Source of the DNA: an uncultured Alphaproteobacteria bacterium
GTDB lineage: Bacteria; Pseudomonadota; Alphaproteobacteria; Rhodobacterales; Rhodobacteraceae
NCBI GenBank assembly: GCA_902531755.1
Contig: CACAFI010000002.1
Location: forward strand, 12,321-76,320
Direction of reading: 5' to 3'
DNA length: 64,000 nucleotides
The position numbers and the translations under genes were made by a program. Shown piece after piece: positions 1-64,000 of the stretch. The notes beneath the pieces were generated by a model that saw nothing but the letters and a program-made list of their open reading frames with translations, did no database searches and was not told the origin of the DNA. Positions within the stretch are counted from its first letter, which is position 1. Every line of letters starts with the position of its first letter.

Positions 1-1554
1 GCTCAACTCACCAGAGACGTCCCAATAAATTGCTCTTCTACCCGCTAATCCCGCAATGAACCCTGCACTATTTATAGTGAAACAAATACTCAAATCCGCG
101 GCAAAACAACTAGGAACCATTCTTGAGTATTTTGTAGAAACAATACACCTACCACATGACATAAGTTGATTTAAATCACTGGAGATTAATTCATCTTGTT
201 TTATTTTCTCAAAAGCTGCACCTTTTGATTGAATTATAATTCCATAGTCCGACTGATTTCGTATATATTTGAATATCCATCTATAAAACAAAAGAACTTC
301 GTTAGTCGTTGAGTCAATTTCTGTATGGCTGTGTGTACTATCCAGTATTGTGAAAACAGAAGTAACTTCCGAAGGGAAATTCTTCCTAATATTCTGAGCA
401 CTTCTGATATCTGCAGGAAGGATATTTTCTCCGCATATTAATCCCGTTTGAACCATGTAATCATACTTATAATTATGGCAGTTAAAATACCCGTCATTAT
501 AATCTCCCCAGGAGAACACCAAATCTGCAAATCCTACATTAAAATAAGAAATTGGGTAGTGATCAACTGACCAATGATTCCAAATAAAAATGCCTTCCTC
601 TTTTTTAACTGCTAATGCTAAACAAAGAGGGAGTGGCCAACATTCTTGATGCTGATGAACAACCTTTACATTATATTTTTTTATTATGCTTCTGTACCAT
701 TCAACAACGAAAACCAAATAAAGTTGTATTAAATACAAAGTTAATCCATTTCCCTTGAGTGTTCCTTGCATTTTTACTCTTAAAAACATTTTGAGAAGAT
801 TAATTATACTTACCTTACTTCTAAATCTCCCATTAAGGTTCACCCATGGAAATTTATGTTTTTCAATAATCTTTACATTATCTTCTGAAAACTTATCATC
901 TTTTCTTTCAAAGTATAGAACTACCCGACCTCCGTCCAATCCTGTAGAAGGATACCAAAAAAGGTGCCCCGCATGAGGGTATCTACTGAAAATATTTGAT
1001 ATATACAGAGCAAATATTTTACTTCTTTTATCATTAGCACCAATGTTTGTACTTTGTGGAAATATATGTGTATAGCCCAACAAGAGATCAAAAATTGCTT
1101 TGGCAACCAATAAGAATGGTAGAAAAACTTCCATTAAATTTATCGTTCGTGATACCGTCAAATGTTTCACTTTTGGCATATTTGAAAGCCAAATCTTAAA
1201 AATAGGGAAAGTATCGAGATAAATTGTTACCTTTTTCTGGACAGGCATACTATTTACGAAATTTCTCATTAAAAAATATAAATCTGTTTTATGTCTTATT
1301 CTCGTTAGGTACCAAGAATGGATAATTCTGCTCCAGAAGTCCTCTTTCTCAAAATAACCATTTATTTTAAGTTCCTTATCAGAAAGATACGACTTTACTA
1401 ATTGCCAGTTCAGTTCTTCCGTTGTGTAACGAATAGCCGAACCAGTTTCATCTACTCTATTGATAGATCCTAGATCGATTTGCTCCAAAAGACTTGAGCA
1501 TAAGCCAAAAGAGTTCAGAAGTTTTCTAGCAAGTGTAGAACTGTAAATGTACAT
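1..1554 (-). CDS. Hypothetical polysaccharide-island protein, 3' end beyond window (possible GT-B/capsule-synthesis-like enzyme)
   Basis: Absent from the supplied ORF track because it has no stop inside the window. I reverse-complemented and translated 1554->1 codon by codon. ATG at 1554..1552 (MYIYSSTLARKLLNSF...) stays open for 518 codons (...RYPHAGHLFWYPSTGLDGGRVVLYFERK...FSWGDYNDGYFNCHNYKYDYMVQTG...FIAGLAGRRAIYWDVSGELS). No diagnostic motif recognised. Confidence 0.55.
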   Translation of the reverse strand, partial: MYIYSSTLARKLLNSFGLCSSLLEQIDLGSINRVDETGSAIRYTTEELNWQLVKSYLSDKELKINGYFEKEDFWSRIIHSWYLTRIRHKTDLYFLMRNFVNSMPVQKKVTIYLDTFPIFKIWLSNMPKVKHLTVSRTINLMEVFLPFLLVAKAIFDLLLGYTHIFPQSTNIGANDKRSKIFALYISNIFSRYPHAGHLFWYPSTGLDGGRVVLYFERKDDKFSEDNVKIIEKHKFPWVNLNGRFRSKVSIINLLKMFLRVKMQGTLKGNGLTLYLIQLYLVFVVEWYRSIIKKYNVKVVHQHQECWPLPLCLALAVKKEEGIFIWNHWSVDHYPISYFNVGFADLVFSWGDYNDGYFNCHNYKYDYMVQTGLICGENILPADIRSAQNIRKNFPSEVTSVFTILDSTHSHTEIDSTTNEVLLFYRWIFKYIRNQSDYGIIIQSKGAAFEKIKQDELISSDLNQLMSCGRCIVSTKYSRMVPSCFAADLSICFTINSAGFIAGLAGRRAIYWDVSGELS

Positions 1555-1661
1555 AATTTGCAAATTGGGGTCCTTAAACTTAAAGAAAAAAACAAAAAGC
1601 AAGCGCCAGAGATTTATTTTCTCCCAAATTAAAATATCTCTGTACTTTTTTTTAGACAAAG

Positions 1662-4331
1662 CTAAAGAGCTAATTTTGGAATTGGAGCTATCGCCGGGGA
1701 CAAACCCCTCTCAACCAACATATCGCAGACGTTGAGTAAAAAATAATCTCTATACCTAGCAGAGATAACTTGCACTCCTAAGGGAAGGTCATCAGGTCCA
1801 AGAAAAGCGGGCAAATTTACACTTGGGACATAGCAAAGAGACCAAATTAAACTAGGGTCTATTTTTTCTCGAATGTTAGGCCCTTTCTGAGCAATCTCTG
1901 CTGTTGAGTTAGATACCATAATGTCATACTGAAATAACAGCTTATTTAATATTGCAGCGAGGTTAGCTTGCTTACCTAGTGCCGTTCGGTATTGATCGGC
2001 ACTTATCTGGTTCCCTCGATCTATCATTGCTCTTGTAGTATCACTAATTAGTTTACTTTGATTTTTATGCTCTGCCTTAAAATAGTACGAGATGGATTTA
2101 TCATAGATAATTGAATGTATCAAATGCGCTTCTTCAAATTCGCTTGGCAACCTTATTTCTTCTACATTATGCCCAAGAAAAGAACATTTATTCACAAAGT
2201 TTTGTAGCTTATTTTTGGTATAATCAGCCATTTCATTCCAGGCATGTGTTACTGGAACAGCTATTTTTAGAGAATTTTTCTTTAACATTTGATTGGTTTT
2301 ATTTTCTAAATAACGATTAACAAAAGGATAATTTTTTCCTCTTACTCTTATCGTATCTAAAGCCATTCTTAAATCATTTACTTCTAATCCCATAAATGTA
2401 ATGTGATCCAAAGTATCTGCGGTCTTAAGCACTCCTGTTCTTGGGATTATACCAAATGAAGGCTTCATACCGTATATTCCAACATAACTCGAGGGTCTAA
2501 TAGTCGAGCCTGCTGTCTGTGAACCCAAAGATACCGGCGCCATTCGAGTGGCAACTGCAACTGCAGAACCACTAGAGGATGTTCCAGGTGAACGAGTTAG
2601 ATCATAAGGATTTTTAGTTAAACCAGGGTGATCTATTGCAAATTCTGCGGTCACAGTTTTACCTAAAATGATTGACCCCTCAAGCCTCAGTTTATTTACA
2701 CATCTGGCATCATTACCTGGACAAAATCCTTTCCAAGATTTACTACCCATCTGAGTTGGATAATCTGCAGTATTGAATATATCTTTAATTGCAAATGGAA
2801 GACCACTGATATCACCTGTAAATTTATTTCGCATATTTGCATAATCAAGAAGTTTGGCTTGTAATAACGAATTTTCGAAATCATACTCAACCCATGCATT
2901 TACAGACTCTTCAACTTTTTTGTATTGTGAGTAATACGATCTTACAAGAGCTTCGATCGATATGGTTTTGCTATTAATTTTCTTTACAATCTGTGTAGCT
3001 GTTAGTTCATGAAGTTTCTGGGAACCATCGTTTTCTTGATATTTTCTACTGTCATAGTTTCTCAAAATCTTTTTTGCTTCGTGGTTCATCAAACCAAAGT
3101 TTGGAAAAACTCTAGGTGCTTGAAGGCCTAAATGTCTTCTATTTTCACGATTTATTGGAGACTTAGGATCAAGTATTTTTTGAATGGAATCATTCACGGG
3201 ACGATCCGAATCTATTGTCATATCGTCGGTAGCAGGTAAATTTCTTTTTGCGGCATCTTCTCTTTGAGCTTCCAAAACAGCTATAAATTTATCTTCCGTT
3301 ATCCCTGTTATTTTAGAATAATAACTCAAAATCTTTGGCTTAACGGGGTCTGTCTGTTTTTGAATTTCATTAGCCTCTTCAACAGTCATTAGTCCTGCTC
3401 TTACATCTTGCATGGCAAAATCTGTCCCTCTACCAAAACCTCTTTTTATATATTTTGCATAATCATGTACTCCAGGCATGATGCACTCAACACTCTTATA
3501 TTGTTTATAGGTTCCCTCAACATCCTCTTCTTTCCAATCTAAATAGTCTCTAACAAACTCCGTTTGCCTTTCAGCATCCCAAAAAATAAAATCTCCTAGA
3601 AAAATTCTTTTAAGCCCAACTGCCTCTATTTCCTCTTTTGTAGGAGACTTAAAAGGTGCTAGATCTTTTTTTGATATATCTGCACAAAGCATCTCTTCTG
3701 GTTTAACTTTAGCCGACATTTGCAAAAAATAATCTATTGAGAAATCTGGGTTGTCCAAGTAGGTAGCTTTACCCGAATTTTCAGCAACTGACTCACCATA
3801 GATCAATAAAGGTATTTTAAACTTACAAGCAATATTTAATGGGAAAGCCTCAACCCCAGTGTGGCAATGCCAGCAAGCATCACCTATTTTATACAATGAC
3901 TCCCTTGCTAACTTATTAACAAGGCCTCGTTTTGGAGTAAATTCTAGATGATCAACATTTGTCTTTTCTAAGATATTTTGAAGGTTGTATCTTCCCGTTT
4001 CTGTAAACCAATTATGACTAAAGGTTACCGCTAAAGGTTTTAGGTCATAGATCTCCGTGAGAAGATATAACTGAAAAGCGCTATCTTTCCCTCCAGAGAT
4101 CGGAACTATACAGTCGTAATTATCGCCAGCATAAGTTTTATATTTATCTAATATTTTTCTTAGGTTTTTTTCACGGGTATCCCATGAGATCTTCATCTTC
4201 TGTTCTGAGGACCTGCAAGCCTTACACAAACCAAGCTTATCAAAATCAATATTCTCACTAGTTTCGGGATAACCACACCTTACACAAGTTATCATACCTT
4301 TAAACATTTGATCCTCTACTTCCATAATCAA
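1662..4331 (-). CDS. Fusion protein: N-acetyl-sugar amidotransferase (PP-loop ATPase, WbpG/PseA-like) + amidase-signature (GatA-like) domain
   Basis: The N-terminus has a Zn-ribbon (CVRCGYP...CKAC) and a PP-loop (VPISGGKDSAF), typical of the LPS N-acetyl sugar amidotransferase family. The C-terminal ~480 aa carry the amidase signature (AIKDIF..., PGTSSSGSAVAVA...GSQTAGSTIRPSSYVGIYGMKPSFG). The ORF start is TTG at 4331, overlapping the upstream TGA; ATG at 4325 is an equally plausible start. Confidence 0.85.
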   Translation of the reverse strand: MIMEVEDQMFKGMITCVRCGYPETSENIDFDKLGLCKACRSSEQKMKISWDTREKNLRKILDKYKTYAGDNYDCIVPISGGKDSAFQLYLLTEIYDLKPLAVTFSHNWFTETGRYNLQNILEKTNVDHLEFTPKRGLVNKLARESLYKIGDACWHCHTGVEAFPLNIACKFKIPLLIYGESVAENSGKATYLDNPDFSIDYFLQMSAKVKPEEMLCADISKKDLAPFKSPTKEEIEAVGLKRIFLGDFIFWDAERQTEFVRDYLDWKEEDVEGTYKQYKSVECIMPGVHDYAKYIKRGFGRGTDFAMQDVRAGLMTVEEANEIQKQTDPVKPKILSYYSKITGITEDKFIAVLEAQREDAAKRNLPATDDMTIDSDRPVNDSIQKILDPKSPINRENRRHLGLQAPRVFPNFGLMNHEAKKILRNYDSRKYQENDGSQKLHELTATQIVKKINSKTISIEALVRSYYSQYKKVEESVNAWVEYDFENSLLQAKLLDYANMRNKFTGDISGLPFAIKDIFNTADYPTQMGSKSWKGFCPGNDARCVNKLRLEGSIILGKTVTAEFAIDHPGLTKNPYDLTRSPGTSSSGSAVAVATRMAPVSLGSQTAGSTIRPSSYVGIYGMKPSFGIIPRTGVLKTADTLDHITFMGLEVNDLRMALDTIRVRGKNYPFVNRYLENKTNQMLKKNSLKIAVPVTHAWNEMADYTKNKLQNFVNKCSFLGHNVEEIRLPSEFEEAHLIHSIIYDKSISYYFKAEHKNQSKLISDTTRAMIDRGNQISADQYRTALGKQANLAAILNKLLFQYDIMVSNSTAEIAQKGPNIREKIDPSLIWSLCYVPSVNLPAFLGPDDLPLGVQVISARYRDYFLLNVCDMLVERGLSPAIAPIPKLAL

Positions 4332-5032
4332 CTAATCCTTTTCGCGATGGCTTCAGCAACCTCAAAATCCAATGGTGTATCGATATTGACTTGAAACTCA
4401 TCGTTAATAATCAGGAAACCACAACTATCTGGATTCACTAACTGCCTATTTTTCTGAAGAAGCGCTGTCTTCGTTACATAAACTGAACCGTTGGGTTTAT
4501 AAATACTAGGGAACTCTTGTCGTTCCATATTGAAAACATTAGAGGATTTTTCATACTCAAAAACTGTACATAATTTTTTTTTGTCTAATTTAAACATCCA
4601 CCAAGGAGGATATTCCTGCTTTGTTATTGTAATTAAACTGTCAAACTTATCCGAAGTAAACTTTTTGATGGCTTTATCAATATGTTCAGCTTGCCTAAAA
4701 GGAACAGTGGGTTGCAGCAACACTATAATATCGTAAATTATACCATCAATTTTCTCTATCTCCTTAATAGCATGCATAAGTATTTCTGGCGTATGGGTTT
4801 TATCACCTGCTAATTCTTTTGGGCGTTCGAAAGGAACATCGACGCCAAAACTTTTACCAACTTCTGCTATTTTTTTATCTTCAGTGGAAAGAATAAGTCG
4901 GTCTATAAGCCTACTTTTTTTTGCCTCAATAATAGTCCAGGCCAGCAGAGGCTTTCCCGACAACATCTTCGTGTTTTTTTGTGGCACACCCTTTGATCCT
5001 GCTCTAGCTGGTATTACTCCAAGTATTTTCAA
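4328..5032 (-). CDS. Acylneuraminate (nonulosonate) cytidylyltransferase, CMP-NulO synthetase family
   Basis: N-terminal MKILGVIPARAGSKGVPQKN is the CTP_transf_3 (NeuA/PseF/LegF) signature. Size is 234 aa. Confidence 0.85.
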   Translation of the reverse strand: MKILGVIPARAGSKGVPQKNTKMLSGKPLLAWTIIEAKKSRLIDRLILSTEDKKIAEVGKSFGVDVPFERPKELAGDKTHTPEILMHAIKEIEKIDGIIYDIIVLLQPTVPFRQAEHIDKAIKKFTSDKFDSLITITKQEYPPWWMFKLDKKKLCTVFEYEKSSNVFNMERQEFPSIYKPNGSVYVTKTALLQKNRQLVNPDSCGFLIINDEFQVNIDTPLDFEVAEAIAKRIS

Positions 5033-5125
5033 TCCCGATCCTTTATTTTGACAGCTTGTGTAAAAATCAAAGTTAGTTTTTTATGCAAAAGTGACTTTAG
5101 TGCTACTACAAATATGAGTTTACTT

Positions 5126-6148
5126 TCAAGAGTTAATTGACACTACTGTTTTGTTATCAGATGACCTAACCAAAGCATCTAGTATCCTATAAGACTCCAA
5201 CCCGTGTTTAGCTGAAAGTGGATGTTCTAAACCATCATATTCAGCATCTGCCAATTCTTCGGCAATTTTTGTGAAAAGTGTTTTATTATTTCTAGGTTTA
5301 AAAATTTTCTTTTTATCTAAACTATACGATAGAGTTGAGGTAGATGGGGTTTTCGTTTTAAATAACTCGAGCACATTTCCGTTATCAGATACCCTTATTT
5401 TTCCCTTTCGGCATAAAATCTCCATTTCAAAGTAGGTGAATGCTGTTAGTGCCGTATTTATAAAATTACCAATAATTCCGTTTTTAAATGCAATTTGAGC
5501 ATTGACTCTGGGATCCTCAATTGTGTAGTTATCTGAGTATGGTAGACTTTGCACTGTTTCTTCCTCTAATGTGGCTTTAACCCAATCGACATCACCGAAG
5601 ATTTTTCTTAAAAGGTCTATCATATGAATCCCAACTGCATGAAGTCCAGAACTACACCAAGCATTTACAGTTATTGCATCTCCTTCCAAATCACTTTGAA
5701 AAATCTTTTCCAATTTCATGTATATTTCAGTTAGGCGCCTGTTATTGATATAAAATAACACTTCGTTTTCTCTACAAACTCTTACCATCTCTTCCGCACT
5801 TTGTAATGAATTTGCAATAGGCTTTTCGCAAAAAATCATTTTTGGTCTATTTATATGCTGAGCAACAGTTTGCACTATTTCGCTATTGAATTCATAAGGC
5901 ACTGCTATTGAAACCAATTCTGGTTTTATGTCTGATAGAGCTTTCCCAATATCTTGGTATCTTCCTTTTATTCCAAATTTATTTGCAAATGTCTCAGAAG
6001 CTTCTTGTTGGATATCATACACGCCTTTTACATCAAATGCTGGATTTGATAAATAGGCTCCAATGTGGGAACAAGGTTTCTTTCTAAATGGGTCATCCTC
6101 ATTTAACCCAGCAATTCTGCCGCATCCGATTATCAAAACATTTTTCAT
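5126..6148 (-). CDS. Gfo/Idh/MocA family NAD(P)-dependent oxidoreductase
   Basis: Rossmann N-terminus MKNVLIIGCGRIAG and an internal EKP motif (FCEKPIA). ATGA overlap with the upstream GNAT gene. Confidence 0.8.
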   Translation of the reverse strand: MKNVLIIGCGRIAGLNEDDPFRKKPCSHIGAYLSNPAFDVKGVYDIQQEASETFANKFGIKGRYQDIGKALSDIKPELVSIAVPYEFNSEIVQTVAQHINRPKMIFCEKPIANSLQSAEEMVRVCRENEVLFYINNRRLTEIYMKLEKIFQSDLEGDAITVNAWCSSGLHAVGIHMIDLLRKIFGDVDWVKATLEEETVQSLPYSDNYTIEDPRVNAQIAFKNGIIGNFINTALTAFTYFEMEILCRKGKIRVSDNGNVLELFKTKTPSTSTLSYSLDKKKIFKPRNNKTLFTKIAEELADAEYDGLEHPLSAKHGLESYRILDALVRSSDNKTVVSINS

Positions 6149-6729
6149 AAGTTTCTTTTAGCTTTAACTTGTTTCCAATTAAATTTTGTCAACTGCAATA
6201 GATACCTATCGAAGAAGTCCCCATTCTTAGTCACATCTTTTCTAAGAAACGTTTTTTCTTTGAAGCCACATTTTTCTGCTATTTTCAAAGATGGTAAGTT
6301 TTCTCTAAAAATTTTTGTATGTATTTTTTTCAACTTTAAGTCATTAAAGGCGTAATCTGTTAAGAGAAACCATGCTTCAGTTCCCATCCCTCGACCCCAA
6401 TAATCTTCTTCCCCTATAATGATCCCAAACTGTGCAGAACCTTTAGCCCAATCTATTTTGTGTAGCGCTGTAGTCCCTACATGGGAGCTACTTTTTATGT
6501 CGCAAATTGCTAAAGCTATATCAGTTTTGGAGGAATTTATTTCTTCAAAGAATGCAACTTGTTTAGCAGCAGTATTTTCTGAATCGCCTTTCGCCATATA
6601 CTTAGTGACATTTTTGTTGTTGAGCCATCGCCACCAATTTCCTACAGCATCTTTTTTTTTCAGCGATCGTAAAAAAACTTTTTTTCCTAAAATATAAATA
6701 TCAGTCTTGGTATGAGGCTCATTTTTCAT
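6145..6729 (-). CDS. GNAT family N-acetyltransferase (RimJ/RimL-like; possible PseH-type sugar N-acetyltransferase)
   Basis: GNAT core WGRGMGTEA...LKKIHTKIFRENLPSLKIAEKCGFKE. Size is 194 aa. Confidence 0.75.
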   Translation of the reverse strand: MKNEPHTKTDIYILGKKVFLRSLKKKDAVGNWWRWLNNKNVTKYMAKGDSENTAAKQVAFFEEINSSKTDIALAICDIKSSSHVGTTALHKIDWAKGSAQFGIIIGEEDYWGRGMGTEAWFLLTDYAFNDLKLKKIHTKIFRENLPSLKIAEKCGFKEKTFLRKDVTKNGDFFDRYLLQLTKFNWKQVKAKRNL

Positions 6730-8589
6730 TTAGGTGTCTATCAACTCTCTAAACCATAATTCCAAATTTAAATACTGAAAAATGTGGAAACTTGTTATTG
6801 GGTTTTCTTGATCACAAAATTTATTATATTCTTTAATCACTTCTTTTTGATTAAAGATACCCCTTTGTCCAAATGACTTTGATGAAAAAATGTCATTGAC
6901 CCAGCCCTTTAGTTCACTTTTCAACCAACTTCTTTGAGGATCAACCACACTTCGTTTTGGTCGTTGTAAAATTTCTTTGGGAAGTAGTTCTTCACTTGCT
7001 TTACGCATAAAATAGCGCTGTTGATTATTAAAAACCCTCGCTTCCTCTGAAGTGCAAAAAGAAAATTCGACTATTCTATGGTCAAGAATTGGCACTCTAG
7101 TTTCTCGTCCAACAGCCATGGAACCTCTATCTGCATATCTCAGCACTCTTGGAAGATTATGATAAAATAAATCAATGTATTGAGCGTTAAGCAAATGAGA
7201 ATCAAATGGACGTGGAAACGTCACTCGCTTAGGTACTTCATAACTATTAAAATACTTACTGAAGCATTTTCTTTTAATAAAAGATATTCCGTCCTGCGTT
7301 GAGGAACCAATTCTTGTAATAGCACCAATAACATTGAAAAGTTTTTTTAATCTATCCTTCTCATCAATTTGATATAAGTCCATGTATTTAAGCATGCTAT
7401 CAAAAGCAGGACCAGTTCCTTCTCTCATTATAACATCCATTAGATTTGCCATAAGATAATATTCAAATCCTGCCCCAACATGGTCACCGCCATGCCCCTC
7501 TAACACAACTGTAGATCCGGAAGGTGCATATTCTTCATAAAGTTTATGAGCAGCGAGAACTCTAAGTGAAGTCACAGGCATTTCTTCATTAAACAAAACT
7601 TTACTAAATAAATCTGGTACTTCAGAAGAACTTAGTTTAGATACTTTCTGCTCTAATCCCAACCATTGAGCGACCTCTGACGCATAATCTGCTTCCCCAG
7701 CTTCACCCGTTTCAAAATCATAAGTATACGCCTCAAGACCTTGGACTGAATTGTTTTTTACCAATTGGGCAGCCAATATTGACGAGTCGATACCTCCACT
7801 CAAGAAAACTCCAACAGGAACGTCACTTCTCACTCTCAATTTTATTGAGTCCTCTAAAAGATTTTTATACGCTTCGATTGCTTCTACTGTGTTTATTTTA
7901 TCTCGTTCTTTTACTATCGTAATTAAGTCCCAATATTTATTTAGTGTTCTATTTCCGTAAAAGTCAATTTCCATGTAATGCCCTGGAACCAGGCTCATAA
8001 TACCATCAAAAAAGGTTTGGTCCGAATGATCAATCAAGCCCCACTGAAGAAAATCTGATATAACGCTATAATTTGGTTTTTTTGGGTAATTGGCAGAAAA
8101 TAATGCCTTGATTTCTGAGGCAAAATAAAAACGCCCTTCATTATATCCAAAATACAACGGCTTAATTCCTATCCTGTCTCTTGCTAGAAACAAAACTCGT
8201 TTTTTCTTATCCCAAATAGCAAAAGCGAACATTCCATTAAATAACTTTAAACAGTTACTTCCATGCTCGATATAAGCATGTAACATCGTTTCTGTATCAG
8301 TTTGAGAAATCCAGTTTTTATTCTTAAGTTTTTTTCTGATTTCCGGCCAATTATAAATTTCTCCATTAAATGTTATGACATAATTTTTATCAGGCGATAC
8401 CATGGGTTGGTTTCCAGCTTTAGTCAAATCGAAGATCGATAGTCTTCGATGGCCTAATGCAATGACATCATCAGAATATGTCCCCTGACCATTAGGTCCC
8501 CTGTGTGCCATACTTTCAACCATAGATTTTACTCGCCATTCATCTACGGGCCTGGACTTGAAATCGAATATTCCTGCAATACCACACAT
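6730..8589 (-). CDS. Asparagine synthase (glutamine-hydrolysing) family amidotransferase, AsnB/WbpS-like
   Basis: N-terminal nucleophile MCGIAGIF and PP-loop FLSGGIDSS. Size is 619 aa. Confidence 0.85.
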   Translation of the reverse strand: MCGIAGIFDFKSRPVDEWRVKSMVESMAHRGPNGQGTYSDDVIALGHRRLSIFDLTKAGNQPMVSPDKNYVITFNGEIYNWPEIRKKLKNKNWISQTDTETMLHAYIEHGSNCLKLFNGMFAFAIWDKKKRVLFLARDRIGIKPLYFGYNEGRFYFASEIKALFSANYPKKPNYSVISDFLQWGLIDHSDQTFFDGIMSLVPGHYMEIDFYGNRTLNKYWDLITIVKERDKINTVEAIEAYKNLLEDSIKLRVRSDVPVGVFLSGGIDSSILAAQLVKNNSVQGLEAYTYDFETGEAGEADYASEVAQWLGLEQKVSKLSSSEVPDLFSKVLFNEEMPVTSLRVLAAHKLYEEYAPSGSTVVLEGHGGDHVGAGFEYYLMANLMDVIMREGTGPAFDSMLKYMDLYQIDEKDRLKKLFNVIGAITRIGSSTQDGISFIKRKCFSKYFNSYEVPKRVTFPRPFDSHLLNAQYIDLFYHNLPRVLRYADRGSMAVGRETRVPILDHRIVEFSFCTSEEARVFNNQQRYFMRKASEELLPKEILQRPKRSVVDPQRSWLKSELKGWVNDIFSSKSFGQRGIFNQKEVIKEYNKFCDQENPITSFHIFQYLNLELWFRELIDT

Positions 8590-8652
8590 TTAAGTAACTC
8601 GTTCTAGAAAGTTGTAGACTAAAAATATTAAGAAAACTGAAGACTGCATTGC

Positions 8653-9699
8653 TTACTTGGTTGCTAAAACTCTTATGCCGCCATCACCAAACTTCAATTT
8701 TACGTCTTTATCATCTGGAAACATACTAACGTCAATATCGAATAATTCTGAGCTCTTCATAACCTGTATGTTATTGAAGCCCATATTTCTAAGACGTCTT
8801 TCATTTTCTTCAAATGATATAAAGTGATATTTTGCGTAAAAAATATCCATCCACAAATGTATATCAGGAATATTCAATTTTTTTATAATTTCAAAAGTAT
8901 CCCGGAAAGGAATGCCCACAAATGATTTCTGAATAATATCCCAAACGTCATGATAAATACCGCCACTTCCTTCTACATATAGCCAAAACTTCCCTCCAGG
9001 CTTTAAAACCCTGTATATTTCTTGAAGAGCTTTTCCAGGATTATCTAGATGATGAAGAACGCCATTACACGTTGCAAAATCAAAATACTCCTCCGTGAAA
9101 CTTAAATTATAAGCGTTTTGAACCGAAAAATTGGTATCTTTTATTTTCATTTCGACTGCCAATTTTTTAGCAAACTCAATGGATTTCTGTCCGGGGTCAA
9201 TACCCCAAACTTTTGCCCCAAGGCTTGCCATACAAAAACTAAACCTACCTGTACCACAACCAATATCAATACACTTTTTTCCAGTGAAAAACTTTCTATC
9301 CAGATTGTTGAGTTTTAGCCTTCCTTTTATCACATCGATCCATTTTTTATAATTATTTAAAGGATCTGATAACGTTAGCGTTCTCCAAGTATCGTTAAAA
9401 AGCTCGATATGCAGGTCATCTCGTGCGTCTCCCTCTTTTTGGGCACTAAAATTTTCAGTTTCGGAGTCATTCAAGTGTATAGACGCGATAAAGTGGTTCA
9501 TGATATCTAAATAAGAATTTTGTCTATCAAATATTTTTTTTATGTAGATGTTAGGGTCCGAGTTGGTAAAAATGTTATTATCTATTTCACGTTGTAAAGA
9601 TATCGTAGAAATTATGCGTACTGCTAGTGAAAGCCCTGACTTTTTAAAGGTTCTTAACTTTTCTTCATAAGTTTCTATATATTTTTTCGTATCTACCAT
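8653..9699 (-). CDS. Class I SAM-dependent methyltransferase with ~150-aa N-terminal extension
   Basis: Motif I CIDIGCGTGRFS and post-I/II regions (VLHHLDNPGKALQEIYRVLKPGG). Confidence 0.8.
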   Translation of the reverse strand: MVDTKKYIETYEEKLRTFKKSGLSLAVRIISTISLQREIDNNIFTNSDPNIYIKKIFDRQNSYLDIMNHFIASIHLNDSETENFSAQKEGDARDDLHIELFNDTWRTLTLSDPLNNYKKWIDVIKGRLKLNNLDRKFFTGKKCIDIGCGTGRFSFCMASLGAKVWGIDPGQKSIEFAKKLAVEMKIKDTNFSVQNAYNLSFTEEYFDFATCNGVLHHLDNPGKALQEIYRVLKPGGKFWLYVEGSGGIYHDVWDIIQKSFVGIPFRDTFEIIKKLNIPDIHLWMDIFYAKYHFISFEENERRLRNMGFNNIQVMKSSELFDIDVSMFPDDKDVKLKFGDGGIRVLATK

Positions 9700-9765
9700 T
9701 TTTCTAAACTACACTCTTATCTTAATTATTTAAATATCTGATTTATCTCTCCGTCAAAATAAGAA

Positions 9766-10938
9766 TCAAATATTTTTATGATTTTTTCTTATCAAAATAG
9801 TGATTATCCAGAATCTGGATTGTAAATAAAAAATCGGCGAGAGTAACAGTTTATCTAGCCTAAGGATATATCTTAAAGTGATAACTATCAATGGGTTAAG
9901 TTTCCAAAGATACAACATTAAGACACCTTTAGGCTTGTGAGTTTTTTTCATAATCGACAACTCTCCTTTTAATGGTAGAAACAGTGTTTTCATGTCAAAA
10001 GAGTTTTTGCCGAAGCAATTATAAGAATAACTCTCAATATACTTTCCAAAAAAATATTCAATCAATTTCTTTTCATTAAATGAAATTTCTGATTTCCAGC
10101 GATTTATTACTTCTAAGGATTTTCCTTGCACAGGTTTGCCGGATGAACTATTTCCCAACCAGGGGTGACCACCAAGAGTACTTTCATTCAAACACGGCTT
10201 AAAAGATATTTTCAGCCAGTCTGCAAGACTACTAACTGTAGTCTCATAGTCTGAATGCAAGTCTTCATTTTTCAACCGAAACCATTTTTCTTTTTTTCTC
10301 ACAAAAGAAAATCTTTCAATTTGTTGATAATCGAGTTTTAAATCTTTAATAGCTTTTATTAAGAGGTTGGAATATCCCAATCGTCTTCTTTGAACAAAAT
10401 TACCATTAGAATTAAGAATTTGTTTTTTTATTGACATAAAATTTGCCCTGGGATCTCTTACGATTTCTATAAATTTAGAATTTTGAAAGTCTTTTGCTAA
10501 TTGGTTTAACATTGTCGCTCTTCCTGGAAACTCGATAATTACCTTTATTTTATTAAGATCCTGTCCGATGGTTATTCCATATGCTTCATGCAACGCATAG
10601 AAAACATTCAATTTTGATAGTCCGTCTCTCTTCAGTAAGCTTTTGAAAGATTTCTTATATTGTTCAATGTCGCAATTGGAAAATTTTTCTGTTCCCGATT
10701 GCACTCCATAGAGAATTCCTGTTTTGAAGTTTGAGATTTTTGTTTTAGTTGTCCAAACATAAACCATTTCATCAAGGCTCAGATCTCTTCCCTCACAAAG
10801 ATATTCCCAATTAATACTGAACTTCAATTCCATAGGTAGCATGAGTATTTCTGGATGAGAGTCGAGGATGCTTTGGACAAATCCACCACCAGCTCTTCCT
10901 GGACAAATCAAAAAACCTATTGGCAAAGATTTTAGCAA
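9766..10938 (-). CDS. Sulfotransferase-fold protein with hydrophobic C-terminal tail (divergent 5'-PSB loop)
   Basis: The N-terminal loop CPGRAGGGFVQSILDSHPEI sits where the PAPS 5'-phosphosulfate loop is expected. A 3'-phosphate motif IEIVRDPRANFMS is present. The C-terminal ~50 aa are hydrophobic. TTG start. Paralog of 32528..33688. Confidence 0.65.
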   Translation of the reverse strand: MLKSLPIGFLICPGRAGGGFVQSILDSHPEILMLPMELKFSINWEYLCEGRDLSLDEMVYVWTTKTKISNFKTGILYGVQSGTEKFSNCDIEQYKKSFKSLLKRDGLSKLNVFYALHEAYGITIGQDLNKIKVIIEFPGRATMLNQLAKDFQNSKFIEIVRDPRANFMSIKKQILNSNGNFVQRRRLGYSNLLIKAIKDLKLDYQQIERFSFVRKKEKWFRLKNEDLHSDYETTVSSLADWLKISFKPCLNESTLGGHPWLGNSSSGKPVQGKSLEVINRWKSEISFNEKKLIEYFFGKYIESYSYNCFGKNSFDMKTLFLPLKGELSIMKKTHKPKGVLMLYLWKLNPLIVITLRYILRLDKLLLSPIFYLQSRFWIITILIRKNHKNI

Positions 10939-10945
10939 TCTGCCG

Positions 10946-11671
10946 CTACCATAGTCTTTTCAAAGAGGAGTAATAAGACAAATCACTCTCACTATCCACT
11001 TCATACCAAGAATCCCCAATGGGTATTGCGGATATGGTAATACCTGCATTTAGTAGCCTTCTTAAAAGAGTAGTAATATCCATTCCCATTTTTTCTTCAA
11101 AAGAAAATTCGTTTATAATACTCAAAATTTCTTGCCACCCAATAGGCTCAATCTTGAATAACCCCATGAATTGACCCTCTATTTCCTTCAAATTCTTAGG
11201 TTTTCTTCCTATATCTGTAAGAAGTCCTTGAGAATTAATTTTAAAACTTTCAGCGTCAGATAATGGGTTAGTAAATCTTTTTGACCAAAGAGAGAACCAG
11301 TTTTTATCATAGGCCATTCCAATTGGGTCTTTTAGGATTTTTAATCTTTTGACGGCATCGCGGGAATATACAATATCCGAATAACTTATAATGCATGAAT
11401 ACTTTTCCAGCCAGTCCCTAGCAGTTAATAAAGAAGCCAAGATATTTGAGTTTTGCCAATTGCTATTTACAAAATATCGTAAATCTTCGGAAAACATTTG
11501 CCTTTTGTATCCGGTAACAATTGCGATTTCCTTAATTCCGGCACCTCGAAGCGAACTTAATTGCCAGTCAATTAATCTTTTCCCATGTAGTTCTATAAAG
11601 CATTTAGGTTGATTTATAGTGAGGTCTCGCATCCTACTACCTCGACCTGCTGCAAGTATAATAGCTTTCAT
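10946..11671 (-). CDS. Nucleotidyltransferase (cytidylyltransferase family; Cj1416-like candidate CTP:phosphoglutamine cytidylyltransferase)
   Basis: MKAIILAAGRGSRM...QPKCF NTP-transferase signature. Size is 241 aa. ATGA overlap with the upstream GATase gene. Confidence 0.75.
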   Translation of the reverse strand: MKAIILAAGRGSRMRDLTINQPKCFIELHGKRLIDWQLSSLRGAGIKEIAIVTGYKRQMFSEDLRYFVNSNWQNSNILASLLTARDWLEKYSCIISYSDIVYSRDAVKRLKILKDPIGMAYDKNWFSLWSKRFTNPLSDAESFKINSQGLLTDIGRKPKNLKEIEGQFMGLFKIEPIGWQEILSIINEFSFEEKMGMDITTLLRRLLNAGITISAIPIGDSWYEVDSESDLSYYSSLKRLW

Positions 11672-12288
11672 GCTTGACCATTAAACACAGAATTTAATCT
11701 TTCAATATCATACCTTCTAAATGTTTTAAAACGTTCCGGATGCCACATCCATCCTTCCCATGGTAAACTTTTATGCTCAATTGCTTCAATACAGCCATCG
11801 TTAGCACTGGCGAGTAAATTATAGTCATTTGGCATTTTTTTAAATGCAAACTTGTGAAAACTATTTACAACCCCCGATATTCGCCCAGTAACTTCGTGAA
11901 CTTTATTTGAATGATCATTAATTGGTTCCAGTACACCGCCACTCCTTGTTCCCAAAACTTGCATTCCCCTGCAAATTCCTAAAACAGGTAAATTACCTTT
12001 TTCTGCAAAATCTAAAAGCCAATTTTCGTTATCATCCCTTTCCTTGTTTTCTAATAAATCGTTCCCTCCAGAAAGAATAAATGCTGATAGGTCCAATTCC
12101 CTAACCCAACCGATTAACTCTTCCTGACGTTTACTGGTGTCTGAATTCATACTGAGTTTGTTTGGTATCGGTATTGGTAAAAAGCCAGATGTTTTTATAA
12201 AAGCGATTAATTTCTGATCTAAAGCATCTCGATATTCAGAACGATTTGGTTTGAAATCTATTCTCTGACTGACGCCAACCCGTCTCAA
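11668..12288 (-). CDS. Class I glutamine amidotransferase / peptidase C26 fold hydrolase (Cj1417-like candidate gamma-glutamyl-CDP-amidate hydrolase)
   Basis: Nucleophile elbow GICRGMQVL and WMWHPE His-Glu motif. The track ORF extends to 12348, 64 nt into the upstream gene. A TTG at 12288..12286 overlaps the upstream TGA (TTGA) and precedes the conserved RVGVSQR N-terminus, so I place the start there. Confidence 0.75.
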   Translation of the reverse strand: MRRVGVSQRIDFKPNRSEYRDALDQKLIAFIKTSGFLPIPIPNKLSMNSDTSKRQEELIGWVRELDLSAFILSGGNDLLENKERDDNENWLLDFAEKGNLPVLGICRGMQVLGTRSGGVLEPINDHSNKVHEVTGRISGVVNSFHKFAFKKMPNDYNLLASANDGCIEAIEHKSLPWEGWMWHPERFKTFRRYDIERLNSVFNGQA

Positions 12289-14600
12289 GCAAGGATCTCC
12301 ACTTTTCTGCTCGCACAGTCGATATGTAATTTTTGAGCATTCGACCAAAGATTATACAACGCTTCTCCGGCGCCGATTACAGCTGGTAACCCTAACTCTC
12401 CCGCTCTGATAGCCATATGAGAATTTGCGCCTCCCCAAGCAGTTATCAAGCCAGAAATAGGAAAGGAAAACAGCCAGTCAAAGCCTGGGTCTGCATTTTC
12501 AATACATACGATAGAACCTGACAGTTGCTCATGAGAAATGTTATTTAAGACACTAGCAGTGACTTGTTTTTGAGTAATAAAGTTTGGAACAGTATTTGGC
12601 CAATCAAAGGCCCAAACGTCTTCTGGTTTTACTATTAGTGGTGGTAATACTGTCTTTAAAGAATCTAAATAATTTTTTTTTCCTTCATCAATACTTCGAG
12701 ATAATATGTTTTTAATATTGGTTGCTGAAACATGAAGTTCTTTAAATATTTGAATATCACAATACGCAAGATCTTCGCGTGAATATCCATAAATCTCTCC
12801 AAATTTTTGGATATAGGATATTGCATCTGAAAGATTTCGCGTAAATTTAAATTTGGCTAACTCTCTTAATTCAATACCAGTTTTTATAAATTCTATTAAT
12901 CCCTGTGGATCAAGTTCGAGCCTATGAAACTTTATAAGTTCCTCAATTTCCTTTATTTGCCGTGAATTTGGAGCGAACGGACTTGATTTCTTGGCATTAG
13001 CTGGTTTCAAATCCCAGTTAAAGTAGAGTTCAGGTGACTCGTCATAACGTGGAGATGTTATATCATATGTTCCAGGTCTCAAATGACCGTAATGGGAAAG
13101 AAAATCTTGTTTATTTAGGCGAGTTCGGTCAGTAGCCATCTGGCTGTTAATGTTGACAAGACCCGTCATAAAAGCATCGAAGTCTTCTTTAGAGAAAACG
13201 TTTTTTGCTAATAAAGAATGAAGAAATTGTACGGCGATAAAGCCTACTCTTGCAAGTCCCGCAAAAGGCAAGGTACCGTATCGTTTCGTATCTTCTAGCA
13301 ACCAATAAATTTTCTCCAGACAATCCATATTTGATTGGTTTATAATTTTTCTTCTTTTCTCCAAAACATTAAGCTTTTTGGAGTCATTGAGCCACAATCC
13401 ATCTTTAGGATCTACAATCCTTTTTGTAAGTTTCCTTAAACTATCGGCTATCAAAACCAATTCTGAACTTGAAAAACCATCCTTTTTAAGCTCATCCAAA
13501 CGATCCTGTAAATCTAACGTATAACAAGAAAAAACAATATCAAACTCTATCTTATCATGAAGGTAGGGTTCTTTTAATAACCTATCAATATAATAATCGA
13601 TAAGACGTGCTGCTAAACCTTCATCTAAGGAAGCTGGAATAAATGAATTAAAGGACACGCGGACATCGATATAGGGTAATCCAAAAAAATGAGGCATCAA
13701 CGGAAAGCTTCTTAGATTGCGATATCCATAATTATGCCGTTGATATGCCCAAATTGAGTCAGTTACTAATTCTCGATAAAGAGAAAGAGCCAAAGGTTTT
13801 GGACGAATACCTACTATTTCTGCAGGATTCCAATCGGGCATCACACCATAAACAGTCCTTTTTCCCATTAAAAAAGGATGGGCTTGCATATTTTTAGATA
13901 GTTTTTGTTCTAATTGTAGGAGTCTTATTTTTTGTTCACTTTCCGTTTCAGGTTTTTTACCCAAGTAGAGTGGTCTAACTTGTAACAACCAGAGATCTTC
14001 TATCTCATTATTGAAGGTGGATGCAAATTCAACATCTAGTGGTTTATTAATAAAGATCTGCAAGAGTTCTTCAATAAGGTCTATAACTTGACCATGAACC
14101 TTTGGAATATTCTTAGTACATTTTGCAGCTTGTTGCCACATTTTACTATCTTGTCCGCCAGTAACAATTGCTGTATTATTTCCCTCAGACCAATTTATTA
14201 ACCTGTATGGCGTGCAAGTGTTCGGATCATGAGAAAAAGCAACACCTGAGCGTATGACATTTGTTAACATTCTCTGAACTAAAATTTGACTTTTATCTTC
14301 TTTTCCTTTGTAGCTTGCTATTACCTTTTCAATAGCCAAATTTAATTCGTTAAGGCGTAGGTTTGGAATAGACAAAAACTCACCGGCAGCTGAGTGCCCT
14401 TCTTGATCTTCAGTACAACAACTGGAACGTACTATCAATGGAAAGTCACCTAAATTTTTCTCAATCATTTTTAAACAAGCTATCGGATCAATTCGCCAAT
14501 CATCTACTGAAAAAAATACAAATTCAGGAATCGTTGCTTTTCTAACGATCTTTTTTAATTTATTAAGAGTGATAGCTTTAGTAGAAAATATTTGCGACAT
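12285..14600 (-). CDS. ATP-grasp (PPDK_N-type) + C-terminal phosphohistidine swivel-domain kinase lacking a PEP/pyruvate TIM barrel (Cj1418-like candidate L-glutamine kinase)
   Basis: N-terminal LIVRSSCCTEDQEGHSAAGEF. The mobile-domain motif GGANSHMAIRAGELGLPAVIG lies ~44 aa from the C-terminus. Size is 771 aa. Confidence 0.75.
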   Translation of the reverse strand: MSQIFSTKAITLNKLKKIVRKATIPEFVFFSVDDWRIDPIACLKMIEKNLGDFPLIVRSSCCTEDQEGHSAAGEFLSIPNLRLNELNLAIEKVIASYKGKEDKSQILVQRMLTNVIRSGVAFSHDPNTCTPYRLINWSEGNNTAIVTGGQDSKMWQQAAKCTKNIPKVHGQVIDLIEELLQIFINKPLDVEFASTFNNEIEDLWLLQVRPLYLGKKPETESEQKIRLLQLEQKLSKNMQAHPFLMGKRTVYGVMPDWNPAEIVGIRPKPLALSLYRELVTDSIWAYQRHNYGYRNLRSFPLMPHFFGLPYIDVRVSFNSFIPASLDEGLAARLIDYYIDRLLKEPYLHDKIEFDIVFSCYTLDLQDRLDELKKDGFSSSELVLIADSLRKLTKRIVDPKDGLWLNDSKKLNVLEKRRKIINQSNMDCLEKIYWLLEDTKRYGTLPFAGLARVGFIAVQFLHSLLAKNVFSKEDFDAFMTGLVNINSQMATDRTRLNKQDFLSHYGHLRPGTYDITSPRYDESPELYFNWDLKPANAKKSSPFAPNSRQIKEIEELIKFHRLELDPQGLIEFIKTGIELRELAKFKFTRNLSDAISYIQKFGEIYGYSREDLAYCDIQIFKELHVSATNIKNILSRSIDEGKKNYLDSLKTVLPPLIVKPEDVWAFDWPNTVPNFITQKQVTASVLNNISHEQLSGSIVCIENADPGFDWLFSFPISGLITAWGGANSHMAIRAGELGLPAVIGAGEALYNLWSNAQKLHIDCASRKVEILA

Positions 14601-14606
14601 GGAAAA

Positions 14607-15389
14607 TTAATCCTTGCGTTTTGCAGACCAAGCTCTTGTTAGATAGATTGCTTCAATAGTTTTTTTTGAAGAAACTTTGCTCTTTACAAAATCTAAAAAC
14701 TCATTAAATTTCTTTGGCCCTAATTGCCTCTGAAGATCATTTACTGAACGCCAAGCTCCCATATAGCGAGCAGGACTCATAGAAATAGTATGCCTACCCT
14801 CCAAATACACCACATCCTCAAAATATGGCGAAGACCAAAGCAGTTCTGTCAGATTTTCTGTAATACCTGATCTACCAGAAGACACCCTTTTAATATCAGG
14901 TTTCAAATTTTTAAGAAAGGCCTCTATCTCTAAAAATAATGGATTGCTCTCAACAAGTCGTGGATTCCATAATGCTGTAAAATAACCACCAGATTTTAGA
15001 AGGCGGTGAAACTCCTTTGTTGCTTGACCAAAATTTGCCCAATGAAAAGCAGAGGCCATCGTTATCCAATCAACCGAACTACTTTCCAGACTTATCTCTT
15101 CAGCTTTACCAGACTGCCATTCTATAGACATATCTCTACTGTCCAACTTTCCTCGCTGTAGCATTTCCTCATTAGGTTCTATTGCTTTAGCAGACTTTAC
15201 CCCACTCTGGTAGACCATACGTGTCCAAATGCCTGTTCCTGCACCTACATCTAGAAAATCAATGTCGTATGTATTTTTGTTCAAAAGACCAAACAATCCT
15301 CTTAATACAGACGGGCTATAATCGGGCCTATGTTCTGAGTAATCTTTTGATAAACCGCTAAAATCACCTGCTTTTATTATCTTAGTCAT
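14607..15389 (-). CDS. Class I SAM-dependent methyltransferase (Cj1419/Cj1420-like position)
   Basis: Motif I FLDVGAGTGIWT, then LLKSGGYF. Size is 260 aa. Confidence 0.8.
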   Translation of the reverse strand: MTKIIKAGDFSGLSKDYSEHRPDYSPSVLRGLFGLLNKNTYDIDFLDVGAGTGIWTRMVYQSGVKSAKAIEPNEEMLQRGKLDSRDMSIEWQSGKAEEISLESSSVDWITMASAFHWANFGQATKEFHRLLKSGGYFTALWNPRLVESNPLFLEIEAFLKNLKPDIKRVSSGRSGITENLTELLWSSPYFEDVVYLEGRHTISMSPARYMGAWRSVNDLQRQLGPKKFNEFLDFVKSKVSSKKTIEAIYLTRAWSAKRKD

Positions 15390-15399
15390 ATAATTTATT

Positions 15400-15960
15400 T
15401 TAACTCAATTTATTCATTAAATCGAAAGCAATATCAAATGCCTTCCGGTCTGGATGATAGTTAACCACCCAGTCCGGGGAAAAAGGCTCATCGACATCTA
15501 AATCAAGGCCGGCCACATTTTTTAATTCGCCGCTATTATAGCTACTATAGATTTGTTTTGAGTCTCTCCTTTGAAGTATGTCTAATGGAACATGTAGATA
15601 TACTTCAAAGTAGCTTTTTAGGTTCTTTCTATTCCAAATGTGTACCTCCTTAAAAAGTGAAATAGTTGCAATAACAACTATAAATCCCTGCTTAACCAGA
15701 AGCCGACCTACTTTGCTATATTGAAAAGCTAATTTAATCCGCTCATTCTTAGTATAACTACCCGCTTTTTCATGATCTAATCGCAAAATTTCTCTTAGGT
15801 CATCACCATCCAACAAAACTGCCTTCAAACCTTTTTTTTCCAACAGTGAAATAAAGTTCCTAGCAACGGTGGACTTACCTGAACCAGAAAGTCCTGTGAT
15901 CCATATTAACTTTTTTTTTAACACTTTATTTAGGCCTTCCAAATTTAACCGAACTTTCAT
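15400..15960 (-). CDS. APS-kinase-fold P-loop kinase, divergent (Cj1415-like candidate CDP-amidate 3'-kinase; alternatively CysC)
   Basis: LIWITGLSGSGKSTVA Walker A and VLLDGDDLR. The following region differs from the canonical CysC pattern retained by the second copy at 36789. Confidence 0.7.
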   Translation of the reverse strand: MKVRLNLEGLNKVLKKKLIWITGLSGSGKSTVARNFISLLEKKGLKAVLLDGDDLREILRLDHEKAGSYTKNERIKLAFQYSKVGRLLVKQGFIVVIATISLFKEVHIWNRKNLKSYFEVYLHVPLDILQRRDSKQIYSSYNSGELKNVAGLDLDVDEPFSPDWVVNYHPDRKAFDIAFDLMNKLS

Positions 15961-16020
15961 AGAGGAAAAAATGCTTTTTGAGAAGTGTATCTAATGTGTA
16001 TGACCCCAAAAAAAAATTAA

Positions 16021-16983
16021 TCATAATGCTGACTTATACCAAGAGACTGTTGTTTTTAACCCCTGAAGAAAATTATCTTCTTTTATATATCCCAGTGACC
16101 TAATCTTTGAGATGTCAGGGCAACGTCTAGTAGTTCCGCCCGATTTAAGAGTAGTTTGGCGGCAACTGACGTCTATATCTAATATTCGCGCTATTTCCTT
16201 TATAAGGCTTTTTATAGTAATTTCCTTATCAATTCCTATATGGTAGATTTCGCCTTTTGAACCTTTATCATACAGTGCAACCAATTGGTCTATTGCATCC
16301 TCTATGAAACAAAAAGCTCTCGTTTCTTCCCCAGAGCCCTGTATTTCAATTTCTGCATGTTTCAAACTCCACTTTTCTGAGGCTATGCGGAGCTTACTAA
16401 CAATCTCAGGGATAACATGCTCATTTCCCATATTAGGACCAAAAATATTATGAGGCCTAAAAATTATTTCACGAATATTTTTATTCCGAAGATAATTTAA
16501 TGTAAGTAACTCGCTGATCAATTTGCCTCCCGCGTAACTGAACCTCGGATTTAATACATTTGGTATTATGGCTCTTTCGTTTTCAGAGGTTGGAATATTC
16601 TCTGGTTGTTGATACACCTCAGAGGAGGAAGCCAGAATGTATGTACCAACTTTATGTTTTTCTGCGGCCTCCAGCGAATTCAATGCACCCTTTAAACCAA
16701 CATCGAGTACGAGTTCTGGTTTTTCATAAAAATATTTTGTGCCATTTATGAACGCGAGATGAAAAATCGTATCGCAGCCTGCTGCCGCATTTATAACGGT
16801 CTCCTTATCCCTGATATCACCCTCTAGATACTCTATTCTTGAGAAAATAGAATTTAAACGGCTTATACTTCCGCGATATCCATTATCTAATACAATAACT
16901 TCGTGACCCAAACCTACTAAACGCGTTACGAGGGCACTCCCTAGGAACCCTGCTCCACCGGTGACTAAAATCCTCTCAACCAA
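16021..16983 (-). CDS. NAD-dependent epimerase/dehydratase (extended SDR)
   Basis: ILVTGGAGFLGSALV Rossmann motif and catalytic YAGGK (YxxxK). TTG start 7 nt after an AAGGAG. Confidence 0.85.
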   Translation of the reverse strand: MVERILVTGGAGFLGSALVTRLVGLGHEVIVLDNGYRGSISRLNSIFSRIEYLEGDIRDKETVINAAAGCDTIFHLAFINGTKYFYEKPELVLDVGLKGALNSLEAAEKHKVGTYILASSSEVYQQPENIPTSENERAIIPNVLNPRFSYAGGKLISELLTLNYLRNKNIREIIFRPHNIFGPNMGNEHVIPEIVSKLRIASEKWSLKHAEIEIQGSGEETRAFCFIEDAIDQLVALYDKGSKGEIYHIGIDKEITIKSLIKEIARILDIDVSCRQTTLKSGGTTRRCPDISKIRSLGYIKEDNFLQGLKTTVSWYKSAL

Positions 16984-17010
16984 ACTGTTGCTCCTTATTA
17001 TTAAATACCA

Positions 17011-18738
17011 TCATAACTTTAGTCCGCCGCCAACTGCTAAATAATGTATCCCAGAAATACTCTCAACATCTTGGTGTGAGAACATATTCCAACCATCATA
17101 AAATAAAGCAGGCTTGTTCATTGTTTCTAACAGACTATTAATGTTAAGATTTGTGTAGGAACTATGGTTGTTCATAATAAAAACTATGGAAGAGGACCTA
17201 AACCCATCTTCTATATTACAAGGTTTAACACCAACATTTTCTAAGTCATTTTTACTAACTACTGGATCATAACCCCAAATATTCTCAGCCTTTTGTTTCC
17301 TAAGATAGTCAAGAAACCATAAAGTAGTTGAGTCTCTAAGATCTGAAGTTACTGGGTTACCTTTGAACGCAAAACCAACAATAAAGATCTTTTCCTTGAC
17401 AAGATTTTTGTCCACACTTTTCAAAACAACGTGACATCTGTCAAAGATTTTTTTTGGGGCAGATTCGTTTATTTTTCTAGCAGCAGAAGTCACTTCACAC
17501 TGGAGTCCCACTTTAGCAAAATTATCGATGAGTATATATGGATCTTTACTTAAACAAGGGCCGCCAACTCCAGGCGAGGGTAAGGGGATTCTATTACGAT
17601 CGTACCCTATATTCACTTTATTCACGAGTTCCTTAAGGTTTAATCCCAATTTTTCAGCAAAATTCGCCATTTGATTAGCATATCCAAACATTGCATCTCT
17701 GTAAGTATTATCCAATAATTTACACATTTCGGCGGACTCAAGTGAACCAACATCAATAACAGTGTGTGTATTTTCATTGAAAAACCTAATACTTAGTTGA
17801 CGACTTGCATGATCAACTCCCCCCACTATTTGTGGAAGTTCTCTTAACTCTGTAAGTGCTCTACCTTCTGCAGTTCTTTCTGGGCAATAAGAGACAAAAA
17901 ACTCTTTTCCTGCCTTTAAACCGGATATTTGTTCAAGAATTGGTATAACTATCTCTCTTGTACATCCAACAGGTACTGTTGATCGTAGTATAACTAAATC
18001 ATCTAATTTCAATTTATTAGCAATAACCTTTACGGCATTTTTTATATATTCAGTATCTGGCTTTTTCGAATCTGGTAAAATAGGTGTGCCAACTGTTATT
18101 ATGTAAATATCAGCCAAAATTTCATCGGCAAAATAGGTTGGCTTAAGTGAATTATTTACATGCGCATTAACAAGATTCTCTAGCCCATCTTCATAAAATG
18201 GAATTTCTTTATCTTTAAGTTTATTTACTAACTCTTTATTCTTATCAAAACCCGTCACATTGAACCCATTTTCCGCTAATATGACGGCTAGAGTTAGACC
18301 TACATATCCAAGTCCCAATATCGCAACTGATCGTTGCCTTATATTGTTTGCACCCCCTTCTTTTAATCGAGAAATACCTATTAGTTTATTCTCGATATTT
18401 ACCACTGGAATAACGGTTACCCACTTGCTCAAATGTTCAAAAGCTTTCTCAGGATTGGTATCTCTGACAACTAAGGGATCTTTGTTATGAACATCTAATA
18501 TTGAATCGGTTAGGTTTTTCCCGTTAATAATTGCTCGTCTTATGTCTCCATCACTTACAACGCGTATTAAAGTTCCCTTTTTATTAATTACCAAACATAA
18601 GCGTTCTTTACCTTTTTCAATAACTTGCATTGAACTAACAATGGTAGATTTTTCTGAAACACAAAGGTGCTCGAATTTTTTATCTACTTGTATAAGTGAC
18701 TTTTTTTCGGGGCTTTTCTTTTTTTCCAACTCTTTCAT
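17011..18738 (-). CDS. CBS-pair domain fused to nucleotide-sugar dehydrogenase (UDP-ManNAc/GlcNAc dehydrogenase-like)
   Basis: The N-terminal ~135 aa are CBS-like (VVSDGDIRRAI..., IPVVNIENKLIGISRLKEG). They are followed by VAILGLGYVGLTLAVILAENGFNVTGFD and the GGPCLSKDP catalytic region. The track ORF starts at GTG 18756; ATG at 18738 has a better AAGGA spacing. Confidence 0.8.
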   Translation of the reverse strand: MKELEKKKSPEKKSLIQVDKKFEHLCVSEKSTIVSSMQVIEKGKERLCLVINKKGTLIRVVSDGDIRRAIINGKNLTDSILDVHNKDPLVVRDTNPEKAFEHLSKWVTVIPVVNIENKLIGISRLKEGGANNIRQRSVAILGLGYVGLTLAVILAENGFNVTGFDKNKELVNKLKDKEIPFYEDGLENLVNAHVNNSLKPTYFADEILADIYIITVGTPILPDSKKPDTEYIKNAVKVIANKLKLDDLVILRSTVPVGCTREIVIPILEQISGLKAGKEFFVSYCPERTAEGRALTELRELPQIVGGVDHASRQLSIRFFNENTHTVIDVGSLESAEMCKLLDNTYRDAMFGYANQMANFAEKLGLNLKELVNKVNIGYDRNRIPLPSPGVGGPCLSKDPYILIDNFAKVGLQCEVTSAARKINESAPKKIFDRCHVVLKSVDKNLVKEKIFIVGFAFKGNPVTSDLRDSTTLWFLDYLRKQKAENIWGYDPVVSKNDLENVGVKPCNIEDGFRSSSIVFIMNNHSSYTNLNINSLLETMNKPALFYDGWNMFSHQDVESISGIHYLAVGGGLKL

Positions 18739-18900
18739 TTTTGTCCTTGATGACACATTTCAATAAACGTAACCAATATAAAGTGTCTCTTTGCCAGGAA
18801 TAAAATAGGCACCGATTACAAAAAAACTTTTATACTTCATAATCAAAATTCATTAATCTAATTGCCAAGAATTAATTCACTTTTAAACCAATACAAATTT

Positions 18901-19539
18901 TTATTTACCTATCATTATTGGTTTAGCTGGAACGCCCACTTGCGTCTGATTTTTTTCTATTATGCTCTTAACAACAGTCGCACCAGCTCCTATTCTCGTC
19001 CCTTGTGCCAGTGTTTTCTTCTCGACAATTGTCGCATTTGAACCGATAAATACTTTGTCTAAAACTTCACATCTTCCACAAATAATTGCTCCTGGTGCAA
19101 CCTCGCAGAAATTGCCGATTGAAGTTTCATGTTCGATATTTGCGTAGCTGTTGATGATATTAAAATCACCTATCTCTACTTCAGGTCCGATATTAGCAAA
19201 AGGACCAATAAAATTACCGCGTCCAATTTTTGCCGATTTATCAATAAGAGCACTATTATGAATAATATTAATAGTCTCAAAAGATCTTAACGTAGAATCT
19301 AATCTAAGCTCATATCGAAGCCTACCATCTCCAACAGCGATAAAAATGTAAGTATCAGAAGCTTTATATCTGGAAAGTAAACTAATAGAGCCTAAAATAG
19401 GCACGCCTAATATTGTTTCGTTGAGACCCTTATATCCAAGGTCCAAAATTCCCAAAATATTCCACAAGCCTAAACTCTTTGCGGTAGAGATCACTGGTCT
19501 CGAGTGCCCACCGGCACCGATGATTAGCAATGAACTCAA
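18901..19539 (-). CDS. Sugar N/O-acetyltransferase, NeuD/PglD family (left-handed beta-helix)
   Basis: N-terminal LLIIGAGGHSRPVI and C-terminal hexapeptide repeats (IGDFNIINSYANIEHETSIGNFCEVAPGAII). TTG start overlapping the upstream TGA. Confidence 0.8.
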   Translation of the reverse strand: MSSLLIIGAGGHSRPVISTAKSLGLWNILGILDLGYKGLNETILGVPILGSISLLSRYKASDTYIFIAVGDGRLRYELRLDSTLRSFETINIIHNSALIDKSAKIGRGNFIGPFANIGPEVEIGDFNIINSYANIEHETSIGNFCEVAPGAIICGRCEVLDKVFIGSNATIVEKKTLAQGTRIGAGATVVKSIIEKNQTQVGVPAKPIMIGK

Positions 19540-20648
19540 AGGACACCCTCTTCAGACATAAATTTTTTCAGAAGGTTAACTACACAACTCCGTTCTTCTT
19601 GTTTCATCTCTGCCCAAATTGGTATATCAACAAATGTTTGAAAGCATTTTATAGCCTCCTTAAACTCATTCGCTTTCAATCCAAACTTCTTGAAATAAAA
19701 TGGCTGGATATGGATTGGAGGAAAAGATAAACGAGTCTCAATTTGATTTTTCTCAAAATATTTTAATAAGCAATCTCTCCTTTCCGGACTTAAATTTATA
19801 GAATAATTATACCAGCTAGGTCTCCCAACATAAGATGGGACATAAGGTGTCCGAATCCCATCTATTTTTCCGATTTCTTTAGAATAAAAGTTAGCGATAG
19901 AAACTTTTTTCTCCAATATTGTGTCAATACGCTTAAGTTGTTCTACGCCTAAGGCAGCTAAAATATCAGTCATTCTGTAATTATTACCAAGTAATGTATG
20001 GTTGTATCTACCTTCCTGCCCTTGATTTCTTATTATTTTTAGTTTTTTAAATAATTCGTGGTCATTCGTAGTAACTATCCCACCCTCACCTGTAGTTATA
20101 TTCTTGTTTGCAAAAAAACTAAAAGAATGAGCAGTAGCTTGAGAACCGACAAAGCTTCCTTTATATATGGAGCCATAAGACTCTGCGCTGTCAGATATAA
20201 AAGGAATACCTGTTTCTGAACCCAATTCTTTGAAAGCATCAAAATCTACGGGCAGGCCCTTCATATCCACTGTCATAATTGCTTTTGTATTCGAACTTAT
20301 TTTTTCTCTTACACTTTCTACTGTGACGTTATATGTCAAAGGATCATTATCACAAAAAACAGGTGTGGCCCCTTGATAAAGAACGACATTAGCCGACGAT
20401 ATATAGGTCAATGTTGGGATAATTACTTCATCTCCAGGACCAATATCAAGTGCCATAAGTATAGCATGCAAGGTTGAAGTTCCATTATTCATAGCAATCG
20501 AATATCTGGACCCAGTATATTCACAAACCATATTTTCAAACTCTTGTACTTTTTTACCCATACTAATCCAACCAGACTTCACAACGTCATAAACCGCTCT
20601 TGCTTCTTCTTCTTTTATAACTGGAGATGCTACTGGAATATATTTCAT
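19536..20648 (-). CDS. DegT/DnrJ/EryC1/StrS family PLP-dependent sugar aminotransferase (PseC/PglE/LegC-like)
   Basis: 370 aa, with SFFANKNITTGEGG around the PLP-lysine and family-typical N-terminal region. Confidence 0.85.
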   Translation of the reverse strand: MKYIPVASPVIKEEEARAVYDVVKSGWISMGKKVQEFENMVCEYTGSRYSIAMNNGTSTLHAILMALDIGPGDEVIIPTLTYISSANVVLYQGATPVFCDNDPLTYNVTVESVREKISSNTKAIMTVDMKGLPVDFDAFKELGSETGIPFISDSAESYGSIYKGSFVGSQATAHSFSFFANKNITTGEGGIVTTNDHELFKKLKIIRNQGQEGRYNHTLLGNNYRMTDILAALGVEQLKRIDTILEKKVSIANFYSKEIGKIDGIRTPYVPSYVGRPSWYNYSINLSPERRDCLLKYFEKNQIETRLSFPPIHIQPFYFKKFGLKANEFKEAIKCFQTFVDIPIWAEMKQEERSCVVNLLKKFMSEEGVL

Positions 20649-20845
20649 TCTATATTATTTTATTTTCCTAATTTTATCGCATGCGCAGAAAATTTAACAA
20701 AGAAACAATCCAAAGAAATTTAAAGATATCCGCTATTCAAGCCCTAGACACTACTTTATAAATCTTTTGACTTCTTTTATATGGCTTTTTTAATATAACT
20801 TTTCTACTTATTTATACTACTATTTTCCAATTTTAAGATCTCTAG

Positions 20846-21742
20846 CTAGGAAATTGCTTCGTTTACCAAATAAACACTATGCTTTAACTCTTCTAAATTT
20901 GAATTTCTTGCTTCTATACAGTAAATCCTTTCTGCGTTATTTTCGAGTTTAGTTTGCTCAATTAATTTTATAGCATTCAACTGCCAACTTTTTTCTTTAA
21001 TAGCCAGATGTTCATCCAAGATACCGTTATTTTCTGATAGATGTACTTCGAAAACTCTATCGGCAAATGCCTCAAGATATTTATATAGAAATAATTCACG
21101 ATTAAAATCTCTAATTTTACTAGAAACATTCAAATGACCCAAATCTAGAAGAAGACCTACTCCCTTTGGGGTCTGCATCATAAACTCACATATCTCGTCA
21201 AAAGTACAACACAATGAATGATTATTATCTGGCTCTGGAAATAAATTCTCTACAAGTAATTTTACTCGCCTTCTTTTAAATTGGCTTGCAAAGTTAGAAA
21301 TAAACATGACGGCATTATCAAGCGCATTGGAATATGAACTTACTTTATTCGTAAATACAAAATTGCCTTTCTCAACTCTCGTTGCTTGGGATAAGTATCC
21401 AGGGTGAAGCCCATAAAGTGGAGAACTAATTAAACAAGATAATTCCAAAGCATTTGTCACTAATGTTTTAGCCCTTTGAATATCAATTTTATCATGTGAT
21501 GCTATATTCAATATAAATTCGTTTTTGGGTGCAGGAAAATAGTTATGTAATGTTATTTCACACCCTAAGTTTCGAAACCTAACTAAGGTCTCTTTAAGTT
21601 CTTCTATTGACTGGTATTGATGAGGAGCGGAAACCTCTATTCTTTTCACACCAATTTCTAAACACTGTTTAAAGGCTGAAGACACGGAAGTGTTTTGGAA
21701 ACAACTTGTTGAAAGATAGCAAGTCAAGTAATCAAATTTCAA
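20846..21742 (-). CDS. Sugar phosphate isomerase/epimerase (xylose isomerase-like TIM barrel)
   Basis: LLDLGHLN and FEVHLSENNGILDEHL metal-site motifs. The TTG start overlaps the upstream gene by 11 nt; an alternative TTG lies at 21727. Confidence 0.7.
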   Translation of the reverse strand: MKFDYLTCYLSTSCFQNTSVSSAFKQCLEIGVKRIEVSAPHQYQSIEELKETLVRFRNLGCEITLHNYFPAPKNEFILNIASHDKIDIQRAKTLVTNALELSCLISSPLYGLHPGYLSQATRVEKGNFVFTNKVSSYSNALDNAVMFISNFASQFKRRRVKLLVENLFPEPDNNHSLCCTFDEICEFMMQTPKGVGLLLDLGHLNVSSKIRDFNRELFLYKYLEAFADRVFEVHLSENNGILDEHLAIKEKSWQLNAIKLIEQTKLENNAERIYCIEARNSNLEELKHSVYLVNEAIS

Positions 21743-22727
21743 TTAGTGATTTAGTCTCTACAGATTTATAAGCTGCTAGTATTAATTCCATAGTCTCTAT
21801 GCCATCTTGTAAAGAAGCCAAGGGACTTTCGGATCCTTTACAACATCTTATGAAATGCTTCAACTCGTCTATATAGTTGAGGTTAAAATCTGAAGAAAAT
21901 TTTTGGTACACAGAGGTTATTTTCTTTTCTGAACAGTAATGTGTTACTTTATTATCACCTGAATTCCAATATATATTGCCTTTTTCTCCCTTTATTTCCA
22001 GTTCCTTTTTGTGATCACGTCCAAACATATCAGTGTGAATAGATGCTACAATTCCATTTTTTAAAGTTACAGTTAATTCAGAGAAATCATCTGAATTAAC
22101 CTCTAGGCTACTTAGATTACCATTAAGAGCATAAACACTTTTGAATCCACCAAATAAAAAATGTATAAGATCCATTATATGGCTTTGGTCTAATATCGAA
22201 CCTCCTCCTTGCTTCTTCTCTGCCATATAAAAAGATCTATAATCTTCGTAAGGATGCCAATCTGGTAGATATTCTGAGAACTCACCTCTCACAAAAAGAA
22301 CCTTTCCAACAGCTTGATTTTTTATTAGTTCCTTGACTTTCAACGTTAAGGGAGAGAAGCGAAAAATATAAGCCATTAACACAACTACATTATTTTTTTC
22401 TATAGTGTCTTTAAACTTATCAATGTCCTCCAGGTTATCCGCTAACGGCTTTTCCATCAATATATGAATGCCTTTTTGCGCCAGTGTTATTCCTTGGCTT
22501 ATATGCAAATTGGTTGGAGAGCATATTATCCCTGCATCAAAACTTCCTGAAACCAATGCTGTTTCTAGATTTGAATATGTAGCTTTTACACCAATATTTG
22601 TTACCTCCTGCAATCTATCTTCACGAGGATCAACTGCAGTTATTTCTGAGGGGCTTACTCCAATAGAAATTAAATTTCGAATGTGCCTCTTTCCAATCGA
22701 TCCAGCTCCAATACAGATAAACTTCAT
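21732..22727 (-). CDS. Gfo/Idh/MocA family oxidoreductase
   Basis: MKFICIGAGSIGKRH Rossmann motif and the EKP motif MEKPLA. Confidence 0.8.
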   Translation of the reverse strand: MKFICIGAGSIGKRHIRNLISIGVSPSEITAVDPREDRLQEVTNIGVKATYSNLETALVSGSFDAGIICSPTNLHISQGITLAQKGIHILMEKPLADNLEDIDKFKDTIEKNNVVVLMAYIFRFSPLTLKVKELIKNQAVGKVLFVRGEFSEYLPDWHPYEDYRSFYMAEKKQGGGSILDQSHIMDLIHFLFGGFKSVYALNGNLSSLEVNSDDFSELTVTLKNGIVASIHTDMFGRDHKKELEIKGEKGNIYWNSGDNKVTHYCSEKKITSVYQKFSSDFNLNYIDELKHFIRCCKGSESPLASLQDGIETMELILAAYKSVETKSLIEI

Positions 22728-22754
22728 GTCAAAATCTCCTTTTAATAATAATTT

Positions 22755-23807
22755 TTAAACACTAAGAAAGTCATCCAAAGATAATGGTGTTCCTTCTCCT
22801 ATTGGTCTCGACAATTTTTTTCCGACAAGCATTGGTAGAAAAGAAGGAGGCAATCCATTGCCAGGTCTCATTACTTTTACTAACGCCTCATGAAACTTTT
22901 CTCCTTCTTTTATATCTCTAGATGCTATCAAACTTCGTCTTAAGACCTTTGACGTATTCTCTTCTTCCTTAGTTTGGAATTTGAGATACGAGCCTAACGC
23001 TAATTTACACTCCCTCAGATCAAATATGAGCGCTTTAAGTTCAGATGGTTCTAACGAAGCTTTCTGGTCTATTCCGGGCAACTTTCTTGACAAGGTAAAG
23101 TGTTTCTCAATAGCGACTGCTCCCAGAGCAATAGCTGCAATGGAGGTTGTGTTTGTAGGAGTGTGATCCGAAAGACCAACGGGGACGTCAAAAACTCTTT
23201 GATATGTATTAAGCACCCGCAAGTTTGCGTTTTCGGGCTTCGATGGGTAGTTAGAGGTACATTGAAATAAAAGGAGAGGAGATTTAGAGCGTTGGAATAT
23301 TTTAACAGCCTCAATCACCTCGTTAAAGCTTGCCATACCCGACGAGAGTAGAACAGGCAGTTTACTATCTGCTAATTCCTCTAAAAATGGAATATTGGTT
23401 AAATTACAAGAGCTAACCTTTATAGCTTCGAGTTTAAGAGAAATAAGATCTCTAAGACTCCAAACTTCAAAAGGCGTTGATAGAAAGTCAATTTTTTCTT
23501 TTTTACAGTAATCAAAAAGATCCGAAGTTTGCTCCAAAGTTATTTCGCAACTCTTTATTATCTCTTTCTGGCTCTTATCCGAAAACTGATCCTGTTTTTG
23601 ATAGTCAGCTTTACCTGCACTTGGTGAAATATACTTATCTACGGAAAAGCTTTGTAACTTTACGCAATCAGCTCCACTCTCTTTTGCAGCATCAATCATT
23701 TCTTTAGCTAAGTGTATATCACCGTTATGGTTTATACCTATTTCTGCGATAACATATGGATTAGTGCTTTTTAAAATTTTATCTATCATATTCTTCCCAT
23801 TATTCAT
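22755..23807 (-). CDS. neuB: N-acylneuraminate/nonulosonate synthase (NeuB/PseI/LegI family) with C-terminal SAF domain
   Basis: IAEIGINHNGDIHLAKEMIDAAKESGADCVKLQ, GLSDHT, and a C-terminal SAF-like LIASRDIKEGEKF. Confidence 0.9.
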   Translation of the reverse strand: MNNGKNMIDKILKSTNPYVIAEIGINHNGDIHLAKEMIDAAKESGADCVKLQSFSVDKYISPSAGKADYQKQDQFSDKSQKEIIKSCEITLEQTSDLFDYCKKEKIDFLSTPFEVWSLRDLISLKLEAIKVSSCNLTNIPFLEELADSKLPVLLSSGMASFNEVIEAVKIFQRSKSPLLLFQCTSNYPSKPENANLRVLNTYQRVFDVPVGLSDHTPTNTTSIAAIALGAVAIEKHFTLSRKLPGIDQKASLEPSELKALIFDLRECKLALGSYLKFQTKEEENTSKVLRRSLIASRDIKEGEKFHEALVKVMRPGNGLPPSFLPMLVGKKLSRPIGEGTPLSLDDFLSV

Positions 23808-23956
23808 TTATCAATTTCCAATGTAATAAATTTATTTTTCAACTTGCTTGTGGTTTTTTGATATTAACTAACTTTACCAGTCGGCCGTTTAAAAAATTTA
23901 TAAACCTCGTCCTTTCTAAGCCCATTTTTCATCATAAGTAAATATATTAACAAAAT

Positions 23957-25744
23957 TTAAACGATTTTCTTTATTTCCAAAATTTCACTATATTTACCTA
24001 TCCTCACAATTTTCCCATCTTCAATCTCTATAATTGAATCACACCCATTTAACGTACTCAGCCTGTGAGCAATAATCACAATAGTGATTTTGTCATAAAC
24101 TTTAGAAATTTGTTCCATAACTTGATATTCCGTTTTATTATCAAGTGAACTAGTTGCCTCATCAAAAATAATAATACCTGCATTCTTATAAAGCGCTCTG
24201 GCAATTCCAATCCTTTGTCTTTGACCACCAGATAGCCTAATACCTCTTTCCCCAACGATCGTCTTATAACGATCAGGCATTGACTCAATCGTTTCTGATA
24301 TTTGAGCTCGCAGTGCTACCTCTTTTATTAAGTCATGGTCAATCTTATCTTCTGGCACTCCGAACGCTATATTTTCTTCAACAGTAGTATCGGATAAATA
24401 AATGAATTGAGGTACATGTGCTATGTTTTTTTGCCAGGCACGCATAGTCTTTTTATCGATTTTATTTCCGTCAACTTTTAGTACCCCGCAAGTTGGACTT
24501 AAAAGACCCATAATAATATCAAGCAAAGTACTTTTTCCGCTTCCTGTAGTACCGATAATTCCTAATTTTGTCCCCTTCGGGATAGTTAAATTAATCTTAT
24601 TTAAAACATTGGGTAGCCCTTCTTTATATTTAAAGTCAATGTTCTCAAGGTCTATAGACTTCTTGAAGCTTAAAGGCTCAACTTTTTCGTTTGCAAGGTC
24701 TGGTAGAGTTTGTTGTAAAAGTTCCACGACATCTTTTAGAGAAGCATAACTTCCTATTAAACTAGACCAAGAAAAATAAATTTGTTGTACGGCGGGAAGC
24801 ATACGTTGTGCACCAAATGCTAACGTTCCGAGAACGGGAATTACAGAATTACTCCCCTCAGCTCGGTTAACAAGTAAAAATGCCAAGACTGATATAAGAA
24901 CCATGCCAATCGCCTCTATTACAAATCGGGGAGACGCCGATATAAATCCGTTTACGCTTTGGGCACTTGAAGTTGATCGAATGGCCTGATTATAAATTTT
25001 GCAATAAACCTCTTGGCTACCATCAATCAATACATCCCGAATTCCACCTAAACCCTCCTGTAATGTTTTCACTACTCTATCGGTCTCCCTCGCTATGATT
25101 TTGCTATTATTTCTAAGACGTTTTCTGATGATTTTTACAATAACTAGATAAACAGATCCGAAAGCTATTAATGCTGAAAAAGCTACAAATGGGTCTATTA
25201 ATATTAAAGCCGACATTATCGAAATAAGAATAACACCAGAGGTTATAATGTTTACTAATGGGAGTATACAATTACCAACAGCGCTATCTGTTTTATTATA
25301 TGCGGTATTTATTATACTGCTACTGTTTCGAGACACGTGAAAAGAGTATGGTTGATATAAAGTATGACGATAAACTTTTTCACTCAAATCTGCACCTGCA
25401 GCATATACCGCTCTGAGATTTACCCAAGTCTGAAAAAGTCTCATCCCTCCTGCAAAAATTGCCGCCAAACCGAAAGAAATGGCTAACGGTAGCAATATTT
25501 CTTCAGGACTATTAATATCTAAAAATAGAAAAATTGGTTTTAGTGATGCTCTAGAAAAGATTAAATTGGGATCTGTTAAAGCAGTCAAAAAGGGAATTAA
25601 AGCACCGATACTCAATAGTTCTGAAAATGACGTGAAAATCGTCAAAATTAAAACAAGTAAAAAGTGAACCTTTCTACGCTTAGTTAAGCTTTTCCATATC
25701 TGGTTAATTAAGTAAATTAAAGTTTGTTGAGATTTATTTTTCAT
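23957..25744 (-). CDS. ABC exporter, fused permease/ATPase (MsbA-like)
   Basis: Six-TM N-terminal half, Walker A GTTGSGKST, signature LSGGQRQR, Walker B IIIFDEATS. Confidence 0.9.
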   Translation of the reverse strand: MKNKSQQTLIYLINQIWKSLTKRRKVHFLLVLILTIFTSFSELLSIGALIPFLTALTDPNLIFSRASLKPIFLFLDINSPEEILLPLAISFGLAAIFAGGMRLFQTWVNLRAVYAAGADLSEKVYRHTLYQPYSFHVSRNSSSIINTAYNKTDSAVGNCILPLVNIITSGVILISIMSALILIDPFVAFSALIAFGSVYLVIVKIIRKRLRNNSKIIARETDRVVKTLQEGLGGIRDVLIDGSQEVYCKIYNQAIRSTSSAQSVNGFISASPRFVIEAIGMVLISVLAFLLVNRAEGSNSVIPVLGTLAFGAQRMLPAVQQIYFSWSSLIGSYASLKDVVELLQQTLPDLANEKVEPLSFKKSIDLENIDFKYKEGLPNVLNKINLTIPKGTKLGIIGTTGSGKSTLLDIIMGLLSPTCGVLKVDGNKIDKKTMRAWQKNIAHVPQFIYLSDTTVEENIAFGVPEDKIDHDLIKEVALRAQISETIESMPDRYKTIVGERGIRLSGGQRQRIGIARALYKNAGIIIFDEATSSLDNKTEYQVMEQISKVYDKITIVIIAHRLSTLNGCDSIIEIEDGKIVRIGKYSEILEIKKIV

Positions 25745-25794
25745 TTTTTTTGTTCTACAAACCTTCCCGACAAAGGTCTTCTAAATTTACTTAT

Positions 25795-26868
25795 CTACAT
25801 TTGCAGGTTATTTATGTACCAAGGTATTGACTCTTTCAAGCCTTCATCAAGATCCTTTTGAGGATTATAACCAAGTAATCTTTTTGCTTTCTCTATGTTT
25901 GCAAGAGAATTTCTTACGTCACCAGCTCTGAAATCGGAATAAACAGGTTTTTGTACATACTCTATTTTGCCTTGCCTGAGAGTGTTTTTTATTTTATGGA
26001 ACAATTGATTTAGAGAGGTCTGCGTTCCTTTGGCAACATTGAATACTTCATTTTCCAATCCTACTTTTTCTGATGTAGCCGCTAAGATATTAGCCTGAAT
26101 GGCATTTTCTACATAACAAAAATCTCTAGTAGTTTCTCCATCCCCATAAATACTAACAGCATCCCCATTTAGAATTTTCTTTGTCCATTTTGGTATGACT
26201 GCAGCATAGCCTCCCCCAGGATCTTGTCTTTTCCCAAAGACATTAAAATATCGAAGTCCAATTAATTTTAGTCCAAAATGCCTCGCAAAATTGCTTGCAT
26301 ATAATTCGTTTACATATTTACTAACGGCGTAGGGAGATAGAGGTGACCCGATCTTATATTCAACCTTTGGCATGCTAACGGAGTCACCATAAACAGAGCT
26401 ACTGGACGCATATACAAAAGATTTTACTTTAGAGTCACGGGCAGCCGTAAGAAGGTTTAGAAACCCCTCAACATTAGACTTATTTGTATTAATAGGATCT
26501 TCAATGCTGCGAGGAACCGACCCTAATGCTGCTTGATGCAAAACAAAATCAACATCTTTTTGATTTGAATAAGAATTCTCTTCATCCATTTCGCTACCAC
26601 CTCTCCATTTCATCGAAGCGTAGCAATCCTCAATTCTACAGATGTCTCCTTCGATAAAATGGAAATTTTTCCAGAAACTAGCCCCTACTACTTTCCTTAC
26701 ATCATTTAAATTTTTTTTGTAGCCAGTTGAAAAATTATCAATGCCTATAACACGCTGATTTAACTCTAATAATACCTCTAATAAATTGCTTCCAATAAAA
26801 CCAGCAACGCCTGTCACTAGCCAAGTCGCTGGCTTTTCTTCCAATTTCTTTTTTATTTTAAGATACAT
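25795..26868 (-). CDS. NAD-dependent UDP-sugar 4-epimerase, WbpP/TviC-like
   Basis: WLVTGVAGFIGSNLLE and YAVSK catalytic motif. Immediately downstream of a WbpO/TviB-like dehydrogenase. Confidence 0.8.
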   Translation of the reverse strand: MYLKIKKKLEEKPATWLVTGVAGFIGSNLLEVLLELNQRVIGIDNFSTGYKKNLNDVRKVVGASFWKNFHFIEGDICRIEDCYASMKWRGGSEMDEENSYSNQKDVDFVLHQAALGSVPRSIEDPINTNKSNVEGFLNLLTAARDSKVKSFVYASSSSVYGDSVSMPKVEYKIGSPLSPYAVSKYVNELYASNFARHFGLKLIGLRYFNVFGKRQDPGGGYAAVIPKWTKKILNGDAVSIYGDGETTRDFCYVENAIQANILAATSEKVGLENEVFNVAKGTQTSLNQLFHKIKNTLRQGKIEYVQKPVYSDFRAGDVRNSLANIEKAKRLLGYNPQKDLDEGLKESIPWYINNLQM

Positions 26869-26876
26869 TGGTTATC

Positions 26877-28166
26877 TTAAAGTCGAAGATCTGTTTCGTG
26901 TCGGGTAAATGTCCATTTCAGATCATATAAGACATGATTTTGTTTACCAAGGCTTCTAATTTTATTTAATCCCATTTCCTTAAATTGGTCATGAGCTACT
27001 GCTATTATTATTCCATCGTAAATTTTATCCTGAAAATTTTCGATAAGATCAATATCACATTCTCTTTTTGCTTCTTCTGGTGTTACCATAGGATCATAGA
27101 CATCCACTTGGCATTGCTCTTTACAAAGCTCCAAAAAAATATTTATTACTTGCGTATTTCTTAAGTCGGGGCAATTTTCTTTAAAGGTAAGCCCCATTAT
27201 CAATAGGTTTGCACCTTTAATTTTAATTTTCCGATGGGTCATTTCACCAATTAATTGAGCAACTACATATTTAGCCATGTTATCATTAAGCCTTCGTCCG
27301 GCCAGTATAATGTCAGGCACATAACCAGATCTTGAAGCTTTATATGAAAGATAATAAGGGTCAACTCCAATACAATGCCCCCCTACTAACCCCGGCTTAT
27401 AAGGCTGGAAATTCCACTTACTCTCAGCAGCTTTCAATACTGCTTGGGTATCAATTCCTAATTTATTAAATATAATAGCCAGCTCATTAGTGAGTGCTAT
27501 ATTTAAATCTCTTTGAGTGTTCTCAATAACTTTTGCTGCTTCAGCTATTCGTATACTGCTTGCCATATGTGTGCCTGCGACTATTATTTCATTATATAGA
27601 GCATCAACTAATATAGATATGTCAGGCGTTGAACCAGAGGTCACTTTTTTTATTGCCGTTAGTCTATGCTCTTTATCCCCTGGATTAATTCTCTCTGGAC
27701 TATAACCACAATAAAATTCTTCGTTGTACTTTAAACCAGAATATTTTTCAAGAATTGGTACGCATTCTTCCTCTGTTGCCCCGGGATACACAGTAGACTC
27801 ATAAATAACCAAATCTCCTTGATTTAGAATGCCACCGATTATTTCACTAGCTTTAAAAAGCATAGTCATATCAGGGTTCTTTTCAATATCTATGGGAGTT
27901 GGAACTGTTATGATGTAACAGTTTAAATTTTTAAGCTTTTCCAATGAAGTGGTGAAAGACAGATACTCTGCTTGCTTTAATTCATAATCGGAGACCTCAA
28001 GGGTCTTATCTTCGCCTGAAATAAGCTGTGCAATCCTCGCTTCATTAATGTCGAAGCCAACTACGGCCCGTTTTTTTCCAAACTCAACAGCGAGAGGTAA
28101 CCCAACGTAACCCAAACCGATAACACCAATCCGTAAATCTGCTTTATTTAGAATTGGTATACTCAA
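26877..28166 (-). CDS. UDP-N-acetyl-D-glucosamine (nucleotide sugar) 6-dehydrogenase, WbpO/TviB-like
   Basis: [18 protein letters not shown] and the GGHCIGVDP catalytic Cys region. TTG start. Confidence 0.85.
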
Positions 28167-28195
28167 AAATTTTCCAATTGCTTATACTTTTAATA

Positions 28196-29623
28196 TCAAA
28201 TACGGGAATAATTATCTTCATATCTTATAATATCGTCTTCTCCTAAATATATTCCCGTCTGCACTTCAATGAGTATCATTTGAACCTTGCCTGGATTCTC
28301 TAGCCTATGTTTCTTGCCTAGCGGAATATAAACTGACTCACCTTCTGATAGTAATTGGACATTCTTCTCTACCGTAACCTTTGCGGTTCCCTCTACAACA
28401 ACCCAGTGCTCAGAGCGGTGATGATGGCTTTGAAGACTTAGAGCTGCTCCGGATTTAACCATAATTCGTTTTACTTGAAACCTAGTTCCTATTGTAAGTT
28501 GTTCAAACCAACCCCATGGCCTATGGTGCTTGGGAAAAACTTCAGATTGGGAAATGTTTTTATGTTTGAGGCTTTGGACAATCATTCTTATATCTTGAGA
28601 ATTATCTTTATTAGCTACCAAGACAGCATCTGGCATAGCCACTGCAATTATGTTTTCTAAACCTAGACCAACAATCTCTTGGTTTTCATTTTCCGAGCGT
28701 AAGAGACTATTAATGCACTGGATGGCATGTGCATTTGAAGAAAGCGCAACCCCATTTTTATCTCGATCCATCTTTTCCCATACCGAGTCCCAACCGCCTA
28801 AATCAGACCAAGTTCCACTGAAAGGTACAGCAACTACGTTGGGTGCCTTTTCCATAATAGCGTAATCAATACTTATATTTTGACAAATTGACCAAGCCTC
28901 TGATTGTAATCTGTAAAAACCTAAATCTTTAACACCATTAGTTACGGAGTCAGAAACTGGTTCAATTAAGTTAACGCAGTGATTCTCAAAGGCTTTGATG
29001 ATATCTTTGGAGCGAAACATAAACATTCCTGAATTCCATAGAAAATTTGATTTTTCAAACATTTTCTCTGCAATTTTTTTCTCAGGCTTTTCTATAAACT
29101 TATCTACCTTAAGGGCACTTCTTTGAGTTATTGTAGATGTTTCTAAATATCCGTAACCTGTCTCCGCCCTAGTTGGCGAAATACCAAAAGTAACTAAATT
29201 TCCTCTTTGAACCTCTTCGGCTCCTATCGATATACATTCATGAAGTTTCTCAACTTCACTTATTTTATGATCTGATGGAGATATGAACAGTATAGATTCT
29301 GTATCTGATTCATAAGCATATAGACTAGCCGCTAATATTGCAGGGCCGGTGTTGCGAACACTTGGTTCAATCAAAATTGGCCCCGGATTTATCCCTATTT
29401 CAAGCAACTGCTCGGTTACAATAAACCTATAGTCTGAATTTGTTAAAACTATATGAGGCAAAAACTTTAGCTCTTTTCCAGCGGATAATCTTAAGGCAGC
29501 CTGTTGAAATAAAGAATTAGAACCAATCAGATTTGAAAATTGCTTAGGGTAAGATTTTCTCGAGAGAGGCCATAATCTTGATCCTGCACCCCCTGCTAAT
29601 AAAACGGGTATAATTGGTTTCAA
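28196..29623 (-). CDS. manC: Mannose-1-phosphate guanylyltransferase / mannose-6-phosphate isomerase (bifunctional type II PMI-GMP)
   Basis: PVLLAGGAGSRLWPLSR N-terminus and a C-terminal cupin (QSHHHRSEHWVVVEGTA). TTG start overlapping the galU TGA. Confidence 0.9.
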   Translation of the reverse strand: MKPIIPVLLAGGAGSRLWPLSRKSYPKQFSNLIGSNSLFQQAALRLSAGKELKFLPHIVLTNSDYRFIVTEQLLEIGINPGPILIEPSVRNTGPAILAASLYAYESDTESILFISPSDHKISEVEKLHECISIGAEEVQRGNLVTFGISPTRAETGYGYLETSTITQRSALKVDKFIEKPEKKIAEKMFEKSNFLWNSGMFMFRSKDIIKAFENHCVNLIEPVSDSVTNGVKDLGFYRLQSEAWSICQNISIDYAIMEKAPNVVAVPFSGTWSDLGGWDSVWEKMDRDKNGVALSSNAHAIQCINSLLRSENENQEIVGLGLENIIAVAMPDAVLVANKDNSQDIRMIVQSLKHKNISQSEVFPKHHRPWGWFEQLTIGTRFQVKRIMVKSGAALSLQSHHHRSEHWVVVEGTAKVTVEKNVQLLSEGESVYIPLGKKHRLENPGKVQMILIEVQTGIYLGEDDIIRYEDNYSRI

Positions 29624-30450
29624 CTTGATTTCTTCCTTTTTTTATACTCATACTCAATTGCTCTCATATATCCATCTACAGAGCCACAATCGAATCTTTG
29701 TCCTTGAATTTTGATTGACTCAATAGTCTCACTTTTTGCAAGTTGATGAATTGCATCTGCTAACTGAATTTCCTCACCTTTTTTTGCATTTATTTTTTTT
29801 AATATTTCAAAAATCTTTGGAGGCAACACATATCTACCAACAGAGGCAAGATCTGATGGTGCACTTTCAAAATCTGGCTTTTCTATTAATCCTAAAACTA
29901 TATTTGTTTTTACTTTTGGTACCACAACTCCATATTTTGAGATCTCTTTTCCAGTTATTGGTAAAACAGATATCTGAGCGTTCCCACTTTGGTGATATCT
30001 GTGTACTAAACTTTTCATCATGCCACTCTTAGAGCCTGTTAAAAAATCATCTGCCAATAAGACTGCAAAAGGTTCGCTTCCTACAGTTCTTTCAGCACAT
30101 AGTATTGCATGCCCAAGACCCAACTGCCTAGCTTGCCGAACGAAAATACACTCAACACCTGCAGGCAAAATATTATGAACCTTCTCTAATTGAGCGAACT
30201 GACCTTTTTCAGTTAAAGTATTCTCCAATTCACTATTTGCATCAAAATGATCTTCAATAGCTCTCTTATTTCTTCCAGTCACAAATATTAAAGTATCAAT
30301 TCCCGCTTCCACAGCCTCTTCAGCGGCATACTGGATCAAAGGTTTGTCCACTATGGGCAGAAGCTCTTTGGGCATTGCTTTTGTTGCTGGCAGAAATCGA
30401 GTTCCAAGACCAGCGACTGGAAAAACCGCTTTCTTAACTTGTTTCTTCAC
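29620..30450 (-). CDS. galU: UTP-glucose-1-phosphate uridylyltransferase
   Basis: AVFPVAGLGTRFLPATKAMPKELLPIVDKPLIQY is the GalU signature. GTG start. Confidence 0.9.
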   Translation of the reverse strand: MKKQVKKAVFPVAGLGTRFLPATKAMPKELLPIVDKPLIQYAAEEAVEAGIDTLIFVTGRNKRAIEDHFDANSELENTLTEKGQFAQLEKVHNILPAGVECIFVRQARQLGLGHAILCAERTVGSEPFAVLLADDFLTGSKSGMMKSLVHRYHQSGNAQISVLPITGKEISKYGVVVPKVKTNIVLGLIEKPDFESAPSDLASVGRYVLPPKIFEILKKINAKKGEEIQLADAIHQLAKSETIESIKIQGQRFDCGSVDGYMRAIEYEYKKRKKSS

Positions 30451-30576
30451 TTTTTTTACAGTTTAATATTTCTTTCAATCTTAATCCAACATTCGCCATT
30501 ATAACAGGCTCAAAAATTTTCGATACTAGTAAAACGCTTGCGATTTAAATGGAATATTTAGTTGCAGGCGAATAAA

Positions 30577-31956
30577 TCACTGATCAAATTCGTTTATTAA
30601 TTTTGATATCATTTTGAGCCTAGTCTCTACGATTTGATAAGACTCATTAGACTCGATATTTAATCTAATAAGGGGCTCAGTATTTGATTTACGAATATTA
30701 AATCGCCAGTTTTCAAAAGAAAAACTAACTCCATCTATCTTTTCGACGACTGAAACTGGGCTAAATTTTTCGGTTATCGAGGTCAATATTTTATCTGGGT
30801 TAGCTACCTCAAAGTTTATTTCCCCACTACTTGGAAATTTTGCAATTCTTTCATTAATCAGACCTCCTAAAGTCTTATCACTTTTACCAAGAAAATCCAA
30901 CATAAGCAAAAAAGCAATCATACCGCTATCACAATAATAAAAGTCTCTAAAATAGTGATGAGCAGAAATTTCACCGCCATAAATCGCATCGTATTTTCGC
31001 ATTAAAGCTTTAAAATGAGAGTGCCCCGTCTTTGATAAAATTCCAATTCCTCTATTATTCTTTATTATATCCTCAGTATTCCAAATAACTCTTGGATCAT
31101 AAATTATAGTAGAATCCTTATCCTTCAAAAGAAAAGCTTCTGCCAGCAGTCCGACCACGTACTCCCCCGGCACGAACTTACCATCTTTATCAAAGAAAAA
31201 ACACCTATCAAAATCACCGTCAAAGGCAACACCAAAATCTGCTTTTTTCTGTTTCACTAAATTACCTGTTAACTCCTGATTTTCCTTCAGCAAAGGATTA
31301 GGAATGCCCTTTGGGAAATTTGGATCAGGTTGATTCAAAAATTCATAAAATATTATTTTTCTATTTTTGAAATGTAGCTTTTTTATAATTTTACCCAGAG
31401 TAGGTCCCGCTGCACCGTTGCCACAATTAACGACTACTTTTAATGGTTTTGAAAAGTCTAAATCTACGAAACTAAGTACTTTATCCACATATTTACTCCT
31501 CGCTTCTTGAGATATATTTTTATACCCTCCCTTTTTCCTATCTAGCCAAATGCCATGTTCTGATAAATCTCTGATTTTCAAAAGTTCAATTTCATTATCT
31601 AGTGGAGCTGCTCCATACTTAACCATCTTTAGCCCGTTATATTCTAGGGGATTATGAGAGGCGGTTACTTCAATACCAGCGCACGCTGAAAATTGATTTA
31701 CTGCTGAGTACATTTCTTCAGTACCTGCCATTCCAATTTCTAATACATCTGAACCAGCATCCATCACACCCTGCGATGCAGTTTCTGCAAAACTTTTGGA
31801 AGTTTGTCGTGCATCAAAACCGACGACGATTTTCTTCGCCTCTAAATATTGAGCTAAGGATCTTGAAACCCTGTATACAACATCCTCGTCAAATCCTTTT
31901 CCAATGATACCTCTTACATCATAAGCTTTAAAACATTTAATCTCTCTGAAATTCAT
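30577..31956 (-). CDS. Phosphomannomutase/phosphoglucomutase
   Basis: Active-site TASHNP, metal loop AFDGDFDR and sugar loop GGEISAH. Confidence 0.9.
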   Translation of the reverse strand: MNFREIKCFKAYDVRGIIGKGFDEDVVYRVSRSLAQYLEAKKIVVGFDARQTSKSFAETASQGVMDAGSDVLEIGMAGTEEMYSAVNQFSACAGIEVTASHNPLEYNGLKMVKYGAAPLDNEIELLKIRDLSEHGIWLDRKKGGYKNISQEARSKYVDKVLSFVDLDFSKPLKVVVNCGNGAAGPTLGKIIKKLHFKNRKIIFYEFLNQPDPNFPKGIPNPLLKENQELTGNLVKQKKADFGVAFDGDFDRCFFFDKDGKFVPGEYVVGLLAEAFLLKDKDSTIIYDPRVIWNTEDIIKNNRGIGILSKTGHSHFKALMRKYDAIYGGEISAHHYFRDFYYCDSGMIAFLLMLDFLGKSDKTLGGLINERIAKFPSSGEINFEVANPDKILTSITEKFSPVSVVEKIDGVSFSFENWRFNIRKSNTEPLIRLNIESNESYQIVETRLKMISKLINEFDQ

Positions 31957-31978
31957 TGTTTGTATAAATTTATTTTAT

Positions 31979-32335
31979 TTAAGATTTGATTTTGGTTGAC
32001 AACTTAGTTTCTCTTTCCAATGCATCTATCTCTTTTCGAAGTTCCTCAAATTCCCTTTTTTTCCTTTTAATGAATCCAATGGTTAAGACGCTTTTTTCTC
32101 TGATACCTTTAGGTGTTAGAAGGTAAACGTACTGTTTTTTTGTTTTACTGGATTTAAAATTATCTAGCTTGACAAATCCTTTTTCGATCAAAGCCATTAA
32201 TATATAGTATGCATACCCATTCGAAACACCGAGTTTTTCAGCTATTTTCCTCGTAGACAACTCGGGCCTTGTGCTAATCAAATGTAATAACCTAAAGCTG
32301 GCATCTGCCAATCTTTTTTCTTTTTGGCTAACCAA
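31979..32335 (-). CDS. MarR-family EPS-associated winged-helix transcriptional regulator
   Basis: 118 aa with LLHLISTRPELSTRKIAEKLGVSNGYAYYILMALIEKGFV HTH and a C-terminal coiled coil. TTG start 7 nt after GGAG. Confidence 0.75.
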   Translation of the reverse strand: MVSQKEKRLADASFRLLHLISTRPELSTRKIAEKLGVSNGYAYYILMALIEKGFVKLDNFKSSKTKKQYVYLLTPKGIREKSVLTIGFIKRKKREFEELRKEIDALERETKLSTKIKS

Positions 32336-32346
32336 TAGTGATCTCC

Positions 32347-32358
32347 AAAGCTACCGCA
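32347..32358 (-). promoter_or_regulatory. ops-like element (TGCGGTAGCTTT on the coding strand) in the leader upstream of the MarR-like gene
   Basis: The minus-strand sequence reads CCGGTGCGGTAGCTTTGGAGATCACTATTG. The core GCGGTAG matches positions 2-8 of the enterobacterial ops consensus GGCGGTAGnnTG, and position 11 (T) also matches. An RfaH-like protein is encoded at 37476. Confidence 0.3.
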
Positions 32359-32527
32359 CCGGCTCCCTTTTTAGAAAGCCGTATTCTGGAAAAAAATTAA
32401 AAATCAGAACAATCATGAGGTTGCTCATTTTTGAACACTATATTATTAGTCATTTTTCGGCAAGAAAAATTAAAGAAGTAAGATGCCACTTAATATGAAG
32501 TTTTTAATAGGACTGTAATGAACGAGA

Positions 32528-33688
32528 CTAAAATGTATATCTGTTTGAAAGCAAGTAAAATATAAGCCTTCCTCTATTAATCGGATACATGAGCAGATTG
32601 TTGATAGTATATACAAAAAATTTCATAAAAAACCAAAATGAAAGACCTCTCTTACCAAATCTAGATCGCTTTAGTGCCTCTTTATGAGGAAGAATTTCTC
32701 CTTTCCAAGGTAGAAAGCAAGCAAATAGAGCCAATATTTTATTTGAAAATGACTTAGGGAAGACACCTTTATACCCTAAGGCGTTCATGCTATTCTCAAA
32801 TAAAAACTCTATCATTCTAATTTCAGAAGAAGACATTTGAGTTCTCCAGCGAAAAGCAATTTCAGGGTTTATTCCAGTTATACCAGTGTCATTAAATGCA
32901 CTACTCGAAATGCTTGGCTTACCAATTCTAGTGGTTTTGAGCAGATTTTTGTTGAACTCCACGCCCAACCAGCGACATAGACTTGAAATGGTTCTTTTTG
33001 GGGCAGTCAAAATCTCCTCATGCTTTACAATCTTTAGCCTATCTTTAAAAGTTTTTTGATTTCGATGAAGCATTTTCATATTTGTCACCATATAGTCGTT
33101 CAGAATATGAAAAAATACGTTTCTTATTGTCCCGGAAATTGGGTTCATGGTACCCAGAGCTTGTCTATAATATTCCTTAAGAGAGTGAATGTTAGACCTA
33201 TGATCTTTTAAGATGTGAATAAATCGAGCTTCTGGAAAATCTTTAATTATAAAGCTCGTATAGTCACTATAGTAACCATCAGCAACAATTATTTTAAGTT
33301 TTTGGAAATCCTTTTTTAGAACTTTTGCGAAAGCGTAATAAATGGCAATTCGTGTGTTACGAGAGCAAACATGATTTTTGGATAAATATTGCCTGAAAAA
33401 CTTTTCATATAATTTCCAATTTATCATGGAGTAATCTTGTCTAGCACCCATATTTATAAAATAATCTTGCTTAAAGTTGACGATTTTTGAGGAGTAAAGA
33501 ACCTTATCGACTACATCATCAATGCTACTTTCATTATTAAGTTTGTTCTGGATCCAAACGGAACTAAATTTATCATTGAATGGCAGAACAACTATTTCGT
33601 CGTGATTGTCTAACAGAGTCCTCAATAAATCTGAACCGGATCTACCAGCCCCTTGCAAAAAAACTATAGGAAGTTGTTCAAATCTCAT
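32528..33688 (-). CDS. Sulfotransferase family protein with hydrophobic C-terminal tail
   Basis: Canonical-like 5'-PSB loop LQGAGRSGSDLLRTLLDNHDEI and 3'-phosphate region IHILKDHRSNIHS. Paralog of 9766..10938. Confidence 0.7.
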   Translation of the reverse strand: MRFEQLPIVFLQGAGRSGSDLLRTLLDNHDEIVVLPFNDKFSSVWIQNKLNNESSIDDVVDKVLYSSKIVNFKQDYFINMGARQDYSMINWKLYEKFFRQYLSKNHVCSRNTRIAIYYAFAKVLKKDFQKLKIIVADGYYSDYTSFIIKDFPEARFIHILKDHRSNIHSLKEYYRQALGTMNPISGTIRNVFFHILNDYMVTNMKMLHRNQKTFKDRLKIVKHEEILTAPKRTISSLCRWLGVEFNKNLLKTTRIGKPSISSSAFNDTGITGINPEIAFRWRTQMSSSEIRMIEFLFENSMNALGYKGVFPKSFSNKILALFACFLPWKGEILPHKEALKRSRFGKRGLSFWFFMKFFVYTINNLLMYPINRGRLIFYLLSNRYTF

Positions 33689-33939
33689 TTATTTTTGGAA
33701 TGCAAATCTTATCTTTTTTATACATCCAATGATATTATTTAAGTACATTATTATCAACAATTTATAATCTTTTTCAAGTGCCCTCAAAAGGGCGGACTCT
33801 ATCAAAACTTTTTTAAATTTTGTAACGATATTGAATTAGGCGTTTAATATGTGCGTAATATGAATTATAAAAGATTTTAGTTTTAAATCTTATAACTATT
33901 TTTTACTGAAGGTAATGCGATTATTCAGGTGGTAAAATC

Positions 33940-35010
33940 ATGACGACCTTGAAACTAAAATCTGAGCAGTTTTTGGATTGCTTAAACATTGCGGGGGGGT
34001 TGTTTAATCCTTTAGACGGGTTCATGTCATGTAAGGAAATTAATAGTGTATTGAATGACCTCTATTTGTTAAATGGTTCGCCATGGACAATTCCTATATC
34101 TCTAGACGTCCCTTATGAAATTTACTTCCGAAAAAGTCAGATAGATATTATGTCGCTTGAATTTGATCACAAGGGTGTTGGTAGTTTAGAGGTAGATGGT
34201 TTTTATGAGTTAGATCAACAAGCTTACATAAAAGCTCTTTATGGAACAGAAGATGAAGAACACCCCGGTGTAAAACAAGAAATGACAAAATCAAAATACA
34301 GGGTTGCTGGCAAGATTAAAATAAATGAAAAGGTTATGCGAAACTATATCGAGTCTGCTGAGATAATAAAATCTCAATTGAAGGGGAAAGGATGGGACTC
34401 AATAGTTGGGTTCCAGACAAGAAATCCTATCCATAGAGCGCACGAATATCTTCAAAGAACTGTTTTGGAGCTTTTTGATGGATTGTTTATAAATCCCTTA
34501 ACTGGATGGAAGAAGAAAGGTGACTTTACTGAAAAAGCAGTGCTAAACGGTTATGAAGCGATGATAGAGAATTATTATTCTGGATTAAATGTCTTTATGA
34601 AACCTCTTAGAACCTCTATGAAATATGCAGGGCCTAAAGAAGCAATACATCATGCGATACTAAGAAAGAACATTGGTTGCACTCACTTTATAGTAGGTAG
34701 AGATCATGCTGGGGTGTCAAACTATTATGGAGATTATGAAGCCCACTCGTTGATTAATAAATTAAAAATGAACGGATATAATATAGGCATTAAAATACTT
34801 TTAATGAAGGAACCAGTTTATTGTAATTTTTGTGGACATGTGGTTACAGAAAACTCTTGTTCACATGAATCTAAATATAAGGAAAAAATAAGTGGAACCC
34901 AAATAAGACTTTTGTTAAAACGAGGCGAAATGCCTCCAGCCAGATTCATGAGAGAAGAAGTATCGAAGGCTGTAATGAGCTTAGGCAAAAATATATTTAT
35001 AAACTCATGA
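33940..35010 (+). CDS. sat: Sulfate adenylyltransferase (ATP sulfurylase, single-subunit Sat type)
   Basis: QTRNPIHRAHEYL and VGRDHAGV motifs. Size is 356 aa. Confidence 0.9.
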   Translation: MTTLKLKSEQFLDCLNIAGGLFNPLDGFMSCKEINSVLNDLYLLNGSPWTIPISLDVPYEIYFRKSQIDIMSLEFDHKGVGSLEVDGFYELDQQAYIKALYGTEDEEHPGVKQEMTKSKYRVAGKIKINEKVMRNYIESAEIIKSQLKGKGWDSIVGFQTRNPIHRAHEYLQRTVLELFDGLFINPLTGWKKKGDFTEKAVLNGYEAMIENYYSGLNVFMKPLRTSMKYAGPKEAIHHAILRKNIGCTHFIVGRDHAGVSNYYGDYEAHSLINKLKMNGYNIGIKILLMKEPVYCNFCGHVVTENSCSHESKYKEKISGTQIRLLLKRGEMPPARFMREEVSKAVMSLGKNIFINS

Positions 35011-35020
35011 AAGGATTTCA

Positions 35021-35965
35021 ATGGAAAAGATAATTGCAACTGTAGGGCCATCTCTTTTAAACCAATATCCGATAAATAAAGTATATTCAGATGATTTAAT
35101 TTTCCGCGTAAATGGTGCACATGGAAGCATATCTCATATAAAAGAGTATATAGAAAAAATAAGAAGAGAGAGAAAAGATGCATTAATTCTTATGGATTTG
35201 CCAGGCAATAAAATCAGAACAAATAATATAAACGAACCTATAAAACTAAAAGTTGGAGAACCATTTGAATTAAATTTCCAACAGACCAACTTTGCTAACT
35301 TTTTTAAATATATTAAGAAAGGAGACAAAGTTTGGGCAAATGACTCGACTTATGAATTTGAAGTTATGAAAGTAAATCAAGAGCATGAAATTATTACCTT
35401 TCTTTCTAAATCCGAAGGTCTTCTTCTAAACAATAAAGGAATGCATGTGAGGGGAATTCATAAGGATATTCCCTTCCTTTTTGATAAAGACATCAAACTT
35501 ATTGAATTAGCAAATAAGATGGATTTACAATTTATCGGTCTATCGTTTGTTAGAAACTTGAAAGATATAAAAAGTGCTAAAGAGCTTGTTAACCAGAATG
35601 TACAAATTATTACAAAGGTTGAGACGAAGGCTGCCGTTGAGAATCTTAACGAAATTTTAAATAATACCGACTTTATATTAATTGACAGAGGAGACCTATC
35701 AACTGAAGTAGGTCTGGAAAATATACCGTCTTACCAGAAGCATATCTTAAGTATAGCTAAGGTGCACGGAGTAAAAACATTTTTGGCAACACAATTTCTT
35801 AAAAATATGGAACACAACCCTGTCCCATCGATACCAGAGATAATAGATTTATATAACACCATTACAGAGGGTATTTATGGCATTCAACTGTCTGAAGAAA
35901 CTGCTGTCGGCAAGCATCCCTATAGCTGTATACAACTCGTAAGAAACATGTTAAAAAAAACCTAG
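35021..35965 (+). CDS. Pyruvate kinase-like protein, A+B domains only (no C-terminal regulatory domain)
   Basis: PK motifs are present: FRVNGAHG, MDLPGNKIRT, KVETKAAVENL, IDRGDLSTEVG, ATQFLKNM, SEETAVGKHP. The PTRAE motif is altered to PSIPE, and the protein ends ~25 aa after GKHP. Confidence 0.75.
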   Translation: MEKIIATVGPSLLNQYPINKVYSDDLIFRVNGAHGSISHIKEYIEKIRRERKDALILMDLPGNKIRTNNINEPIKLKVGEPFELNFQQTNFANFFKYIKKGDKVWANDSTYEFEVMKVNQEHEIITFLSKSEGLLLNNKGMHVRGIHKDIPFLFDKDIKLIELANKMDLQFIGLSFVRNLKDIKSAKELVNQNVQIITKVETKAAVENLNEILNNTDFILIDRGDLSTEVGLENIPSYQKHILSIAKVHGVKTFLATQFLKNMEHNPVPSIPEIIDLYNTITEGIYGIQLSEETAVGKHPYSCIQLVRNMLKKT

Positions 35966-36078
35966 TTTTATAAGAGCAGAGTGAGAAATAAAACTTTAAA
36001 AATTATGTTGTTCTTTCGGTGAGTGTGCTTGAAGAAAATTAATAATATTTTTAAAAAAAGAAAAAGGATCTATCTGAT

Positions 36079-36792
36079 TTGGAGCTTTTACTTTACACCA
36101 CTATTGTAATAGTTTGCTTTGTTCAATCCATATTTGGAGTAGGAGTACTTTTATTAGGAACACCAACATTACTTATATTAGGTTATTCTTTTGTTGAGAC
36201 ACTGTCTCATTTGTTACCATTGTCACTTTTAATTAACTGCCTTCAGATCTATAACAATGGAAAAATAGTAGATTGGAACTTCATCAAACTTCTTCTTTTT
36301 TTCTCCATTCCCTCGACTGGTATTTGTCTGTATCTATCCTTATATTTTAGTTTTGATATTAGCCTAATTTTAGGCATATTTATGGTGATGTTAGCTCTAA
36401 AAAATACCACTCAAAAAATTGAAAAAGTTTTCAGTTTTTTGTTAAAAAAAGATATTGCTGTATTCACTTTCTTAGGGGTAATTCATGGCTTTACTAATTT
36501 GGGTGGCTCGATATTATCCATGAAGATTTTTATCCTTGATTATGATAAAGATATGAAAAGGGCAACAATGGCTACCGCATATTTTTTATTAGCAATAATC
36601 CAACTTTCTATCATTTTTTTAACGCAGCAGAGACTCAAATTTGACCCTACTTTTCTTCTGTTAGGAATAGCAACTTTTATTGTAACAGAACAATTTGTTT
36701 TCAAAAATCTTAGCCTGAAGCTCTTTGATAAGCTTTTTGCATATATAATTTTGATATTTGGTCTAAGCTTAATTATCAAGAGTGTCATATGA
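36079..36792 (+). CDS. TSUP (TauE/SafE) family membrane transporter
   Basis: 237 aa, ~7-8 hydrophobic helices with an internal repeat (GVGVLLLGTP / FTNLGGSIL). TTG start. Confidence 0.7.
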   Translation: MELLLYTTIVIVCFVQSIFGVGVLLLGTPTLLILGYSFVETLSHLLPLSLLINCLQIYNNGKIVDWNFIKLLLFFSIPSTGICLYLSLYFSFDISLILGIFMVMLALKNTTQKIEKVFSFLLKKDIAVFTFLGVIHGFTNLGGSILSMKIFILDYDKDMKRATMATAYFLLAIIQLSIIFLTQQRLKFDPTFLLLGIATFIVTEQFVFKNLSLKLFDKLFAYIILIFGLSLIIKSVI

Positions 36793-37310
36793 TCATCTGG
36801 CTAATTGGAATTTCTGGATCAGGAAAATCTACGTTGGGCAATTTGTTGTTTTCACAAATATCTAAAACGGGAAATAAAGTTCGGTTGATTGATGGCGATA
36901 TCGTTAGAGATTTTTTTAACAATGATCTTGGTTATTCTAGAAAAGCTAGAGAAGAAAATATAAAAAGAATAATCTATGGTGCTTATCTATTAGAAAACGA
37001 AAATATTATCACCATTGTGTGCAACATCTCACCTTTTCAAAAACTAAGATACTTCTGCAGGAATAACTTTAAACAATATATAGAGATTTATTTAGAAAAA
37101 GATTATGAAACAGCAAAAATAAATGATTTTAAGGGTGTCTATAAAAATAACAAGATCTTGTCCAACGATATAGTGGGACGTGATATAATGTTTGAAGATC
37201 CAGTTACTTGCGACTTAAGAATTTCAACAGATAATTGCACTATTGAGCATGCGATGAAGCAAATAACTGAATTTCTTAATAATAATACCGACCTAGAGAT
37301 AAAAAGCTAA
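36789..37310 (+). CDS. cysC: Adenylyl-sulfate (APS) kinase
   Basis: IWLIGISGSGKSTLG, LIDGDIVR and LGYSRKAREENIKRI match the CysC pattern. ATGA overlap with the TSUP gene, in an operon with sat. Confidence 0.8.
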   Translation: MIIWLIGISGSGKSTLGNLLFSQISKTGNKVRLIDGDIVRDFFNNDLGYSRKAREENIKRIIYGAYLLENENIITIVCNISPFQKLRYFCRNNFKQYIEIYLEKDYETAKINDFKGVYKNNKILSNDIVGRDIMFEDPVTCDLRISTDNCTIEHAMKQITEFLNNNTDLEIKS

Positions 37311-37475
37311 ACCAGTTTCGAAACAAATCAATTCTTCTTACGCTCTTTAAAAAGACTATAGCAATAAAAACAGTTGTATTTTTATTTTGAGATGTTTGCC
37401 ATAAAATGATGACAACGGATTTTAGTGATGATAAGTATGATTTATAACTAATAATATAATGTTTGGAACTTAAAT

Positions 37476-37988
37476 TTGGAAAGCTGTAACGGCCATAACT
37501 GGTTTGTAGCACAATATAAGCCCAACTCATTTTTTATAGCAACGAAAAATCTCGAGAGACAAGGTTGTACAACATTTATGCCACTAGTGGAGTTAACTAG
37601 TAGGAAAAAGACAAGTTTCTTGACGGAGAAAAAGCCCTTATTCCCAGGGTATATATTCATTTCATTTGATGAAAAGAAATTCCACTGGTCGGCAATCAAC
37701 AATACATTAGGCTTGAGCAGATTATTAGTTATGGATAATCATCCACAAATTGTACCAAAATCTTTCATTCAATCTCTAAAGGCTAGGTGTGATAACAACG
37801 GGAAACTGTTAAAAAAACCATCTATCGAAATCGGCTCTAGAGTTGAGGTAATAAAAGGGCCATTCTCTAAGGTCATCGGAGCAATTGAAACAATACACCC
37901 TGAAAAACGGCTTTCGTTCCTATTTGAAATTCTAGGAAGACAAACAAAAATAACGCTACCTAAGTCTGATGTGATGAATATAACTTAG
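37476..37988 (+). CDS. rfaH: RfaH-like specialised NusG paralog (transcription antiterminator)
   Basis: Aligns by eye along its whole length with E. coli RfaH: WFVAQYKPNS, NLERQG, KKPLFPGYIFISFD, INNTLGLSRLL, IVPKSFI. The KOW region is IGSRVEVIKGPFSKVIGAI. TTG start. Confidence 0.8.
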   Translation: MESCNGHNWFVAQYKPNSFFIATKNLERQGCTTFMPLVELTSRKKTSFLTEKKPLFPGYIFISFDEKKFHWSAINNTLGLSRLLVMDNHPQIVPKSFIQSLKARCDNNGKLLKKPSIEIGSRVEVIKGPFSKVIGAIETIHPEKRLSFLFEILGRQTKITLPKSDVMNIT

Positions 37989-38644
37989 TAACCTTAGTTC
38001 TATATGAGACGGCATTTATATTTTAGCTGTTGTGATCTTGGACAAGATTAAACGCTTCAATAGATTTGTTTTTCATATTTCTGATAGCGCGTTCAGACTT
38101 GCATGGTAGAAATTGAGAAATAAATCAGGAGTGCTAGATTTATCGTTTCATAGTCTTCAATATAGCTATATTCTGTCTTTCAAGCGATATGGAACAGTGC
38201 CAGAAGTTATTGTATTTCGTTATAGCCATTATTACGCTATTTGCAAATTTCACATAAGAGATAATATAACCAATGGCACTATGTTGCTAAATGAAGCATT
38301 AAGCAATACCAAAAATATAAGCTGCACCCCGACAATATTTTTAGCTGTTTTTTTGAAATTCCTCTAACTCCTTTTGATATTCACTTTTCTCTGCTTCATC
38401 GTTCAAGAACTTTGCTAACACCAAAGGTTACAGCCCAGTAAACAATTCAATAATAAAAAAATTAAAGGACCTTTTTTTTCCTTTTTTAATTATCAGAGTC
38501 CTATAAAATTATACTTCCAAGAGCAGATCTGTCTTAGGCAACCACAATTTGGTCACAAAAAAAGAAAAATGGTTGAACCTGAGACATTAAAACAGAGTGC
38601 CGTTGCATCCGTATATGTGGCATAGATCATTAATTCAAATTAAG

Positions 38645-38721
<77 letters not shown>

Positions 38722-38760
38722 AGTAGATTAATTACATTAAGTTGTGTTGTTTGTCCAATC

Positions 38761-39798
38761 TTAATTATTTCTCAAAATGATATTCAAGGGGGTTTTATCC
38801 CTTTCTCTTACCAACTCAAAACTACCACCCTTTGTCCACCCCCATATCATATTTCTTGCTTCATCTTTTTCAAAAAGTTTTACCATTTTATTGAGAATAT
38901 TTCTCTTTATAGATTTAGAGCAGGGTAAAAAATCAATCAATATCTTTCCACCTATTCCTAATATTCGGATCAAGTAATATATCTCATCACATGCTTTAGA
39001 ATTCAATTCATCTGCACTTATACTTAGTACTTTCCCCGAATTCACATCAATAGTATAAAAAGAATCTGTTTGCTCGAGGATTAGGTATGATCCCTCACCA
39101 AAAAACACTTTCTTTCTTGTGAGTTTTTCTAATAAATCCCAAATTCCAAGTCTTTCAAATATCCCCCTTTCCTCCTTTACAAAGTACAGAGACCAATCAA
39201 ATCTTTTAGCAGAAATACATCTTGCAAATCCATCATGAAACTCATTTCCCTTATTTAGCGAATTTATCATTTCATCTTTCGTTTCAAGTATCAGCTTTAG
39301 ATTTTCTTCAATTCCTTTTAAATCAAGTTGACAAATAGCCGATCTGCAAAGAACAAAAATGTTGGAATGTCTTTTTAAAATGAATTCAATAAGATGGGTA
39401 GCTTTCTCTTTATCAACGCTTTTTGGAGTTTTTTTTGAAAAAGAGATGCCTCTTTTACCCAATTGAAGCACAAAATATTTTGAGATCAGCTTCAATTGAT
39501 CCGTAAACGTTTGAGCCTTTTCTGAATCAAAATAAACTTTAGACAGTACATTCACAACTTTCCCCTGATCATATTGATTTTTAGATTTAAGAAACCCTTC
39601 TTCTCCACTTGGCAAGGATATAAAATATCCTCCACGATTTGGTAATTTTCTTAATACTTTTGCTTTTACAAAGGTGTTAGGTGGATAGAAGCGTGCATTA
39701 ATTGGTGGATCAATAAATACGTCTATTACCATACCCTTGTCATATATGATAACAGCATCACCTTGTCCGAATTTATCAATAAATATTTCTGCAGTCAT
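38761..39798 (-). CDS. Ribonuclease E/G family protein (short RNase G-like)
   Basis: The N-terminus MTAEIFID matches the E. coli RNase G MTAELLVN. An S1-like segment (AKVLRKLPNRGGYFISLP) and the IDVNSGK catalytic motif are present. The track ORF begins 12 codons earlier, at 39834. Confidence 0.75.
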   Translation of the reverse strand: MTAEIFIDKFGQGDAVIIYDKGMVIDVFIDPPINARFYPPNTFVKAKVLRKLPNRGGYFISLPSGEEGFLKSKNQYDQGKVVNVLSKVYFDSEKAQTFTDQLKLISKYFVLQLGKRGISFSKKTPKSVDKEKATHLIEFILKRHSNIFVLCRSAICQLDLKGIEENLKLILETKDEMINSLNKGNEFHDGFARCISAKRFDWSLYFVKEERGIFERLGIWDLLEKLTRKKVFFGEGSYLILEQTDSFYTIDVNSGKVLSISADELNSKACDEIYYLIRILGIGGKILIDFLPCSKSIKRNILNKMVKLFEKDEARNMIWGWTKGGSFELVRERDKTPLNIILRNN

Positions 39799-40363
39799 TT
39801 TTTCTAGAATAAAAACCCATTGTTCTGAGAACATTGATTAATTTTGGCAAGGGGAGCCCGACAACGTTGGAAAAGCATCCAGAAATAAAGGGGAAAAAAC
39901 TTAACGCTCTTCCCTGAATGCTATATGAACCAGCTTTCCCAAGCCACTCTTCACCTGTTAAATATTCATCAATTTCCTGATCCGAAATTGTTTTCATCTT
40001 GAGCTGAGTTATGACCGTTTCATTTCGAAATAAACCCTGATGTCTTACACAGAAAGATGTATAGACATTATGTCGCCTACCTGACAACCTCCTTAAATGA
40101 GTTTTTGCTAAATCTCTATTGTTAGTCTTATCCAAAACTTCCCTACCCATCGACACTATAGTATCTGCTGTTATAAGGTAGGAGTCTCCTACTAAACCTA
40201 GAGCCATTGACTTCTCTATAGCCATTCTCTTTACATAGCAAAGTGGCAATTCCTTTTTTTTTTTGTTTTCATCGATTTTAGGCGACAGAATTTCGTCTGG
40301 GATAAGTCCAATAGAATAAAGCAAACCTTTTCTAGCCACGCTACTTGAACCAAGTACTAGCAA
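39776..40363 (-). CDS. maf: Maf-like nucleoside triphosphate pyrophosphatase
   Basis: LVLGSSSVARKGLL N-terminus and GKAGSYSIQG motif. TTG start 1 nt after the infA stop. Confidence 0.85.
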   Translation of the reverse strand: MLVLGSSSVARKGLLYSIGLIPDEILSPKIDENKKKKELPLCYVKRMAIEKSMALGLVGDSYLITADTIVSMGREVLDKTNNRDLAKTHLRRLSGRRHNVYTSFCVRHQGLFRNETVITQLKMKTISDQEIDEYLTGEEWLGKAGSYSIQGRALSFFPFISGCFSNVVGLPLPKLINVLRTMGFYSRKNDCRNIY

Positions 40364-40364
40364 A

Positions 40365-40583
40365 TTACTTATATCTATAGTTTATTCTGCCTTTGGTAAG
40401 GTCATAGGGCGTCATCTCCACCTGAACTTTATCACCAGCTAAAACTCTAATTCTATTTTTCCTCATCTTACCAGCTGTATGTGCAATTATTTCATGTCCA
40501 TTTTCCAACTCGACCCTGAAAGTCGCGTTTGGTAGTAATTCTTTGACGAGGCCTGGAAATTCAAGCATTTCTTCTTTTGCCAT
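40365..40583 (-). CDS. infA: Translation initiation factor IF-1
   Basis: [72 protein letters not shown] is a full 72-aa IF-1. The track ORF (to 40649) adds a spurious 22-aa extension. Confidence 0.95.
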
Positions 40584-40645
40584 ATATAAAACCCTTTCGT
40601 ATGCGTTTTTATATTTTTTTTTAAAAAAAATAAAGATTTTTTTAT

Positions 40646-41101
40646 TCAAATCAAAAAATTATGAAACCTTGTTAATATTTTCTCGTAAATTACATCTCTT
40701 GTTTGCCTGTAAGATTTAATTGTTCCATTTATATCATGATCATTTTTCTTTGGCTCGTCGATTTTCCAGTTTTCAATTTCTAAACTACAAAATTTCGAAA
40801 ACCTCTCTACCTCTATCAATGACTGTTTTGTCATAGGAATAATTAAATCAAAACCACCAACGAAGCCTCCTTGACTCTCTACCTCGGCAAGAGATCTAAC
40901 CCTATGCTGATTAAGCTTCACATCGATTTCATTACATACTCTTACTGTAAAACCATCTATCTCAACTGAGTCAAAAACTCCGGCTGACTGTACAAATATT
41001 CTATTCCCAATCAACTTTTTAAAAATTCCCTCAGCCATGGGAGATCTGATTGAGTTGAAATCACAACAAAAAAGCACTGATTGAATAAATTTATTTTTCA
41101 C
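40646..41101 (-). CDS. Low-molecular-weight phosphotyrosine phosphatase / ArsC-like family protein
   Basis: Active-site CX5R(S) loop [20 protein letters not shown] start. Confidence 0.8.
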
Positions 41102-41572
41102 TTAAGATCTCTCATACGTGAGCACATACACCAATGTGAATATTCGTCGGGCAGTCTCCATATCGGTTTTCACTCTTCCCTCTAATCTTTCCATTATAAC
41201 ACGAGCACCCTCATTATGAATTCCTTTGCGACCCATATCTATGGCTTCGATTTTATCTAATGGTAGTTGTTTAACCGCATTAAAATAGCTTTCACAAATC
41301 GTAGAATAGTCATTTATTATTTGTCTCAGTGGTGTTAGAGAAAGAAAAAAAGTTTTTAATATTTCGTCTTTTTCAGAGTTTACCTCTAAAACAAGGGAGT
41401 TGCCCTTTGAGGAGATATTTAAAACAAAAAAATTTAACGATTCAAATCCTACAAGTTGAAAAAAATTACTATGCTTTAAATCATAGATAGCGAGGTTTTG
41501 TTCTTGGAGCACTTCAGGGGTTGGCAGATTGAAATCATCCTGCTTAATATTTATTGAGGTTAGTTTTGGCAT
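41102..41572 (-). CDS. UPF0262 family protein
   Basis: 156 aa. It occupies the conserved position between hisD and the LMW phosphatase, as in many alphaproteobacteria. The family assignment comes from synteny and general sequence character only. Confidence 0.6.
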   Translation of the reverse strand: MPKLTSINIKQDDFNLPTPEVLQEQNLAIYDLKHSNFFQLVGFESLNFFVLNISSKGNSLVLEVNSEKDEILKTFFLSLTPLRQIINDYSTICESYFNAVKQLPLDKIEAIDMGRKGIHNEGARVIMERLEGRVKTDMETARRIFTLVYVLTYERS

Positions 41573-41582
41573 TGATTTTTTT

Positions 41583-42878
41583 TTAAAGATCTTTAAGCCT
41601 TTCTGATATCGAAAGGGAATGTGCTTGAAGGCCCTCTGAGTCAGCTAATCTGACAACTGATGACCCAAGCTTTTTAAATCCATTTTTGTTAACTTTAGTA
41701 ACAGATACTCTCTTAAGAAAATCAAAAACTGATAACGCCGATGAAAACTTCGCTGTTCCAGCTGTAGGTAGTATATGGTTCGAACCCGTGATATAGTCTC
41801 CCATAGCTTCAGGAGACCAGTAGCCTAAAAAGACTGATCCAGCGTTTTTTATAAGACCTAGTTGTTTTTTAGCCTCTGAAAAACAAAGTTGCAAATGTTC
41901 TGGAGCAATTATGTTAGCAATCTCAATTCCCTTTTTGAAATTGGGAACGATAACAATAGCACCAAAATTTTTCCAACTAGATCTAGCAATTTCTTTTCTT
42001 TTTAGCTTTGTCAGATAATTATCAATTTCTCTTCCTACCTCTAATGCATATTCTCGATCATTAGTAATTAGAATAGATTGAGCGTTTTCATCATGCTCTG
42101 CTTGCGATAACAAATCTATTGCCGCAATTTTCTTTGGCATACTTTTATCACAAATAAGCAAAACTTCTGACGGTCCAGCAACCGAGTCTATGCCAACTTT
42201 ACCAAAAACTTGCCTTTTTGCTTCTGCAACATACTCATTACCTGGTCCAGTAATTTTATTGACTTTTTGTATAGCTTCCGTACCAAAAGCTAGTGCAGCT
42301 ATAGCTTGAGCTCCTCCCAATCGTAATATTTGAGTAACATTCAAGCGATAGGAGGCATATAATGTTAATGGATTATAAATACCGTTTGGGCTAGGCGACA
42401 CCAAAATAATGTCTTCGACTCCAGCTACCCGTGCAGGAGAAAGATTCATAATGGCTGAAGATGGGTATGACGCTTTACCGCCAGGTACATAAACGCCAAC
42501 ACGGTCAATAGGCCTCCATACCCATCCTAGTTCAATACCTAATTGATCCTTCCAATTGACATTTGAGGGCATTTGCTTTTGGTGATATTCTAAAATGCGA
42601 TTGATAGATAGATCGATTGCCTCTCTATCTTGTTTTTTACATTTATCTATACTGTCCAGAATATCGGATGACTTAAAAAATATTCCTGACTTTCTTAAAT
42701 CAAGCTTATCAAATTTTTTAGTATATTCAAATAAAGCCTGGTCTCCTCTAGTTTTAACGTCAGCAATTATTTTTCTCACTGAGTCACTAATGTCAGTTTT
42801 TGCGTAGCCTCTCGCCTTTAAAAAATTTCGAAACTCAGTCGAAAACTTTGCATCATCAGAAAAGAAAATATTAGACAT
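41583..42878 (-). CDS. hisD: Histidinol dehydrogenase
   Basis: 431 aa with GPGNEYVAEAKRQVFG, QAEHDENA and HILPTAGTAKFSSALSV motifs. Confidence 0.95.
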   Translation of the reverse strand: MSNIFFSDDAKFSTEFRNFLKARGYAKTDISDSVRKIIADVKTRGDQALFEYTKKFDKLDLRKSGIFFKSSDILDSIDKCKKQDREAIDLSINRILEYHQKQMPSNVNWKDQLGIELGWVWRPIDRVGVYVPGGKASYPSSAIMNLSPARVAGVEDIILVSPSPNGIYNPLTLYASYRLNVTQILRLGGAQAIAALAFGTEAIQKVNKITGPGNEYVAEAKRQVFGKVGIDSVAGPSEVLLICDKSMPKKIAAIDLLSQAEHDENAQSILITNDREYALEVGREIDNYLTKLKRKEIARSSWKNFGAIVIVPNFKKGIEIANIIAPEHLQLCFSEAKKQLGLIKNAGSVFLGYWSPEAMGDYITGSNHILPTAGTAKFSSALSVFDFLKRVSVTKVNKNGFKKLGSSVVRLADSEGLQAHSLSISERLKDL

Positions 42879-42879
42879 T

Positions 42880-44145
42880 CTAAAGCCTTTTTATGACTGC
42901 GCCACAAGCAGTGAGTTTTTCAATAATATTTTCATATCCTCTGTCTATATGATGAATTTTATCAATTACAGTGTTTCCATTAGCAACCAACCCAGCCAAA
43001 ACCATTGAAACGGAGGCACGAAGATCTGTTGCTTGGACTGGCGCTCCCTTTAATTGATCGACTCCCGATATAATAGCTTTTCGTCCATCTATTTTAATAT
43101 TAGCGCCCATTCTTATAAGTTCAGGCACATGCATAAATCGATTTTCAAAAATTTTTTCTTCAATATTCGACACTCCGTTTGCGATTGATAATAAGGCCAT
43201 CATTTGAGCCTGAAGATCTGTTGGAAAGCCGGGAAAGGGTTCGGTCACGATGTTAGTACAATTGATTACGTTGCTTTTTAATCTTTTTACCCTCAAATGA
43301 TCAGAAGCTTGAGTCACCTCAACACCTACTTCATGAAGCTTATTAATGAAGGCCTCAAGAAGAGCGATATTACCGCCAGTTAACTTGATTTCTCCGTCAG
43401 AGATCGCCGCAGCGATTATATAGGTGCCAAGTTCAATTCTATCCATAACCACTTCATGTGTCGTTTCTCTGAGGTTAGTTACGCCCTCTATAATAATAGT
43501 GTTTTCTCCCTCACCTTCAATTTCACAACCCATTGATTTTAAACACTTACACAAATCAATAATCTCTGGTTCTCTAGCTGCATTTACTAATTCAGTTGTT
43601 CCTTTAGCAAGAACGGCTGCCATTATCGTATTTGCTGTTGCGCCAACTGACACAAATGGAAACTTTATTTTACATCCTTTCAACGAACCTGCTACCATTC
43701 CTTTTACGTATCCTTTGTCAATTGAAAAGCGTGCACCAAGCGCTTCCAACGCCATGAGGTGCATATCCACCGGTCTTGCGCCTATGGCACACCCTCCTGG
43801 AAGTGCAACTATTCCTTGACCAAACCTAGTTAATAAAGGACCTAAAACAAGAATAGACGCCCTCATTTTTTTTACTATATTGTAATCTGCCAGAAACAAC
43901 CCTTCTCTTAATAATTTGATTTTAATCGTTTTTTTTAAGTTGTGAAATGAAGCCTCACAACCGAGGCTTTCTAGTAACTCCTTCATTGTGTGAACATCGG
44001 ATAAAAGCGGGACATTATTCAAACTTAATGCTTGATCGCTGAGTAAAGAAAGTGGCATTAGAGTTAAACACGAGTTTTTCGCGCCAGCAATGGGTATACT
44101 CCCGGATAGCTTTTTTCCACCTTCAATGAAAATTTTCTCTTTCAA
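42880..44145 (-). CDS. murA: UDP-N-acetylglucosamine 1-carboxyvinyltransferase
   Basis: IAGAKNS N-terminus, LPGGCAIGARPVDMH active-site Cys loop. 421 aa, TTG start. Confidence 0.95.
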   Translation of the reverse strand: MKEKIFIEGGKKLSGSIPIAGAKNSCLTLMPLSLLSDQALSLNNVPLLSDVHTMKELLESLGCEASFHNLKKTIKIKLLREGLFLADYNIVKKMRASILVLGPLLTRFGQGIVALPGGCAIGARPVDMHLMALEALGARFSIDKGYVKGMVAGSLKGCKIKFPFVSVGATANTIMAAVLAKGTTELVNAAREPEIIDLCKCLKSMGCEIEGEGENTIIIEGVTNLRETTHEVVMDRIELGTYIIAAAISDGEIKLTGGNIALLEAFINKLHEVGVEVTQASDHLRVKRLKSNVINCTNIVTEPFPGFPTDLQAQMMALLSIANGVSNIEEKIFENRFMHVPELIRMGANIKIDGRKAIISGVDQLKGAPVQATDLRASVSMVLAGLVANGNTVIDKIHHIDRGYENIIEKLTACGAVIKRL

Positions 44146-44156
44146 ATGAACCCCAG

Positions 44157-44282
44157 CTAATCTAATTTTTTTTTTACTTTTCTTAATTTAATATTTCTTT
44201 TCAAGGCATCTGCCAACTTTTCTTCCCGAGTTTTCTTTTTTGTTTTTTTACCATTTTTTATATCAACTCGCGAATTCGACAT
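44157..44282 (-). CDS. Small lysine-rich hypothetical protein (41 aa) upstream of murA
   Basis: Below the ORF-track size cut-off. Manual translation gives MSNSRVDIKNGKKTKKKTREEKLADALKRNIKLRKVKKKLD*. It ends 11 nt before the murA start. No RBS check or homology search was possible. Confidence 0.3.
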   Translation of the reverse strand: MSNSRVDIKNGKKTKKKTREEKLADALKRNIKLRKVKKKLD

Positions 44283-44356
44283 TGAATACAACCTTTTACT
44301 TTACAGAAATGATTTAACTATATAATACAACTTAAAAAAAAACTAAAGAGTTACTT

Positions 44357-44431
44357 GCTGCCGTAGCTCAGGGGTAGAGCACTCCCTTGGTAAGGGAGAG
44401 GCCGAGAGTTCAAATCTCTCCGGCAGCACCA
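44357..44431 (+). tRNA. tRNA-Thr (GGT)
   Basis: GCTGCCGTAGCTCAGGGGTAGAGCACTCCCTTGGTAAGGGAGAGGCCGAGAGTTCAAATCTCTCCGGCAGCACCA. Anticodon arm is CTCCC-TTGGTAA-GGGAG. CCA is encoded. Confidence 0.95.
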
Positions 44432-44664
44432 GCCTTTAAAGATTCTATAGAGATTTACAACAAATAAAATCAAATGCTAACATTTTATATACGACAGAAA
44501 AATTAATCTCCATAAACTCAGATATTCTTTGAAAAAGTTTTTAAAATGAGGCAGAGATTTATTTATGCAGGTAGAGCTAGAAATCAAAGTTCAGATGTTG
44601 TGTTTGCGTAACGGTTTCGATTTAATGATTGTAAAGGAAATTTGAAAATGAAAGATTATCAAAT

Positions 44665-45687
44665 ATGAATAATGTTTTACTCGATGAACTAATTAGAGAT
44701 GAAAAAAAAATTGATAAAACCCTATACTCATCAGGTCCTTATTGGGAATATAAAAATAAAAGATCAATTTTAGAAATCAAAAAATTTGGTTTAAGAGATT
44801 TTAGAGGCATGTCTTCTGGTGTAGCTACGTCTTTTTCAGATAACATAGTTGCAAACCTAAAAATGGAGTTCAATGAGGCTGATTTTAGAGGACATTTGAT
44901 AAAGATAGTTTCATCTTTACCCATATTCAAATCTGTATTTAATGCTCAACTTAATATTACGACAAAATACGCAAATTCTTATTTGGAAAATAAGGCAATA
45001 GTGTATAAAAATAATGTTGGTGTAAGAAACCTTTTAAAAAAATATCAATTTAATAATACAACTAACTTTGGGTGCTTAACCAAATTTGAATATTTTAATA
45101 ATGATTATTCCTGTCACTACCTAGACCTTGCTCATAGGATCTCTGTGTTGTCTAAAAGCTTTAAATTTGAAGAAATTACAAGCTTTTTTGAAATAGGTGG
45201 CGGTTTTGGCGCGAATATACACTTTTTGCTTACAAATTTTCCAAACATAAAAAAAGTACTTTATTTAGATATCGTTCCAAATATTTATGTTGGAACAGAA
45301 TATTTGAGACATTTCTATAAAAACCAAGTTATTGATTATTCTCAATTAAGAAATCTTGAGGAAATAAGATTTACAGAAAATAATGAGCTTGAGATTTTGT
45401 GCGTTCCCCCGTGGTTAATAGAGAAGGTTAATGTAAAAGTAGACCATTTTCATAATGCGGCGAGCTTTGTGGAAATGCCAAAGGTTGTGATATTAAATTA
45501 CATTAAATTTGTCAAAAAATTCAGAACTAAAGGAATATCGCTTATTTCTTATGATAAGTTTGACCCAAACACTACTTTTAATCCAGAAAAAATAAATGAT
45601 CTATTCGATAAAAAGTTAAAAGTCTCTTGGAATAAGAACCTAATAGAAGATTACAATAGAAATTCTATTTATTTACTTTCTAAATAA
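44665..45687 (+). CDS. Putative sugar O-methyltransferase family protein
   Basis: 340 aa. The N-terminal SGPYWEYKNK and the central FFEIGGGFGANIHFLL SAM-binding-like motif resemble the putative sugar O-methyltransferase family found in glycan clusters. Confidence 0.6.
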   Translation: MNNVLLDELIRDEKKIDKTLYSSGPYWEYKNKRSILEIKKFGLRDFRGMSSGVATSFSDNIVANLKMEFNEADFRGHLIKIVSSLPIFKSVFNAQLNITTKYANSYLENKAIVYKNNVGVRNLLKKYQFNNTTNFGCLTKFEYFNNDYSCHYLDLAHRISVLSKSFKFEEITSFFEIGGGFGANIHFLLTNFPNIKKVLYLDIVPNIYVGTEYLRHFYKNQVIDYSQLRNLEEIRFTENNELEILCVPPWLIEKVNVKVDHFHNAASFVEMPKVVILNYIKFVKKFRTKGISLISYDKFDPNTTFNPEKINDLFDKKLKVSWNKNLIEDYNRNSIYLLSK

Positions 45688-45760
45688 ATAAGAAGTTAGA
45701 CCAATAGTATCAATTACTTCTAATACTTTTCCTGACTAATTTATTCAAATTTAGAATATA

Positions 45761-45808
45761 CCCTTAGTAATGGAGAGATCCAGAGTTCAAAGCTCTCCAG
45801 CAGCACCA
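45761..45808 (+). repeat. Degenerate direct repeat of the 3' 48 nt of tRNA-Thr (att-like scar)
   Basis: CCCTTAGTAATGGAGAGATCCAGAGTTCAAAGCTCTCCAGCAGCACCA versus tRNA positions 44384..44431, CCCTTGGTAAGGGAGAGGCCGAGAGTTCAAATCTCTCCGGCAGCACCA. 41 of 48 positions are identical, in the same orientation. Confidence 0.8.
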
Positions 45809-45956
45809 CTTATTAAAGGTTAGGTAAAATATTAATTTGTTTGAAAAACCGATCTTGTAAAATTTTAGCTTATTTTAAATCAAAAATTTTTGAAAATTTA
45901 ATTAAAGGATAGGGGCATATTTCTATACAACTTAGAGACCGACAGTAAATAATTAC

Positions 45957-46985
45957 CTACTTTCTACACGCTATTGTTATCTGGTTGCCAAAACCCATAT
46001 TCCTAATCTTGGAAGCCCCTAACACTCTTAAAATCAGTATCAAAACTTTGAATATTCTTATAAAAAAAATTGATGTAACAATTCTTCTTAAGAGATTTTG
46101 TAATTTAGTTCGCTTAAATTGACTGTTTGAATATTTATCAAAGTACTCGAGTGACGGATGCATTCCATCTAATAAAACTGCCGGATGAAATTTTGACTCT
46201 TTAATATCAGAAATATATTTAAATCCAGCTAACTTTAATGCATTTCGTATCGACGCATGTGTCCAATAGTTCAAGCATGGAGGTGCGAAATAATAATGCA
46301 ATAGATCGTTCTTTTTTACACAATATCCTTCAAAATTTGGATCAGACAATACAAAAACTCCCTCTTTAGAAAGATAGTTACGAACTTCCTCAAATATTTT
46401 CACTGGCTCCGGTAATAAACACGCAACATAATTCATCCAAATAACATCGAATTTATCACTTTCTGGTATACTTTTCATATTTACATAAGTAGGAACCCCA
46501 TAGTTGTCACTTACAATTTTCCTCAGATCTGGGTTTATTTCAACTGAACAGGCTTTCCAACCTAAAGACAGGGCAGCACCAATCATTTGCCCAGTACCAC
46601 TACCAAAATCTAAAAAATTCAATGGCTTTTTTAAATCGATGTAATTTTTTAACTCCCTATGTAAAAATCTTTTATCACTATTCAATTCTTTATTTTTTTG
46701 TGTAGCGCTAGAAACATCATATTTACGACTCCTGTCATCAAATCTACCTAGGTTGGATTTACCTGTAGGAAGTAGTCCACAAAAACTTAGCCCACACTCT
46801 AAACATTTTAAAACAGGAAATATATCGACTTTACCCCTCTCTAAAGTTTTACTATCATTACATACTGGGCATTGTCTTTTCTTAAATGCTTTCTTATCGA
46901 TTATTTTTCCTGATTGGAAATCACGAATAGTGTCTATTCCAGGTATTTTTACTACTAAATCAGAGTTTTTTTTTGCAAGTCTCAA
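45957..46985 (-). CDS. Class I SAM-dependent methyltransferase with N-terminal zinc-ribbon and hydrophobic C-terminus
   Basis: CPVCNDS...CLECGLSF zinc ribbon, motif I FLDFGSGTGQ, C-terminal IVTSIFFIRIFKVLILILRVL. TTG start. Confidence 0.75.
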   Translation of the reverse strand: MRLAKKNSDLVVKIPGIDTIRDFQSGKIIDKKAFKKRQCPVCNDSKTLERGKVDIFPVLKCLECGLSFCGLLPTGKSNLGRFDDRSRKYDVSSATQKNKELNSDKRFLHRELKNYIDLKKPLNFLDFGSGTGQMIGAALSLGWKACSVEINPDLRKIVSDNYGVPTYVNMKSIPESDKFDVIWMNYVACLLPEPVKIFEEVRNYLSKEGVFVLSDPNFEGYCVKKNDLLHYYFAPPCLNYWTHASIRNALKLAGFKYISDIKESKFHPAVLLDGMHPSLEYFDKYSNSQFKRTKLQNLLRRIVTSIFFIRIFKVLILILRVLGASKIRNMGFGNQITIACRK

Positions 46986-47352
46986 ATAGTTGCTCTCTCT
47001 AAACAGATTACAATTACAAGTTCGCTCTTTGGCACATTAAACATTTATTAAACTTTAAATATATAGCTTAGTTTTATAATACCCTCAACTTGTGCTCCTA
47101 TCATATTAAATGACGCAGATCAAAAGATTTCTATATCATGACGTAAGAGTGAACTTTCTTTTCAAATTTTCTAAAAGCCTTGTTCAATCATACCGCATAA
47201 AAGCAACGTGATTTATTAAAAAGCCTCACCTTTATCAAAATCAAATAAACATATAGGTTTTCTGTAAAAACTCGTAAAAAGATAAAAAACATTCAAGTAA
47301 TCTATCAATATTATTTCCATAGAAACGGCATAGAAACTGCATAAACAAAAGC

Positions 47353-47616
47353 ATGAAAAAAATTTCATTCATTATTGCTCTAGGTGTTTTAATTTCTTCT
47401 TGTACTAATAAAGAAATTTCCAAAGATATTAACAAGTTGGCTAATGAGGATTACTATCTTGGATTGCCTGGCTCTTCATTATTCTACAGAACGACTTCTC
47501 TAGAAACACAAGAAAAATACCATTATTCACAGTGCAAAAAAAAGATTTCAAGGAAAGACAAGTTGAGGATCGAGAGTTGTGTTAGCTCCTATTGGTTAAA
47601 AGCAAAGAGTTTGTAA
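47353..47616 (+). CDS. Small lipoprotein, function unknown
   Basis: Signal peptide with lipobox MKKISFIIALGVLISSC. Confidence 0.6.
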   Translation: MKKISFIIALGVLISSCTNKEISKDINKLANEDYYLGLPGSSLFYRTTSLETQEKYHYSQCKKKISRKDKLRIESCVSSYWLKAKSL

Positions 47617-47705
47617 GAAAAAAAGTTACAGTTTTTGCTATAATTTTAATTATTTTCGTCGAAATATATTGTTAGTGATTAAATTTAGCTTTCGAGATTA
47701 ATTTT

Positions 47706-49763
47706 ATGAAGAGAATAGACAATATATTTCTCTGGTATTTGCTGTTAGCATTACCTTTTTTGTTATTTTCTTTAGTTCTTCAAACACCTATAAATGCCCA
47801 AGAGGGTTCTTACTCTGAAAAAGCACAAAAAGTGTTAGATACTTATGATGCTGACGACCTAGATGTGTTTAAATTTTCAATAAATGATATTCTGAATGCC
47901 GTAGGAGATAATGTCGAAAATTCTAATGGGGATCCTACAATATTTGGACGGACGGATTATGGCAGTGAGTTTTTACTCGAAAATGAATTGAACACCTCAT
48001 CCTCAATTGAAATACCAGCATTCGTAATTGAAGATTTAGCAGAAAACCCGGTAGGTGATTACTTTCCACTCATTAGAAACGGAGCCATAGACTTATCAAT
48101 TGACTTCAAAGATTTGTATGACACTATAAATGGCCAGGCAATCACTCCTGAGATGGGTTTTGTAAAGCTCATGGAAACTGGCTCAAACCGATACACTAAC
48201 CTCATTGATGGAGATATTGTAGAATTTATTGTTCGACCATCAGCCTCATACTTTCAAAGTCATAATAGTGACACTTTATTCTTTATTGATAGACCAATTC
48301 CTGGAAACCCAGTAGTTAATTTATCACCCGGGGAAGAGGCAGTTACTTTACCGAGTGGTGAAGTAAAAATATATGTTACATCAGTCTATGTCCCTGCCCA
48401 AGCATCAAGGTTTGAACCAACCCAAATTGTAATGCCAGTATTAGCTGATGGCGACTATAATTATGAAATAGAGCCTGGTCCAGCCGAGACATTTTCTGAT
48501 GAAGTACAGGTTGTTGCAATACCAGACGAAGAAGCAGAAATTTTATCTAAAAAAGTGAAAGAAATAAAAAAAAAGAAAGCGAATCCATCCAATCGAAAAG
48601 ACGATGATAATCCTCCAGCTTTGGACCCGAGAATAGAGGCAATCATAAAATTAGAAATATTGCTTAAGAATGTCCAAAAAAGTCCAAACAAGTTGTTATT
48701 AGAAACGAAGAAAAATATTAAAAAAGAATTTCCAAATATGTCTAATGCGTTAATCAATTTAATCATAAATACAGCAACTACTGATGAAAAATTTAGCTTA
48801 ATGAGAAACCCGAAGAAATTTCTGGATAATGAGTTTTCTAAAATAAGTAACCCGCTAAAATTGAACTTAATTTTCGGCACTGATTTATCTCAGAATGAAC
48901 TAACAAAAATCTATAATCTTATTATTTTTAAATTCTCTACGGAGCTAACTAACTTGGGCTTTGATATACAAAAAAATCAGAAAATTAATTATTCTGTTGA
49001 TATAACAAATGTTGATCAAGTGCTCGAGCAAATCCAATTACAGGAAGACATAATGGCCACTATATCTTTACTTGCGCCAGATAGATACAATCAAGCCTTA
49101 TCCAATCTGCTAATTGACCCCATAAAAGTAAATCCAAATTCTTCTAACGCACTTTTTATGTCTAGCAAAAACCAAAGAGTTTTAGATCAAATCAAACGCA
49201 TTTCAGAAGTTATTAATTTCATCAATAATTCATCTAGCACGATCACGATAAGTGAAGATTTGCTAGACAATAGTATTCCTATAGTCGAGATAAATGTTAG
49301 TAAGGGTGAGCGCATAGCTAAGGCGTTAGAAAAAAAATATACCGAAGACAGGCGTCTGAACAGAAACTTTCAATCTCGGTCCTTAAGCTATAAACTTGAG
49401 AAATTGAACTTTGAGCTCATTCCAGAAAATAAAGTTTCAGCCCATCCTGCGTCACCACCTTTATTAGGAGAATTTCCAAATATAACCGATCAAGAGCTTC
49501 AATTGGTAGCTGAAACGACAGAAGCAACTAATAATATTTTAAACGATAGTATCAAAAGAATGCTAAAGGAGTTGGGAGATCTTTCAATGAGTGACGACAC
49601 TAGAACGTTTGTTTTATCAGAGAAAGACGGATATCTGCAGGACCAATTATCTTCTGCAAAAAAACAAGATATGGTTTTAAGTAACGCATTATTGTCAGCC
49701 AAGAGATTACAAGAAATAGAAGACATTAGAGCCATATTTGAAATACTAGGAATTGGCTCCTAA
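47706..49763 (+). CDS. Large secreted hypothetical protein (685 aa)
   Basis: N-terminal signal peptide (LLLALPFLLFSLVLQTPINAQE). The N-terminal half is acidic and Asn/Ser-rich, followed by a KKKK-PPALDP linker and a helical C-terminal half. No recognisable catalytic motif. Confidence 0.6.
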   Translation: MKRIDNIFLWYLLLALPFLLFSLVLQTPINAQEGSYSEKAQKVLDTYDADDLDVFKFSINDILNAVGDNVENSNGDPTIFGRTDYGSEFLLENELNTSSSIEIPAFVIEDLAENPVGDYFPLIRNGAIDLSIDFKDLYDTINGQAITPEMGFVKLMETGSNRYTNLIDGDIVEFIVRPSASYFQSHNSDTLFFIDRPIPGNPVVNLSPGEEAVTLPSGEVKIYVTSVYVPAQASRFEPTQIVMPVLADGDYNYEIEPGPAETFSDEVQVVAIPDEEAEILSKKVKEIKKKKANPSNRKDDDNPPALDPRIEAIIKLEILLKNVQKSPNKLLLETKKNIKKEFPNMSNALINLIINTATTDEKFSLMRNPKKFLDNEFSKISNPLKLNLIFGTDLSQNELTKIYNLIIFKFSTELTNLGFDIQKNQKINYSVDITNVDQVLEQIQLQEDIMATISLLAPDRYNQALSNLLIDPIKVNPNSSNALFMSSKNQRVLDQIKRISEVINFINNSSSTITISEDLLDNSIPIVEINVSKGERIAKALEKKYTEDRRLNRNFQSRSLSYKLEKLNFELIPENKVSAHPASPPLLGEFPNITDQELQLVAETTEATNNILNDSIKRMLKELGDLSMSDDTRTFVLSEKDGYLQDQLSSAKKQDMVLSNALLSAKRLQEIEDIRAIFEILGIGS

Positions 49764-49765
49764 AT

Positions 49766-51652
49766 TCAATCCCATTTAAAAATAAACTTGTCTAATACTC
49801 TACCAATCTCCTTTGTATCATTTGCATTGTTTTTGGTGATAATAGCAGTCAAGCCTCTTTTAGGATGGTCTATAACCTGTTCGACCTTTGCGGTAAGATC
49901 AGCCTTTTCTAACGCTTCGTTATAAACTCTGGTTATTGCTCTTTTTCTAAGTTCTGGTTTAAAAATCTTACCTATAGGTGTCTTTGGCATTTCGTCTACC
50001 AGCTCTAGATGTTTAGGGACTGCTGCCTTCTCTCCGATGTTATCTTCAGCGTGTTTAATTAGCTCACTAACTGTGACTTCTGATCCCTTGATAAGTTCTA
50101 CGTACGCACAGGGTAGTTCTCCAACCCGGGCGTCAGGCTGACCGATAACACCTGCCATAGCAACAGCTGGATGTGAAGCCAATGCCTCTTCGGCTAGTGC
50201 TGGGTCAATATTATGTCCACCTCGAATAATCAGGTCTTTTGCTCTACCAGTAATAAATAGGTACCCATCTTCATCAAGAAATCCCAAGTCTCCAGTTCGG
50301 AAAAAATCTTTTTTGTAATAAAGATCCTTATTTTTTTCTATATCAGTATATGTGTTTCCTGCAACAACACCAGGGTTAGCAACACATATCTCACCAGTCT
50401 CACCAGTCTTGCACTCCAATAGACTACCTTTCACATTTTCTTTAATGATTTTAATTTTTGTATAGGGTAGTGGAATTCCTACAGAACCAATCTTCCTTTC
50501 GCCTTCAATAGGGTTGACAGAAATATTGCATGTGGCTTCCGTCATACCGTAACCTTCTGTAATTTTTATACCCGTCGAAGACTCAAATTTTCTAAATAGC
50601 TCTACAGGCAACGGAGCAGACCCGCAAAGCGAGTACTTCAATGAAGACACATCTGCGTCTATTGGCCGTTGCATAAGCTCAGCAGCAGCAGTTGGTACTA
50701 TACTTAGGAAAGCAGGCTTCCATCTTTCTACAAGCTTCCAAAAATTGTCAAAAACACCATCTCCTCTATACCCCTGTGGCGTTAAAAATATAATGTGTGA
50801 TCCAGTAGCAAGCGAATTCATCAAATTTGGGTAAACTGCAAAAACATGAAACAACGGCAGAGGACATAAAACTGAATCTTTCTCACTCCAATCAGTCAGC
50901 ACTATATTAGTTACCCAACCTTGATACAGCATACCATTGAGTGTATGTTGAGCTAACTTTGGGGTTCCTGTTGTACCCCCTGTATGAAACATGGCAGCAG
51001 TTCTATCTTCATTATCGTCTTTGAACGATAAAGAGGTTCCCGATTGAGACGAAAGAAGATCGTCAAACGCAATTACAGTTGCAGAGTGCTTAGAAGCAAC
51101 CTTCGGTCTGATTAAAGGAGCTATCCAACTTTTTGGGAAGCTTAGGTATCTTACCAAGTCAACTTCGACAAGATGCGTCACATCAGGACATTGCTCTAGG
51201 GCCTCTGCAACCTTTTGCGCCACATCAGTTTTTGGAAGAGCTTTCATACTTACTACTACTTTCACACCAGCTAGATTAAGTATGCCCGCGATTTGCTTTG
51301 GTTCTAAAAGCGGGCTAATAGGTACCACGACTCCAGCGGCTGTACCTGCTACAAATGTCACTACTGCTTCGGTGCAAATTGGCAATATGTAAGCAATTTT
51401 ATGTTTTTGGGAAACACCAAGCGATTTAAATCCGTTTGCAGCCTGTGTCACCCGCGCTAATAATTGTCCCCAGTTTAGTGTTTCTGCCTTTGCTTTTGGG
51501 TCTGAGTCTAATTGAAAGGATACAGCCGGTTTGCCTTGATGTTTTGTTACTGTTCTGGAAAGCAAGGCATAAACGCTTTTTGCATCAAGTCTTTTTTCAA
51601 AAGGCATTTCTGCTTCTATTTTTTCAGAGCTGGCTACAGTATCCCATTTCAT
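49766..51652 (-). CDS. Acyl-CoA synthetase (AMP-forming, ANL superfamily)
   Basis: AMP-binding motifs MFHTGGTTGTPK, EGYGMTE and TGDLGFLDEDGYLFITGRAKD. Confidence 0.9.
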   Translation of the reverse strand: MKWDTVASSEKIEAEMPFEKRLDAKSVYALLSRTVTKHQGKPAVSFQLDSDPKAKAETLNWGQLLARVTQAANGFKSLGVSQKHKIAYILPICTEAVVTFVAGTAAGVVVPISPLLEPKQIAGILNLAGVKVVVSMKALPKTDVAQKVAEALEQCPDVTHLVEVDLVRYLSFPKSWIAPLIRPKVASKHSATVIAFDDLLSSQSGTSLSFKDDNEDRTAAMFHTGGTTGTPKLAQHTLNGMLYQGWVTNIVLTDWSEKDSVLCPLPLFHVFAVYPNLMNSLATGSHIIFLTPQGYRGDGVFDNFWKLVERWKPAFLSIVPTAAAELMQRPIDADVSSLKYSLCGSAPLPVELFRKFESSTGIKITEGYGMTEATCNISVNPIEGERKIGSVGIPLPYTKIKIIKENVKGSLLECKTGETGEICVANPGVVAGNTYTDIEKNKDLYYKKDFFRTGDLGFLDEDGYLFITGRAKDLIIRGGHNIDPALAEEALASHPAVAMAGVIGQPDARVGELPCAYVELIKGSEVTVSELIKHAEDNIGEKAAVPKHLELVDEMPKTPIGKIFKPELRKRAITRVYNEALEKADLTAKVEQVIDHPKRGLTAIITKNNANDTKEIGRVLDKFIFKWD

Positions 51653-51723
51653 TATTTATCCCCCATGTTTTTTCTTATACCATAAGCTTCAAATCATATT
51701 GGTTTTAAAAAAAAGTTCAAGCA

Positions 51724-53514
51724 TTACAAGAGTTGAAGCTCAGCTAATTTTTTGTACTTTTTATTAGCTCTTATTAATTCTTTGTGAGAGCCCTCGTTCT
51801 CTACCCGTCCTTTCTCCAGAAAAAGTATCCTATCAGCATTTTTTACAGTTGAAAGACGATGAGCAATTACAATTATAGTTTTATTGCCAGAAATATTATC
51901 AATTGCTGTCTTTATTGCATTTTCTGATATGGCATCGAGAGAAGAGGTTGCTTCATCAAGAAGGAGAATTGGAGAGTCTCTTAATATAGCTCGTGCTATG
52001 GCTATCCTTTGTTTTTGCCCAACCGAGATTAATAATCCCCTCTCACCCAAAATGGTCTTGTATCCCTGAGGTAACTCCTTTATGAATTCTTCTGCACAGG
52101 CTAGTTTTGCTGCCTGTTCAACTTCTTCCAATGATGCGTTTACCCTTCCTATGCGAATATTTTCTATAACTGATTTAGAAAAAATAACAGGTTCTTGAGG
52201 CACATAGGCTATTTGTTGCCTCAAATGAATTTTAGATATCTTATCAATTTGGTAGGTATCGATTGAAATAGTCCCTTCAGTAGTATCATATAATCTCTGT
52301 ATTAATTGAAAGAAGGTCGTCTTCCCTGCCCCAGAGAGACCAACCAAAGCAACCTTTTCATTTTTGTGTATTGTGAGATTAGGAATATCCAAAGCAAGAA
52401 TTTCTTTTCTCATCGGATAAGAAAATTTTACCTTTTTAAAAGTAATAGATCCCTTTATTGGAGTTTTGACCAGAATGGGTTTACTGGGTTCTTCTACTGC
52501 ATCCAATGTATTTAAAATTTCTTCTATTCTATCCAAGGCACCTAAAAATTTGCTAATCTCCCCATAGGTTTCAGTTATTGCCCCAACACTTACCCCTACA
52601 ACCAAAGAATAAAGACAAAATTGCAGCAATTCACCTATCGAAAAACTACCTCTCTCAACGTCTTTAAGTCCTGACCAAACAACAAAAGAAATAGCTAAAA
52701 AAACTAAAATGATAATGAGAAAAATCATTGTGGATCTTGCCAAAACACGCGTTTTAGACTTAAGATAACTATCCTCAATAATATCTCTATATTCTTTTGT
52801 AGCATGCTGTTGATAACTGTTGGTTTGAATTGTTGTTGCCGCAAAAATATATTCAGATGCCAGCCCTGCACTATCGGCCAATTTATCTTGTGTTTGACGA
52901 GTTAATTTTCTTAAAAATCTTCCAAAGTATAGTAATGGAAAAATTATTATTGGTATAATGAGAAGAGAAAATGACGCCAACTTCATCGATGTAGAAAACA
53001 TTAGAACGATTCCTCCCAAGAAGAGTAATGTATTCCTTACAGCCAAAGATAGCGTGGAGCCAGCAACACTTTGAACAAGAGTCGTATCTGCATTCATCCT
53101 AGATACTAAATCACCAGTAAGCGTCTTCTCAAAGAAATTTGGGCTTAAATTTATAATTTGATCAAATAGTGCTTGCCTTAGATCAGAGACTAATCGTTCT
53201 CCAAGTAATGTTATCAGATAAAAACGAATAGCAGTTCCAAAGGCTGCAACTGCGACCAAAACACAACTGAAATATAGATATTTTTGTCCGGTTTCAATAT
53301 TAAACACATATCCGTCAACAATGTAACGTGCCATTATTGGAAGCGATAATGTTATAAGTACTGTCAGAAGAAGAAATATCAGGGCTCCCAATGCCCAAAA
53401 TGAGTGTGGTTTAAGAATTCGAAAAAATAGATTCTTCAACTGATATTTTTTTGGTTTTTGTAGGTTTTTATCTTTATTATTCACAGAATTTGATCTCAAC
53501 TTTGTTATATACAA
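51724..53514 (-). CDS. ABC transporter, fused permease/ATPase (ABCB/MsbA-like)
   Basis: TM half followed by Walker A GLSGAGKTT, signature ISVGQKQR and Walker B ILLLDEATS. The start is ambiguous, with several TTG/GTG candidates. Confidence 0.9.
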   Translation of the reverse strand: MYITKLRSNSVNNKDKNLQKPKKYQLKNLFFRILKPHSFWALGALIFLLLTVLITLSLPIMARYIVDGYVFNIETGQKYLYFSCVLVAVAAFGTAIRFYLITLLGERLVSDLRQALFDQIINLSPNFFEKTLTGDLVSRMNADTTLVQSVAGSTLSLAVRNTLLFLGGIVLMFSTSMKLASFSLLIIPIIIFPLLYFGRFLRKLTRQTQDKLADSAGLASEYIFAATTIQTNSYQQHATKEYRDIIEDSYLKSKTRVLARSTMIFLIIILVFLAISFVVWSGLKDVERGSFSIGELLQFCLYSLVVGVSVGAITETYGEISKFLGALDRIEEILNTLDAVEEPSKPILVKTPIKGSITFKKVKFSYPMRKEILALDIPNLTIHKNEKVALVGLSGAGKTTFFQLIQRLYDTTEGTISIDTYQIDKISKIHLRQQIAYVPQEPVIFSKSVIENIRIGRVNASLEEVEQAAKLACAEEFIKELPQGYKTILGERGLLISVGQKQRIAIARAILRDSPILLLDEATSSLDAISENAIKTAIDNISGNKTIIVIAHRLSTVKNADRILFLEKGRVENEGSHKELIRANKKYKKLAELQLL

Positions 53515-53699
53515 TTTCGAAGATTATTAATTTACTGGCAAGTTTCCTAAAATATTTCAAGTCAGCAGAAATATAACAACTTTCAAGGCTTCTTTCTTTA
53601 TGAAAAATAGTGAAATATTAATTAAATCCAAGATAATTTTATATTGTAATTATTATTTTCATTGTATGGAATTAAAAGTCATGATTTTCTTGAGATAAT

Positions 53700-54857
53700 A
53701 TGGAAAATAAGCCAACCCACAACATTGATGTTTCAAAGTTTAAACGCAACCCATACCCAGACCTACAGGAAATGCGTTCTGTTAATCCTATCTGCTTTGT
53801 TCCCCAACTTAATGCAACAATGATTTGTGATAGAGACTCAATCTATGAATGTGAAAAGAATATAAATGTGTTTTCTTCGGTTCAGCCTCAAGGACTTATG
53901 ACGATTTTAATGGGGCAAAATATGATGCGAAAAGATGGAAAAGACCATTCGAAGGAAAGAAGAACAATATTCAAAACCATTTCCCCAAAAACATCCCGAG
54001 ACCATTGGAGAGATAAGTTTGAGGCAATAGCAGATAATATAATCGATAAAATAAAAAAGCTAAAATCTGGGGATCTTCTGACATTATATGCCAAAGAGTT
54101 ATCTGCAGAATGTCTTAAATTAGTTACAGGCCTTACTAACATGACGGCGGCAGAAATGGATAGAGTGAGCCAGGGCATGATTGATGGCTGTTCTAATTAT
54201 ACTGGGGATAACGATATTGAGAAGTACTGTAATAACTGCACAGAAAGTATAGATTCACATATTAATGAAATAGTCGGCGATACGAACAGAAACTCTGATT
54301 TTTCAATGATTAGTACCATGCTAGAAGGCAATCTCAGCGCAGATCAGATTAGCGCCAATATCAAACTAGCAATTTCTGGAGGGCAAAATGAACCACGTGA
54401 TGCAATTGCTGGATGTATATGGGCCGCTTTAAACTTTGGACTAAAAGAACATTTACTTAAAAAGAAAAACTGGGATCAATTATTTAATGAATATTGCCGT
54501 TGGATGTCTCCCATAGGAATGTCTCCAAGAGAAATTGCGAAAGATTATTCATATAAGAATGCTTTCTTTAAAAAAGGGGATCGAGTATTCCTAATGTTTT
54601 CTTCTGCAAATAGGGATGAAAAAGTGTTTACTGATGCTGATGACTTCGTCTTAGAACGAGATTGTTCAAAATCAATACATTTTGGTGCGGGACCTCACTA
54701 TTGCGCGGGTGCATCAATTGCAAGCACTATGATAAGCTTAGTTGCTTTACCTAAATTATTCTTGGCATTGCCAAAAATCAGACTGGTTGAAAAAGAAAAG
54801 TATGATTTTGACGGCTGGGCTTTTAGAGGAATAACCTCTCTTGAATGTGCGTGGTAA
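53700..54857 (+). CDS. Cytochrome P450
   Basis: Heme-thiolate loop FGAGPHYCAGASIA, I-helix-like AISGGQNEPRD, EXXR-like region. Confidence 0.85.
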   Translation: MENKPTHNIDVSKFKRNPYPDLQEMRSVNPICFVPQLNATMICDRDSIYECEKNINVFSSVQPQGLMTILMGQNMMRKDGKDHSKERRTIFKTISPKTSRDHWRDKFEAIADNIIDKIKKLKSGDLLTLYAKELSAECLKLVTGLTNMTAAEMDRVSQGMIDGCSNYTGDNDIEKYCNNCTESIDSHINEIVGDTNRNSDFSMISTMLEGNLSADQISANIKLAISGGQNEPRDAIAGCIWAALNFGLKEHLLKKKNWDQLFNEYCRWMSPIGMSPREIAKDYSYKNAFFKKGDRVFLMFSSANRDEKVFTDADDFVLERDCSKSIHFGAGPHYCAGASIASTMISLVALPKLFLALPKIRLVEKEKYDFDGWAFRGITSLECAW

Positions 54858-55755
54858 TAGGTTGAGCAAAGAAATTGTATCTTCAAAAGACTCATATTTT
54901 CTAGGAGCACTATTCCTTTTTCTTGAAATAGTCGTGGGTACTTCAATTGTAGCGATTATAAAATACTTTTCGAGTGACGTTTCTCTTTCTGTTGTACTAA
55001 TGTTTAGATATTTATTCTGCCTACCTATATTGTTACTTGTGGGGCTGAAAATTGGTGGAATAGAGTACTTTAAAATAAAAAACAAAAAAATAATGTCTCT
55101 CCGAAGTATCGCAGGTTTACTAGGATTACTTTTTTGGTATCTATCTGTAATTCATTTAGACATAAGCAAAGCATTAGCTCTATCACAAGTAATGCCAATT
55201 TTTATTTGTATCCTTTCAATTTTTTTTCTTGGCGAAAAAGTTGGTGTGTTTAGATGGGCAGCTGTATTGCTGGGCTTATCGGGTGCAGTGGTAATAATTA
55301 ATCCAGACTCTCAAAATTGGTATAATATAGGTCTTCTTTATATTTTTTTTGGAACTCTTTTTGCGTCAATCATGTTTGTTGCACTAAGGAAGCTGGGTAT
55401 GACTGAAAACCCTATTGCGACAGCGTTTTGGTACAACTTATTTGGTTCAACCATATTCAGCATATATTGTATAGCAGCACTTACACTCGATGATCTCTCA
55501 CCTGAGATATGGACTATGCTGATTATTATTGGAGTAATGGCGAGCGCTCAGCAAATATTTATGGCTCTAAGCCATACCTATGCGTCAGCTTCCTCTCTTG
55601 CTCCTGTACATTATACTACGATTCCAATAGGGATACTTATTGGCTTATTAGTATTCAATGAAAAAATCGAGTTGAACTTTTTGATTGGCACTTTGTTTAT
55701 AGTTAGCTCTACTCTATTTATTTTCTATAGAGAAAGGAAAAAATCTACTGATTAG
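54841..55755 (+). CDS. DMT superfamily (EamA-like) transporter
   Basis: ~10 predicted TM helices with duplicated EamA halves. The TTG start overlaps the P450 by 17 nt; alternative starts are at 54847 and 54862. Confidence 0.75.
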   Translation: MNVRGNRLSKEIVSSKDSYFLGALFLFLEIVVGTSIVAIIKYFSSDVSLSVVLMFRYLFCLPILLLVGLKIGGIEYFKIKNKKIMSLRSIAGLLGLLFWYLSVIHLDISKALALSQVMPIFICILSIFFLGEKVGVFRWAAVLLGLSGAVVIINPDSQNWYNIGLLYIFFGTLFASIMFVALRKLGMTENPIATAFWYNLFGSTIFSIYCIAALTLDDLSPEIWTMLIIIGVMASAQQIFMALSHTYASASSLAPVHYTTIPIGILIGLLVFNEKIELNFLIGTLFIVSSTLFIFYRERKKSTD

Positions 55756-56596
55756 AAGACCTGTCTTTAGACCAGTCATAAGTTCCATCATCTCGCTCTT
55801 TGACCGCTTTTTTCCAACCATATTCTTCGGACATTTTTTTAAAATTTAATCCTTCACGAGAATGCCTAGAGATTCCATCAAAAAAAGTGGCAAATTTTTG
55901 ACTATTGAGTAATCCGGAAGACTCAATAGCCTGATTTATTAAAATTTTCTGCATAGCTAATTGGTTAAGAGGAACATTAGTCATGCGCATTGCGAAGCTG
56001 TCAACTTCATCATCAAGCTTTTCTTTTGAAACGGCTTTTAGTACCAGACCAAGTTTTTCTGCCTCAAAACCGGAAATTTTATCCCCAGTAAACAGCATTC
56101 TCTTAGCTTTTTCAGGACCAAGTCGATACATCCACATTGCGGTGGTCGGAGTACCCCAAACTCTGGTTGGCATATAACCTATTTTTGCATTATTTTCCAT
56201 AAAAATGAAATCACTGCAAAGAGCAATATCGGATCCTCCTGCTAAAGCGCCTATACCATGGATTTTACATATCACGGGTTTCAAACAATTAAATAATGAC
56301 ATAAAATGTTCGTTGTTTTCCCACATAAACCTGTAATCCTTTATAGGATCCCAAGGCATCTTTTGCGTTAAGGGATTGTCTTTCTCTTGAGCAAAAGCGT
56401 TCAAATCGTACCCCGCACAGAAGGCATCTCCTCTGCCAGCAAGAATTATCACGTGAACTTCGTCGTTTTCACCAACCTCCTTAACAGCTCTGGATAAAAG
56501 AGAGGGAAGCTCGGTATCTATTGCATTTAATACTTTAGGTCTGTTTAGGTATATACGCGCTATCTTACCATCTATTTCCAATTCAACTTTACTCAA
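55745..56596 (-). CDS. Enoyl-CoA hydratase/isomerase (crotonase) family protein
   Basis: IARIYLNRPKVLNAID, AFCAGYDL oxyanion-hole region and GIGALAGGSDIALCSD. TTG start. Confidence 0.85.
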   Translation of the reverse strand: MSKVELEIDGKIARIYLNRPKVLNAIDTELPSLLSRAVKEVGENDEVHVIILAGRGDAFCAGYDLNAFAQEKDNPLTQKMPWDPIKDYRFMWENNEHFMSLFNCLKPVICKIHGIGALAGGSDIALCSDFIFMENNAKIGYMPTRVWGTPTTAMWMYRLGPEKAKRMLFTGDKISGFEAEKLGLVLKAVSKEKLDDEVDSFAMRMTNVPLNQLAMQKILINQAIESSGLLNSQKFATFFDGISRHSREGLNFKKMSEEYGWKKAVKERDDGTYDWSKDRSSNQ

Positions 56597-56616
56597 TTAT
56601 TTAACTCAGTAAATAT

Positions 56617-56690
56617 TGGAGCGGGTGATGGGAATCGAACCCACGTATTCAGCTTGGAAGGCTGCTGCTCTACCATTGAGCTACACCCGC
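56617..56690 (-). tRNA. tRNA-Gly (TCC)
   Basis: Reverse complement is GCGGGTGTAGCTCAATGGTAGAGCAGCAGCCTTCCAAGCTGAATACGTGGGTTCGATTCCCATCACCCGCTCCA. The anticodon loop is CTTCCAA. Confidence 0.95.
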
Positions 56691-56695
56691 GTTAG

Positions 56696-57355
56696 TTAAA
56701 ACTTATACAGAATGCCCGCATAAGTCGTGTTACCCTTTAAAACAACGGCTGTACCGGCTGCATTTTTGGTTTCTGCCGATTTATATCCAAGGTTCAGACC
56801 TAAGTTTGATGTTAGATCATATACAAATCTTGCATCCATTGTAGTAGCTTTTTGTTTTCTATCCTCGGTCTTATAGCTAAGTATCAAACTACTTCCCTGT
56901 GTAACATCTAATTTTACTTTTGTTCCATAGGTATAAAATTTTCCGTAATTATTTATATCACTTCCTGCATACACCTTTATACCCAAGGAAGACGTGTAAA
57001 GATTGTAAGAAACTCCTAGTGAAGTATCGGTTTCTTGCACGGTTGCAAGTTTGATTTGTGACCCTATTAAGTCAACACCAATATTAGGAAAGACCATATA
57101 TGTTATAGATCCTTCACTATTATTTAAAACTACATCATCAAATTTTCCGTCGCTAATACTTAAATTATAATTTAGAGATGGAGACAATTGACCATCTAGA
57201 TTGATGACTCCTCCGTCACCAGTATATTTGGTTCCTGAAATATCATAATTGAAAGAGCCATAGGATAATCCTACGCTAACACTGGTTTGTGAAAATGCTG
57301 TCGTCGTACCTAATAAAAATAAGATTAAAGTGAATAAAGGGTTTAATTTTCTCAT
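56696..57355 (-). CDS. Outer-membrane beta-barrel protein
   Basis: Signal peptide MRKLNPLFTLILFLLGTTTAFSQ, alternating beta-strand pattern, C-terminal aromatic signature GILYKF. ATG at 57355 lies 6 nt after GGAG; the track ORF begins 9 codons earlier. Confidence 0.75.
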   Translation of the reverse strand: MRKLNPLFTLILFLLGTTTAFSQTSVSVGLSYGSFNYDISGTKYTGDGGVINLDGQLSPSLNYNLSISDGKFDDVVLNNSEGSITYMVFPNIGVDLIGSQIKLATVQETDTSLGVSYNLYTSSLGIKVYAGSDINNYGKFYTYGTKVKLDVTQGSSLILSYKTEDRKQKATTMDARFVYDLTSNLGLNLGYKSAETKNAAGTAVVLKGNTTYAGILYKF

Positions 57356-57406
57356 AATGATCTCCGAGCTATCTATAAACATTCATATTAAAATTATAGT
57401 GTAACA

Positions 57407-58078
57407 TCAAGGTTTATCTTCATAAATACTGATTAAGTCTGCAAAGGTTTCTATTTTTAATGCAGCACTCTCGCCCCTTGCTAATTTATAAATACTGCCA
57501 TGGCCATATTCACAAAAAATAAAATCAACATTAGCATTTTTAGCTGCTTCTGCGTCCGTATTCGTATCTCCTACAAAAAAAACATCTTCAGGCTTTTTAT
57601 CCAGTCTATAAATTGCTTCTAAAAGAGGCATGGGATCTGGTTTGGCAATTCCGATAGTATCTGATCCAATGAAAGAACTTTTGAAGAAATCAATTAACCC
57701 TAATCTTTTCAATAGTTCTCGCGCATGTTTTTCTGGTTTGTTCGTGCAAAGCCCTAGTTTAACGCCCATTGATTGTAGTTCTATAAGAGTGTCGACAACA
57801 CCTACATAAATACTAGATTTATTGTCTAGTACTTTATCATAATTGCTAAGATATAAATTATAATAATCCTTAAGCAATTTATCGTTAAAATCAATACCCT
57901 CTTCTTGTAGTCCATAGCGTAATATTGCTCTTCCACCTTGAATTGCGGTTTGTAAGCCAACAAAGCCTTCAAGCCTTGTTGTCCAGCCCTGATTTTCAAA
58001 TACTAAATTTCCAGCATCAAGCATATCATGCTTTGTGTCTACCAGCGTCCCATCAAGATCAAATACTAAGGCTTTAAT
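57407..58078 (-). CDS. gph: HAD-IA phosphatase, phosphoglycolate phosphatase-like; probable non-canonical ATT start
   Basis: Motif II LGLCTNKPE and motif IV VGDTNTDAEAAKNA lie in the track ORF (57407..58024). Catalytic motif I (VFDLDGTLVDT) is in frame upstream of the first ATG. It is bounded by an in-frame TAA at 58088..58090, with ATT at 58078 lying 6 nt after AAGGA. Confidence 0.7.
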   Translation of the reverse strand: MKALVFDLDGTLVDTKHDMLDAGNLVFENQGWTTRLEGFVGLQTAIQGGRAILRYGLQEEGIDFNDKLLKDYYNLYLSNYDKVLDNKSSIYVGVVDTLIELQSMGVKLGLCTNKPEKHARELLKRLGLIDFFKSSFIGSDTIGIAKPDPMPLLEAIYRLDKKPEDVFFVGDTNTDAEAAKNANVDFIFCEYGHGSIYKLARGESAALKIETFADLISIYEDKP

Positions 58079-58139
58079 AACTTTTCCTTACATAATTAGA
58101 TTAAATGAAATAAGTTAAAGTGATGTTTAAACCATAAAG

Positions 58140-59492
58140 ATGTTAATGACTGTTTCAACTATAATTTTAGCAGCTGGCAAGGGCACTAGGATGAAAAGCC
58201 CCAGGCCAAAGATTCTTCACAAGATTGCCGGCAAGTACCTCATAGGCTTTTGTGTAGAGTTAGCCAAGAGAATTAAGTCCAAAGAGACCATTGTGGTTGT
58301 TGGCGAAGAACACAAAAAAGTTACTAAAAATGCTCTATCAGATAATGGGATAAAATTCTGTTTGCAAAAAAATCAACTCGGTACTGGAGATGCTGTCAAA
58401 ATAGCTATCAAAAATATGAGGATTAGATCGAAGTATATCCTTGTTCTATATGGAGATACTCCGTTTATTAAAACTAGCACAATTAAAAAAATGATATCAA
58501 AAGCTGAAAATGGTTTTGAACTTGTTTTCCTTGGTTTTCGATCACACACAAAAAATAGTTACGGAAAATTTAGACTTGGGCCCAAAGGTGCACTCTTAGA
58601 TATAATTGAAAAAAATAAGCCTGAGTATAGCTCCTCTGATTGTTTATCAAACTCTGGTATTCTTTTAGCTCAATCAAACATAATAGCTGATCTAATACAA
58701 AAAATAAAAAACGTTAATGCTAAGCAAGAGTATTATTTAACCGATATTGTGAAAATCGCAGCTGAACAAGGGTACACATCAACGTACGTTCGGTGTGAAG
58801 AGGATGAATGCATCGGGGTAAATTCTCAGCTGGAATTGTCGGTTGCGGAAAGAAAGTTTCAAGATAATTTCAGAAAAAAGCTGTTGGCATCCGGCGTGTC
58901 TATGCCATCTCCCGAAACCTGTTTCTTTTCATATGATACAATAATCAAAAGGGGATGCGTTATAGAGCCTTATGTCGTTTTCGGTACAGGTGTAAAAATT
59001 CAAAAATCTACTATCATAAGGTCTTACAGCTACATAGAGGGCACTCATATTGGACAGCGTTGCCAAATTGGTCCATTTGCTCGACTCCGGCCAGATACTC
59101 ATCTTTCAGACGAGGTGAAAGTGGGGAACTTTGTTGAGGTTAAAAATGCCACTTTAAATTCTGAAACTAAAGCTAATCATTTATCATACATAGGAGACGC
59201 AAAAGTTGGTACGAACACAAATATTGGCGCTGGAACTATTTTTTGTAACTATGATGGAAAAAATAAACATAGTACCGTTGTAGGTGATAATGTTTTTGTC
59301 GGTTCGAACACATCTCTTATTGCACCTTTGAAAATTGGTGATGCCTCAATAGTGGCGGCGGGATCTGCTATTAATAGAGATGTGCCAATTGAAAGCTTAG
59401 CAATAGCAAGACCTATACAGCAGAATAAAATTGGCTTAGGCAAAAAAATTATGCTTAAACTTCAGAAAGTTGCTGATAAAATGAAAACATGA
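58140..59492 (+). CDS. glmU: Bifunctional GlcNAc-1-phosphate uridyltransferase / glucosamine-1-phosphate acetyltransferase
   Basis: IILAAGKGTRMKS N-terminus and C-terminal hexapeptide-repeat domain. Size is 450 aa. Confidence 0.9.
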   Translation: MLMTVSTIILAAGKGTRMKSPRPKILHKIAGKYLIGFCVELAKRIKSKETIVVVGEEHKKVTKNALSDNGIKFCLQKNQLGTGDAVKIAIKNMRIRSKYILVLYGDTPFIKTSTIKKMISKAENGFELVFLGFRSHTKNSYGKFRLGPKGALLDIIEKNKPEYSSSDCLSNSGILLAQSNIIADLIQKIKNVNAKQEYYLTDIVKIAAEQGYTSTYVRCEEDECIGVNSQLELSVAERKFQDNFRKKLLASGVSMPSPETCFFSYDTIIKRGCVIEPYVVFGTGVKIQKSTIIRSYSYIEGTHIGQRCQIGPFARLRPDTHLSDEVKVGNFVEVKNATLNSETKANHLSYIGDAKVGTNTNIGAGTIFCNYDGKNKHSTVVGDNVFVGSNTSLIAPLKIGDASIVAAGSAINRDVPIESLAIARPIQQNKIGLGKKIMLKLQKVADKMKT

Positions 59493-60526
59493 CTAATCAA
59501 TTGAATAAATTATTCGAAAAAAGTAGCCTTGTCGACCCCTTTAACAGACATATAACTTATTTGAGATTATCGGTAACAGATCGGTGTGACTTGAGATGCA
59601 CCTATTGCATGCCCGAAAAGATGTCTTTTTTGAATAAAAAAGAAGTTCTTACTTTTGAGGAGATGTATAAGCTCTGCAGTGGATTTATACAGCTAGGTAT
59701 TAAAAAAATAAGAATAACGGGTGGAGAACCATTGGTCCGAAAAGGTATAATGGATTTCTTTGAAATGCTAAAGCCATATTTATCTTCGCATCTGGAAGAG
59801 CTGACTCTGACTACAAATGGCACACAATTGCATAAATATGCTGACCAACTTTATGCTAATGGGATTAGACGCATAAATGTATCTCTTGATACTCTAGACC
59901 CAAAAAAGTTCAAACAAATTACGAGGATTGGTAATCTCCAGGACGTTTTATTTGGGATTGAAGCAGCAAAAAATGCAAATCTAAAAATCAAAATTAATTT
60001 TGTTGCTTTAAAAAATATCAATGATGATGAAATAGACGACTTCATTAATTGGTGTATTAAAAAAGGTTTTGATCTTACGTTCATTGAAACTATGCCTATG
60101 GGAGATATTGGTAATGAGAATCGGCTGAGTCATTTTTTATCTCTAAATGAACTAAAAAAAGATATTTCGTCAAAATTTGAACTGGAAGATATTTCATTTT
60201 CTTCAGGAGGTCCCGCAAAATATAGTAAAATAAAAGGTAGCAACATTAAACTGGGTTTTATAACCCCTTTATCACATAACTTCTGTTCTAGTTGTAATCG
60301 AATAAGGGTCGATGCAACGGGTGTATTGCATCAATGTCTTGGTCAAAGCAACAATTTAGATTTTCGAAAAATACTTCGAGACCCAGATTCAACTGAAACT
60401 GATCTTATTGAAAACATCCGAAAATCAATAAAACAAAAACCAGAAAAACACTCCTTTTCCTATGACTTCTCAAATGAGCATATTGAAGGCAAGATGGATA
60501 GGCATATGAGCTTAACTGGAGGGTAA
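59489..60526 (+). CDS. moaA: GTP 3',8-cyclase (molybdenum cofactor biosynthesis radical SAM enzyme)
   Basis: LRLSVTDRCDLRCTYCMP radical-SAM cluster motif, C-terminal CSSCNRIRVDATG second cluster, terminal LTGG. ATGA overlap with glmU. Confidence 0.9.
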   Translation: MTNQLNKLFEKSSLVDPFNRHITYLRLSVTDRCDLRCTYCMPEKMSFLNKKEVLTFEEMYKLCSGFIQLGIKKIRITGGEPLVRKGIMDFFEMLKPYLSSHLEELTLTTNGTQLHKYADQLYANGIRRINVSLDTLDPKKFKQITRIGNLQDVLFGIEAAKNANLKIKINFVALKNINDDEIDDFINWCIKKGFDLTFIETMPMGDIGNENRLSHFLSLNELKKDISSKFELEDISFSSGGPAKYSKIKGSNIKLGFITPLSHNFCSSCNRIRVDATGVLHQCLGQSNNLDFRKILRDPDSTETDLIENIRKSIKQKPEKHSFSYDFSNEHIEGKMDRHMSLTGG

Positions 60527-60616
60527 CATCTAATTCTAAAATTGCATATTACACATTTGACAAAAATAGCTTGCACTTTTTTGTGTTAAGTTTAAAAGAC
60601 AGGGGCGAGATTATTC

Positions 60617-60693
60617 GGCGGAGTAGCTCAGGCGGTTAGAGCAGAGGAATCATAATCCTTGTGTCGGGGGTTCAAGTCCCTCCTCCGCTACCA
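60617..60693 (+). tRNA. tRNA with CAT anticodon (elongator tRNA-Met, or lysidine-modified tRNA-Ile2)
   Basis: GGCGGAGTAGCTCAGGCGGTTAGAGCAGAGGAATCATAATCCTTGTGTCGGGGGTTCAAGTCCCTCCTCCGCTACCA. The cloverleaf folds with anticodon loop ATCATAA. Met versus Ile2 identity cannot be decided by eye. Confidence 0.9.
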
Positions 60694-60914
60694 AGATCGG
60701 GAATGTTGGGTATTGTCGATTGCCAACCAGACAAGTGTTTTAAGGGGTCTCAGAAGTTCTTGTAGGTTTTGTAGGGTGCAGAGGTGGCAACGAATAGCAG
60801 AGAATCTGCTTTAAAACAGAGATCTCTGTTTTTGCAGAGTGTCAATTTTGTGGGTTTTTTCTACTATTGAAAGCGGATTGTCGAAAATAGCTCTAAATAT
60901 CTTGGCTCGAAACT

Positions 60915-61217
60915 TTAATAATTATTTACATCATCATCAGTAGTAGAAGCCTTTTTCCAAAATCTAACCAAGAGAAAAGATATTAACAATCCTAATAATG
61001 CCCAGAGCAACAAAATTTCGTACCATTTATCAAAGAAAAGAATGGATGGAAGAAACATATTCTTAAGAGCAAAAACGTAGCTACTTGTAACAAAACTACT
61101 CAAACCAAGTGGCAAGAAAAAAATAGCACTACCATCGAGTAATTCTAAAATCAAAAAAGCTATTCCAACAATTATCCAAGTTTGAAAAACAAAGATAAAT
61201 ATTAACAGGTAATCCAT
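60915..61217 (-). CDS. NfeD-like membrane protein
   Basis: Three hydrophobic helices, immediately downstream of an SPFH/band-7 gene (the classic NfeD-SPFH pairing). ATG at 61217 was chosen over the track start at 61250, which would overlap the SPFH gene. Confidence 0.6.
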   Translation of the reverse strand: MDYLLIFIFVFQTWIIVGIAFLILELLDGSAIFFLPLGLSSFVTSSYVFALKNMFLPSILFFDKWYEILLLWALLGLLISFLLVRFWKKASTTDDDVNNY

Positions 61218-61221
61218 CTCT

Positions 61222-62136
61222 TCATTTTTTCTCTTTTGGTAGCGTCTCAATCAAAGCCGAAAAGGCGCTGAATATTCCGCTAATATCGGAAGGCAAAACT
61301 AAGGTTTTTGTGTTTTGAGAAGCAGTAAGCTGCCCTATGGCATCAACTTGCCTTTTTGCTATTTCGAAATCAATGGCTGGTTTTCCATTATCTTTTATTG
61401 CTTTTGCAAGTAAAGCAGTTTGCTTTGCGTCAGCTGCGGCTTTTACCTCAATTGAATATGCTTCAGCCTCAGCAGCAACCTTTACTCCCTCTGCCTCCTT
61501 CTTTGCTTTATAAAATTCTGCATCTGCCTTTAATTGAATTGATTGTTTCTGACCTTCTGCTTCTGCAACTGTTGCTCTTCGGTTTCTCTCAGCATTCAAT
61601 TGCTGTCGCTGGGCATCCTTTGTTGCATCATCAACGATTACATCAGTGATTGACGTTCTAGTGATCTCGATGCCCCAAACTTCTGCCGAAGGGGAAAGGC
61701 TTCTAGCAATTTCTGCGTTCATTTGGTCTCGGCTTGATTGCAATTCGTCAAGTTCGAGCTTTCCTGCTGCGGACCTCACTACAGACGATGTTTCAGTATT
61801 TAGGGCCTGATCAATATTTGAAATTCTGTAGACGGACCTGGAAGCATCTATGACTCTGTAAAAAACACTAGTTTCTAGCTCTACTTCAACATTGTCCTTG
61901 GTTATTACAGAAATTTTCTGAGCTTCAAGTTGCCTTTCCAAGATATCAATCCTGTGGGCAACTTTATCGAGATAGGGCACAATAATTGATAGACCAGCAT
62001 TTAAAGTTCTGTAGTATTTTCCAAACCTTTCGACAACAAATACCTTCGATTGAGGTACCACTTTTACACCGAGATATATTGTTAAGATTATTAGAGCTAT
62101 AACAATCAGCGTTGTGATTGAGCCAATATTTTCCAT
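61222..62136 (-). CDS. SPFH domain / band 7 (stomatin-prohibitin-like) family protein
   Basis: N-terminal TM anchor, SPFH core (VVERFGKYYRTLNAGLSIIVPYLDKV...) and an Ala/Glu/Lys-rich coiled-coil C-terminus. Confidence 0.85.
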   Translation of the reverse strand: MENIGSITTLIVIALIILTIYLGVKVVPQSKVFVVERFGKYYRTLNAGLSIIVPYLDKVAHRIDILERQLEAQKISVITKDNVEVELETSVFYRVIDASRSVYRISNIDQALNTETSSVVRSAAGKLELDELQSSRDQMNAEIARSLSPSAEVWGIEITRTSITDVIVDDATKDAQRQQLNAERNRRATVAEAEGQKQSIQLKADAEFYKAKKEAEGVKVAAEAEAYSIEVKAAADAKQTALLAKAIKDNGKPAIDFEIAKRQVDAIGQLTASQNTKTLVLPSDISGIFSAFSALIETLPKEKK

Positions 62137-62621
62137 AATTCCACCTCTATACTTTCAGAACCTTATAAGTTCGTTCATCCGATATTAAATTATATCATCT
62201 TAGAGCTTATTTCAATAACTGGCATGAAACCTCTTAATAAAGGCGTAATAAAACTAAGAAATCAGCAGTTATCTCTATTGTTACTTTTTTCCCTATTGGG
62301 GATTGAAAAACAGAGTTATAACAGAGCTATGCATAAAAGTTATTGATTCAAATTCCTTATTTTTATACCACTGAGTACCTCCGCTACCAATAATTGTAGA
62401 TATCATATTTAATTTAATCAACTTACTAGTGAGTAATAGTACGCATATATTTATAAACAAAAGCTTAAACGTTGTCACGAAATCGTTGGAAATATTGACA
62501 AAGAATAAAGACGAGAGAAATTAGCTGTATTTATTTATTTCCCAAAACTTAGACCAGTTTTTTGAAATAAGTGAAAAAATGGTTAACGAAGTTAAGAATA
62601 TAAAAGATAGGTATCCAAAAA

Positions 62622-63065
62622 TTGGAAAGAAATGGTAGCCATGACGATGTTTTCAACTCTTTAGTAAAAAAGGTAATTAGCATGAAAGAAGAAGAAATTA
62701 TTGTCTCCCACTTGAGAGATCAAGCTTGGAGTCAAAATAAGGATCAAAGCAAATTTCAATGGAAGTATATGGTAGACAGCACCCAAATGAAAAGCCATGG
62801 TATTTCTTGCGGATTATTAGTTTTACCAACAGGAGAAGAGCTCCCTCTTCATCAACATTCACCTCAGGAAATATATATAATTAGACGAGGTGAAGGTCTT
62901 CTCCTCTCTTCTTTAAATACAAAGAAGGTTTTCAAAGACAGTTTTGTATATATTCCTAAAAATTTTTATCACGGGTTGAAAAATACTGGCAATGAAGATT
63001 TAGAGTTATTGTGGGTTTTCCCAACTGATTGTTGGGAAGAGGTAGAATATCTATTTGAAAAATAG
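62622..63065 (+). CDS. Cupin domain protein
   Basis: Cupin motifs LPLHQHSPQEIYIIRRGEG and PKNFYHGLKNTG. TTG start at 62622; ATG at 62682 is a plausible alternative. Confidence 0.7.
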   Translation: MERNGSHDDVFNSLVKKVISMKEEEIIVSHLRDQAWSQNKDQSKFQWKYMVDSTQMKSHGISCGLLVLPTGEELPLHQHSPQEIYIIRRGEGLLLSSLNTKKVFKDSFVYIPKNFYHGLKNTGNEDLELLWVFPTDCWEEVEYLFEK

Positions 63066-63113
63066 TAAATTAAAGACATACATTGAAGTAACTAGAAACA
63101 GAGAGCAATTTTT

Positions 63114-63401
63114 ATGGTCCGTCTAATTCTTCTAATAATTTTAATTTTATTTATAGTATGGATATTACGACCATTTTTAAGAACCGGTGCCAGAAACAAA
63201 AATAAAGACACAGTAGATAGAATTCTTGGTCCTGATCAGAGCAACTTTAGGCAAAAAAATACTGTTTTAATGATAATTACTGCTGTAGCTTTATTAGGCT
63301 TAGTTGTTTGGCTTTTACCGAAATTTGGAATTAATTTCTTTGCTTTATTACAAAAGATAATCCCCATAATATCTTCTCTGCGTGGTATTTTACCCTTTTA
63401 A
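63114..63401 (+). CDS. Small membrane protein, unknown function
   Basis: Two hydrophobic helices (LILLIILILFIVWIL; MIITAVALLGLVVWLL). Size is 95 aa. Confidence 0.45.
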   Translation: MVRLILLIILILFIVWILRPFLRTGARNKNKDTVDRILGPDQSNFRQKNTVLMIITAVALLGLVVWLLPKFGINFFALLQKIIPIISSLRGILPF

Positions 63402-63419
63402 AAAACGTTCTTGGATTAA

Positions 63420-63602
63420 CTACTTTTTGGGGCTTTTATTTTCAGCTTCAACTTGATCAATTATTTTTTCTATAACTAATGAGTCGGATACCGCTTCTGA
63501 TAAGAGTAAAATAACCCTAGCGTTTAACTGATGAATTTGTTGATCATCGAGATCTTGGTAAAGATTTACAAGTCGTGAGTAGAGTTCGTCGTTTAGTGCC
63601 AT
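63420..63602 (-). CDS. DUF2783-like small protein
   Basis: 60 aa (LYSRLVNLYQDLDDQQIHQLNARVILLLSE). It sits immediately downstream of an FAD-monooxygenase C-terminus, the usual context for this family. Confidence 0.5.
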   Translation of the reverse strand: MALNDELYSRLVNLYQDLDDQQIHQLNARVILLLSEAVSDSLVIEKIIDQVEAENKSPKK

Positions 63603-63632
63603 TTAAATTTATTTTCTCCAAAACCTCAATAT

Positions 63633-64000
63633 CTAAAGCATACATCTTTCCAATGTCTTGATATTTACCTCTTTAAATATTCCCACAATGTAACCATCCG
63701 GTCTGATAAGGTAATTTAAATCCACTGTGTATCTTTCTAAACCTTTACCTTCAAAATCTAAGAAATCCACATCTTGATTATTTTCTTCACCAACACTTAT
63801 TATGTTTAAATCGAAGGGAAACTCGATTTTCATTTTTGAAAATGAGAGCAAATTATAGCTGTTAGCAATCACATCAGTAAGAAATAATCGGTTTCCTTTC
63901 CTATCGAGAATTGGAAAGTCTATGTAGACAGATCCAAGCAGAGGATCATCCTTATACTCATTATCTAGCTTTAAACCACCTAACTTGAAAGGAACAGAGA
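63633..64000 (-). CDS. C-terminal part of an FAD-dependent aromatic-ring monooxygenase (MhpA/PheA-like), 5' end beyond window
   Basis: The frame stays open from the window edge (SVPFKLGGLKLDNEYKDDPLLGSVYIDFPILDRKGNRLFLTDVIANSY...). It contains the C-terminal thioredoxin-like domain motif LIRPDGYIVG. The track shows only the GTG-started 79-aa tail. Confidence 0.6.
   Translation of the reverse strand, partial: SVPFKLGGLKLDNEYKDDPLLGSVYIDFPILDRKGNRLFLTDVIANSYNLLSFSKMKIEFPFDLNIISVGEENNQDVDFLDFEGKGLERYTVDLNYLIRPDGYIVGIFKEVNIKTLERCML

What the first reader, a model, noticed from the sequence alone, without database searches (positions are those of the whole stretch)
1662..4331. Fusion of a WbpG/PseA-type acetamidino-forming amidotransferase with an amidase-signature domain
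SEEN: one 889-aa ORF joins an N-acetyl-sugar amidotransferase module (Zn ribbon CVRCGYP...CKAC, PP-loop SGGKDSAF) to a complete amidase-signature domain. The Ser-cisSer-Lys elements look intact (AIKDIF; TSSSGSAVAVA; GSQTAGSTIRP).

ESTABLISHED: WbpG (Pseudomonas O5 O-antigen) and PseA (Campylobacter) family enzymes are implicated in converting N-acetyl to acetamidino groups. They are typically encoded next to HisH/HisF-like glutaminase/cyclase pairs that deliver ammonia. GatA-type amidase domains act as glutaminases in GatCAB.

INFERENCE: here the HisH/HisF partners appear to be replaced by a fused amidase that generates ammonia in cis. No hisH/hisF-like genes are visible in the island. I do not recognise this architecture as described. 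It predicts an acetamidino-modified (probably nonulosonic-acid) sugar.
Basis: partly seen in the sequence, partly recalled or inferred. Interest (0 to 1): 0.7.

Follow-up and report, generated by a model that had tools for sequence, protein, structure and literature searches.

The report
Sugar amidine synthetase fused to amidase
One long gene in a marine cyanobacterial cell-surface sugar island joins an enzyme that converts N-acetyl groups on sugars into charged acetamidino groups to an amidase that most likely supplies its ammonia. The same pairing, usually as two adjacent genes, occurs in many bacterial phyla, but I found no paper that describes it.

Summary
It carries a WbuX/NASAT-type PP-loop N-acetyl sugar amidotransferase domain (TIGR03573, 306 bits against a cutoff of 203) and a complete amidase-signature (AS) domain (PF01425, 235 bits).

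The fusion is not rare or unique. There are at least 70 full-length fused protein clusters in public data. In 61 of 79 genome loci that carry both parts, they are separate, tightly coupled adjacent genes.

All amidase-linked WbuX domains form one clade. A search seeded with the amidase alone found WbuX next door in 62 of 64 informative metagenome loci.

HisH/HisF-like genes are absent from the window. They appear in only 9 of 83 loci, each time beside a second, stand-alone WbuX.

The Ser-cisSer-Lys triad is invariant in 88 sequences. AlphaFold gives pTM 0.89, which implies a confident inter-domain arrangement.

Most likely the amidase is a dedicated ammonia-generating partner that replaces HisH/HisF, acting in a nonulosonic-acid pathway.

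The amide donor is unresolved. The glutamine-binding residues of GatA are not conserved, and the domain resembles malonamidase E2 as much as GatA.

I class it as a new variant of a known kind. It is widespread, annotated only generically, and biochemically untested.

The parts
1662..4331 (-). Whole 889-aa ORF (887 aa from the first ATG at 4325): a fusion of a WbuX/NASAT-type amidotransferase and an AS amidase
   Evidence: Uninterrupted homologues in independent assemblies.
3276..4295 (-). WbuX / N-acetyl sugar amidotransferase (NASAT) domain, aa 13-352
   Evidence: TIGR03573, 306 bits against a cutoff of 203. Its only PDB sequence relative is 8WEX, LpNASAT, E 3e-33.
4215..4286 (-). Tetracysteine Zn-ribbon motif, CVRC...CKAC (C16, C19, C36, C39)
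   Evidence: C36 and C39 align with LpNASAT Cys79 and Cys82. Zn binding in LpNASAT is reported in PMC10607449.
4080..4097 (-). PP-loop SGGKDS (aa 79-84), the ATP pyrophosphatase motif
   Evidence: Invariant in 39 fused homologues.
3090..3191 (-). Flexible linker, about aa 381-414. This is where the stop/start junction lies in two-gene homologues.
   Evidence: AlphaFold pLDDT is below 50 only here. Split genes end and start around this position.
1734..2948 (-). Amidase-signature (AS) domain, aa 462-866
   Evidence: PF01425, 235 bits, whole model. PDB sequence relatives: malonamidase E2 at E 3e-42 and GatA at E 3e-37. Foldseek: GatA 3h0l_A at E 6e-30; MAE2 with TM-score up to 0.91.
2784..2786 (-). 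Catalytic Lys516 (equivalent to SaGatA K79 and MAE2 K62)
   Evidence: Conserved in 100% of 88 family sequences.
2577..2579 (-). cis-Ser585 (equivalent to SaGatA S154 and MAE2 S131)
   Evidence: Conserved in 100% of 88 family sequences.
2505..2507 (-). Nucleophile Ser609 (equivalent to SaGatA S178 and MAE2 S155)
   Evidence: Conserved in 100% of 88 family sequences.
2496..2498 (-). Arg612, at the position of MAE2 Arg158. SaGatA has Gln181 here.
   Evidence: 99% conserved. R158 was a mutagenesis target in MAE2 structures (listing).
4328..5032 (-). PseF-like CMP-nonulosonate cytidylyltransferase. Its stop overlaps the start of the fusion.
5126..6148 (-). Gfo/Idh/MocA oxidoreductase, a conserved neighbour of the WbuX-amidase pair
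   Evidence: Present in 62 of 83 loci.
6145..6729 (-). GNAT N-acetyltransferase (weak PseH-like match). It probably installs the N-acetyl group that is then amidinated.
   Evidence: Present in 61 of 83 loci, usually directly upstream of WbuX.
19536..20648 (-). PseC/LegC-like aminotransferase of the nonulosonic-acid pathway
   Evidence: Present in 70 of 83 loci.
22755..23807 (-). NeuB-family nonulosonic acid synthase
   Evidence: Present in 50 of 83 loci.

Best explanation
The gene encodes a self-contained, two-active-site amidotransferase of a nonulosonic-acid (pseudaminic/legionaminic-type) pathway.

Proposed mechanism:
1. The N-terminal WbuX/NASAT domain (Zn ribbon plus PP-loop) uses ATP to activate the carbonyl oxygen of a sugar N-acetyl group, giving AMP and PPi.
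2. The C-terminal amidase-signature domain (Lys516, cis-Ser585, Ser609) hydrolyses a small carboxylate-bearing amide. The donor is probably glutamine or asparagine, but its identity is unresolved.
3. The ammonia passes across a fixed inter-domain interface to the synthetase site.
4. There it displaces AMP and forms the acetamidino group.

The amidase therefore does the job that the HisH/HisF-like pair (WbuY/WbuZ, HisH2/HisF2) is thought to do for classical WbuX/WbpG enzymes.

The fusion in this window is one of at least two independent fusions of what is usually a translationally coupled two-gene pair.

Shown here: domain identities, intact catalytic motifs, obligate gene pairing, mutual exclusivity with HisH/HisF, and the nonulosonic-acid gene context.

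Inferred: ammonia transfer, the amidine product, and the donor.
For: Domains and motifs:
- establish both domains and their motifs.

Fusion and pairing (Rosetta-stone evidence):
- At least 70 fused protein clusters exist.
- 18 genome loci are fused and 61 are split. Split pairs show 4-nt ATGA overlaps or a single in-frame stop.
- The amidase-only profile retrieved 80 metagenome loci. Of the 64 with at least 1.2 kb of upstream sequence, 62 carry WbuX on the same strand.

Relation to HisH/HisF:
- All amidase-linked WbuX domains form one clade, distinct from the HisH/HisF-linked ones.
- HisH/HisF are absent from the window and from all 80 metagenome loci.
- They are present in only 9 of 83 genome loci, always next to a second stand-alone WbuX.
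- The literature supports HisF2/HisH2 delivering ammonia to WbpG, including a WbpG-HisF2 pull-down (PMC11445079). A WbuX / AglZ-HisF2 / HisH gene triad appears in PMC11340318.

Amidase competence and structure:
- The triad K516/S585/S609 is 100% conserved in 88 sequences.
- AlphaFold gives mean pLDDT 87.4 and pTM 0.89, with only the linker disordered.
- Foldseek's best hit is GatA, the one AS amidase known to channel ammonia.

Pathway context:
- NeuB, PseF-like, PseC/LegC-like, PseH-like, NeuD-like and LegB-like genes lie in the same operon-like array.
Against: - There is no biochemical evidence for any member. Amidine formation by WbuX-family enzymes itself rests mainly on genetics (PMC10607449).
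- The glutamine-binding residues of SaGatA (Tyr309, Arg358, Asp425; bioRxiv 10.1101/733030) align with A/S/C, I/M/L and C/A/S/G in this family.
- The TIGR00132 gatA score is 190 against a cutoff of 481.
- Malonamidase E2 is an equally close or closer relative. It is a free-standing hydrolase, not an ammonia-channelling subunit.
- By my recollection, some WbuX-family enzymes such as Campylobacter PseA lack any linked glutaminase gene. Absence of HisH/HisF alone therefore does not prove the amidase is needed.
- Fused AS domains can also act sequentially on a partner's product, as allophanate hydrolase does in urea amidolyase (established knowledge).
- The tunnel could not be examined because no coordinates were returned.
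Confidence: 0.6

Rival explanations
1. Sequential-step model. The amidase does not supply nitrogen. It acts on the sugar itself, before or after the WbuX step, for example by hydrolysing or transferring an N-acyl or amide substituent on the nonulosonic acid. The fusion would then reflect substrate hand-over, as in urea amidolyase.
For: - WbuX domains are also found fused to enzymes that would act sequentially: GNAT, a formyltransferase fragment and an APS-kinase-like domain.
- GatA-type glutamine-binding residues are not conserved.
- AS enzymes such as ClbL do acyl-transfer chemistry (listed).
Against: - The pair is obligate and mutually exclusive with HisH/HisF at the level of the individual WbuX gene. 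A partner swap predicts this pattern; an extra tailoring step does not.
- The Arg at the MAE2 Arg158 position suggests a small carboxylate-bearing amide rather than a bulky CMP-sugar. This reading relies on recalled MAE2 literature.
Confidence: 0.15
2. Same ammonia-supply logic but a different product. This WbuX clade would use amidase-derived ammonia for another ATP-dependent amidation, for example of a different N-acyl group (formamidino or another acylamidino), or at a different position or precursor than in PseA/WbpG.
For: - Loci such as L001, L003, L010 and L013 carry two WbuX paralogues of different clades. The two must differ in substrate or position.
- The substrate pocket is reported as highly variable in the family (PMC10607449).
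Against: - The protein scores well above the TIGR03573 cutoff.
- A GNAT N-acetyltransferase sits directly upstream in most loci, which fits an N-acetyl substrate.
Confidence: 0.15
3. The amidase is a structural or regulatory partner, and the synthetase uses free ammonium.
For: Some WbuX-family enzymes have no linked glutaminase gene (recollection about Campylobacter PseA, not tested here).
Against: The catalytic Lys, cis-Ser and Ser are 100% conserved, and about 80 other columns are at least 93% conserved across phyla. That is the signature of a working enzyme.
Confidence: 0.05
4. Artefact: two genes wrongly joined by a sequencing error at the junction.
For: Most homologues are two genes, some separated by only one in-frame stop codon.
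Against: The closest relatives from independent assemblies are all uninterrupted: P0001 (read on 16 contigs, the three shown being Tara Oceans scaffolds), P0002, P0003/P0004 and the Cyanobium NAT70 MAG L004. A second, unrelated fused clade also exists.
Confidence: 0.02

Closest known systems
WbuX/WbpG/PseA/LfnA N-acetyl sugar amidotransferases (TIGR03573; structure 8WEX, LpNASAT) with their HisH/HisF-like partners WbuY/WbuZ (HisH2/HisF2)
   Same: The same synthetase domain with PP-loop and tetracysteine Zn site. The same predicted reaction (N-acetyl to acetamidino). The same kind of surface-glycan gene cluster.
   Different: The partner is an amidase-signature enzyme instead of the class-I glutaminase HisH plus the HisF barrel. 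The amidase-linked WbuX domains form their own clade. In this window the partner is fused in cis.
GatCAB tRNA-dependent amidotransferase (GatA is an AS-family glutaminase that channels ammonia to GatB)
   Same: An AS-fold amidase with a Ser-cisSer-Lys triad is proposed to generate ammonia for a second ATP-dependent active site. GatA is the best Foldseek hit.
   Different: There is no GatB or GatC. The acceptor enzyme is a PP-loop ATP pyrophosphatase, not a GatB-type kinase/transamidase. The GatA glutamine-binding residues Tyr309, Arg358 and Asp425 are not conserved. The gatA HMM score is far below its cutoff.
Malonamidase E2 (Bradyrhizobium japonicum; PDB 1OBI, 1OCL and others)
   Same: It is the closest solved sequence relative over the whole domain (E 3e-42) and has the highest TM-score (0.91). 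It shares the S-x-I-R-P arrangement, with Arg at the MAE2 Arg158 position.
   Different: MAE2 is a free-standing catabolic hydrolase. Identity is only about 28%. The PRK08310 score of 129 is below its cutoff of 391. The family has its own invariant residues (N520, G539-N-D-A-R543, K636, D639, H736, Y743) that MAE2 lacks.
PP-loop amidotransferases with fused glutaminase domains: GMP synthetase (class-I GATase), glutamine-dependent NAD+ synthetase (nitrilase-type) and asparagine synthetase B (Ntn-type). PurL/FGAM synthetase is the analogue for amide-to-amidine chemistry.
   Same: The same design logic: ATP activation of a carbonyl followed by attack of ammonia made at a second site in the same polypeptide or complex.
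   Different: None of these uses an amidase-signature domain as the ammonia generator. This statement rests on established knowledge, not on a test done here.

Membership tests
WbuX / NASAT N-acetyl sugar amidotransferase (TIGR03573) | HMM score above the curated cutoff | tested here: met
   306.4 bits against a cutoff of 203.2, aa 13-352, model positions 1-342 of 344
WbuX / NASAT N-acetyl sugar amidotransferase (TIGR03573) | PP-loop SGGxDS | tested here: met
   S79-GGKD-S84. Invariant in 39 homologues.
WbuX / NASAT N-acetyl sugar amidotransferase (TIGR03573) | Tetracysteine Zn motif CxxC...CxxC | tested here: met
   C16, C19, C36, C39. The second pair aligns with LpNASAT Cys79 and Cys82 (motif as defined in PMC10607449).
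WbuX / NASAT N-acetyl sugar amidotransferase (TIGR03573) | Catalyses conversion of N-acetyl to acetamidino | not testable with these tools
   Needs an enzyme assay or glycan MS.
WbuX-WbuY-WbuZ (HisH/HisF-assisted) acetamidino system | HisH-like and HisF-like genes linked to the WbuX gene | tested here: not met
   tblastn with HisF and HisH queries from L001 and L003 found no hit in the 64-kb window at E <= 0.01. They are absent from 74 of 83 related loci.
Amidase signature family (PF01425) | Full-length HMM match | tested here: met
   235.5 bits against a cutoff of 27, model positions 2-445 of 445
Amidase signature family (PF01425) | Ser-cisSer-Lys catalytic triad | tested here: met
   K516, S585 and S609 align with SaGatA K79/S154/S178 and MAE2 K62/S131/S155, and are 100% conserved in 88 sequences.
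GatA-type glutaminase (TIGR00132) | HMM score above the curated cutoff | tested here: not met
   190 bits against a cutoff of 481. Only the N-terminal two-thirds align.
GatA-type glutaminase (TIGR00132) | Glutamine-binding residues Tyr309, Arg358 and Asp425 (SaGatA numbering) | tested here: not met
   They map to A735, M769 and S827. The family columns are A/S/C, I/M/L and C/A/S/G. Caveat: an invariant D825 lies two residues upstream of the Asp425 column, in a gapped and ambiguous stretch.
GatA-type glutaminase (TIGR00132) | GatB and GatC partners | tested here: not met
   Nothing matching GatB or GatC appeared among the roughly 40 of the window's 58 ORFs that I ran against family libraries or in the related loci. 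The partner is WbuX.
Malonamidase E2-like amidases (PRK08310) | HMM score above the cutoff, and Arg at the MAE2 Arg158 position | tested here: inconclusive
   PRK08310 scores 129 bits against a cutoff of 391, so this part is not met. The Arg158 equivalent, R612, is 99% conserved, so this part is met.
Nonulosonic acid (Pse/Leg-type) biosynthesis cluster | NeuB-family synthase, CMP-NulO cytidylyltransferase, PseC/LegC-type aminotransferase, N-acetyltransferase and 4,6-dehydratase in one array | tested here: met
   Window genes 22755-23807, 4328-5032, 19536-20648, 6145-6729 / 18901-19539 and 16021-16983. None reaches an equivalog cutoff, so Pse versus Leg is not assigned.

The most novel reading that the evidence does not exclude
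The WbuX-amidase pair is a previously unrecognised class of amidotransferase. After GatCAB, it would be only the second system in which an amidase-signature enzyme acts as a dedicated ammonia-channelling subunit, and the first in which that subunit serves a PP-loop synthetase. Its MAE2-like pocket, which is not GatA-like, may use an amide donor other than glutamine.
Probability: 0.5. Interest if true: 0.65.

Novelty: new variant of a known kind. Interest (0 to 1): 0.5.

Why it matters
Acetamidino groups place a positive charge on surface sugars such as O-antigens, flagellin glycans and nonulosonic acids. They affect phage and antibody recognition. How the nitrogen is delivered has been proposed, but the reaction has never been reconstituted.

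A single-polypeptide enzyme that makes its own ammonia would be the simplest system in which to reconstitute sugar amidine formation in vitro.

It would also add a fourth type of ammonia-generating module to the PP-loop amidotransferases, and a second biological role for ammonia-channelling AS amidases.

In practical terms, hundreds of genes now labelled only 'amidase' next to 'N-acetyl sugar amidotransferase' could be re-annotated as one functional unit. The locus also predicts charged nonulosonic acids on abundant marine bacteria such as picocyanobacteria and Pelagibacteraceae, where surface glycans shape phage susceptibility.

Tried and rejected
- Plus-strand reading of the ORF: rejected, it is full of stops.
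- Exact look-up of the window protein in the assembly index: not on record.
- A hidden extra domain in the linker: phmmer of aa 353-462 against the roughly 330-aa inserts of the 1120-1183-aa homologues found nothing. Those inserts are instead degenerate second WbuX-like domains.
- 'HisH/HisF co-occur with the fusion, so the amidase cannot be the ammonia source'. I considered this, then rejected it. NCBIfam showed that the unannotated 387- and 426-aa genes beside HisH/HisF are second, stand-alone WbuX paralogues, and they belong to a different clade.
- Assigning glutamine as the donor by homology to GatA: rejected, because the binding residues are not conserved.
- Assigning malonamate as the donor by homology to MAE2: not justified, since only Arg158 is shared and HMM scores are below cutoff.
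- Tunnel analysis: not possible, because structure prediction returns no coordinates.
- Literature searches on six term combinations: no paper links an AS amidase to WbuX/PseA-type enzymes. This covers only the open-access library held here.
- Pfam search on the conserved 681-aa downstream protein: nothing found.
Full report
**1. Observation**

The ORF at 1662..4331 is real, but it lies on the minus strand. The plus strand is full of stops. The minus strand reads through 889 codons.

It begins at a TTG that overlaps the stop of the upstream gene (TTGA). The first ATG is two codons further in.

NCBIfam places a WbuX/N-acetyl sugar amidotransferase domain at aa 13-352 (TIGR03573, E 3e-91, 306 bits against a cutoff of 203). 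Pfam places a complete Amidase domain at aa 462-866 (PF01425, E 1.7e-69).

All quoted motifs are present:
- Zn ribbon: C16, C19, C36, C39
- PP-loop: S79-S84
- Amidase elements: K516 in AIKDIF, S585 in GTSSSGS, S609 and R612 in GSQTAGSTIRP

The only solved relative of the N-terminal half is the Legionella NASAT structure 8WEX (E 3e-33). The paper on that structure describes the Zn-tetracysteine and PP-loop features and says nothing about the nitrogen source (PMC10607449).

**2. Surroundings**

The window has 35% G+C throughout. The best homologues come from Tara Oceans contigs and from a MAG labelled Cyanobium sp. NAT70. A marine picocyanobacterium is therefore the likely source; this is inference.

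The fusion ends a long minus-strand array that encodes a nonulosonic-acid pathway:

| Coordinates | Gene |
|---|---|
| 4328-5032 | PseF-like cytidylyltransferase |
| 5126-6148 | Gfo/Idh/MocA oxidoreductase |
| 6145-6729 | GNAT (weak PseH-like match) |
| 16021-16983 | LegB-like dehydratase |
| 18901-19539 | NeuD-like acetyltransferase |
| 19536-20648 | PseC/LegC-like aminotransferase |
| 22755-23807 | NeuB-family synthase |

None of these reaches an equivalog cutoff. I therefore do not choose between pseudaminic and legionaminic acid.

tblastn with HisF, HisH, WbuX and amidase queries found no hisH/hisF-like gene, no second WbuX and no second amidase in the 64 kb. The AsnB-type and class-I GATase genes in the island belong to other enzymes.

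**3. The architecture is widespread, and usually split**

A search of 5.8 billion proteins returned at least 70 full-length fused clusters at 42-84% identity. These include RefSeq and UniRef entries named simply 'N-acetyl sugar amidotransferase', for example from Solidesulfovibrio alcoholivorans and Thermodesulfobacteriota.

A scan of one genome per GTDB species gave 425 confirmed stretches. The best 80 loci span these groups:
- Pelagibacteraceae
- Prochlorococcus and other Cyanobacteria
- Verrucomicrobiota
- Acidobacteriota
- Chloroflexota
- Desulfobacterota
- Beta-, Gamma- and Alphaproteobacteria, including cultured Massilia, Pseudoduganella and Thalassospira
- Omnitrophota
- a Methanosarcinales MAG

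ORF calling on these loci showed only 18 fused. In 61, WbuX (about 385-415 aa) and the amidase (about 450-470 aa) are separate adjacent genes. They are joined by 4-nt ATGA overlaps, by gaps of a few bases, or by a single in-frame stop followed by ATG. In two loci the order is reversed.

The window's fusion is therefore one form of a conserved two-component unit. This is the classic fused/split pattern that signals a physical and functional partnership.

**4. Is the partnership specific?**

From the WbuX side, a neighbour-joining tree of 96 WbuX domains puts every amidase-linked copy, fused or split, in one clade. That clade is separate from the HisH/HisF-linked copies. Fused forms fall in at least two subclades, so fusion happened more than once. 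The tree is unbootstrapped.

From the amidase side, a profile built only from amidase sequences (A2) retrieved 80 metagenome loci. Of these, 72 carry WbuX on the same strand next door. Among the 64 loci with at least 1.2 kb of upstream sequence, 62 do. None has HisH or HisF within 4 kb.

**5. Relation to HisH/HisF**

The literature holds that HisH2/HisF2 deliver ammonia to WbpG, and a WbpG-HisF2 pull-down supports this (PMC11445079). WbuX / AglZ-HisF2 / HisH triads are recognised in polysaccharide clusters (PMC11340318). NCBIfam has dedicated models for the partner proteins, TIGR03572 and NF038364.

However, the unannotated 426- and 387-aa genes beside them are second, stand-alone WbuX paralogues, scoring 325 and 330 bits on TIGR03573.

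Across 83 loci, HisH/HisF occur in 9, each time beside such a second WbuX of the other clade. The pattern is that each WbuX has its own partner module, either HisH/HisF or the amidase. A partner-swap model predicts exactly this.

**6. The amidase domain**

The triad K516/S585/S609 is 100% conserved in 88 fused and split sequences. About 80 further columns are at least 93% conserved. This is a working enzyme.

By sequence, the closest solved protein is malonamidase E2 (E 3e-42 over the whole domain). GatA follows (E 3e-37, N-terminal two-thirds only). By fold, GatA 3h0l_A has the best E-value (6e-30) and MAE2 the best TM-score (0.91). No PDB entry covers both halves of the protein.

I checked the residues that bind glutamine in S. 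aureus GatA: Tyr309, Arg358 and Asp425 (bioRxiv 10.1101/733030). The SaGatA sequence I used was recalled from memory and then confirmed 100% identical to 2df4_A.

In an alignment to the family HMM, these residues correspond to A735, M769 and S827. The family columns there are A/S/C, I/M/L and C/A/S/G. One caveat applies: an invariant D825 sits two residues from the Asp425 column, in a gapped region.

The family instead shares MAE2's Arg158 position (R612, 99% conserved), where GatA has Gln. From recollection of the MAE2 literature, Arg158 binds the substrate carboxylate. The only check here is that R158Q is one of the deposited mutants.

The conclusion is that the donor is probably a small amide bearing a carboxylate. 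Glutamine is plausible but not established.

**7. Structure**

AlphaFold2 run with the 39-sequence alignment gave mean pLDDT 87.4 and pTM 0.89. Only the linker (887-aa numbering 379-412) has pLDDT below 50.

A pTM this high is not expected for two roughly 400-residue domains unless their relative position is predicted confidently. This is inference, because neither PAE nor coordinates were returned. An ammonia tunnel therefore could not be tested.

**8. Interpretation**

My best explanation, at confidence 0.6, is a self-sufficient amidotransferase. The PP-loop domain activates a sugar N-acetyl group. The amidase generates ammonia from an amide donor and passes it across a fixed interface to form an acetamidino nonulosonic acid.

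Rivals:
- The amidase performs a sequential tailoring step on the sugar (0.15).
- The ammonia logic is the same but the acyl group or position differs (0.15).
- The amidase is a non-catalytic partner (0.05).
- The fusion is a sequencing artefact (0.02).

**9. Comparison and novelty**

The system works like the WbuX/HisH/HisF system and like GatCAB, but it is a member of neither. The HisH/HisF criterion and all three GatA criteria were tested and not met.

It is a bona fide member of TIGR03573 and of the amidase-signature family.

Six literature searches found no paper connecting an AS amidase with WbuX/PseA-type enzymes. NCBIfam release 20 has no dedicated model for the partner amidase; only generic amidase models match, all below cutoff.

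I therefore rate it a new variant of a known kind. It is widespread, present in databases under generic names, and functionally undescribed.

Interest is 0.5. Swapping of ammonia-generating modules is a familiar evolutionary theme. An AS amidase serving a PP-loop synthetase appears to be new, and it offers a one-protein route to reconstituting sugar amidine formation.

Noticed in passing
window 10946-15960 (minus strand); also L004, L041, L084: A set of homologues of the Campylobacter O-methyl-phosphoramidate (MeOPN) pathway lies inside the nonulosonic-acid island. It comprises a Cj1418-like PRK05849 protein (12285-14600; 953 bits against a cutoff of 501), a Cj1417-like class-I GATase (11668-12348; weak NF045546 hit), a Cj1416-like nucleotidyltransferase (10946-11671), a Cj1415-like APS-kinase-family protein (15400-15960) and SAM methyltransferases (14607-15389, 8653-9699). 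MeOPN is described as rare outside Campylobacter (PMC3907429 abstract). Its presence in marine picocyanobacterial contigs may deserve its own look.
   Followed up: partly
proteins P0075-P0120 (about 600-650 aa) and P0009, P0012-P0016, P0019, P0037 (1120-1183 aa): Many WbuX proteins carry a second, degenerate WbuX-like domain whose PP-loop is destroyed (for example VDGSMSN or LTGSPAN in place of SGGKDS). It sits either N-terminal to the active domain or between the active WbuX domain and the amidase. It looks like a pseudo-enzyme duplicate, possibly mimicking the NASAT dimer.
   Followed up: partly
proteins P0079-P0082, P0087, P0085, P0104: Other WbuX fusions exist: GNAT-WbuX, APS-kinase-like-WbuX, and WbuX with a formyltransferase fragment.
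   Followed up: no
window 1-1660 (minus strand, runs off the window); L084:12643-14688; L001:18203-20239: A conserved protein of about 680 aa with no Pfam or NCBIfam match is encoded in the same loci. It lies directly downstream of the fusion in the window and in L084, and about 5.5 kb downstream in L001. It could be the glycosyltransferase for the modified sugar.
   Followed up: partly
window 9766-10938, 32528-33688, 33940-35010, 35021-35965: The island holds two Sulfotransfer_3-family genes, a sulfate adenylyltransferase and a truncated pyruvate-kinase-like gene. This suggests a sulfated glycan. A sulfotransferase next to a pyruvate-kinase gene also recurs in L001.
   Followed up: no
window 6730-8589 and 25795-28166: An AsnB-type glutamine-hydrolysing amidotransferase lies in the same island as TviB/TviC-like UDP-GlcNAc 6-dehydrogenase and 4-epimerase genes. 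This could make a hexuronamide (GalNAcA-amide type) sugar, which would be a second, independent amidation in the cluster.
   Followed up: no
L021 (uncultured Prochlorococcus AG-422-M20) compared with the window: A Prochlorococcus single-cell genome carries the split two-gene form at only 46% identity to the window protein. Both forms therefore circulate in marine picocyanobacteria, presumably through island exchange.
   Followed up: no
L094 (metagenome contig CEUS01041688.1): This is one of only two informative amidase-clade loci with no WbuX within 4 kb on either side. It is an exception to the otherwise obligate pairing.
   Followed up: no

Follow-up and report, generated by a model that had tools for sequence, protein, structure and literature searches.

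The locus analyzed here raises the question of which enzyme places phosphoramidate on a sugar hydroxyl, a step of the MeOPN pathway that, to our knowledge, has never been reconstituted. The window (the whole 64,000-nucleotide stretch of DNA that was analyzed, from an uncultured Alphaproteobacteria bacterium) carries on its minus strand a glycan-biosynthesis island which begins before position 1 and runs to about 38 kb, near a tRNA-Phe gene (38645). Sequence comparison confirmed in this island the complete cassette of Cj1415-1418 type (mpnA-D), accompanied by a methyltransferase gene, and these five genes, spanning 15960 to 10946 on the minus strand, are located upstream of an open reading frame with the layout of a sulfotransferase (the target, Table 1).

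Cassette and target protein

The predicted glutamine kinase (GlnK), hydrolase, cytidylyltransferase and kinase of the window (771, 226, 241 and 186 aa) compare with 779, 200, 253 and 170 aa for the C. jejuni mpnA, mpnB, mpnC and mpnD products (PMC7901785). Homologs of the window GlnK at 61-63% identity bear the JGI name glutamine kinase, and the GlnK family as a whole comprises more than 7,000 clusters. Regarding the MpnB-type product, its best named match was NF045546 (gamma-glutamyl-CDP-amidate hydrolase), with 99 bits, below the cut-off of 250, and the real start of its gene lies probably downstream of the listed TTG. The start of the target follows the stop of the NTP_transf_3 gene on the same strand after a spacer of 7 nt (cggcaga), one nucleotide shorter than the 8 nt given in the first-pass annotation. 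A scan for promoters and terminators returned fewer sites than expected by chance, and no recognisable Cj1416-1418 chains were found in the PDB.

Table 1. Features of the window discussed in the text, with positions counted from its first letter.
Feature	Position	Strand	Length (aa)	Remarks
orfX, GT-B fold, PF27878	1..1556	-	644 in P0141	cut by the window edge
SAM methyltransferase (MT348), not cassette-specific	8653..9699	-	348	travels with AsnB and a nonulosonic-acid module
Target, sulfotransferase-fold protein, candidate phosphoramidate transferase	9766..10938	-	390	TTG start
Cj1416/MpnC-type nucleotidyltransferase (NTP_transf_3, MobA-like)	10946..11671	-	241	putative CTP:phosphoglutamine cytidylyltransferase, by context
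Cj1417/MpnB-type class-I amidotransferase-fold hydrolase	11668..12348	-	226	gamma-glutamyl-CDP-amidate hydrolase-like (NF045546)
Cj1418/MpnA-type L-glutamine kinase (GlnK)	12285..14600	-	771	PPDK_N and PEP-utilizers mobile domain; PRK05849, 953 bits
SAM methyltransferase, conserved cassette core	14607..15389	-	260	Cj1419/1420-like position
Cj1415/MpnD-type APS-kinase-fold kinase	15400..15960	-	186	PRK05541, 185 bits; putative CDP-amidate 3'-kinase, by context
Paralogous sulfotransferase, loop GAGRSGS	32528..33688	-		Sulfotransfer_3, E 4.6e-16; 26% identity to the target
sat	33940-35010	+		sulfate-activation module, divergent from the paralog
PK-like gene (pyruvate-kinase-barrel protein)	35021-35965	+		sulfate-activation module
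TauE	36079-36792	+		sulfate-activation module
APS kinase, second in the window	36789-37310	+		sulfate-activation module

The target is a sulfotransferase-fold protein. It matches Pfam Sulfotransfer_3 (E 5.3e-10, 40.4 bits, cut-off 27), and its AF2 model, for which the alignment input consisted of 21 sequences, has a pLDDT of 91.3 and a pTM of 0.88. All 43 Foldseek matches of this model in the PDB at E <= 0.001 adopt the sulfotransferase fold, nearly all of them being PAPS sulfotransferases; TPST2 and TPST1 lead, and the others include the ST domains of CurM and OLS, Stf9 and the heparan 3-OSTs, plus retinol dehydratase. Moreover, the target family profile aligned with TPST1 (E 4e-18) over both the 5' strand-loop-helix and the 3'-phosphate motif. 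The sulfotransferase layout proposed from the initial reading is thus borne out, and the two motifs then singled out are indeed present, PGRAGGG at residues 13-19 (5' loop) and VRDPRANFMS at residues 160-169 (3'-phosphate-type motif).

Within the latter motif, R161 and S169 do not vary across the clade and have their aligned counterparts in VRDGRASVHS of TPST. In the 5' loop (G14-R15-A16-G17-G18-G19-F20), R15 and G17 are present, while Ala, Gly and Gly stand in place of the canonical Ser and both Thr. Across the target clade, down to 33% identity, 31 residues are invariant, including R161, S169, E225 and H228, and R15 and E37 are kept in all members having an N-terminus. Both loops of the target, that of the 3'-phosphate and that of the 5' side, would suit PAPS equally well as its CDP analogue.

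In comparison with characterized enzymes, the target has the same fold as TPST1, TPST2 and the ST domains of CurM and OLS (Foldseek E 1e-9 to 7e-8), and it has in common with TPST1 and TPST2 the RDxRAxxxS motif as well as the LDxHP helix after the loop. It differs from the TPST type by its GRAGGG loop in place of PRSGTT, and from TPST, CurM and OLS proteins by about 50 additional C-terminal residues forming a helical tail and by its tie to the phosphoramidate cassette rather than to PAPS genes. This tail (~339 to 389) consists of amphipathic, hydrophobic helices. Hydrophobic tails had been noted for both the target and its paralog and are found in both, but the membrane anchoring deduced from them is unsupported, the Kyte-Doolittle maxima over 19 residues (1.54 for the target, 1.23 for the paralog) lying under the usual transmembrane threshold; for the target, anchoring in the membrane is retained as a possibility.

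In C. jejuni, the transfer step is assigned to Cj1421 and Cj1422 by knockouts only, and 3'-phospho-CDP-amidate has been termed the "likely donor" (2025, PMC11800397). As with the target, Cj1421 and Cj1422 adjoin mpnA-D-type genes and a methyltransferase gene, and the same step, placing phosphoramidate on the hydroxyl of a sugar, is predicted for them. Compared by size and position, they are unlike the target in that C. jejuni MeOPN transferases have 609-642 aa (PMC7901785) and a phase-variable poly-G tract, whereas the target is far shorter and its gene contains no G or C run of six or longer.

We propose that the target transfers phosphoramidate from 3'-phospho-CDP-amidate and that its fold was taken over by the MeOPN pathway, a reading to which we assign a probability of roughly 0.58. 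Its main competitor is that the target is an ordinary PAPS-dependent polysaccharide sulfotransferase, kept near the cassette only because one and the same glycan bears sulfate and MeOPN in these lineages. Glycan loci often contain sulfotransferases, the target retains the full fold, the 3'-phosphate motif and the 5'-loop Arg, and the window encodes, with sat and a second APS kinase, a full PAPS pathway which makes sulfation chemically possible.

Genomic linkage across loci

The close family of the target is rare, with 20 clusters among 5.8 billion proteins, and nine of these clusters have identities of 32-96%. A phylogenetic profile of this subfamily had been proposed beforehand as a check, and its outcome was favorable: the target clade is cassette-linked in all contexts recovered, its sister clade never. 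For relatives at least 36% identical to the target, the cassette is adjoining in every context recovered, in at least four gene orders, namely NTP_transf_3, sulfotransferase-fold gene, MT348 and AsnB (the window, L004-6 and L124), NTP_transf_3, sulfotransferase-fold gene and CTP_transf_3 (P0004), NTP_transf_3, methyltransferase and sulfotransferase-fold gene (L132), and a sulfotransferase-fold gene divergent from GlnK with a reshuffled cassette (L001-3 and L089/L090). The genomic linkage to the cassette is thus strict throughout these gene orders and in several phyla, which counts against an ordinary sulfotransferase. At the 33 metagenome loci carrying a sulfotransferase at most 27% identical to the target, about 12 of which are longer than 10 kb, no cassette genes were found.

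At L001, an unassigned 413-aa protein also adjoins the cassette, an observation which counts against the target as the transferase.

In a neighbor-joining tree, the clade containing the window paralog branches as sister of the target clade. The paralog, whose GAGRSGS loop and proximity to sat had been correctly described, resembles the target in length, C-terminal tail and family and is unlike it in its canonical GRSGS loop. Its orthologs at L126 (49% identity) and L131 (46.5%) are both found at loci without cassette; at L131, an APS kinase and a PK-like gene stand beside the ortholog, sat being present as well only in the window. In this clade, which lacks His228, Tyr224 is kept in L126 and lost in the window copy. 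Unlike the target clade, the paralog clade is never cassette-linked and has sulfate-activation genes as neighbors both in the window and at L131. With the target clade by the cassette and its sister by sulfate-activation genes, each paralog clade associates with its own 3'-phosphonucleotide-making genes. That the closest unlinked clade is, in two contexts, precisely the one by the sulfate-activation genes further argues against the target being an ordinary sulfotransferase.

On a broader scale, GTDB species genomes were scanned with a GlnK alignment and the best 80 loci kept, all at 49% identity or more and none of them from Campylobacter. They include Pseudomonas, Leptospira alexanderi, Prochlorococcus, Synechococcus and SAR116 as well as Aeromonas, Methylobacter, Opitutia, Bacteroidota and others. 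The five-gene core of the window is found again across these best 80 loci, with the cytidylyltransferase gene in 66 and the 260-aa methyltransferase in 51 of them. A sulfotransferase-fold neighbor was found in 23 of the best 80 by iterated profile searches and Pfam; the genes concerned belong to several subfamilies, some of them fused to TPR repeats. In 16 of the 22 scorable loci, the sulfotransferase gene is the immediate neighbor of the core, against about four expected at random placement within the locus, a value of 16 being reached in none of 200,000 simulations.

A TagF-like gene is present beside the core in 28 of the best 80 loci, the c9 proteins of Pseudomonas, which are negative in Pfam, being counted among them. 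The c9 protein (390 aa, beside Pseudomonas cassettes) was considered as a hidden sulfotransferase and rejected (hhalign probability 0.2%); it is a remote TagF-like protein. Sulfotransferase-fold and TagF-like genes occur together in none of the best 80 loci, although about eight co-occurrences would be expected if they were independent (Fisher one-sided p = 5e-6, without phylogenetic correction), a deficit at odds with an ordinary sulfotransferase. The TagF-like CDP-glycerol glycerophosphotransferases (Glyphos_transf) occupy the same cassette-flanking positions as the target, despite their unrelated GT-B fold. This mutual exclusion, together with the shared flanking positions, suggests that a single step is served by either a sulfotransferase-fold or a TagF-like enzyme. 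The remaining 29 of the best 80 loci have neither type of neighbor, which implies that the transferase gene can sit elsewhere. In C. jejuni 81-176, the transferase CJJ81176_1435 is encoded away from the cassette (PMC3907429).

Active-site signature of cassette-linked proteins

Cassette-linked and unlinked relatives differ at several active-site positions. Position 224 is a Tyr or Phe in unlinked relatives, within a (Y/F)E(D/N)L strand, and Leu, Asn or His in cassette-linked clades, while position 228 is Val, Leu or Ile in the former and His in the latter. Position 136 is a Lys in 72% of unlinked relatives and an invariant Glu in the target clade. The 5' loop is of the [KR][SC]GT[TS] type in unlinked relatives and of the G-[SG]-x-F type in cassette-linked clades. 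In the target, the signature residues read N224-E225-x-x-H228.

His228 was found in 14 of 16 linked versus 0 of 25 unlinked proteins (p = 3e-9, uncorrected for shared ancestry). In a set of 166 relatives drawn from 1.84 billion representatives by search, His228 and a lost aromatic at position 224 co-vary (69/8/54/31, p = 1e-4). Moreover, the signature was used for a blind prediction: P0015, only 25% identical to the target and carrying N224 and H228, was called linked, and a full cassette was then found 1.5 kb upstream of it (locus L133). Its relatives at L092, L094 and L095 have the same unusual FGHCG loop, with Y224 and V228, and are unlinked. The two linked clades may however be one; linkage and signature would then go back to one event in evolution, and the p-values would exaggerate how independent the observations are.

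The contrast between PGRAGGG and the canonical loop, which the first-pass annotation stressed, does not hold as a general specificity determinant. PGRAGGG is confined to the target clade, GRSGS being retained in other linked clades; the differences are consistent at positions 224, 228 and 136.

In cytosolic SULTs, the Tyr of the YED strand contacts the base. By analogy, residues 20 and 224 of the target may line the base pocket; in cytosolic SULTs, Trp53 after the loop stacks on adenine (PMC1847840). Regarding catalysis, experimental support exists in TPST2 for Arg78, Glu99 and Lys158 (PMC10951654). Of this triad the target keeps the Arg (R15), has a candidate base, E37, one residue off the Glu99 position, and carries Glu136 in place of Lys158, so that the triad as a whole is not conserved. 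E136 corresponds to the catalytic Lys158 position by its spacing to the 3'-phosphate Arg, which at 25 residues equals that in TPST2. In addition, the Tyr of the YEQL strand is replaced by Asn and the Val four residues on by His.

A Glu at the position of the catalytic Lys, the lost aromatic residue at 224 and a signature that foretold a cassette blind are all unfavorable to an ordinary PAPS-dependent sulfotransferase, and when added to the genomic evidence they lead us to regard this alternative as unlikely, albeit the one that survives best.

Candidate transferases, proposed reaction and significance

A second alternative is that the transferase is orfX or a gene outside the window, the target then having an auxiliary role with the same donor, for instance by hydrolyzing it, by editing, or by passing the group to an acceptor that is not a sugar. 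At 644 aa, orfX is similar in size to the C. jejuni MeOPN transferases mentioned above, TagF-like transferases share its GT-B fold, and the loci among the best 80 with no recognized transferase nearby (29 of them) leave room for such an arrangement. The initial reading had recognized no large Cj1421/1422-type transferase by eye, without excluding one. A large open reading frame, orfX, does exist in the island, and profiles of TagF-like, c9 and c14 proteins gave no match with E below 0.07 among the window open reading frames, orfX included in the case of the TagF-like and c9 profiles.

However, the orfX family (PF27878, 644-700 aa) recurs without the cassette in five further contexts, in each case following GNAT, GFO/IDH/MocA, CTP_transf_3 and amidase (or AsnB) genes, and thus tracks a CMP-sugar synthetase/amidase module and not the cassette. 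Given these cassette-free contexts and fixed neighbors, orfX is judged unlikely as a phosphoramidate transferase and is more likely a transferase for a nonulosonic-acid-type sugar. No NCBIfam model exists for any of the candidate transferases. Taken together, we consider it improbable, and more so than ordinary sulfation, that the transferase is another protein and the target only an accessory enzyme.

Finally, a dead or nucleotide-binding-only protein, serving as scaffold or sensor for a 3'-phosphonucleotide, might be read from the loss of the TPST2 Lys158 equivalent and from the Gly at both 5'-loop hydroxyl positions, but seems very improbable in view of the 31 invariant residues of the clade, a pocket predicted with high confidence, the retention of R15 and E37 in members having an N-terminus and an operon position which is that of transferases at other loci.

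The target is hence probably the enzyme placing phosphoramidate on a cell-surface sugar. The recruitment of a sulfotransferase fold to the phosphoramidate pathway, as first suggested, is upheld by the comparative linkage, while the arguments then drawn from the loop, from MT348 and from membrane anchoring are not sustained. MT348, in particular, had been put forward as the supplier of the O-methyl group. It accompanies AsnB and nonulosonic-acid genes and not the cassette: MT348 and AsnB recur at 61-66% identity without the cassette in L128/L129, the same pair, by Pfam, is found in L130, and both are missing from the P0004 context. MT348 was thus rejected as the MeOPN methylase and the O-methyl step is better given to the 260-aa methyltransferase, which is, from its conserved place in the cassette, the best candidate.

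The results above demonstrate the fold and motifs of the target, its strict linkage to the cassette, the active-site signature and the mutual exclusion with TagF-like genes; which donor and acceptor it uses, which residues catalyze transfer and when methylation takes place are inferred as follows. By analogy with C. jejuni Cj1415-1418, the cassette genes would together produce 3'-phospho-cytidine-5'-diphosphoramidate by a route of four steps: first, the glutamine kinase would form glutamine phosphate, the cytidylyltransferase would convert it into CDP-glutamine, the hydrolase would release CDP-amidate, and the APS-kinase-like kinase would add the 3'-phosphate to CDP-amidate. The target would bind this PAPS look-alike through the R161/S169 motif and its P-loop-like 5' loop (G14-G19, R15), and would catalyze an in-line reaction in which a sugar hydroxyl attacks the terminal phosphorus, with E37 as the likely base and H228 and H117 as clade-specific candidates, yielding a sugar phosphoramidate and 3',5'-CDP. 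The 260-aa methyltransferase would perform O-methylation before or after transfer.

A search of the openly searchable literature found no paper joining phosphoramidate, sulfotransferase and glutamine kinase and no earlier suggestion of a phosphoramidate transferase with the sulfotransferase fold, and the target represents a concrete candidate for the MeOPN transfer step. If the proposed activity is confirmed, a fold so far associated essentially with sulfuryl transfer would be seen to perform phosphoryl-type transfer, a new job for this fold. As the sulfotransferase fold reads the 3'-phosphate, there would be a structural reason for the 3'-phosphorylation step, which would account for the MeOPN pathway adding a 3'-phosphate at all.

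By extension, sulfotransferase-fold proteins with a non-aromatic residue at 224 and His228 may constitute widespread, previously unrecognised phosphoramidate transferases using 3'-phospho-CDP-amidate, a generalization which we advance tentatively and hold to be rather less probable than the activity proposed for the target itself. If true, TagF-like enzymes would be an alternative solution in Pseudomonas and relatives, and surface glycans decorated with phosphoramidate would be common well outside Campylobacter, for example in marine SAR116, Prochlorococcus, Synechococcus, Leptospira and methylotrophs. Confirmation would also provide a sequence signature with which to find phosphoramidate-modified glycans in environmental and pathogenic bacteria.

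Cassette-linked sulfotransferase-fold proteins outside the target clade

Among the 80 glutamine-kinase loci from GTDB genomes (L007-L086), a sulfotransferase-fold protein neighbours the mpn cassette in 23 and a TagF-like (Glyphos_transf-type) protein in 28, while none of the 80 carries both. A second cassette-linked sulfotransferase clade, c12, comprises the proteins of L023, L028, L044, L046, L052, L053, L061 and L063, and all three TPST-type catalytic residues are absent from it: the loop Arg is frequently lost, no acidic residue follows the conserved Pro and position 136 (numbering of the 390-aa target) is not Lys. A His is conserved three residues after position 136, as is His228, and the active site has been rebuilt more thoroughly in this clade than in that of the target.

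Noviherbaspirillum and a Gallionellaceae MAG encode fusions of TPR repeats to a sulfotransferase fold (915 aa, L030:5871-8618; 799 aa, L032:296-2695) immediately 5' of the cassette kinase. Regarding L128, its sulfotransferase has the linked-like residues L224 and Q228, yet no cassette lies inside 10 kb. Two short NTP_transferase fragments of 95 and 112 aa (L128:16237-17022) suggest a decayed nucleotidyltransferase gene at this locus.

Borders of the glycan island

The GT-B family encoded at the window edge, for which no match was obtained in the Pfam copy searched, always lies 3' of genes for a CMP-sugar synthetase and a WbuX-amidase or AsnB; the protein is probably a transferase for a modified nonulosonic acid. 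The adjacent amidotransferase-amidase fusion is kept in L004, L124, L126 and L131.

In the sulfate-activation operon, the protein encoded between sat and the TauE and APS kinase genes is a pyruvate-kinase barrel-only protein of 314 aa, and L131:6968-9885 again groups a PK-like gene with an APS kinase and a sulfotransferase of the type of the window's paralog at 32528-33688. The end of the island is marked by tRNA-Phe and a gene of the NusG family that may encode an operon antiterminator resembling RfaH. Pfam and NCBIfam searches with the 685-aa ORF returned no match.

Features of the window
Feature	Position	Strand	Remarks
GT-B-fold protein, PF27878 'PFTS_polysacc'	1-1556 (full length: P0141 / L124:10001-11935)	-	rare family, 644-700 aa
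WbuX-type N-acetyl-sugar amidotransferase/GatA-like amidase fusion, 889 aa	1662-4331	-	TIGR03573, 306 bits
Sulfate-activation operon	33940-37310	+	sat, PK-like protein, TauE/APS kinase
NusG-family gene	37476-37988	+	
tRNA-Phe	38645-38719	-	
685-aa ORF, N-terminus signal-peptide-like	47706-49763	+	outside glycan island

TagF-like proteins and flagellin-adjoining cassettes

Upstream of Pseudomonas cassettes, the Pfam-negative protein c9 (~390 aa) is a remote TagF-like protein. In one Pseudomonas group (L067-L078), the glutamine kinase, hydrolase and cytidylyltransferase genes are located directly 3' of a flagellin gene (e.g., L071:8233-9912), with a TagF-like gene close by, and the 260-aa methyltransferase is missing. 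This arrangement suggests that the flagellin glycan of this group carries unmethylated phosphoramidate.

Follow-up and report, generated by a model that had tools for sequence, protein, structure and literature searches.

A predicted phosphoramidate-donor cassette in a variable glycan island of a marine alphaproteobacterium

In an uncultured marine alphaproteobacterium of the Rhodobacteraceae, five genes lie back to back on the minus strand between positions 15960 and 10946 of the window, the stretch of 64,000 nucleotides of contig CACAFI010000002.1 that was analysed here. A first-pass annotation made from the sequence letters likened them to the Campylobacter jejuni genes that build the donor of the capsular O-methyl phosphoramidate (MeOPN) group, which raises the question of what this locus makes and how its product would reach a glycan. 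We consider it likely that all five belong to one portable operon module for a phosphoramidate donor, with methylation and with transfer to a surface glycan. The answer draws on the computed domain architectures of the proteins, on their placement in HMM families, on conserved gene order, on fusions between the genes and on the wide distribution of the cassette. The genes concerned are:

15400-15960, minus strand: APS-kinase-fold kinase of the Cj1415 type, 186 aa; predicted CDP-amidate 3'-kinase
14607-15389, minus strand: class I SAM methyltransferase within the cassette, 260 aa; Methyltransf_11
12285-14600, minus strand: L-glutamine kinase homologue of the Cj1418 type, 771 aa; ATP-grasp plus C-terminal phosphohistidine swivel domain
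11668-12288, minus strand: class I GATase/Peptidase_C26 protein of the Cj1417 type, 206 aa; predicted gamma-glutamyl-CDP-amidate hydrolase
10946-11671, minus strand: nucleotidyltransferase of the Cj1416 type, 241 aa; predicted CTP:phosphoglutamine cytidylyltransferase
9766-10938, minus strand: sulfotransferase-fold protein with C-terminal hydrophobic tail, 390 aa; Sulfotransfer_3; candidate phosphoramidate transferase
8653-9699, minus strand: second SAM methyltransferase; Methyltransf_11 1e-26; synteny with the cassette and sulfotransferase-like gene is shared by the closest relatives

The open reading frame listing reproduces the five ORFs and their tiny junctions as first described, the latter being in order a 10-nt spacer, a 6-nt spacer and two 4-nt overlaps. 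The GATase gene encodes 206 aa from an ATG, with an alternative TTG start at 12348; the gene calls of a related Tara contig also have 206 aa, overlapping by 4 nt. All of the motifs quoted in the first-pass annotation were found (WITGLSGSGKSTVA, LLDGDDLR, LIVRSSCCTEDQEGHSAAGEF, GGANSHMAIRAGELGLPAVIG, GICRGMQVL, WMWHPE, ILAAGRGSRM), and the match of gene set and motifs is far beyond chance.

The 771-aa protein has a PPDK_N domain at residues 47-149 and a PEP-utilizers mobile domain at residues 695-764, and Pfam finds no PEP/pyruvate TIM-barrel domain in it, in full agreement with the architecture proposed earlier. It matches the NCBIfam equivalog NF004508 with 953 bits (cutoff 501), as against just 33-44 bits for the PEP synthase and rifampicin phosphotransferase models, whose cutoffs are 600-1000, and it thus falls outside the PpsA/PPDK/RPH grouping that had been raised as the alternative. 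We take NF004508 to cover Cj1418, with indirect backing from the JGI naming of homologues 61-63% identical to the protein as 'glutamine kinase'. H728 is invariant across 35 sequences and is predicted to be the phospho-carrier of the glutamine-kinase homologue. A poor structural model (pLDDT 62) has rifampin phosphotransferase as its top structural match.

The cassette kinase belongs to Pfam APS_kinase (5e-30), and family models place it in a non-CysC subfamily: it passes the cutoff of NF004041/PRK05541 (184.8 bits, cutoff 127) and stays under that of TIGR00455 apsK (115.9 bits, cutoff 138.7). PRK05541 presumably covers Cj1415, again with indirect backing from JGI names. Alignment to most other cassette kinases gives 125-186 bits, with one at 93, as against only 68 bits to the window's own CysC. 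The latter, the other APS kinase of the window (36789-37310), retains the canonical pattern and has canonical CysC-type top models; the divergence of the two copies noted at the outset is one of subfamily.

The GATase (Peptidase_C26/GATase, 8e-19) carries the Cys of GICRGMQVL and the His and Glu of WMWHPE. Its top NCBIfam model is the gamma-glutamyl-CDP-amidate hydrolase, NF045546, matched over its full length with 99.4 bits (E=3e-28) below a cutoff of 250; the guaA N-terminal domain follows at 49 bits and PuuD, named in the first-pass annotation as an example of an unrelated pathway, at 27.6. The nucleotidyltransferase (NTP_transf_3, 6e-17) has LicC CTP:phosphocholine cytidylyltransferase as its nearest solved structure, over the N-terminal 84 residues only. 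With no Cj1416-specific model to draw on, it is predicted to be a CTP:phosphoglutamine cytidylyltransferase from its invariant synteny and from NTP_transf::kinase fusions.

Conservation of the cassette extends well beyond this organism. The kinase family comprises 1541 clusters at 50% identity (E<=1e-30). In the 71 genome loci with flanking DNA sufficient for a whole cassette, all five genes are present in 68, and in 67 they stand on one strand in the order kinase, methyltransferase, glutamine kinase, GATase, cytidylyltransferase; these loci include Pseudomonas, Leptospira, Nitrospira, Verrucomicrobiota, SAR116 and others. Several of the functions are also joined in single polypeptides, namely APS_kinase::glutamine kinase (P0262, P0269), NTP_transf::glutamine kinase (P0367, P0393) and the triple fusion GATase::NTP_transf::glutamine kinase (P0393). 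The co-occurrence of the four families called for by the first-pass annotation is thus near-invariant. A CysQ/inositol-monophosphatase-like gene is inserted into the cassette in 11 loci; CysQ removes PAP, and such an insertion would fit clearing of a 3'-phosphonucleotide by-product in the same manner.

As first proposed, the order methyltransferase, kinase, GATase, cytidylyltransferase is collinear with cj1419c-cj1416c, giving a donor module of the Cj1415-Cj1418 type with a linked methyltransferase. It is the placement of the proteins with this module, and not with PpsA/RPH, CysC or PuuD, on which acceptance of the donor reading is based, orthology being taken from curated HMMs and database names. 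In C. jejuni, Cj1418, Cj1416, Cj1417 and Cj1415 make 3'-phospho-cytidine-5'-diphosphoramidate, and the same product is proposed for the marine cassette, which most likely makes 3'-phospho-CDP-amidate, the MeOPN donor. Each reaction of the route is an inference, as are the point at which methylation occurs, the protein that acts as transferase and the sugar that accepts the group. The nucleotidyltransferase would add CMP from CTP, giving CDP-L-glutamine; the GATase-fold hydrolase would free glutamate, leaving CDP-amidate; and the APS-kinase-like enzyme would phosphorylate the 3'-OH of CDP-amidate. The embedded methyltransferase would supply the O-methyl group, on the donor or after transfer, and a transferase would attach the (methyl)phosphoramidate to a sugar in a surface glycan made by the surrounding island. 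The glycan-island setting and the marine origin of the cassette are supported: the island, a variable region among relatives, contains nonulosonic-acid biosynthesis genes, and the genes around the cassette nearly always serve glycan biosynthesis (NeuB, DegT, epimerases, flippases, GT2, sometimes flagellin). A role in phage evasion, as suggested in the first-pass annotation, is speculative, the comparison with relatives showing variability of the island and no more. Within the island, as far as it is sequenced, no gene could be recognised as a glycosyltransferase.

A sixth gene, which the first-pass annotation did not list, starts 7 nt past the cassette. Its product (Sulfotransfer_3, 5e-10) was chosen as transferase candidate on account of the structural analogy between the donor and PAPS, and it may transfer phosphoramidate from this PAPS-like donor. 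A GRxG loop and a VRDPR motif are conserved in it, and a search of 5.8 billion proteins found only 20 homologues. Sulfotransferase-like genes stay by the cassette, flanking it in 17/80 genome loci and adjoining it, in rearranged loci, at either end or divergently. Four of six examined homologue contexts (49, 42, 39 and 27% identity) adjoin a cassette in differing gene orders, and contigs L001 and L084, with copies 64-65% identical, have the same adjacency. The position of the second methyltransferase is likewise kept in L001 (74% identity), L084 (70%) and L086. Azospirillum has a fusion of the cassette kinase with a sulfotransferase-like domain.

Only a little short of an even chance, in our judgement, is a reading that keeps the donor pathway as described but makes this downstream protein an ordinary sulfotransferase that depends on PAPS. 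The phosphoramidate would then be transferred by some other protein, encoded by the unannotated left-edge ORF (1-1554) or outside the window, or by one of the Cj1421/Cj1422 type. All structural matches of the AF2 model of the downstream protein (pLDDT 92.5) are PAP(S)-binding sulfotransferases (TPST2, CurM ST), and it may be such an enzyme itself, since sulfate activation is complete in the window (ATP sulfurylase, the canonical CysC) and the window also encodes a sulfotransferase-like paralogue of the gene with 28% identity. For two distant homologues (24-29% identity), the neighbour is an APS-kinase-like gene, and a glutamine kinase is missing from the vicinity. In at least six other cassette loci the candidates are TagF-like (Glyphos_transf) instead, a class with proven transfer of phospho-X from CDP-X donors in C. 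difficile FtaD (bioRxiv 10.64898/2026.02.12.704994), and about 25 further loci carry an uncharacterised protein of about 396 aa. The left-edge ORF has no Pfam match. Against an ordinary sulfotransferase stand the persistent adjacency across differing gene orders and the Azospirillum fusion, together with the finding that most genome loci with a sulfotransferase-like gene lack a separate CysC within 10 kb; nor was a TagF-like gene found in the window.

The cassette could also make a related but different product, either an unmethylated phosphoramide on LPS or another glycan or a small-molecule P-N natural product, which we regard as unlikely. Unmethylated phosphoramide is known chemically from X. 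campestris LOS and Shewanella MR-4 LPS (PMC3907429, PMC3210612). The earlier statement that Cj1419 and Cj1420 complete the C. jejuni set is not established, as their function is unassigned and the MeOPN methyltransferase of that organism is without an assignment (PMC11800397). The cassette methyltransferases, moreover, fall into two divergent types, one sharing about 58-72% identity with the window copy (Methyltransf_11, 5e-16) and the other about 30%. However, a methyltransferase stands between kinase and glutamine kinase in nearly all related loci, which argues for a methylated product, and the cassette's neighbours are glycan-biosynthesis genes rather than natural-product machinery. We retain the methylated donor pathway, in which the embedded enzyme is predicted to O-methylate the phosphoramidate.

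That the genes are unrelated housekeeping-type neighbours (PEP synthase/PPDK-like, PuuD-like, LicC-like and a sulfation-pathway APS kinase), as the nearest solved structures (PEP synthase, GMP synthase subunit A, LicC, APS kinases) and the PGAP names might suggest, is most improbable and effectively refuted by the model scores, the missing TIM barrel, the conserved order and the multi-domain fusions. Those names ('PEP-utilizing enzyme', 'gamma-glutamyl-gamma-aminobutyrate hydrolase family', 'phosphocholine cytidylyltransferase family', 'adenylyl-sulfate kinase') mask the pathway in public annotation. The MeOPN system is called Campylobacter-specific in the literature (PMC6429109, PMC9561416), a view that the first-pass annotation shared and that does not hold: the genes are spread over bacterial phyla, and phosphoramide occurs in Xanthomonas and Shewanella (PMC3907429). 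Since many bacteria carry the same cassette, the locus described here adds a member to a family that has been under-recognised, and is no rarity.

The five cassette genes lie on the minus strand exactly where the first-pass annotation had placed them, every motif that it quoted was found in the open reading frames, and the genes are separated by spacers of 10 nt and 6 nt and then by two 4-nt overlaps. A sixth gene, absent from that annotation, follows the cassette after 7 nt. The six genes are:

15960-15400, minus strand: APS_kinase-type kinase, 186 aa (Pfam APS_kinase)
15389-14607, minus strand: methyltransferase, 260 aa (Pfam Methyltransf_11)
14600-12285, minus strand: glutamine kinase homologue, 771 aa (PPDK_N, residues 47-149; PEP-utilizers mobile domain, residues 695-764)
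12288-11668, minus strand: GATase, 206 aa from the ATG, with a TTG at 12348 also open (Peptidase_C26/GATase)
11671-10946, minus strand: nucleotidyltransferase, 241 aa (Pfam NTP_transf_3)
10938-9766, minus strand: sulfotransferase-fold gene (Sulfotransfer_3, 5e-10)

PPDK_N and the PEP-utilizers domain are the sole Pfam domains of the 771-aa protein, which agrees with its initial description as an ATP-grasp protein with a C-terminal phosphohistidine domain and no TIM barrel. This architecture, an ATP-grasp domain with a swivelling phosphohistidine domain, is common to rifampin phosphotransferase, PEP synthase and PPDK. Over the full length, the AF2 model of the protein most closely resembles rifampin phosphotransferase, although the model is of low confidence, with a pLDDT of 62 overall and below 35 in the C-terminal domain. 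We nevertheless reject identity with any of these enzymes, as there is no full-length match to their family models, Pfam detects no TIM barrel and the similarity covers some 70 residues around the histidine. The NCBIfam models are decisive here: the protein scores 953 bits against the equivalog NF004508 (PRK05849; cutoff 501), a family that we take to include the L-glutamine kinase Cj1418 of C. jejuni, and just 28-44 bits against the models of PEP synthase, rifamycin phosphotransferase and PigC (for the first two, 33-44 bits with cutoffs of 600-1000), these low scores stemming entirely from the histidine domain of about 70 residues. Matches in the PDB are confined to residues 694-770. The histidine itself, H728, is invariant across 35 homologues, and homologues with 61-63% identity carry the JGI name 'glutamine kinase'. 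By family placement, then, the 771-aa protein belongs with the L-glutamine kinases and not with PpsA, PPDK or RPH, the grouping that the first-pass annotation had named as the one that would overturn its reading. Searches of the PDB with the cassette proteins returned no related Campylobacter entries, and Campylobacter was not found among ten cluster representatives of roughly the expected length, which included Prodigiosinella/Rahnella.

The cassette kinase scores 184.8 bits against PRK05541 (cutoff 127) and 115.9 bits against the apsK model TIGR00455, below its cutoff of 138.7. By contrast, the other APS kinase of the window (36789-37310) reaches 101.4 bits with PRK05541, under the cutoff, and scores best on canonical CysC-type models, as had been supposed when the two were first compared. 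In pairwise comparison the cassette kinase gives 125-186 bits with most other cassette kinases (93 with one) and 68 bits with the CysC of the window, and its subfamily carries the substrate loop RIKLAFQYSKV where CysC has REENIKRI. A canonical CysC was therefore rejected on the TIGR00455 score and on the loop, and the profile scores place the cassette enzyme in an APS-kinase-fold subfamily distinct from CysC, putatively of the Cj1415 type. The best model for the GATase, which carries Cys and His-x-Glu motifs, is NF045546, gamma-glutamyl-CDP-amidate hydrolase, the enzyme that Cj1417 represents in C. jejuni, matched over the full length at 99.4 bits, below its cutoff of 250; the next-best NCBIfam model gives 49 bits and PuuD 27.6. 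The nucleotidyltransferase has the NTP_transf_3 fold with a GxGxR motif, and its nearest solved structure is LicC, with an alignment limited to the N-terminal third. From synteny and from fusions to the glutamine kinase, we infer that it is a CTP:phosphoglutamine cytidylyltransferase of the Cj1416 type.

This synteny is extensive. When one genome of each GTDB species was scanned with two peptide patterns, 165 relatives were identified, and the best 80 (55-76% identity) were analysed. Homologues of all five cassette genes are present in 68 of the 71 loci with sufficient flanking DNA, and in 67 of the 71 they follow the order kinase-methyltransferase-glutamine kinase-GATase-cytidylyltransferase on a single strand within 7.5 kb. 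These best 80 relatives include many Pseudomonas species, Leptospira alexanderi, Dechloromonas, Ensifer, Magnetospirillum, Magnetococcales, Nitrospira, Marinobacter, Opitutales, Verrucomicrobiales, one Actinomycetota MAG, single-cell genomes of SAR116 and with a Prochlorococcus label, and a contig of the 'Cyanobium sp. NAT70' MAG. Such conservation contradicts the possibility that the GATase and cytidylyltransferase serve unrelated pathways and that the families do not co-occur. The families are also fused to one another, as APS_kinase::GlnK in the proteins P0262 and P0269, NTP_transferase::GlnK in P0367 and a triple GATase::NTP_transferase::GlnK in P0393. In a HMMER search of 1.84 billion cluster representatives, the glutamine kinase family yielded 1541 clusters (50% identity, E<=1e-30), these fusion proteins among them; most of the top 150 match over the full length. 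Plasmid-borne copies occur in Azospirillum, Vibrio alfacsensis, Roseovarius, Cupriavidus and Agrobacterium, where PGAP labels the genes 'PEP-utilizing enzyme', 'gamma-glutamyl-gamma-aminobutyrate hydrolase family protein', 'phosphocholine cytidylyltransferase family protein' and 'adenylyl-sulfate kinase', generic names that render the pathway invisible to standard annotation.

The earlier view of the pathway as essentially Campylobacter-specific described the literature correctly, but at the level of genes the system is not rare, given its distribution across taxa. Judged by sequence, the cassette is one case of a known system that has spread much more widely than appreciated. Our literature search, which did not extend to primary enzymology reports, found no paper documenting such breadth; a preprint mentions that Borg elements carry a MeOPN-like cluster (10.1101/2024.11.05.622173).

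Some individual loci deserve separate comment. The 'Cyanobium sp. NAT70' contig (L001, NZVB01000057.1; 21 kb) shares a nine-gene stretch with the window at 66-80% amino-acid identity. Its GC content of 35.6% is presumably unlike that of Cyanobium, and on this ground the contig is probably mis-binned. Locus L083 (MT837632.1) encodes, at 652-3687, a glutamine kinase homologue of 1011 aa with a GATase-like C-terminal extension. Its label 'Bacteriophage sp.' was not accepted as proof of a phage-borne cassette, since this is an unverified 9.5-kb human faecal contig of 40-44% GC, and the DNA is likely to be bacterial rather than phage. Three unrelated genomes (L020, L043 and L064) have flagellin genes at most a few kb from the cassette, and flagellin glycan may be the target of modification in some lineages.

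Cj1415-Cj1418 convert glutamine, ATP and CTP to CDP-phosphoramidate 3'-phosphate (PMC11800397). Family placement, synteny and fusions together support the reading of the cassette as a MeOPN-type donor module, and we regard it as likely that it makes the MeOPN donor by the Campylobacter scheme. According to this scheme, the glutamine kinase would phosphorylate the amide of glutamine by way of His728, cytidylyl transfer would yield CDP-glutamine, hydrolysis would release CDP-amidate and glutamate, and the APS-kinase-like enzyme would then add a phosphate at the 3' position of CDP-amidate. Comparison through HMM family models and database names suggests that the four enzyme families and their domain architectures are common to the cassette and C. 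jejuni; the run from methyltransferase to cytidylyltransferase is collinear with cj1419c-cj1416c, and both systems sit in a surface-glycan locus. The two differ in several respects. The kinase gene is last in C. jejuni and first in the window, although some relatives (L090) have the Campylobacter-like order; in place of the methyltransferases Cj1419/Cj1420 the window has one methyltransferase within the cassette and a second two genes downstream; the glycan locus is that of the Kps capsule in C. jejuni and of a nonulosonic-acid-type glycan in the window; and the host of the window is a free-living marine bacterium.

The embedded methyltransferase is present in nearly every locus, in two types that are ~58-72% or ~30% identical to that of the window, and this conservation argues for a methylated product. 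In C. jejuni, Cj1419/Cj1420 are without assigned function (PMC11800397). By analogy with the C. difficile Type A pathway, in which CDP-threonine is methylated prior to transfer (10.64898/2026.02.12.704994), methylation might take place on the nucleotide donor. That pathway, in which FtaC is the methyltransferase and FtaD the phosphotransferase that passes the phospho-linked group from CDP to a sugar, provides a precedent for methylating an activated non-sugar group ahead of its transfer, and also for the TagF-like transferases near some cassettes; it differs in that the group is N-methylthreonine phosphate and in lacking the glutamine kinase, the GATase step and 3'-phosphorylation. An unmethylated phosphoramide is known chemically on the surface glycans of Xanthomonas campestris (LOS) and Shewanella sp. 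MR-4 (LPS) (PMC3907429, PMC3210612), so that P-N chemistry on glycans is not specific to Campylobacter.

Knockouts of Cj1421/Cj1422, the transferases of C. jejuni, lose MeOPN (PMC11800397), and the sulfotransferase-fold gene at 9766-10938 is a candidate for such a transferase in the window. In Foldseek, the AF2 model of its product (pLDDT 92.5) resembles TPST2 and the sulfotransferase domain of CurM with E values of ~1e-9, all top matches are PAP(S) enzymes, and a GRxG loop and VRDPR motif are nearly invariant among the protein and its homologues. The modelled protein has a PAPS-type sulfotransferase fold, with a predicted 5'-phosphosulfate loop and 3'-phosphate motif. Just 20 homologues were found among 5.8 billion proteins, and a metagenome scan with a narrow sulfotransferase-like alignment recovered two short contigs. 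Among six homologue contexts examined, those of the 49, 42, 39 and 27% identical proteins adjoin the cassette in varying gene order, and copies with 64-65% identity are likewise adjacent to it on the L001 and L084 contigs. More generally, sulfotransferase-like genes adjoin the cassette in 17 of the best 80 of the 165 relatives, at either end or divergently, and in Azospirillum the cassette kinase is fused to a sulfotransferase-like domain. A CysQ/inositol-monophosphatase-like gene is inserted between the GATase and cytidylyltransferase genes in ten loci (L002, L004, L005, L042, L043, L047, L058, L061, L062 and L071) and lies immediately downstream of the cytidylyltransferase gene in L070, giving 11 such loci altogether; it is a candidate 3'-phospho-CMP phosphatase.

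The sulfotransferase fold downstream, the sulfotransferase-like flanking genes and the CysQ-like insertions together suggest a PAPS-like logic, in which the donor would be an analogue of PAPS. Both systems would share a donor of the 3'-phosphonucleoside 5'-phospho-X type, the product of an APS-kinase-fold enzyme, and sulfotransferase-fold and CysQ-like genes recur at cassette loci, but here the nucleotide would be cytidine and the group predicted to be transferred is phosphoramidate instead of sulfate. That the 9766-10938 protein moves phosphoramidate from this donor is a possibility that we place somewhat short of an even chance. The broader proposal, that sulfotransferase-fold proteins accompanying the cassette form a new class of phosphoramidate transferase with 3'-phospho-CDP-amidate as PAPS mimic and CysQ-like enzymes clearing the 3'-phospho-CMP by-product, is put forward more tentatively still.

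Several features speak against this role. Sulfate activation is fully encoded in the window, which also has a paralogous sulfotransferase-like gene; two distant homologues (in loci L091 and L092) have no glutamine kinase nearby; and other loci instead carry TagF-like candidates or an uncharacterised protein of ~396 aa. The features of the window concerned, with a further candidate at its edge, are:

32528-33688, minus strand: second sulfotransferase-like gene, its product 28% identical over the full length to the 9766-10938 protein
33940-37310, plus strand: sulfate-activation cluster (ATP sulfurylase, a 314-aa pyruvate-kinase barrel-only protein, a TauE/SafE permease and canonical CysC)
1-1554, minus strand: edge open reading frame and candidate transferase, at least 518 aa, running off the left edge

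The second sulfotransferase-like gene adjoins the sulfate-activation genes, and its product has a hydrophobic C-terminal tail like that of the 9766-10938 protein. The cluster is divergent from the island, and the pyruvate-kinase-like protein is unexplained at that position. In L092 (6319-9245) and L091 (3826-5671) the distant homologues have an APS-kinase-like gene as neighbour, and no glutamine kinase gene lies within 8 kb of them. The neighbour in L092 is a cassette-type kinase with a fused Fe-alcohol-dehydrogenase domain. Such arrangements may point to other 3'-phospho-CDP-X donors. The ~396-aa protein is encoded directly upstream of the cassette kinase in L007 (7389-8624) and about 24 more loci, mostly of Pseudomonas and also of Ensifer, Castellaniella and Janthinobacterium. 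It had no match in Pfam and NCBIfam searches, and its 'ITDASTGG' segment recalls, by eye, TagF-type phosphotransferases. The window itself contains no CysQ-like or TagF-like gene. The edge open reading frame has no Pfam match and no BLAST similarity to genes flanking other cassettes, and could encode an island transferase for glycosyl or phospho groups.

The cassette is set in an island, at about 1-37 kb of the window, that encodes a NeuB, a PseF-like cytidylyltransferase, a PseC/LegC-like aminotransferase, a NeuD-type acetyltransferase and a LegB-like dehydratase, all of nonulosonic-acid type, together with an AsnB-like enzyme, a WbuX-type amidotransferase::amidase fusion, an ABC exporter and nucleotide-sugar enzymes; no glycosyltransferase was recognisable in the part of the island within the window. 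A nonulosonic acid might form the basis of the glycan decorated here. We rejected the idea that the cassette is generally tied to nonulosonic-acid genes, since NeuB occurs within 10 kb in just 3 of the best 80 of the 165 relatives. The fusion protein, a regulator and the features at the island boundary are:

1662-4331, minus strand: WbuX-type N-acetyl-sugar amidotransferase::GatA-like amidase, 889 aa (TIGR03573, 306 bits)
31979-32335: small MarR-type regulator
37476-37988, plus strand: NusG paralogue (NusG N-terminal domain, 3.5e-15), at the island boundary
38645-38719, minus strand: tRNA-Phe, beside the NusG paralogue

The fusion is probably a self-contained enzyme that supplies its own ammonia to form an acetamidino group on nonulosonic acid, and the NusG paralogue may serve the long glycan operon as a specialised antiterminator. 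The flanking housekeeping genes include a member of the UPF0262 family, which we take to be typical of alphaproteobacteria, and a MurA that shares 78% identity with a protein from a 'Paracoccaceae bacterium'; near-identical housekeeping proteins occur in Tara Oceans samples. Two related loci, L094 and L095, encode MurA proteins with 79-80% identity and keep the housekeeping synteny of window positions 38-56 kb, but differ from it past RNase G, with formyltransferase, CTP_transf_3, HMGL-like and NeuB genes in one and only a polysaccharide exporter followed by the nuo operon in the other, indicating that the island is a variable region. The original description as a marine alphaproteobacterial glycan island is reasonable.

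In Campylobacter, MeOPN serves as a receptor for phages and contributes to serum resistance. The genomics of the cassette bears on which methyltransferase makes the O-methyl group, one being embedded in nearly every cassette, and on the kind of transferase, with sulfotransferase-fold and TagF-fold candidates at the flanks. The prediction is directly testable by 31P NMR in cultured carriers such as the Pseudomonas fluorescens group, Leptospira alexanderi, Azospirillum and Vibrio alfacsensis. For marine microbiology, a modification containing both nitrogen and phosphorus would join the repertoire of variable glycan islands. If the reading of the sulfotransferase-fold proteins as a transferase class is true, P-N surface glycans would be common in marine and soil bacteria, among them Pseudomonas, Leptospira, SAR116 and the sources of the Prochlorococcus-associated contigs. 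If the assignment of the cassette is right, phosphoramidate decoration of glycans would be not a Campylobacter peculiarity but a widespread bacterial trait lying under generic annotations.
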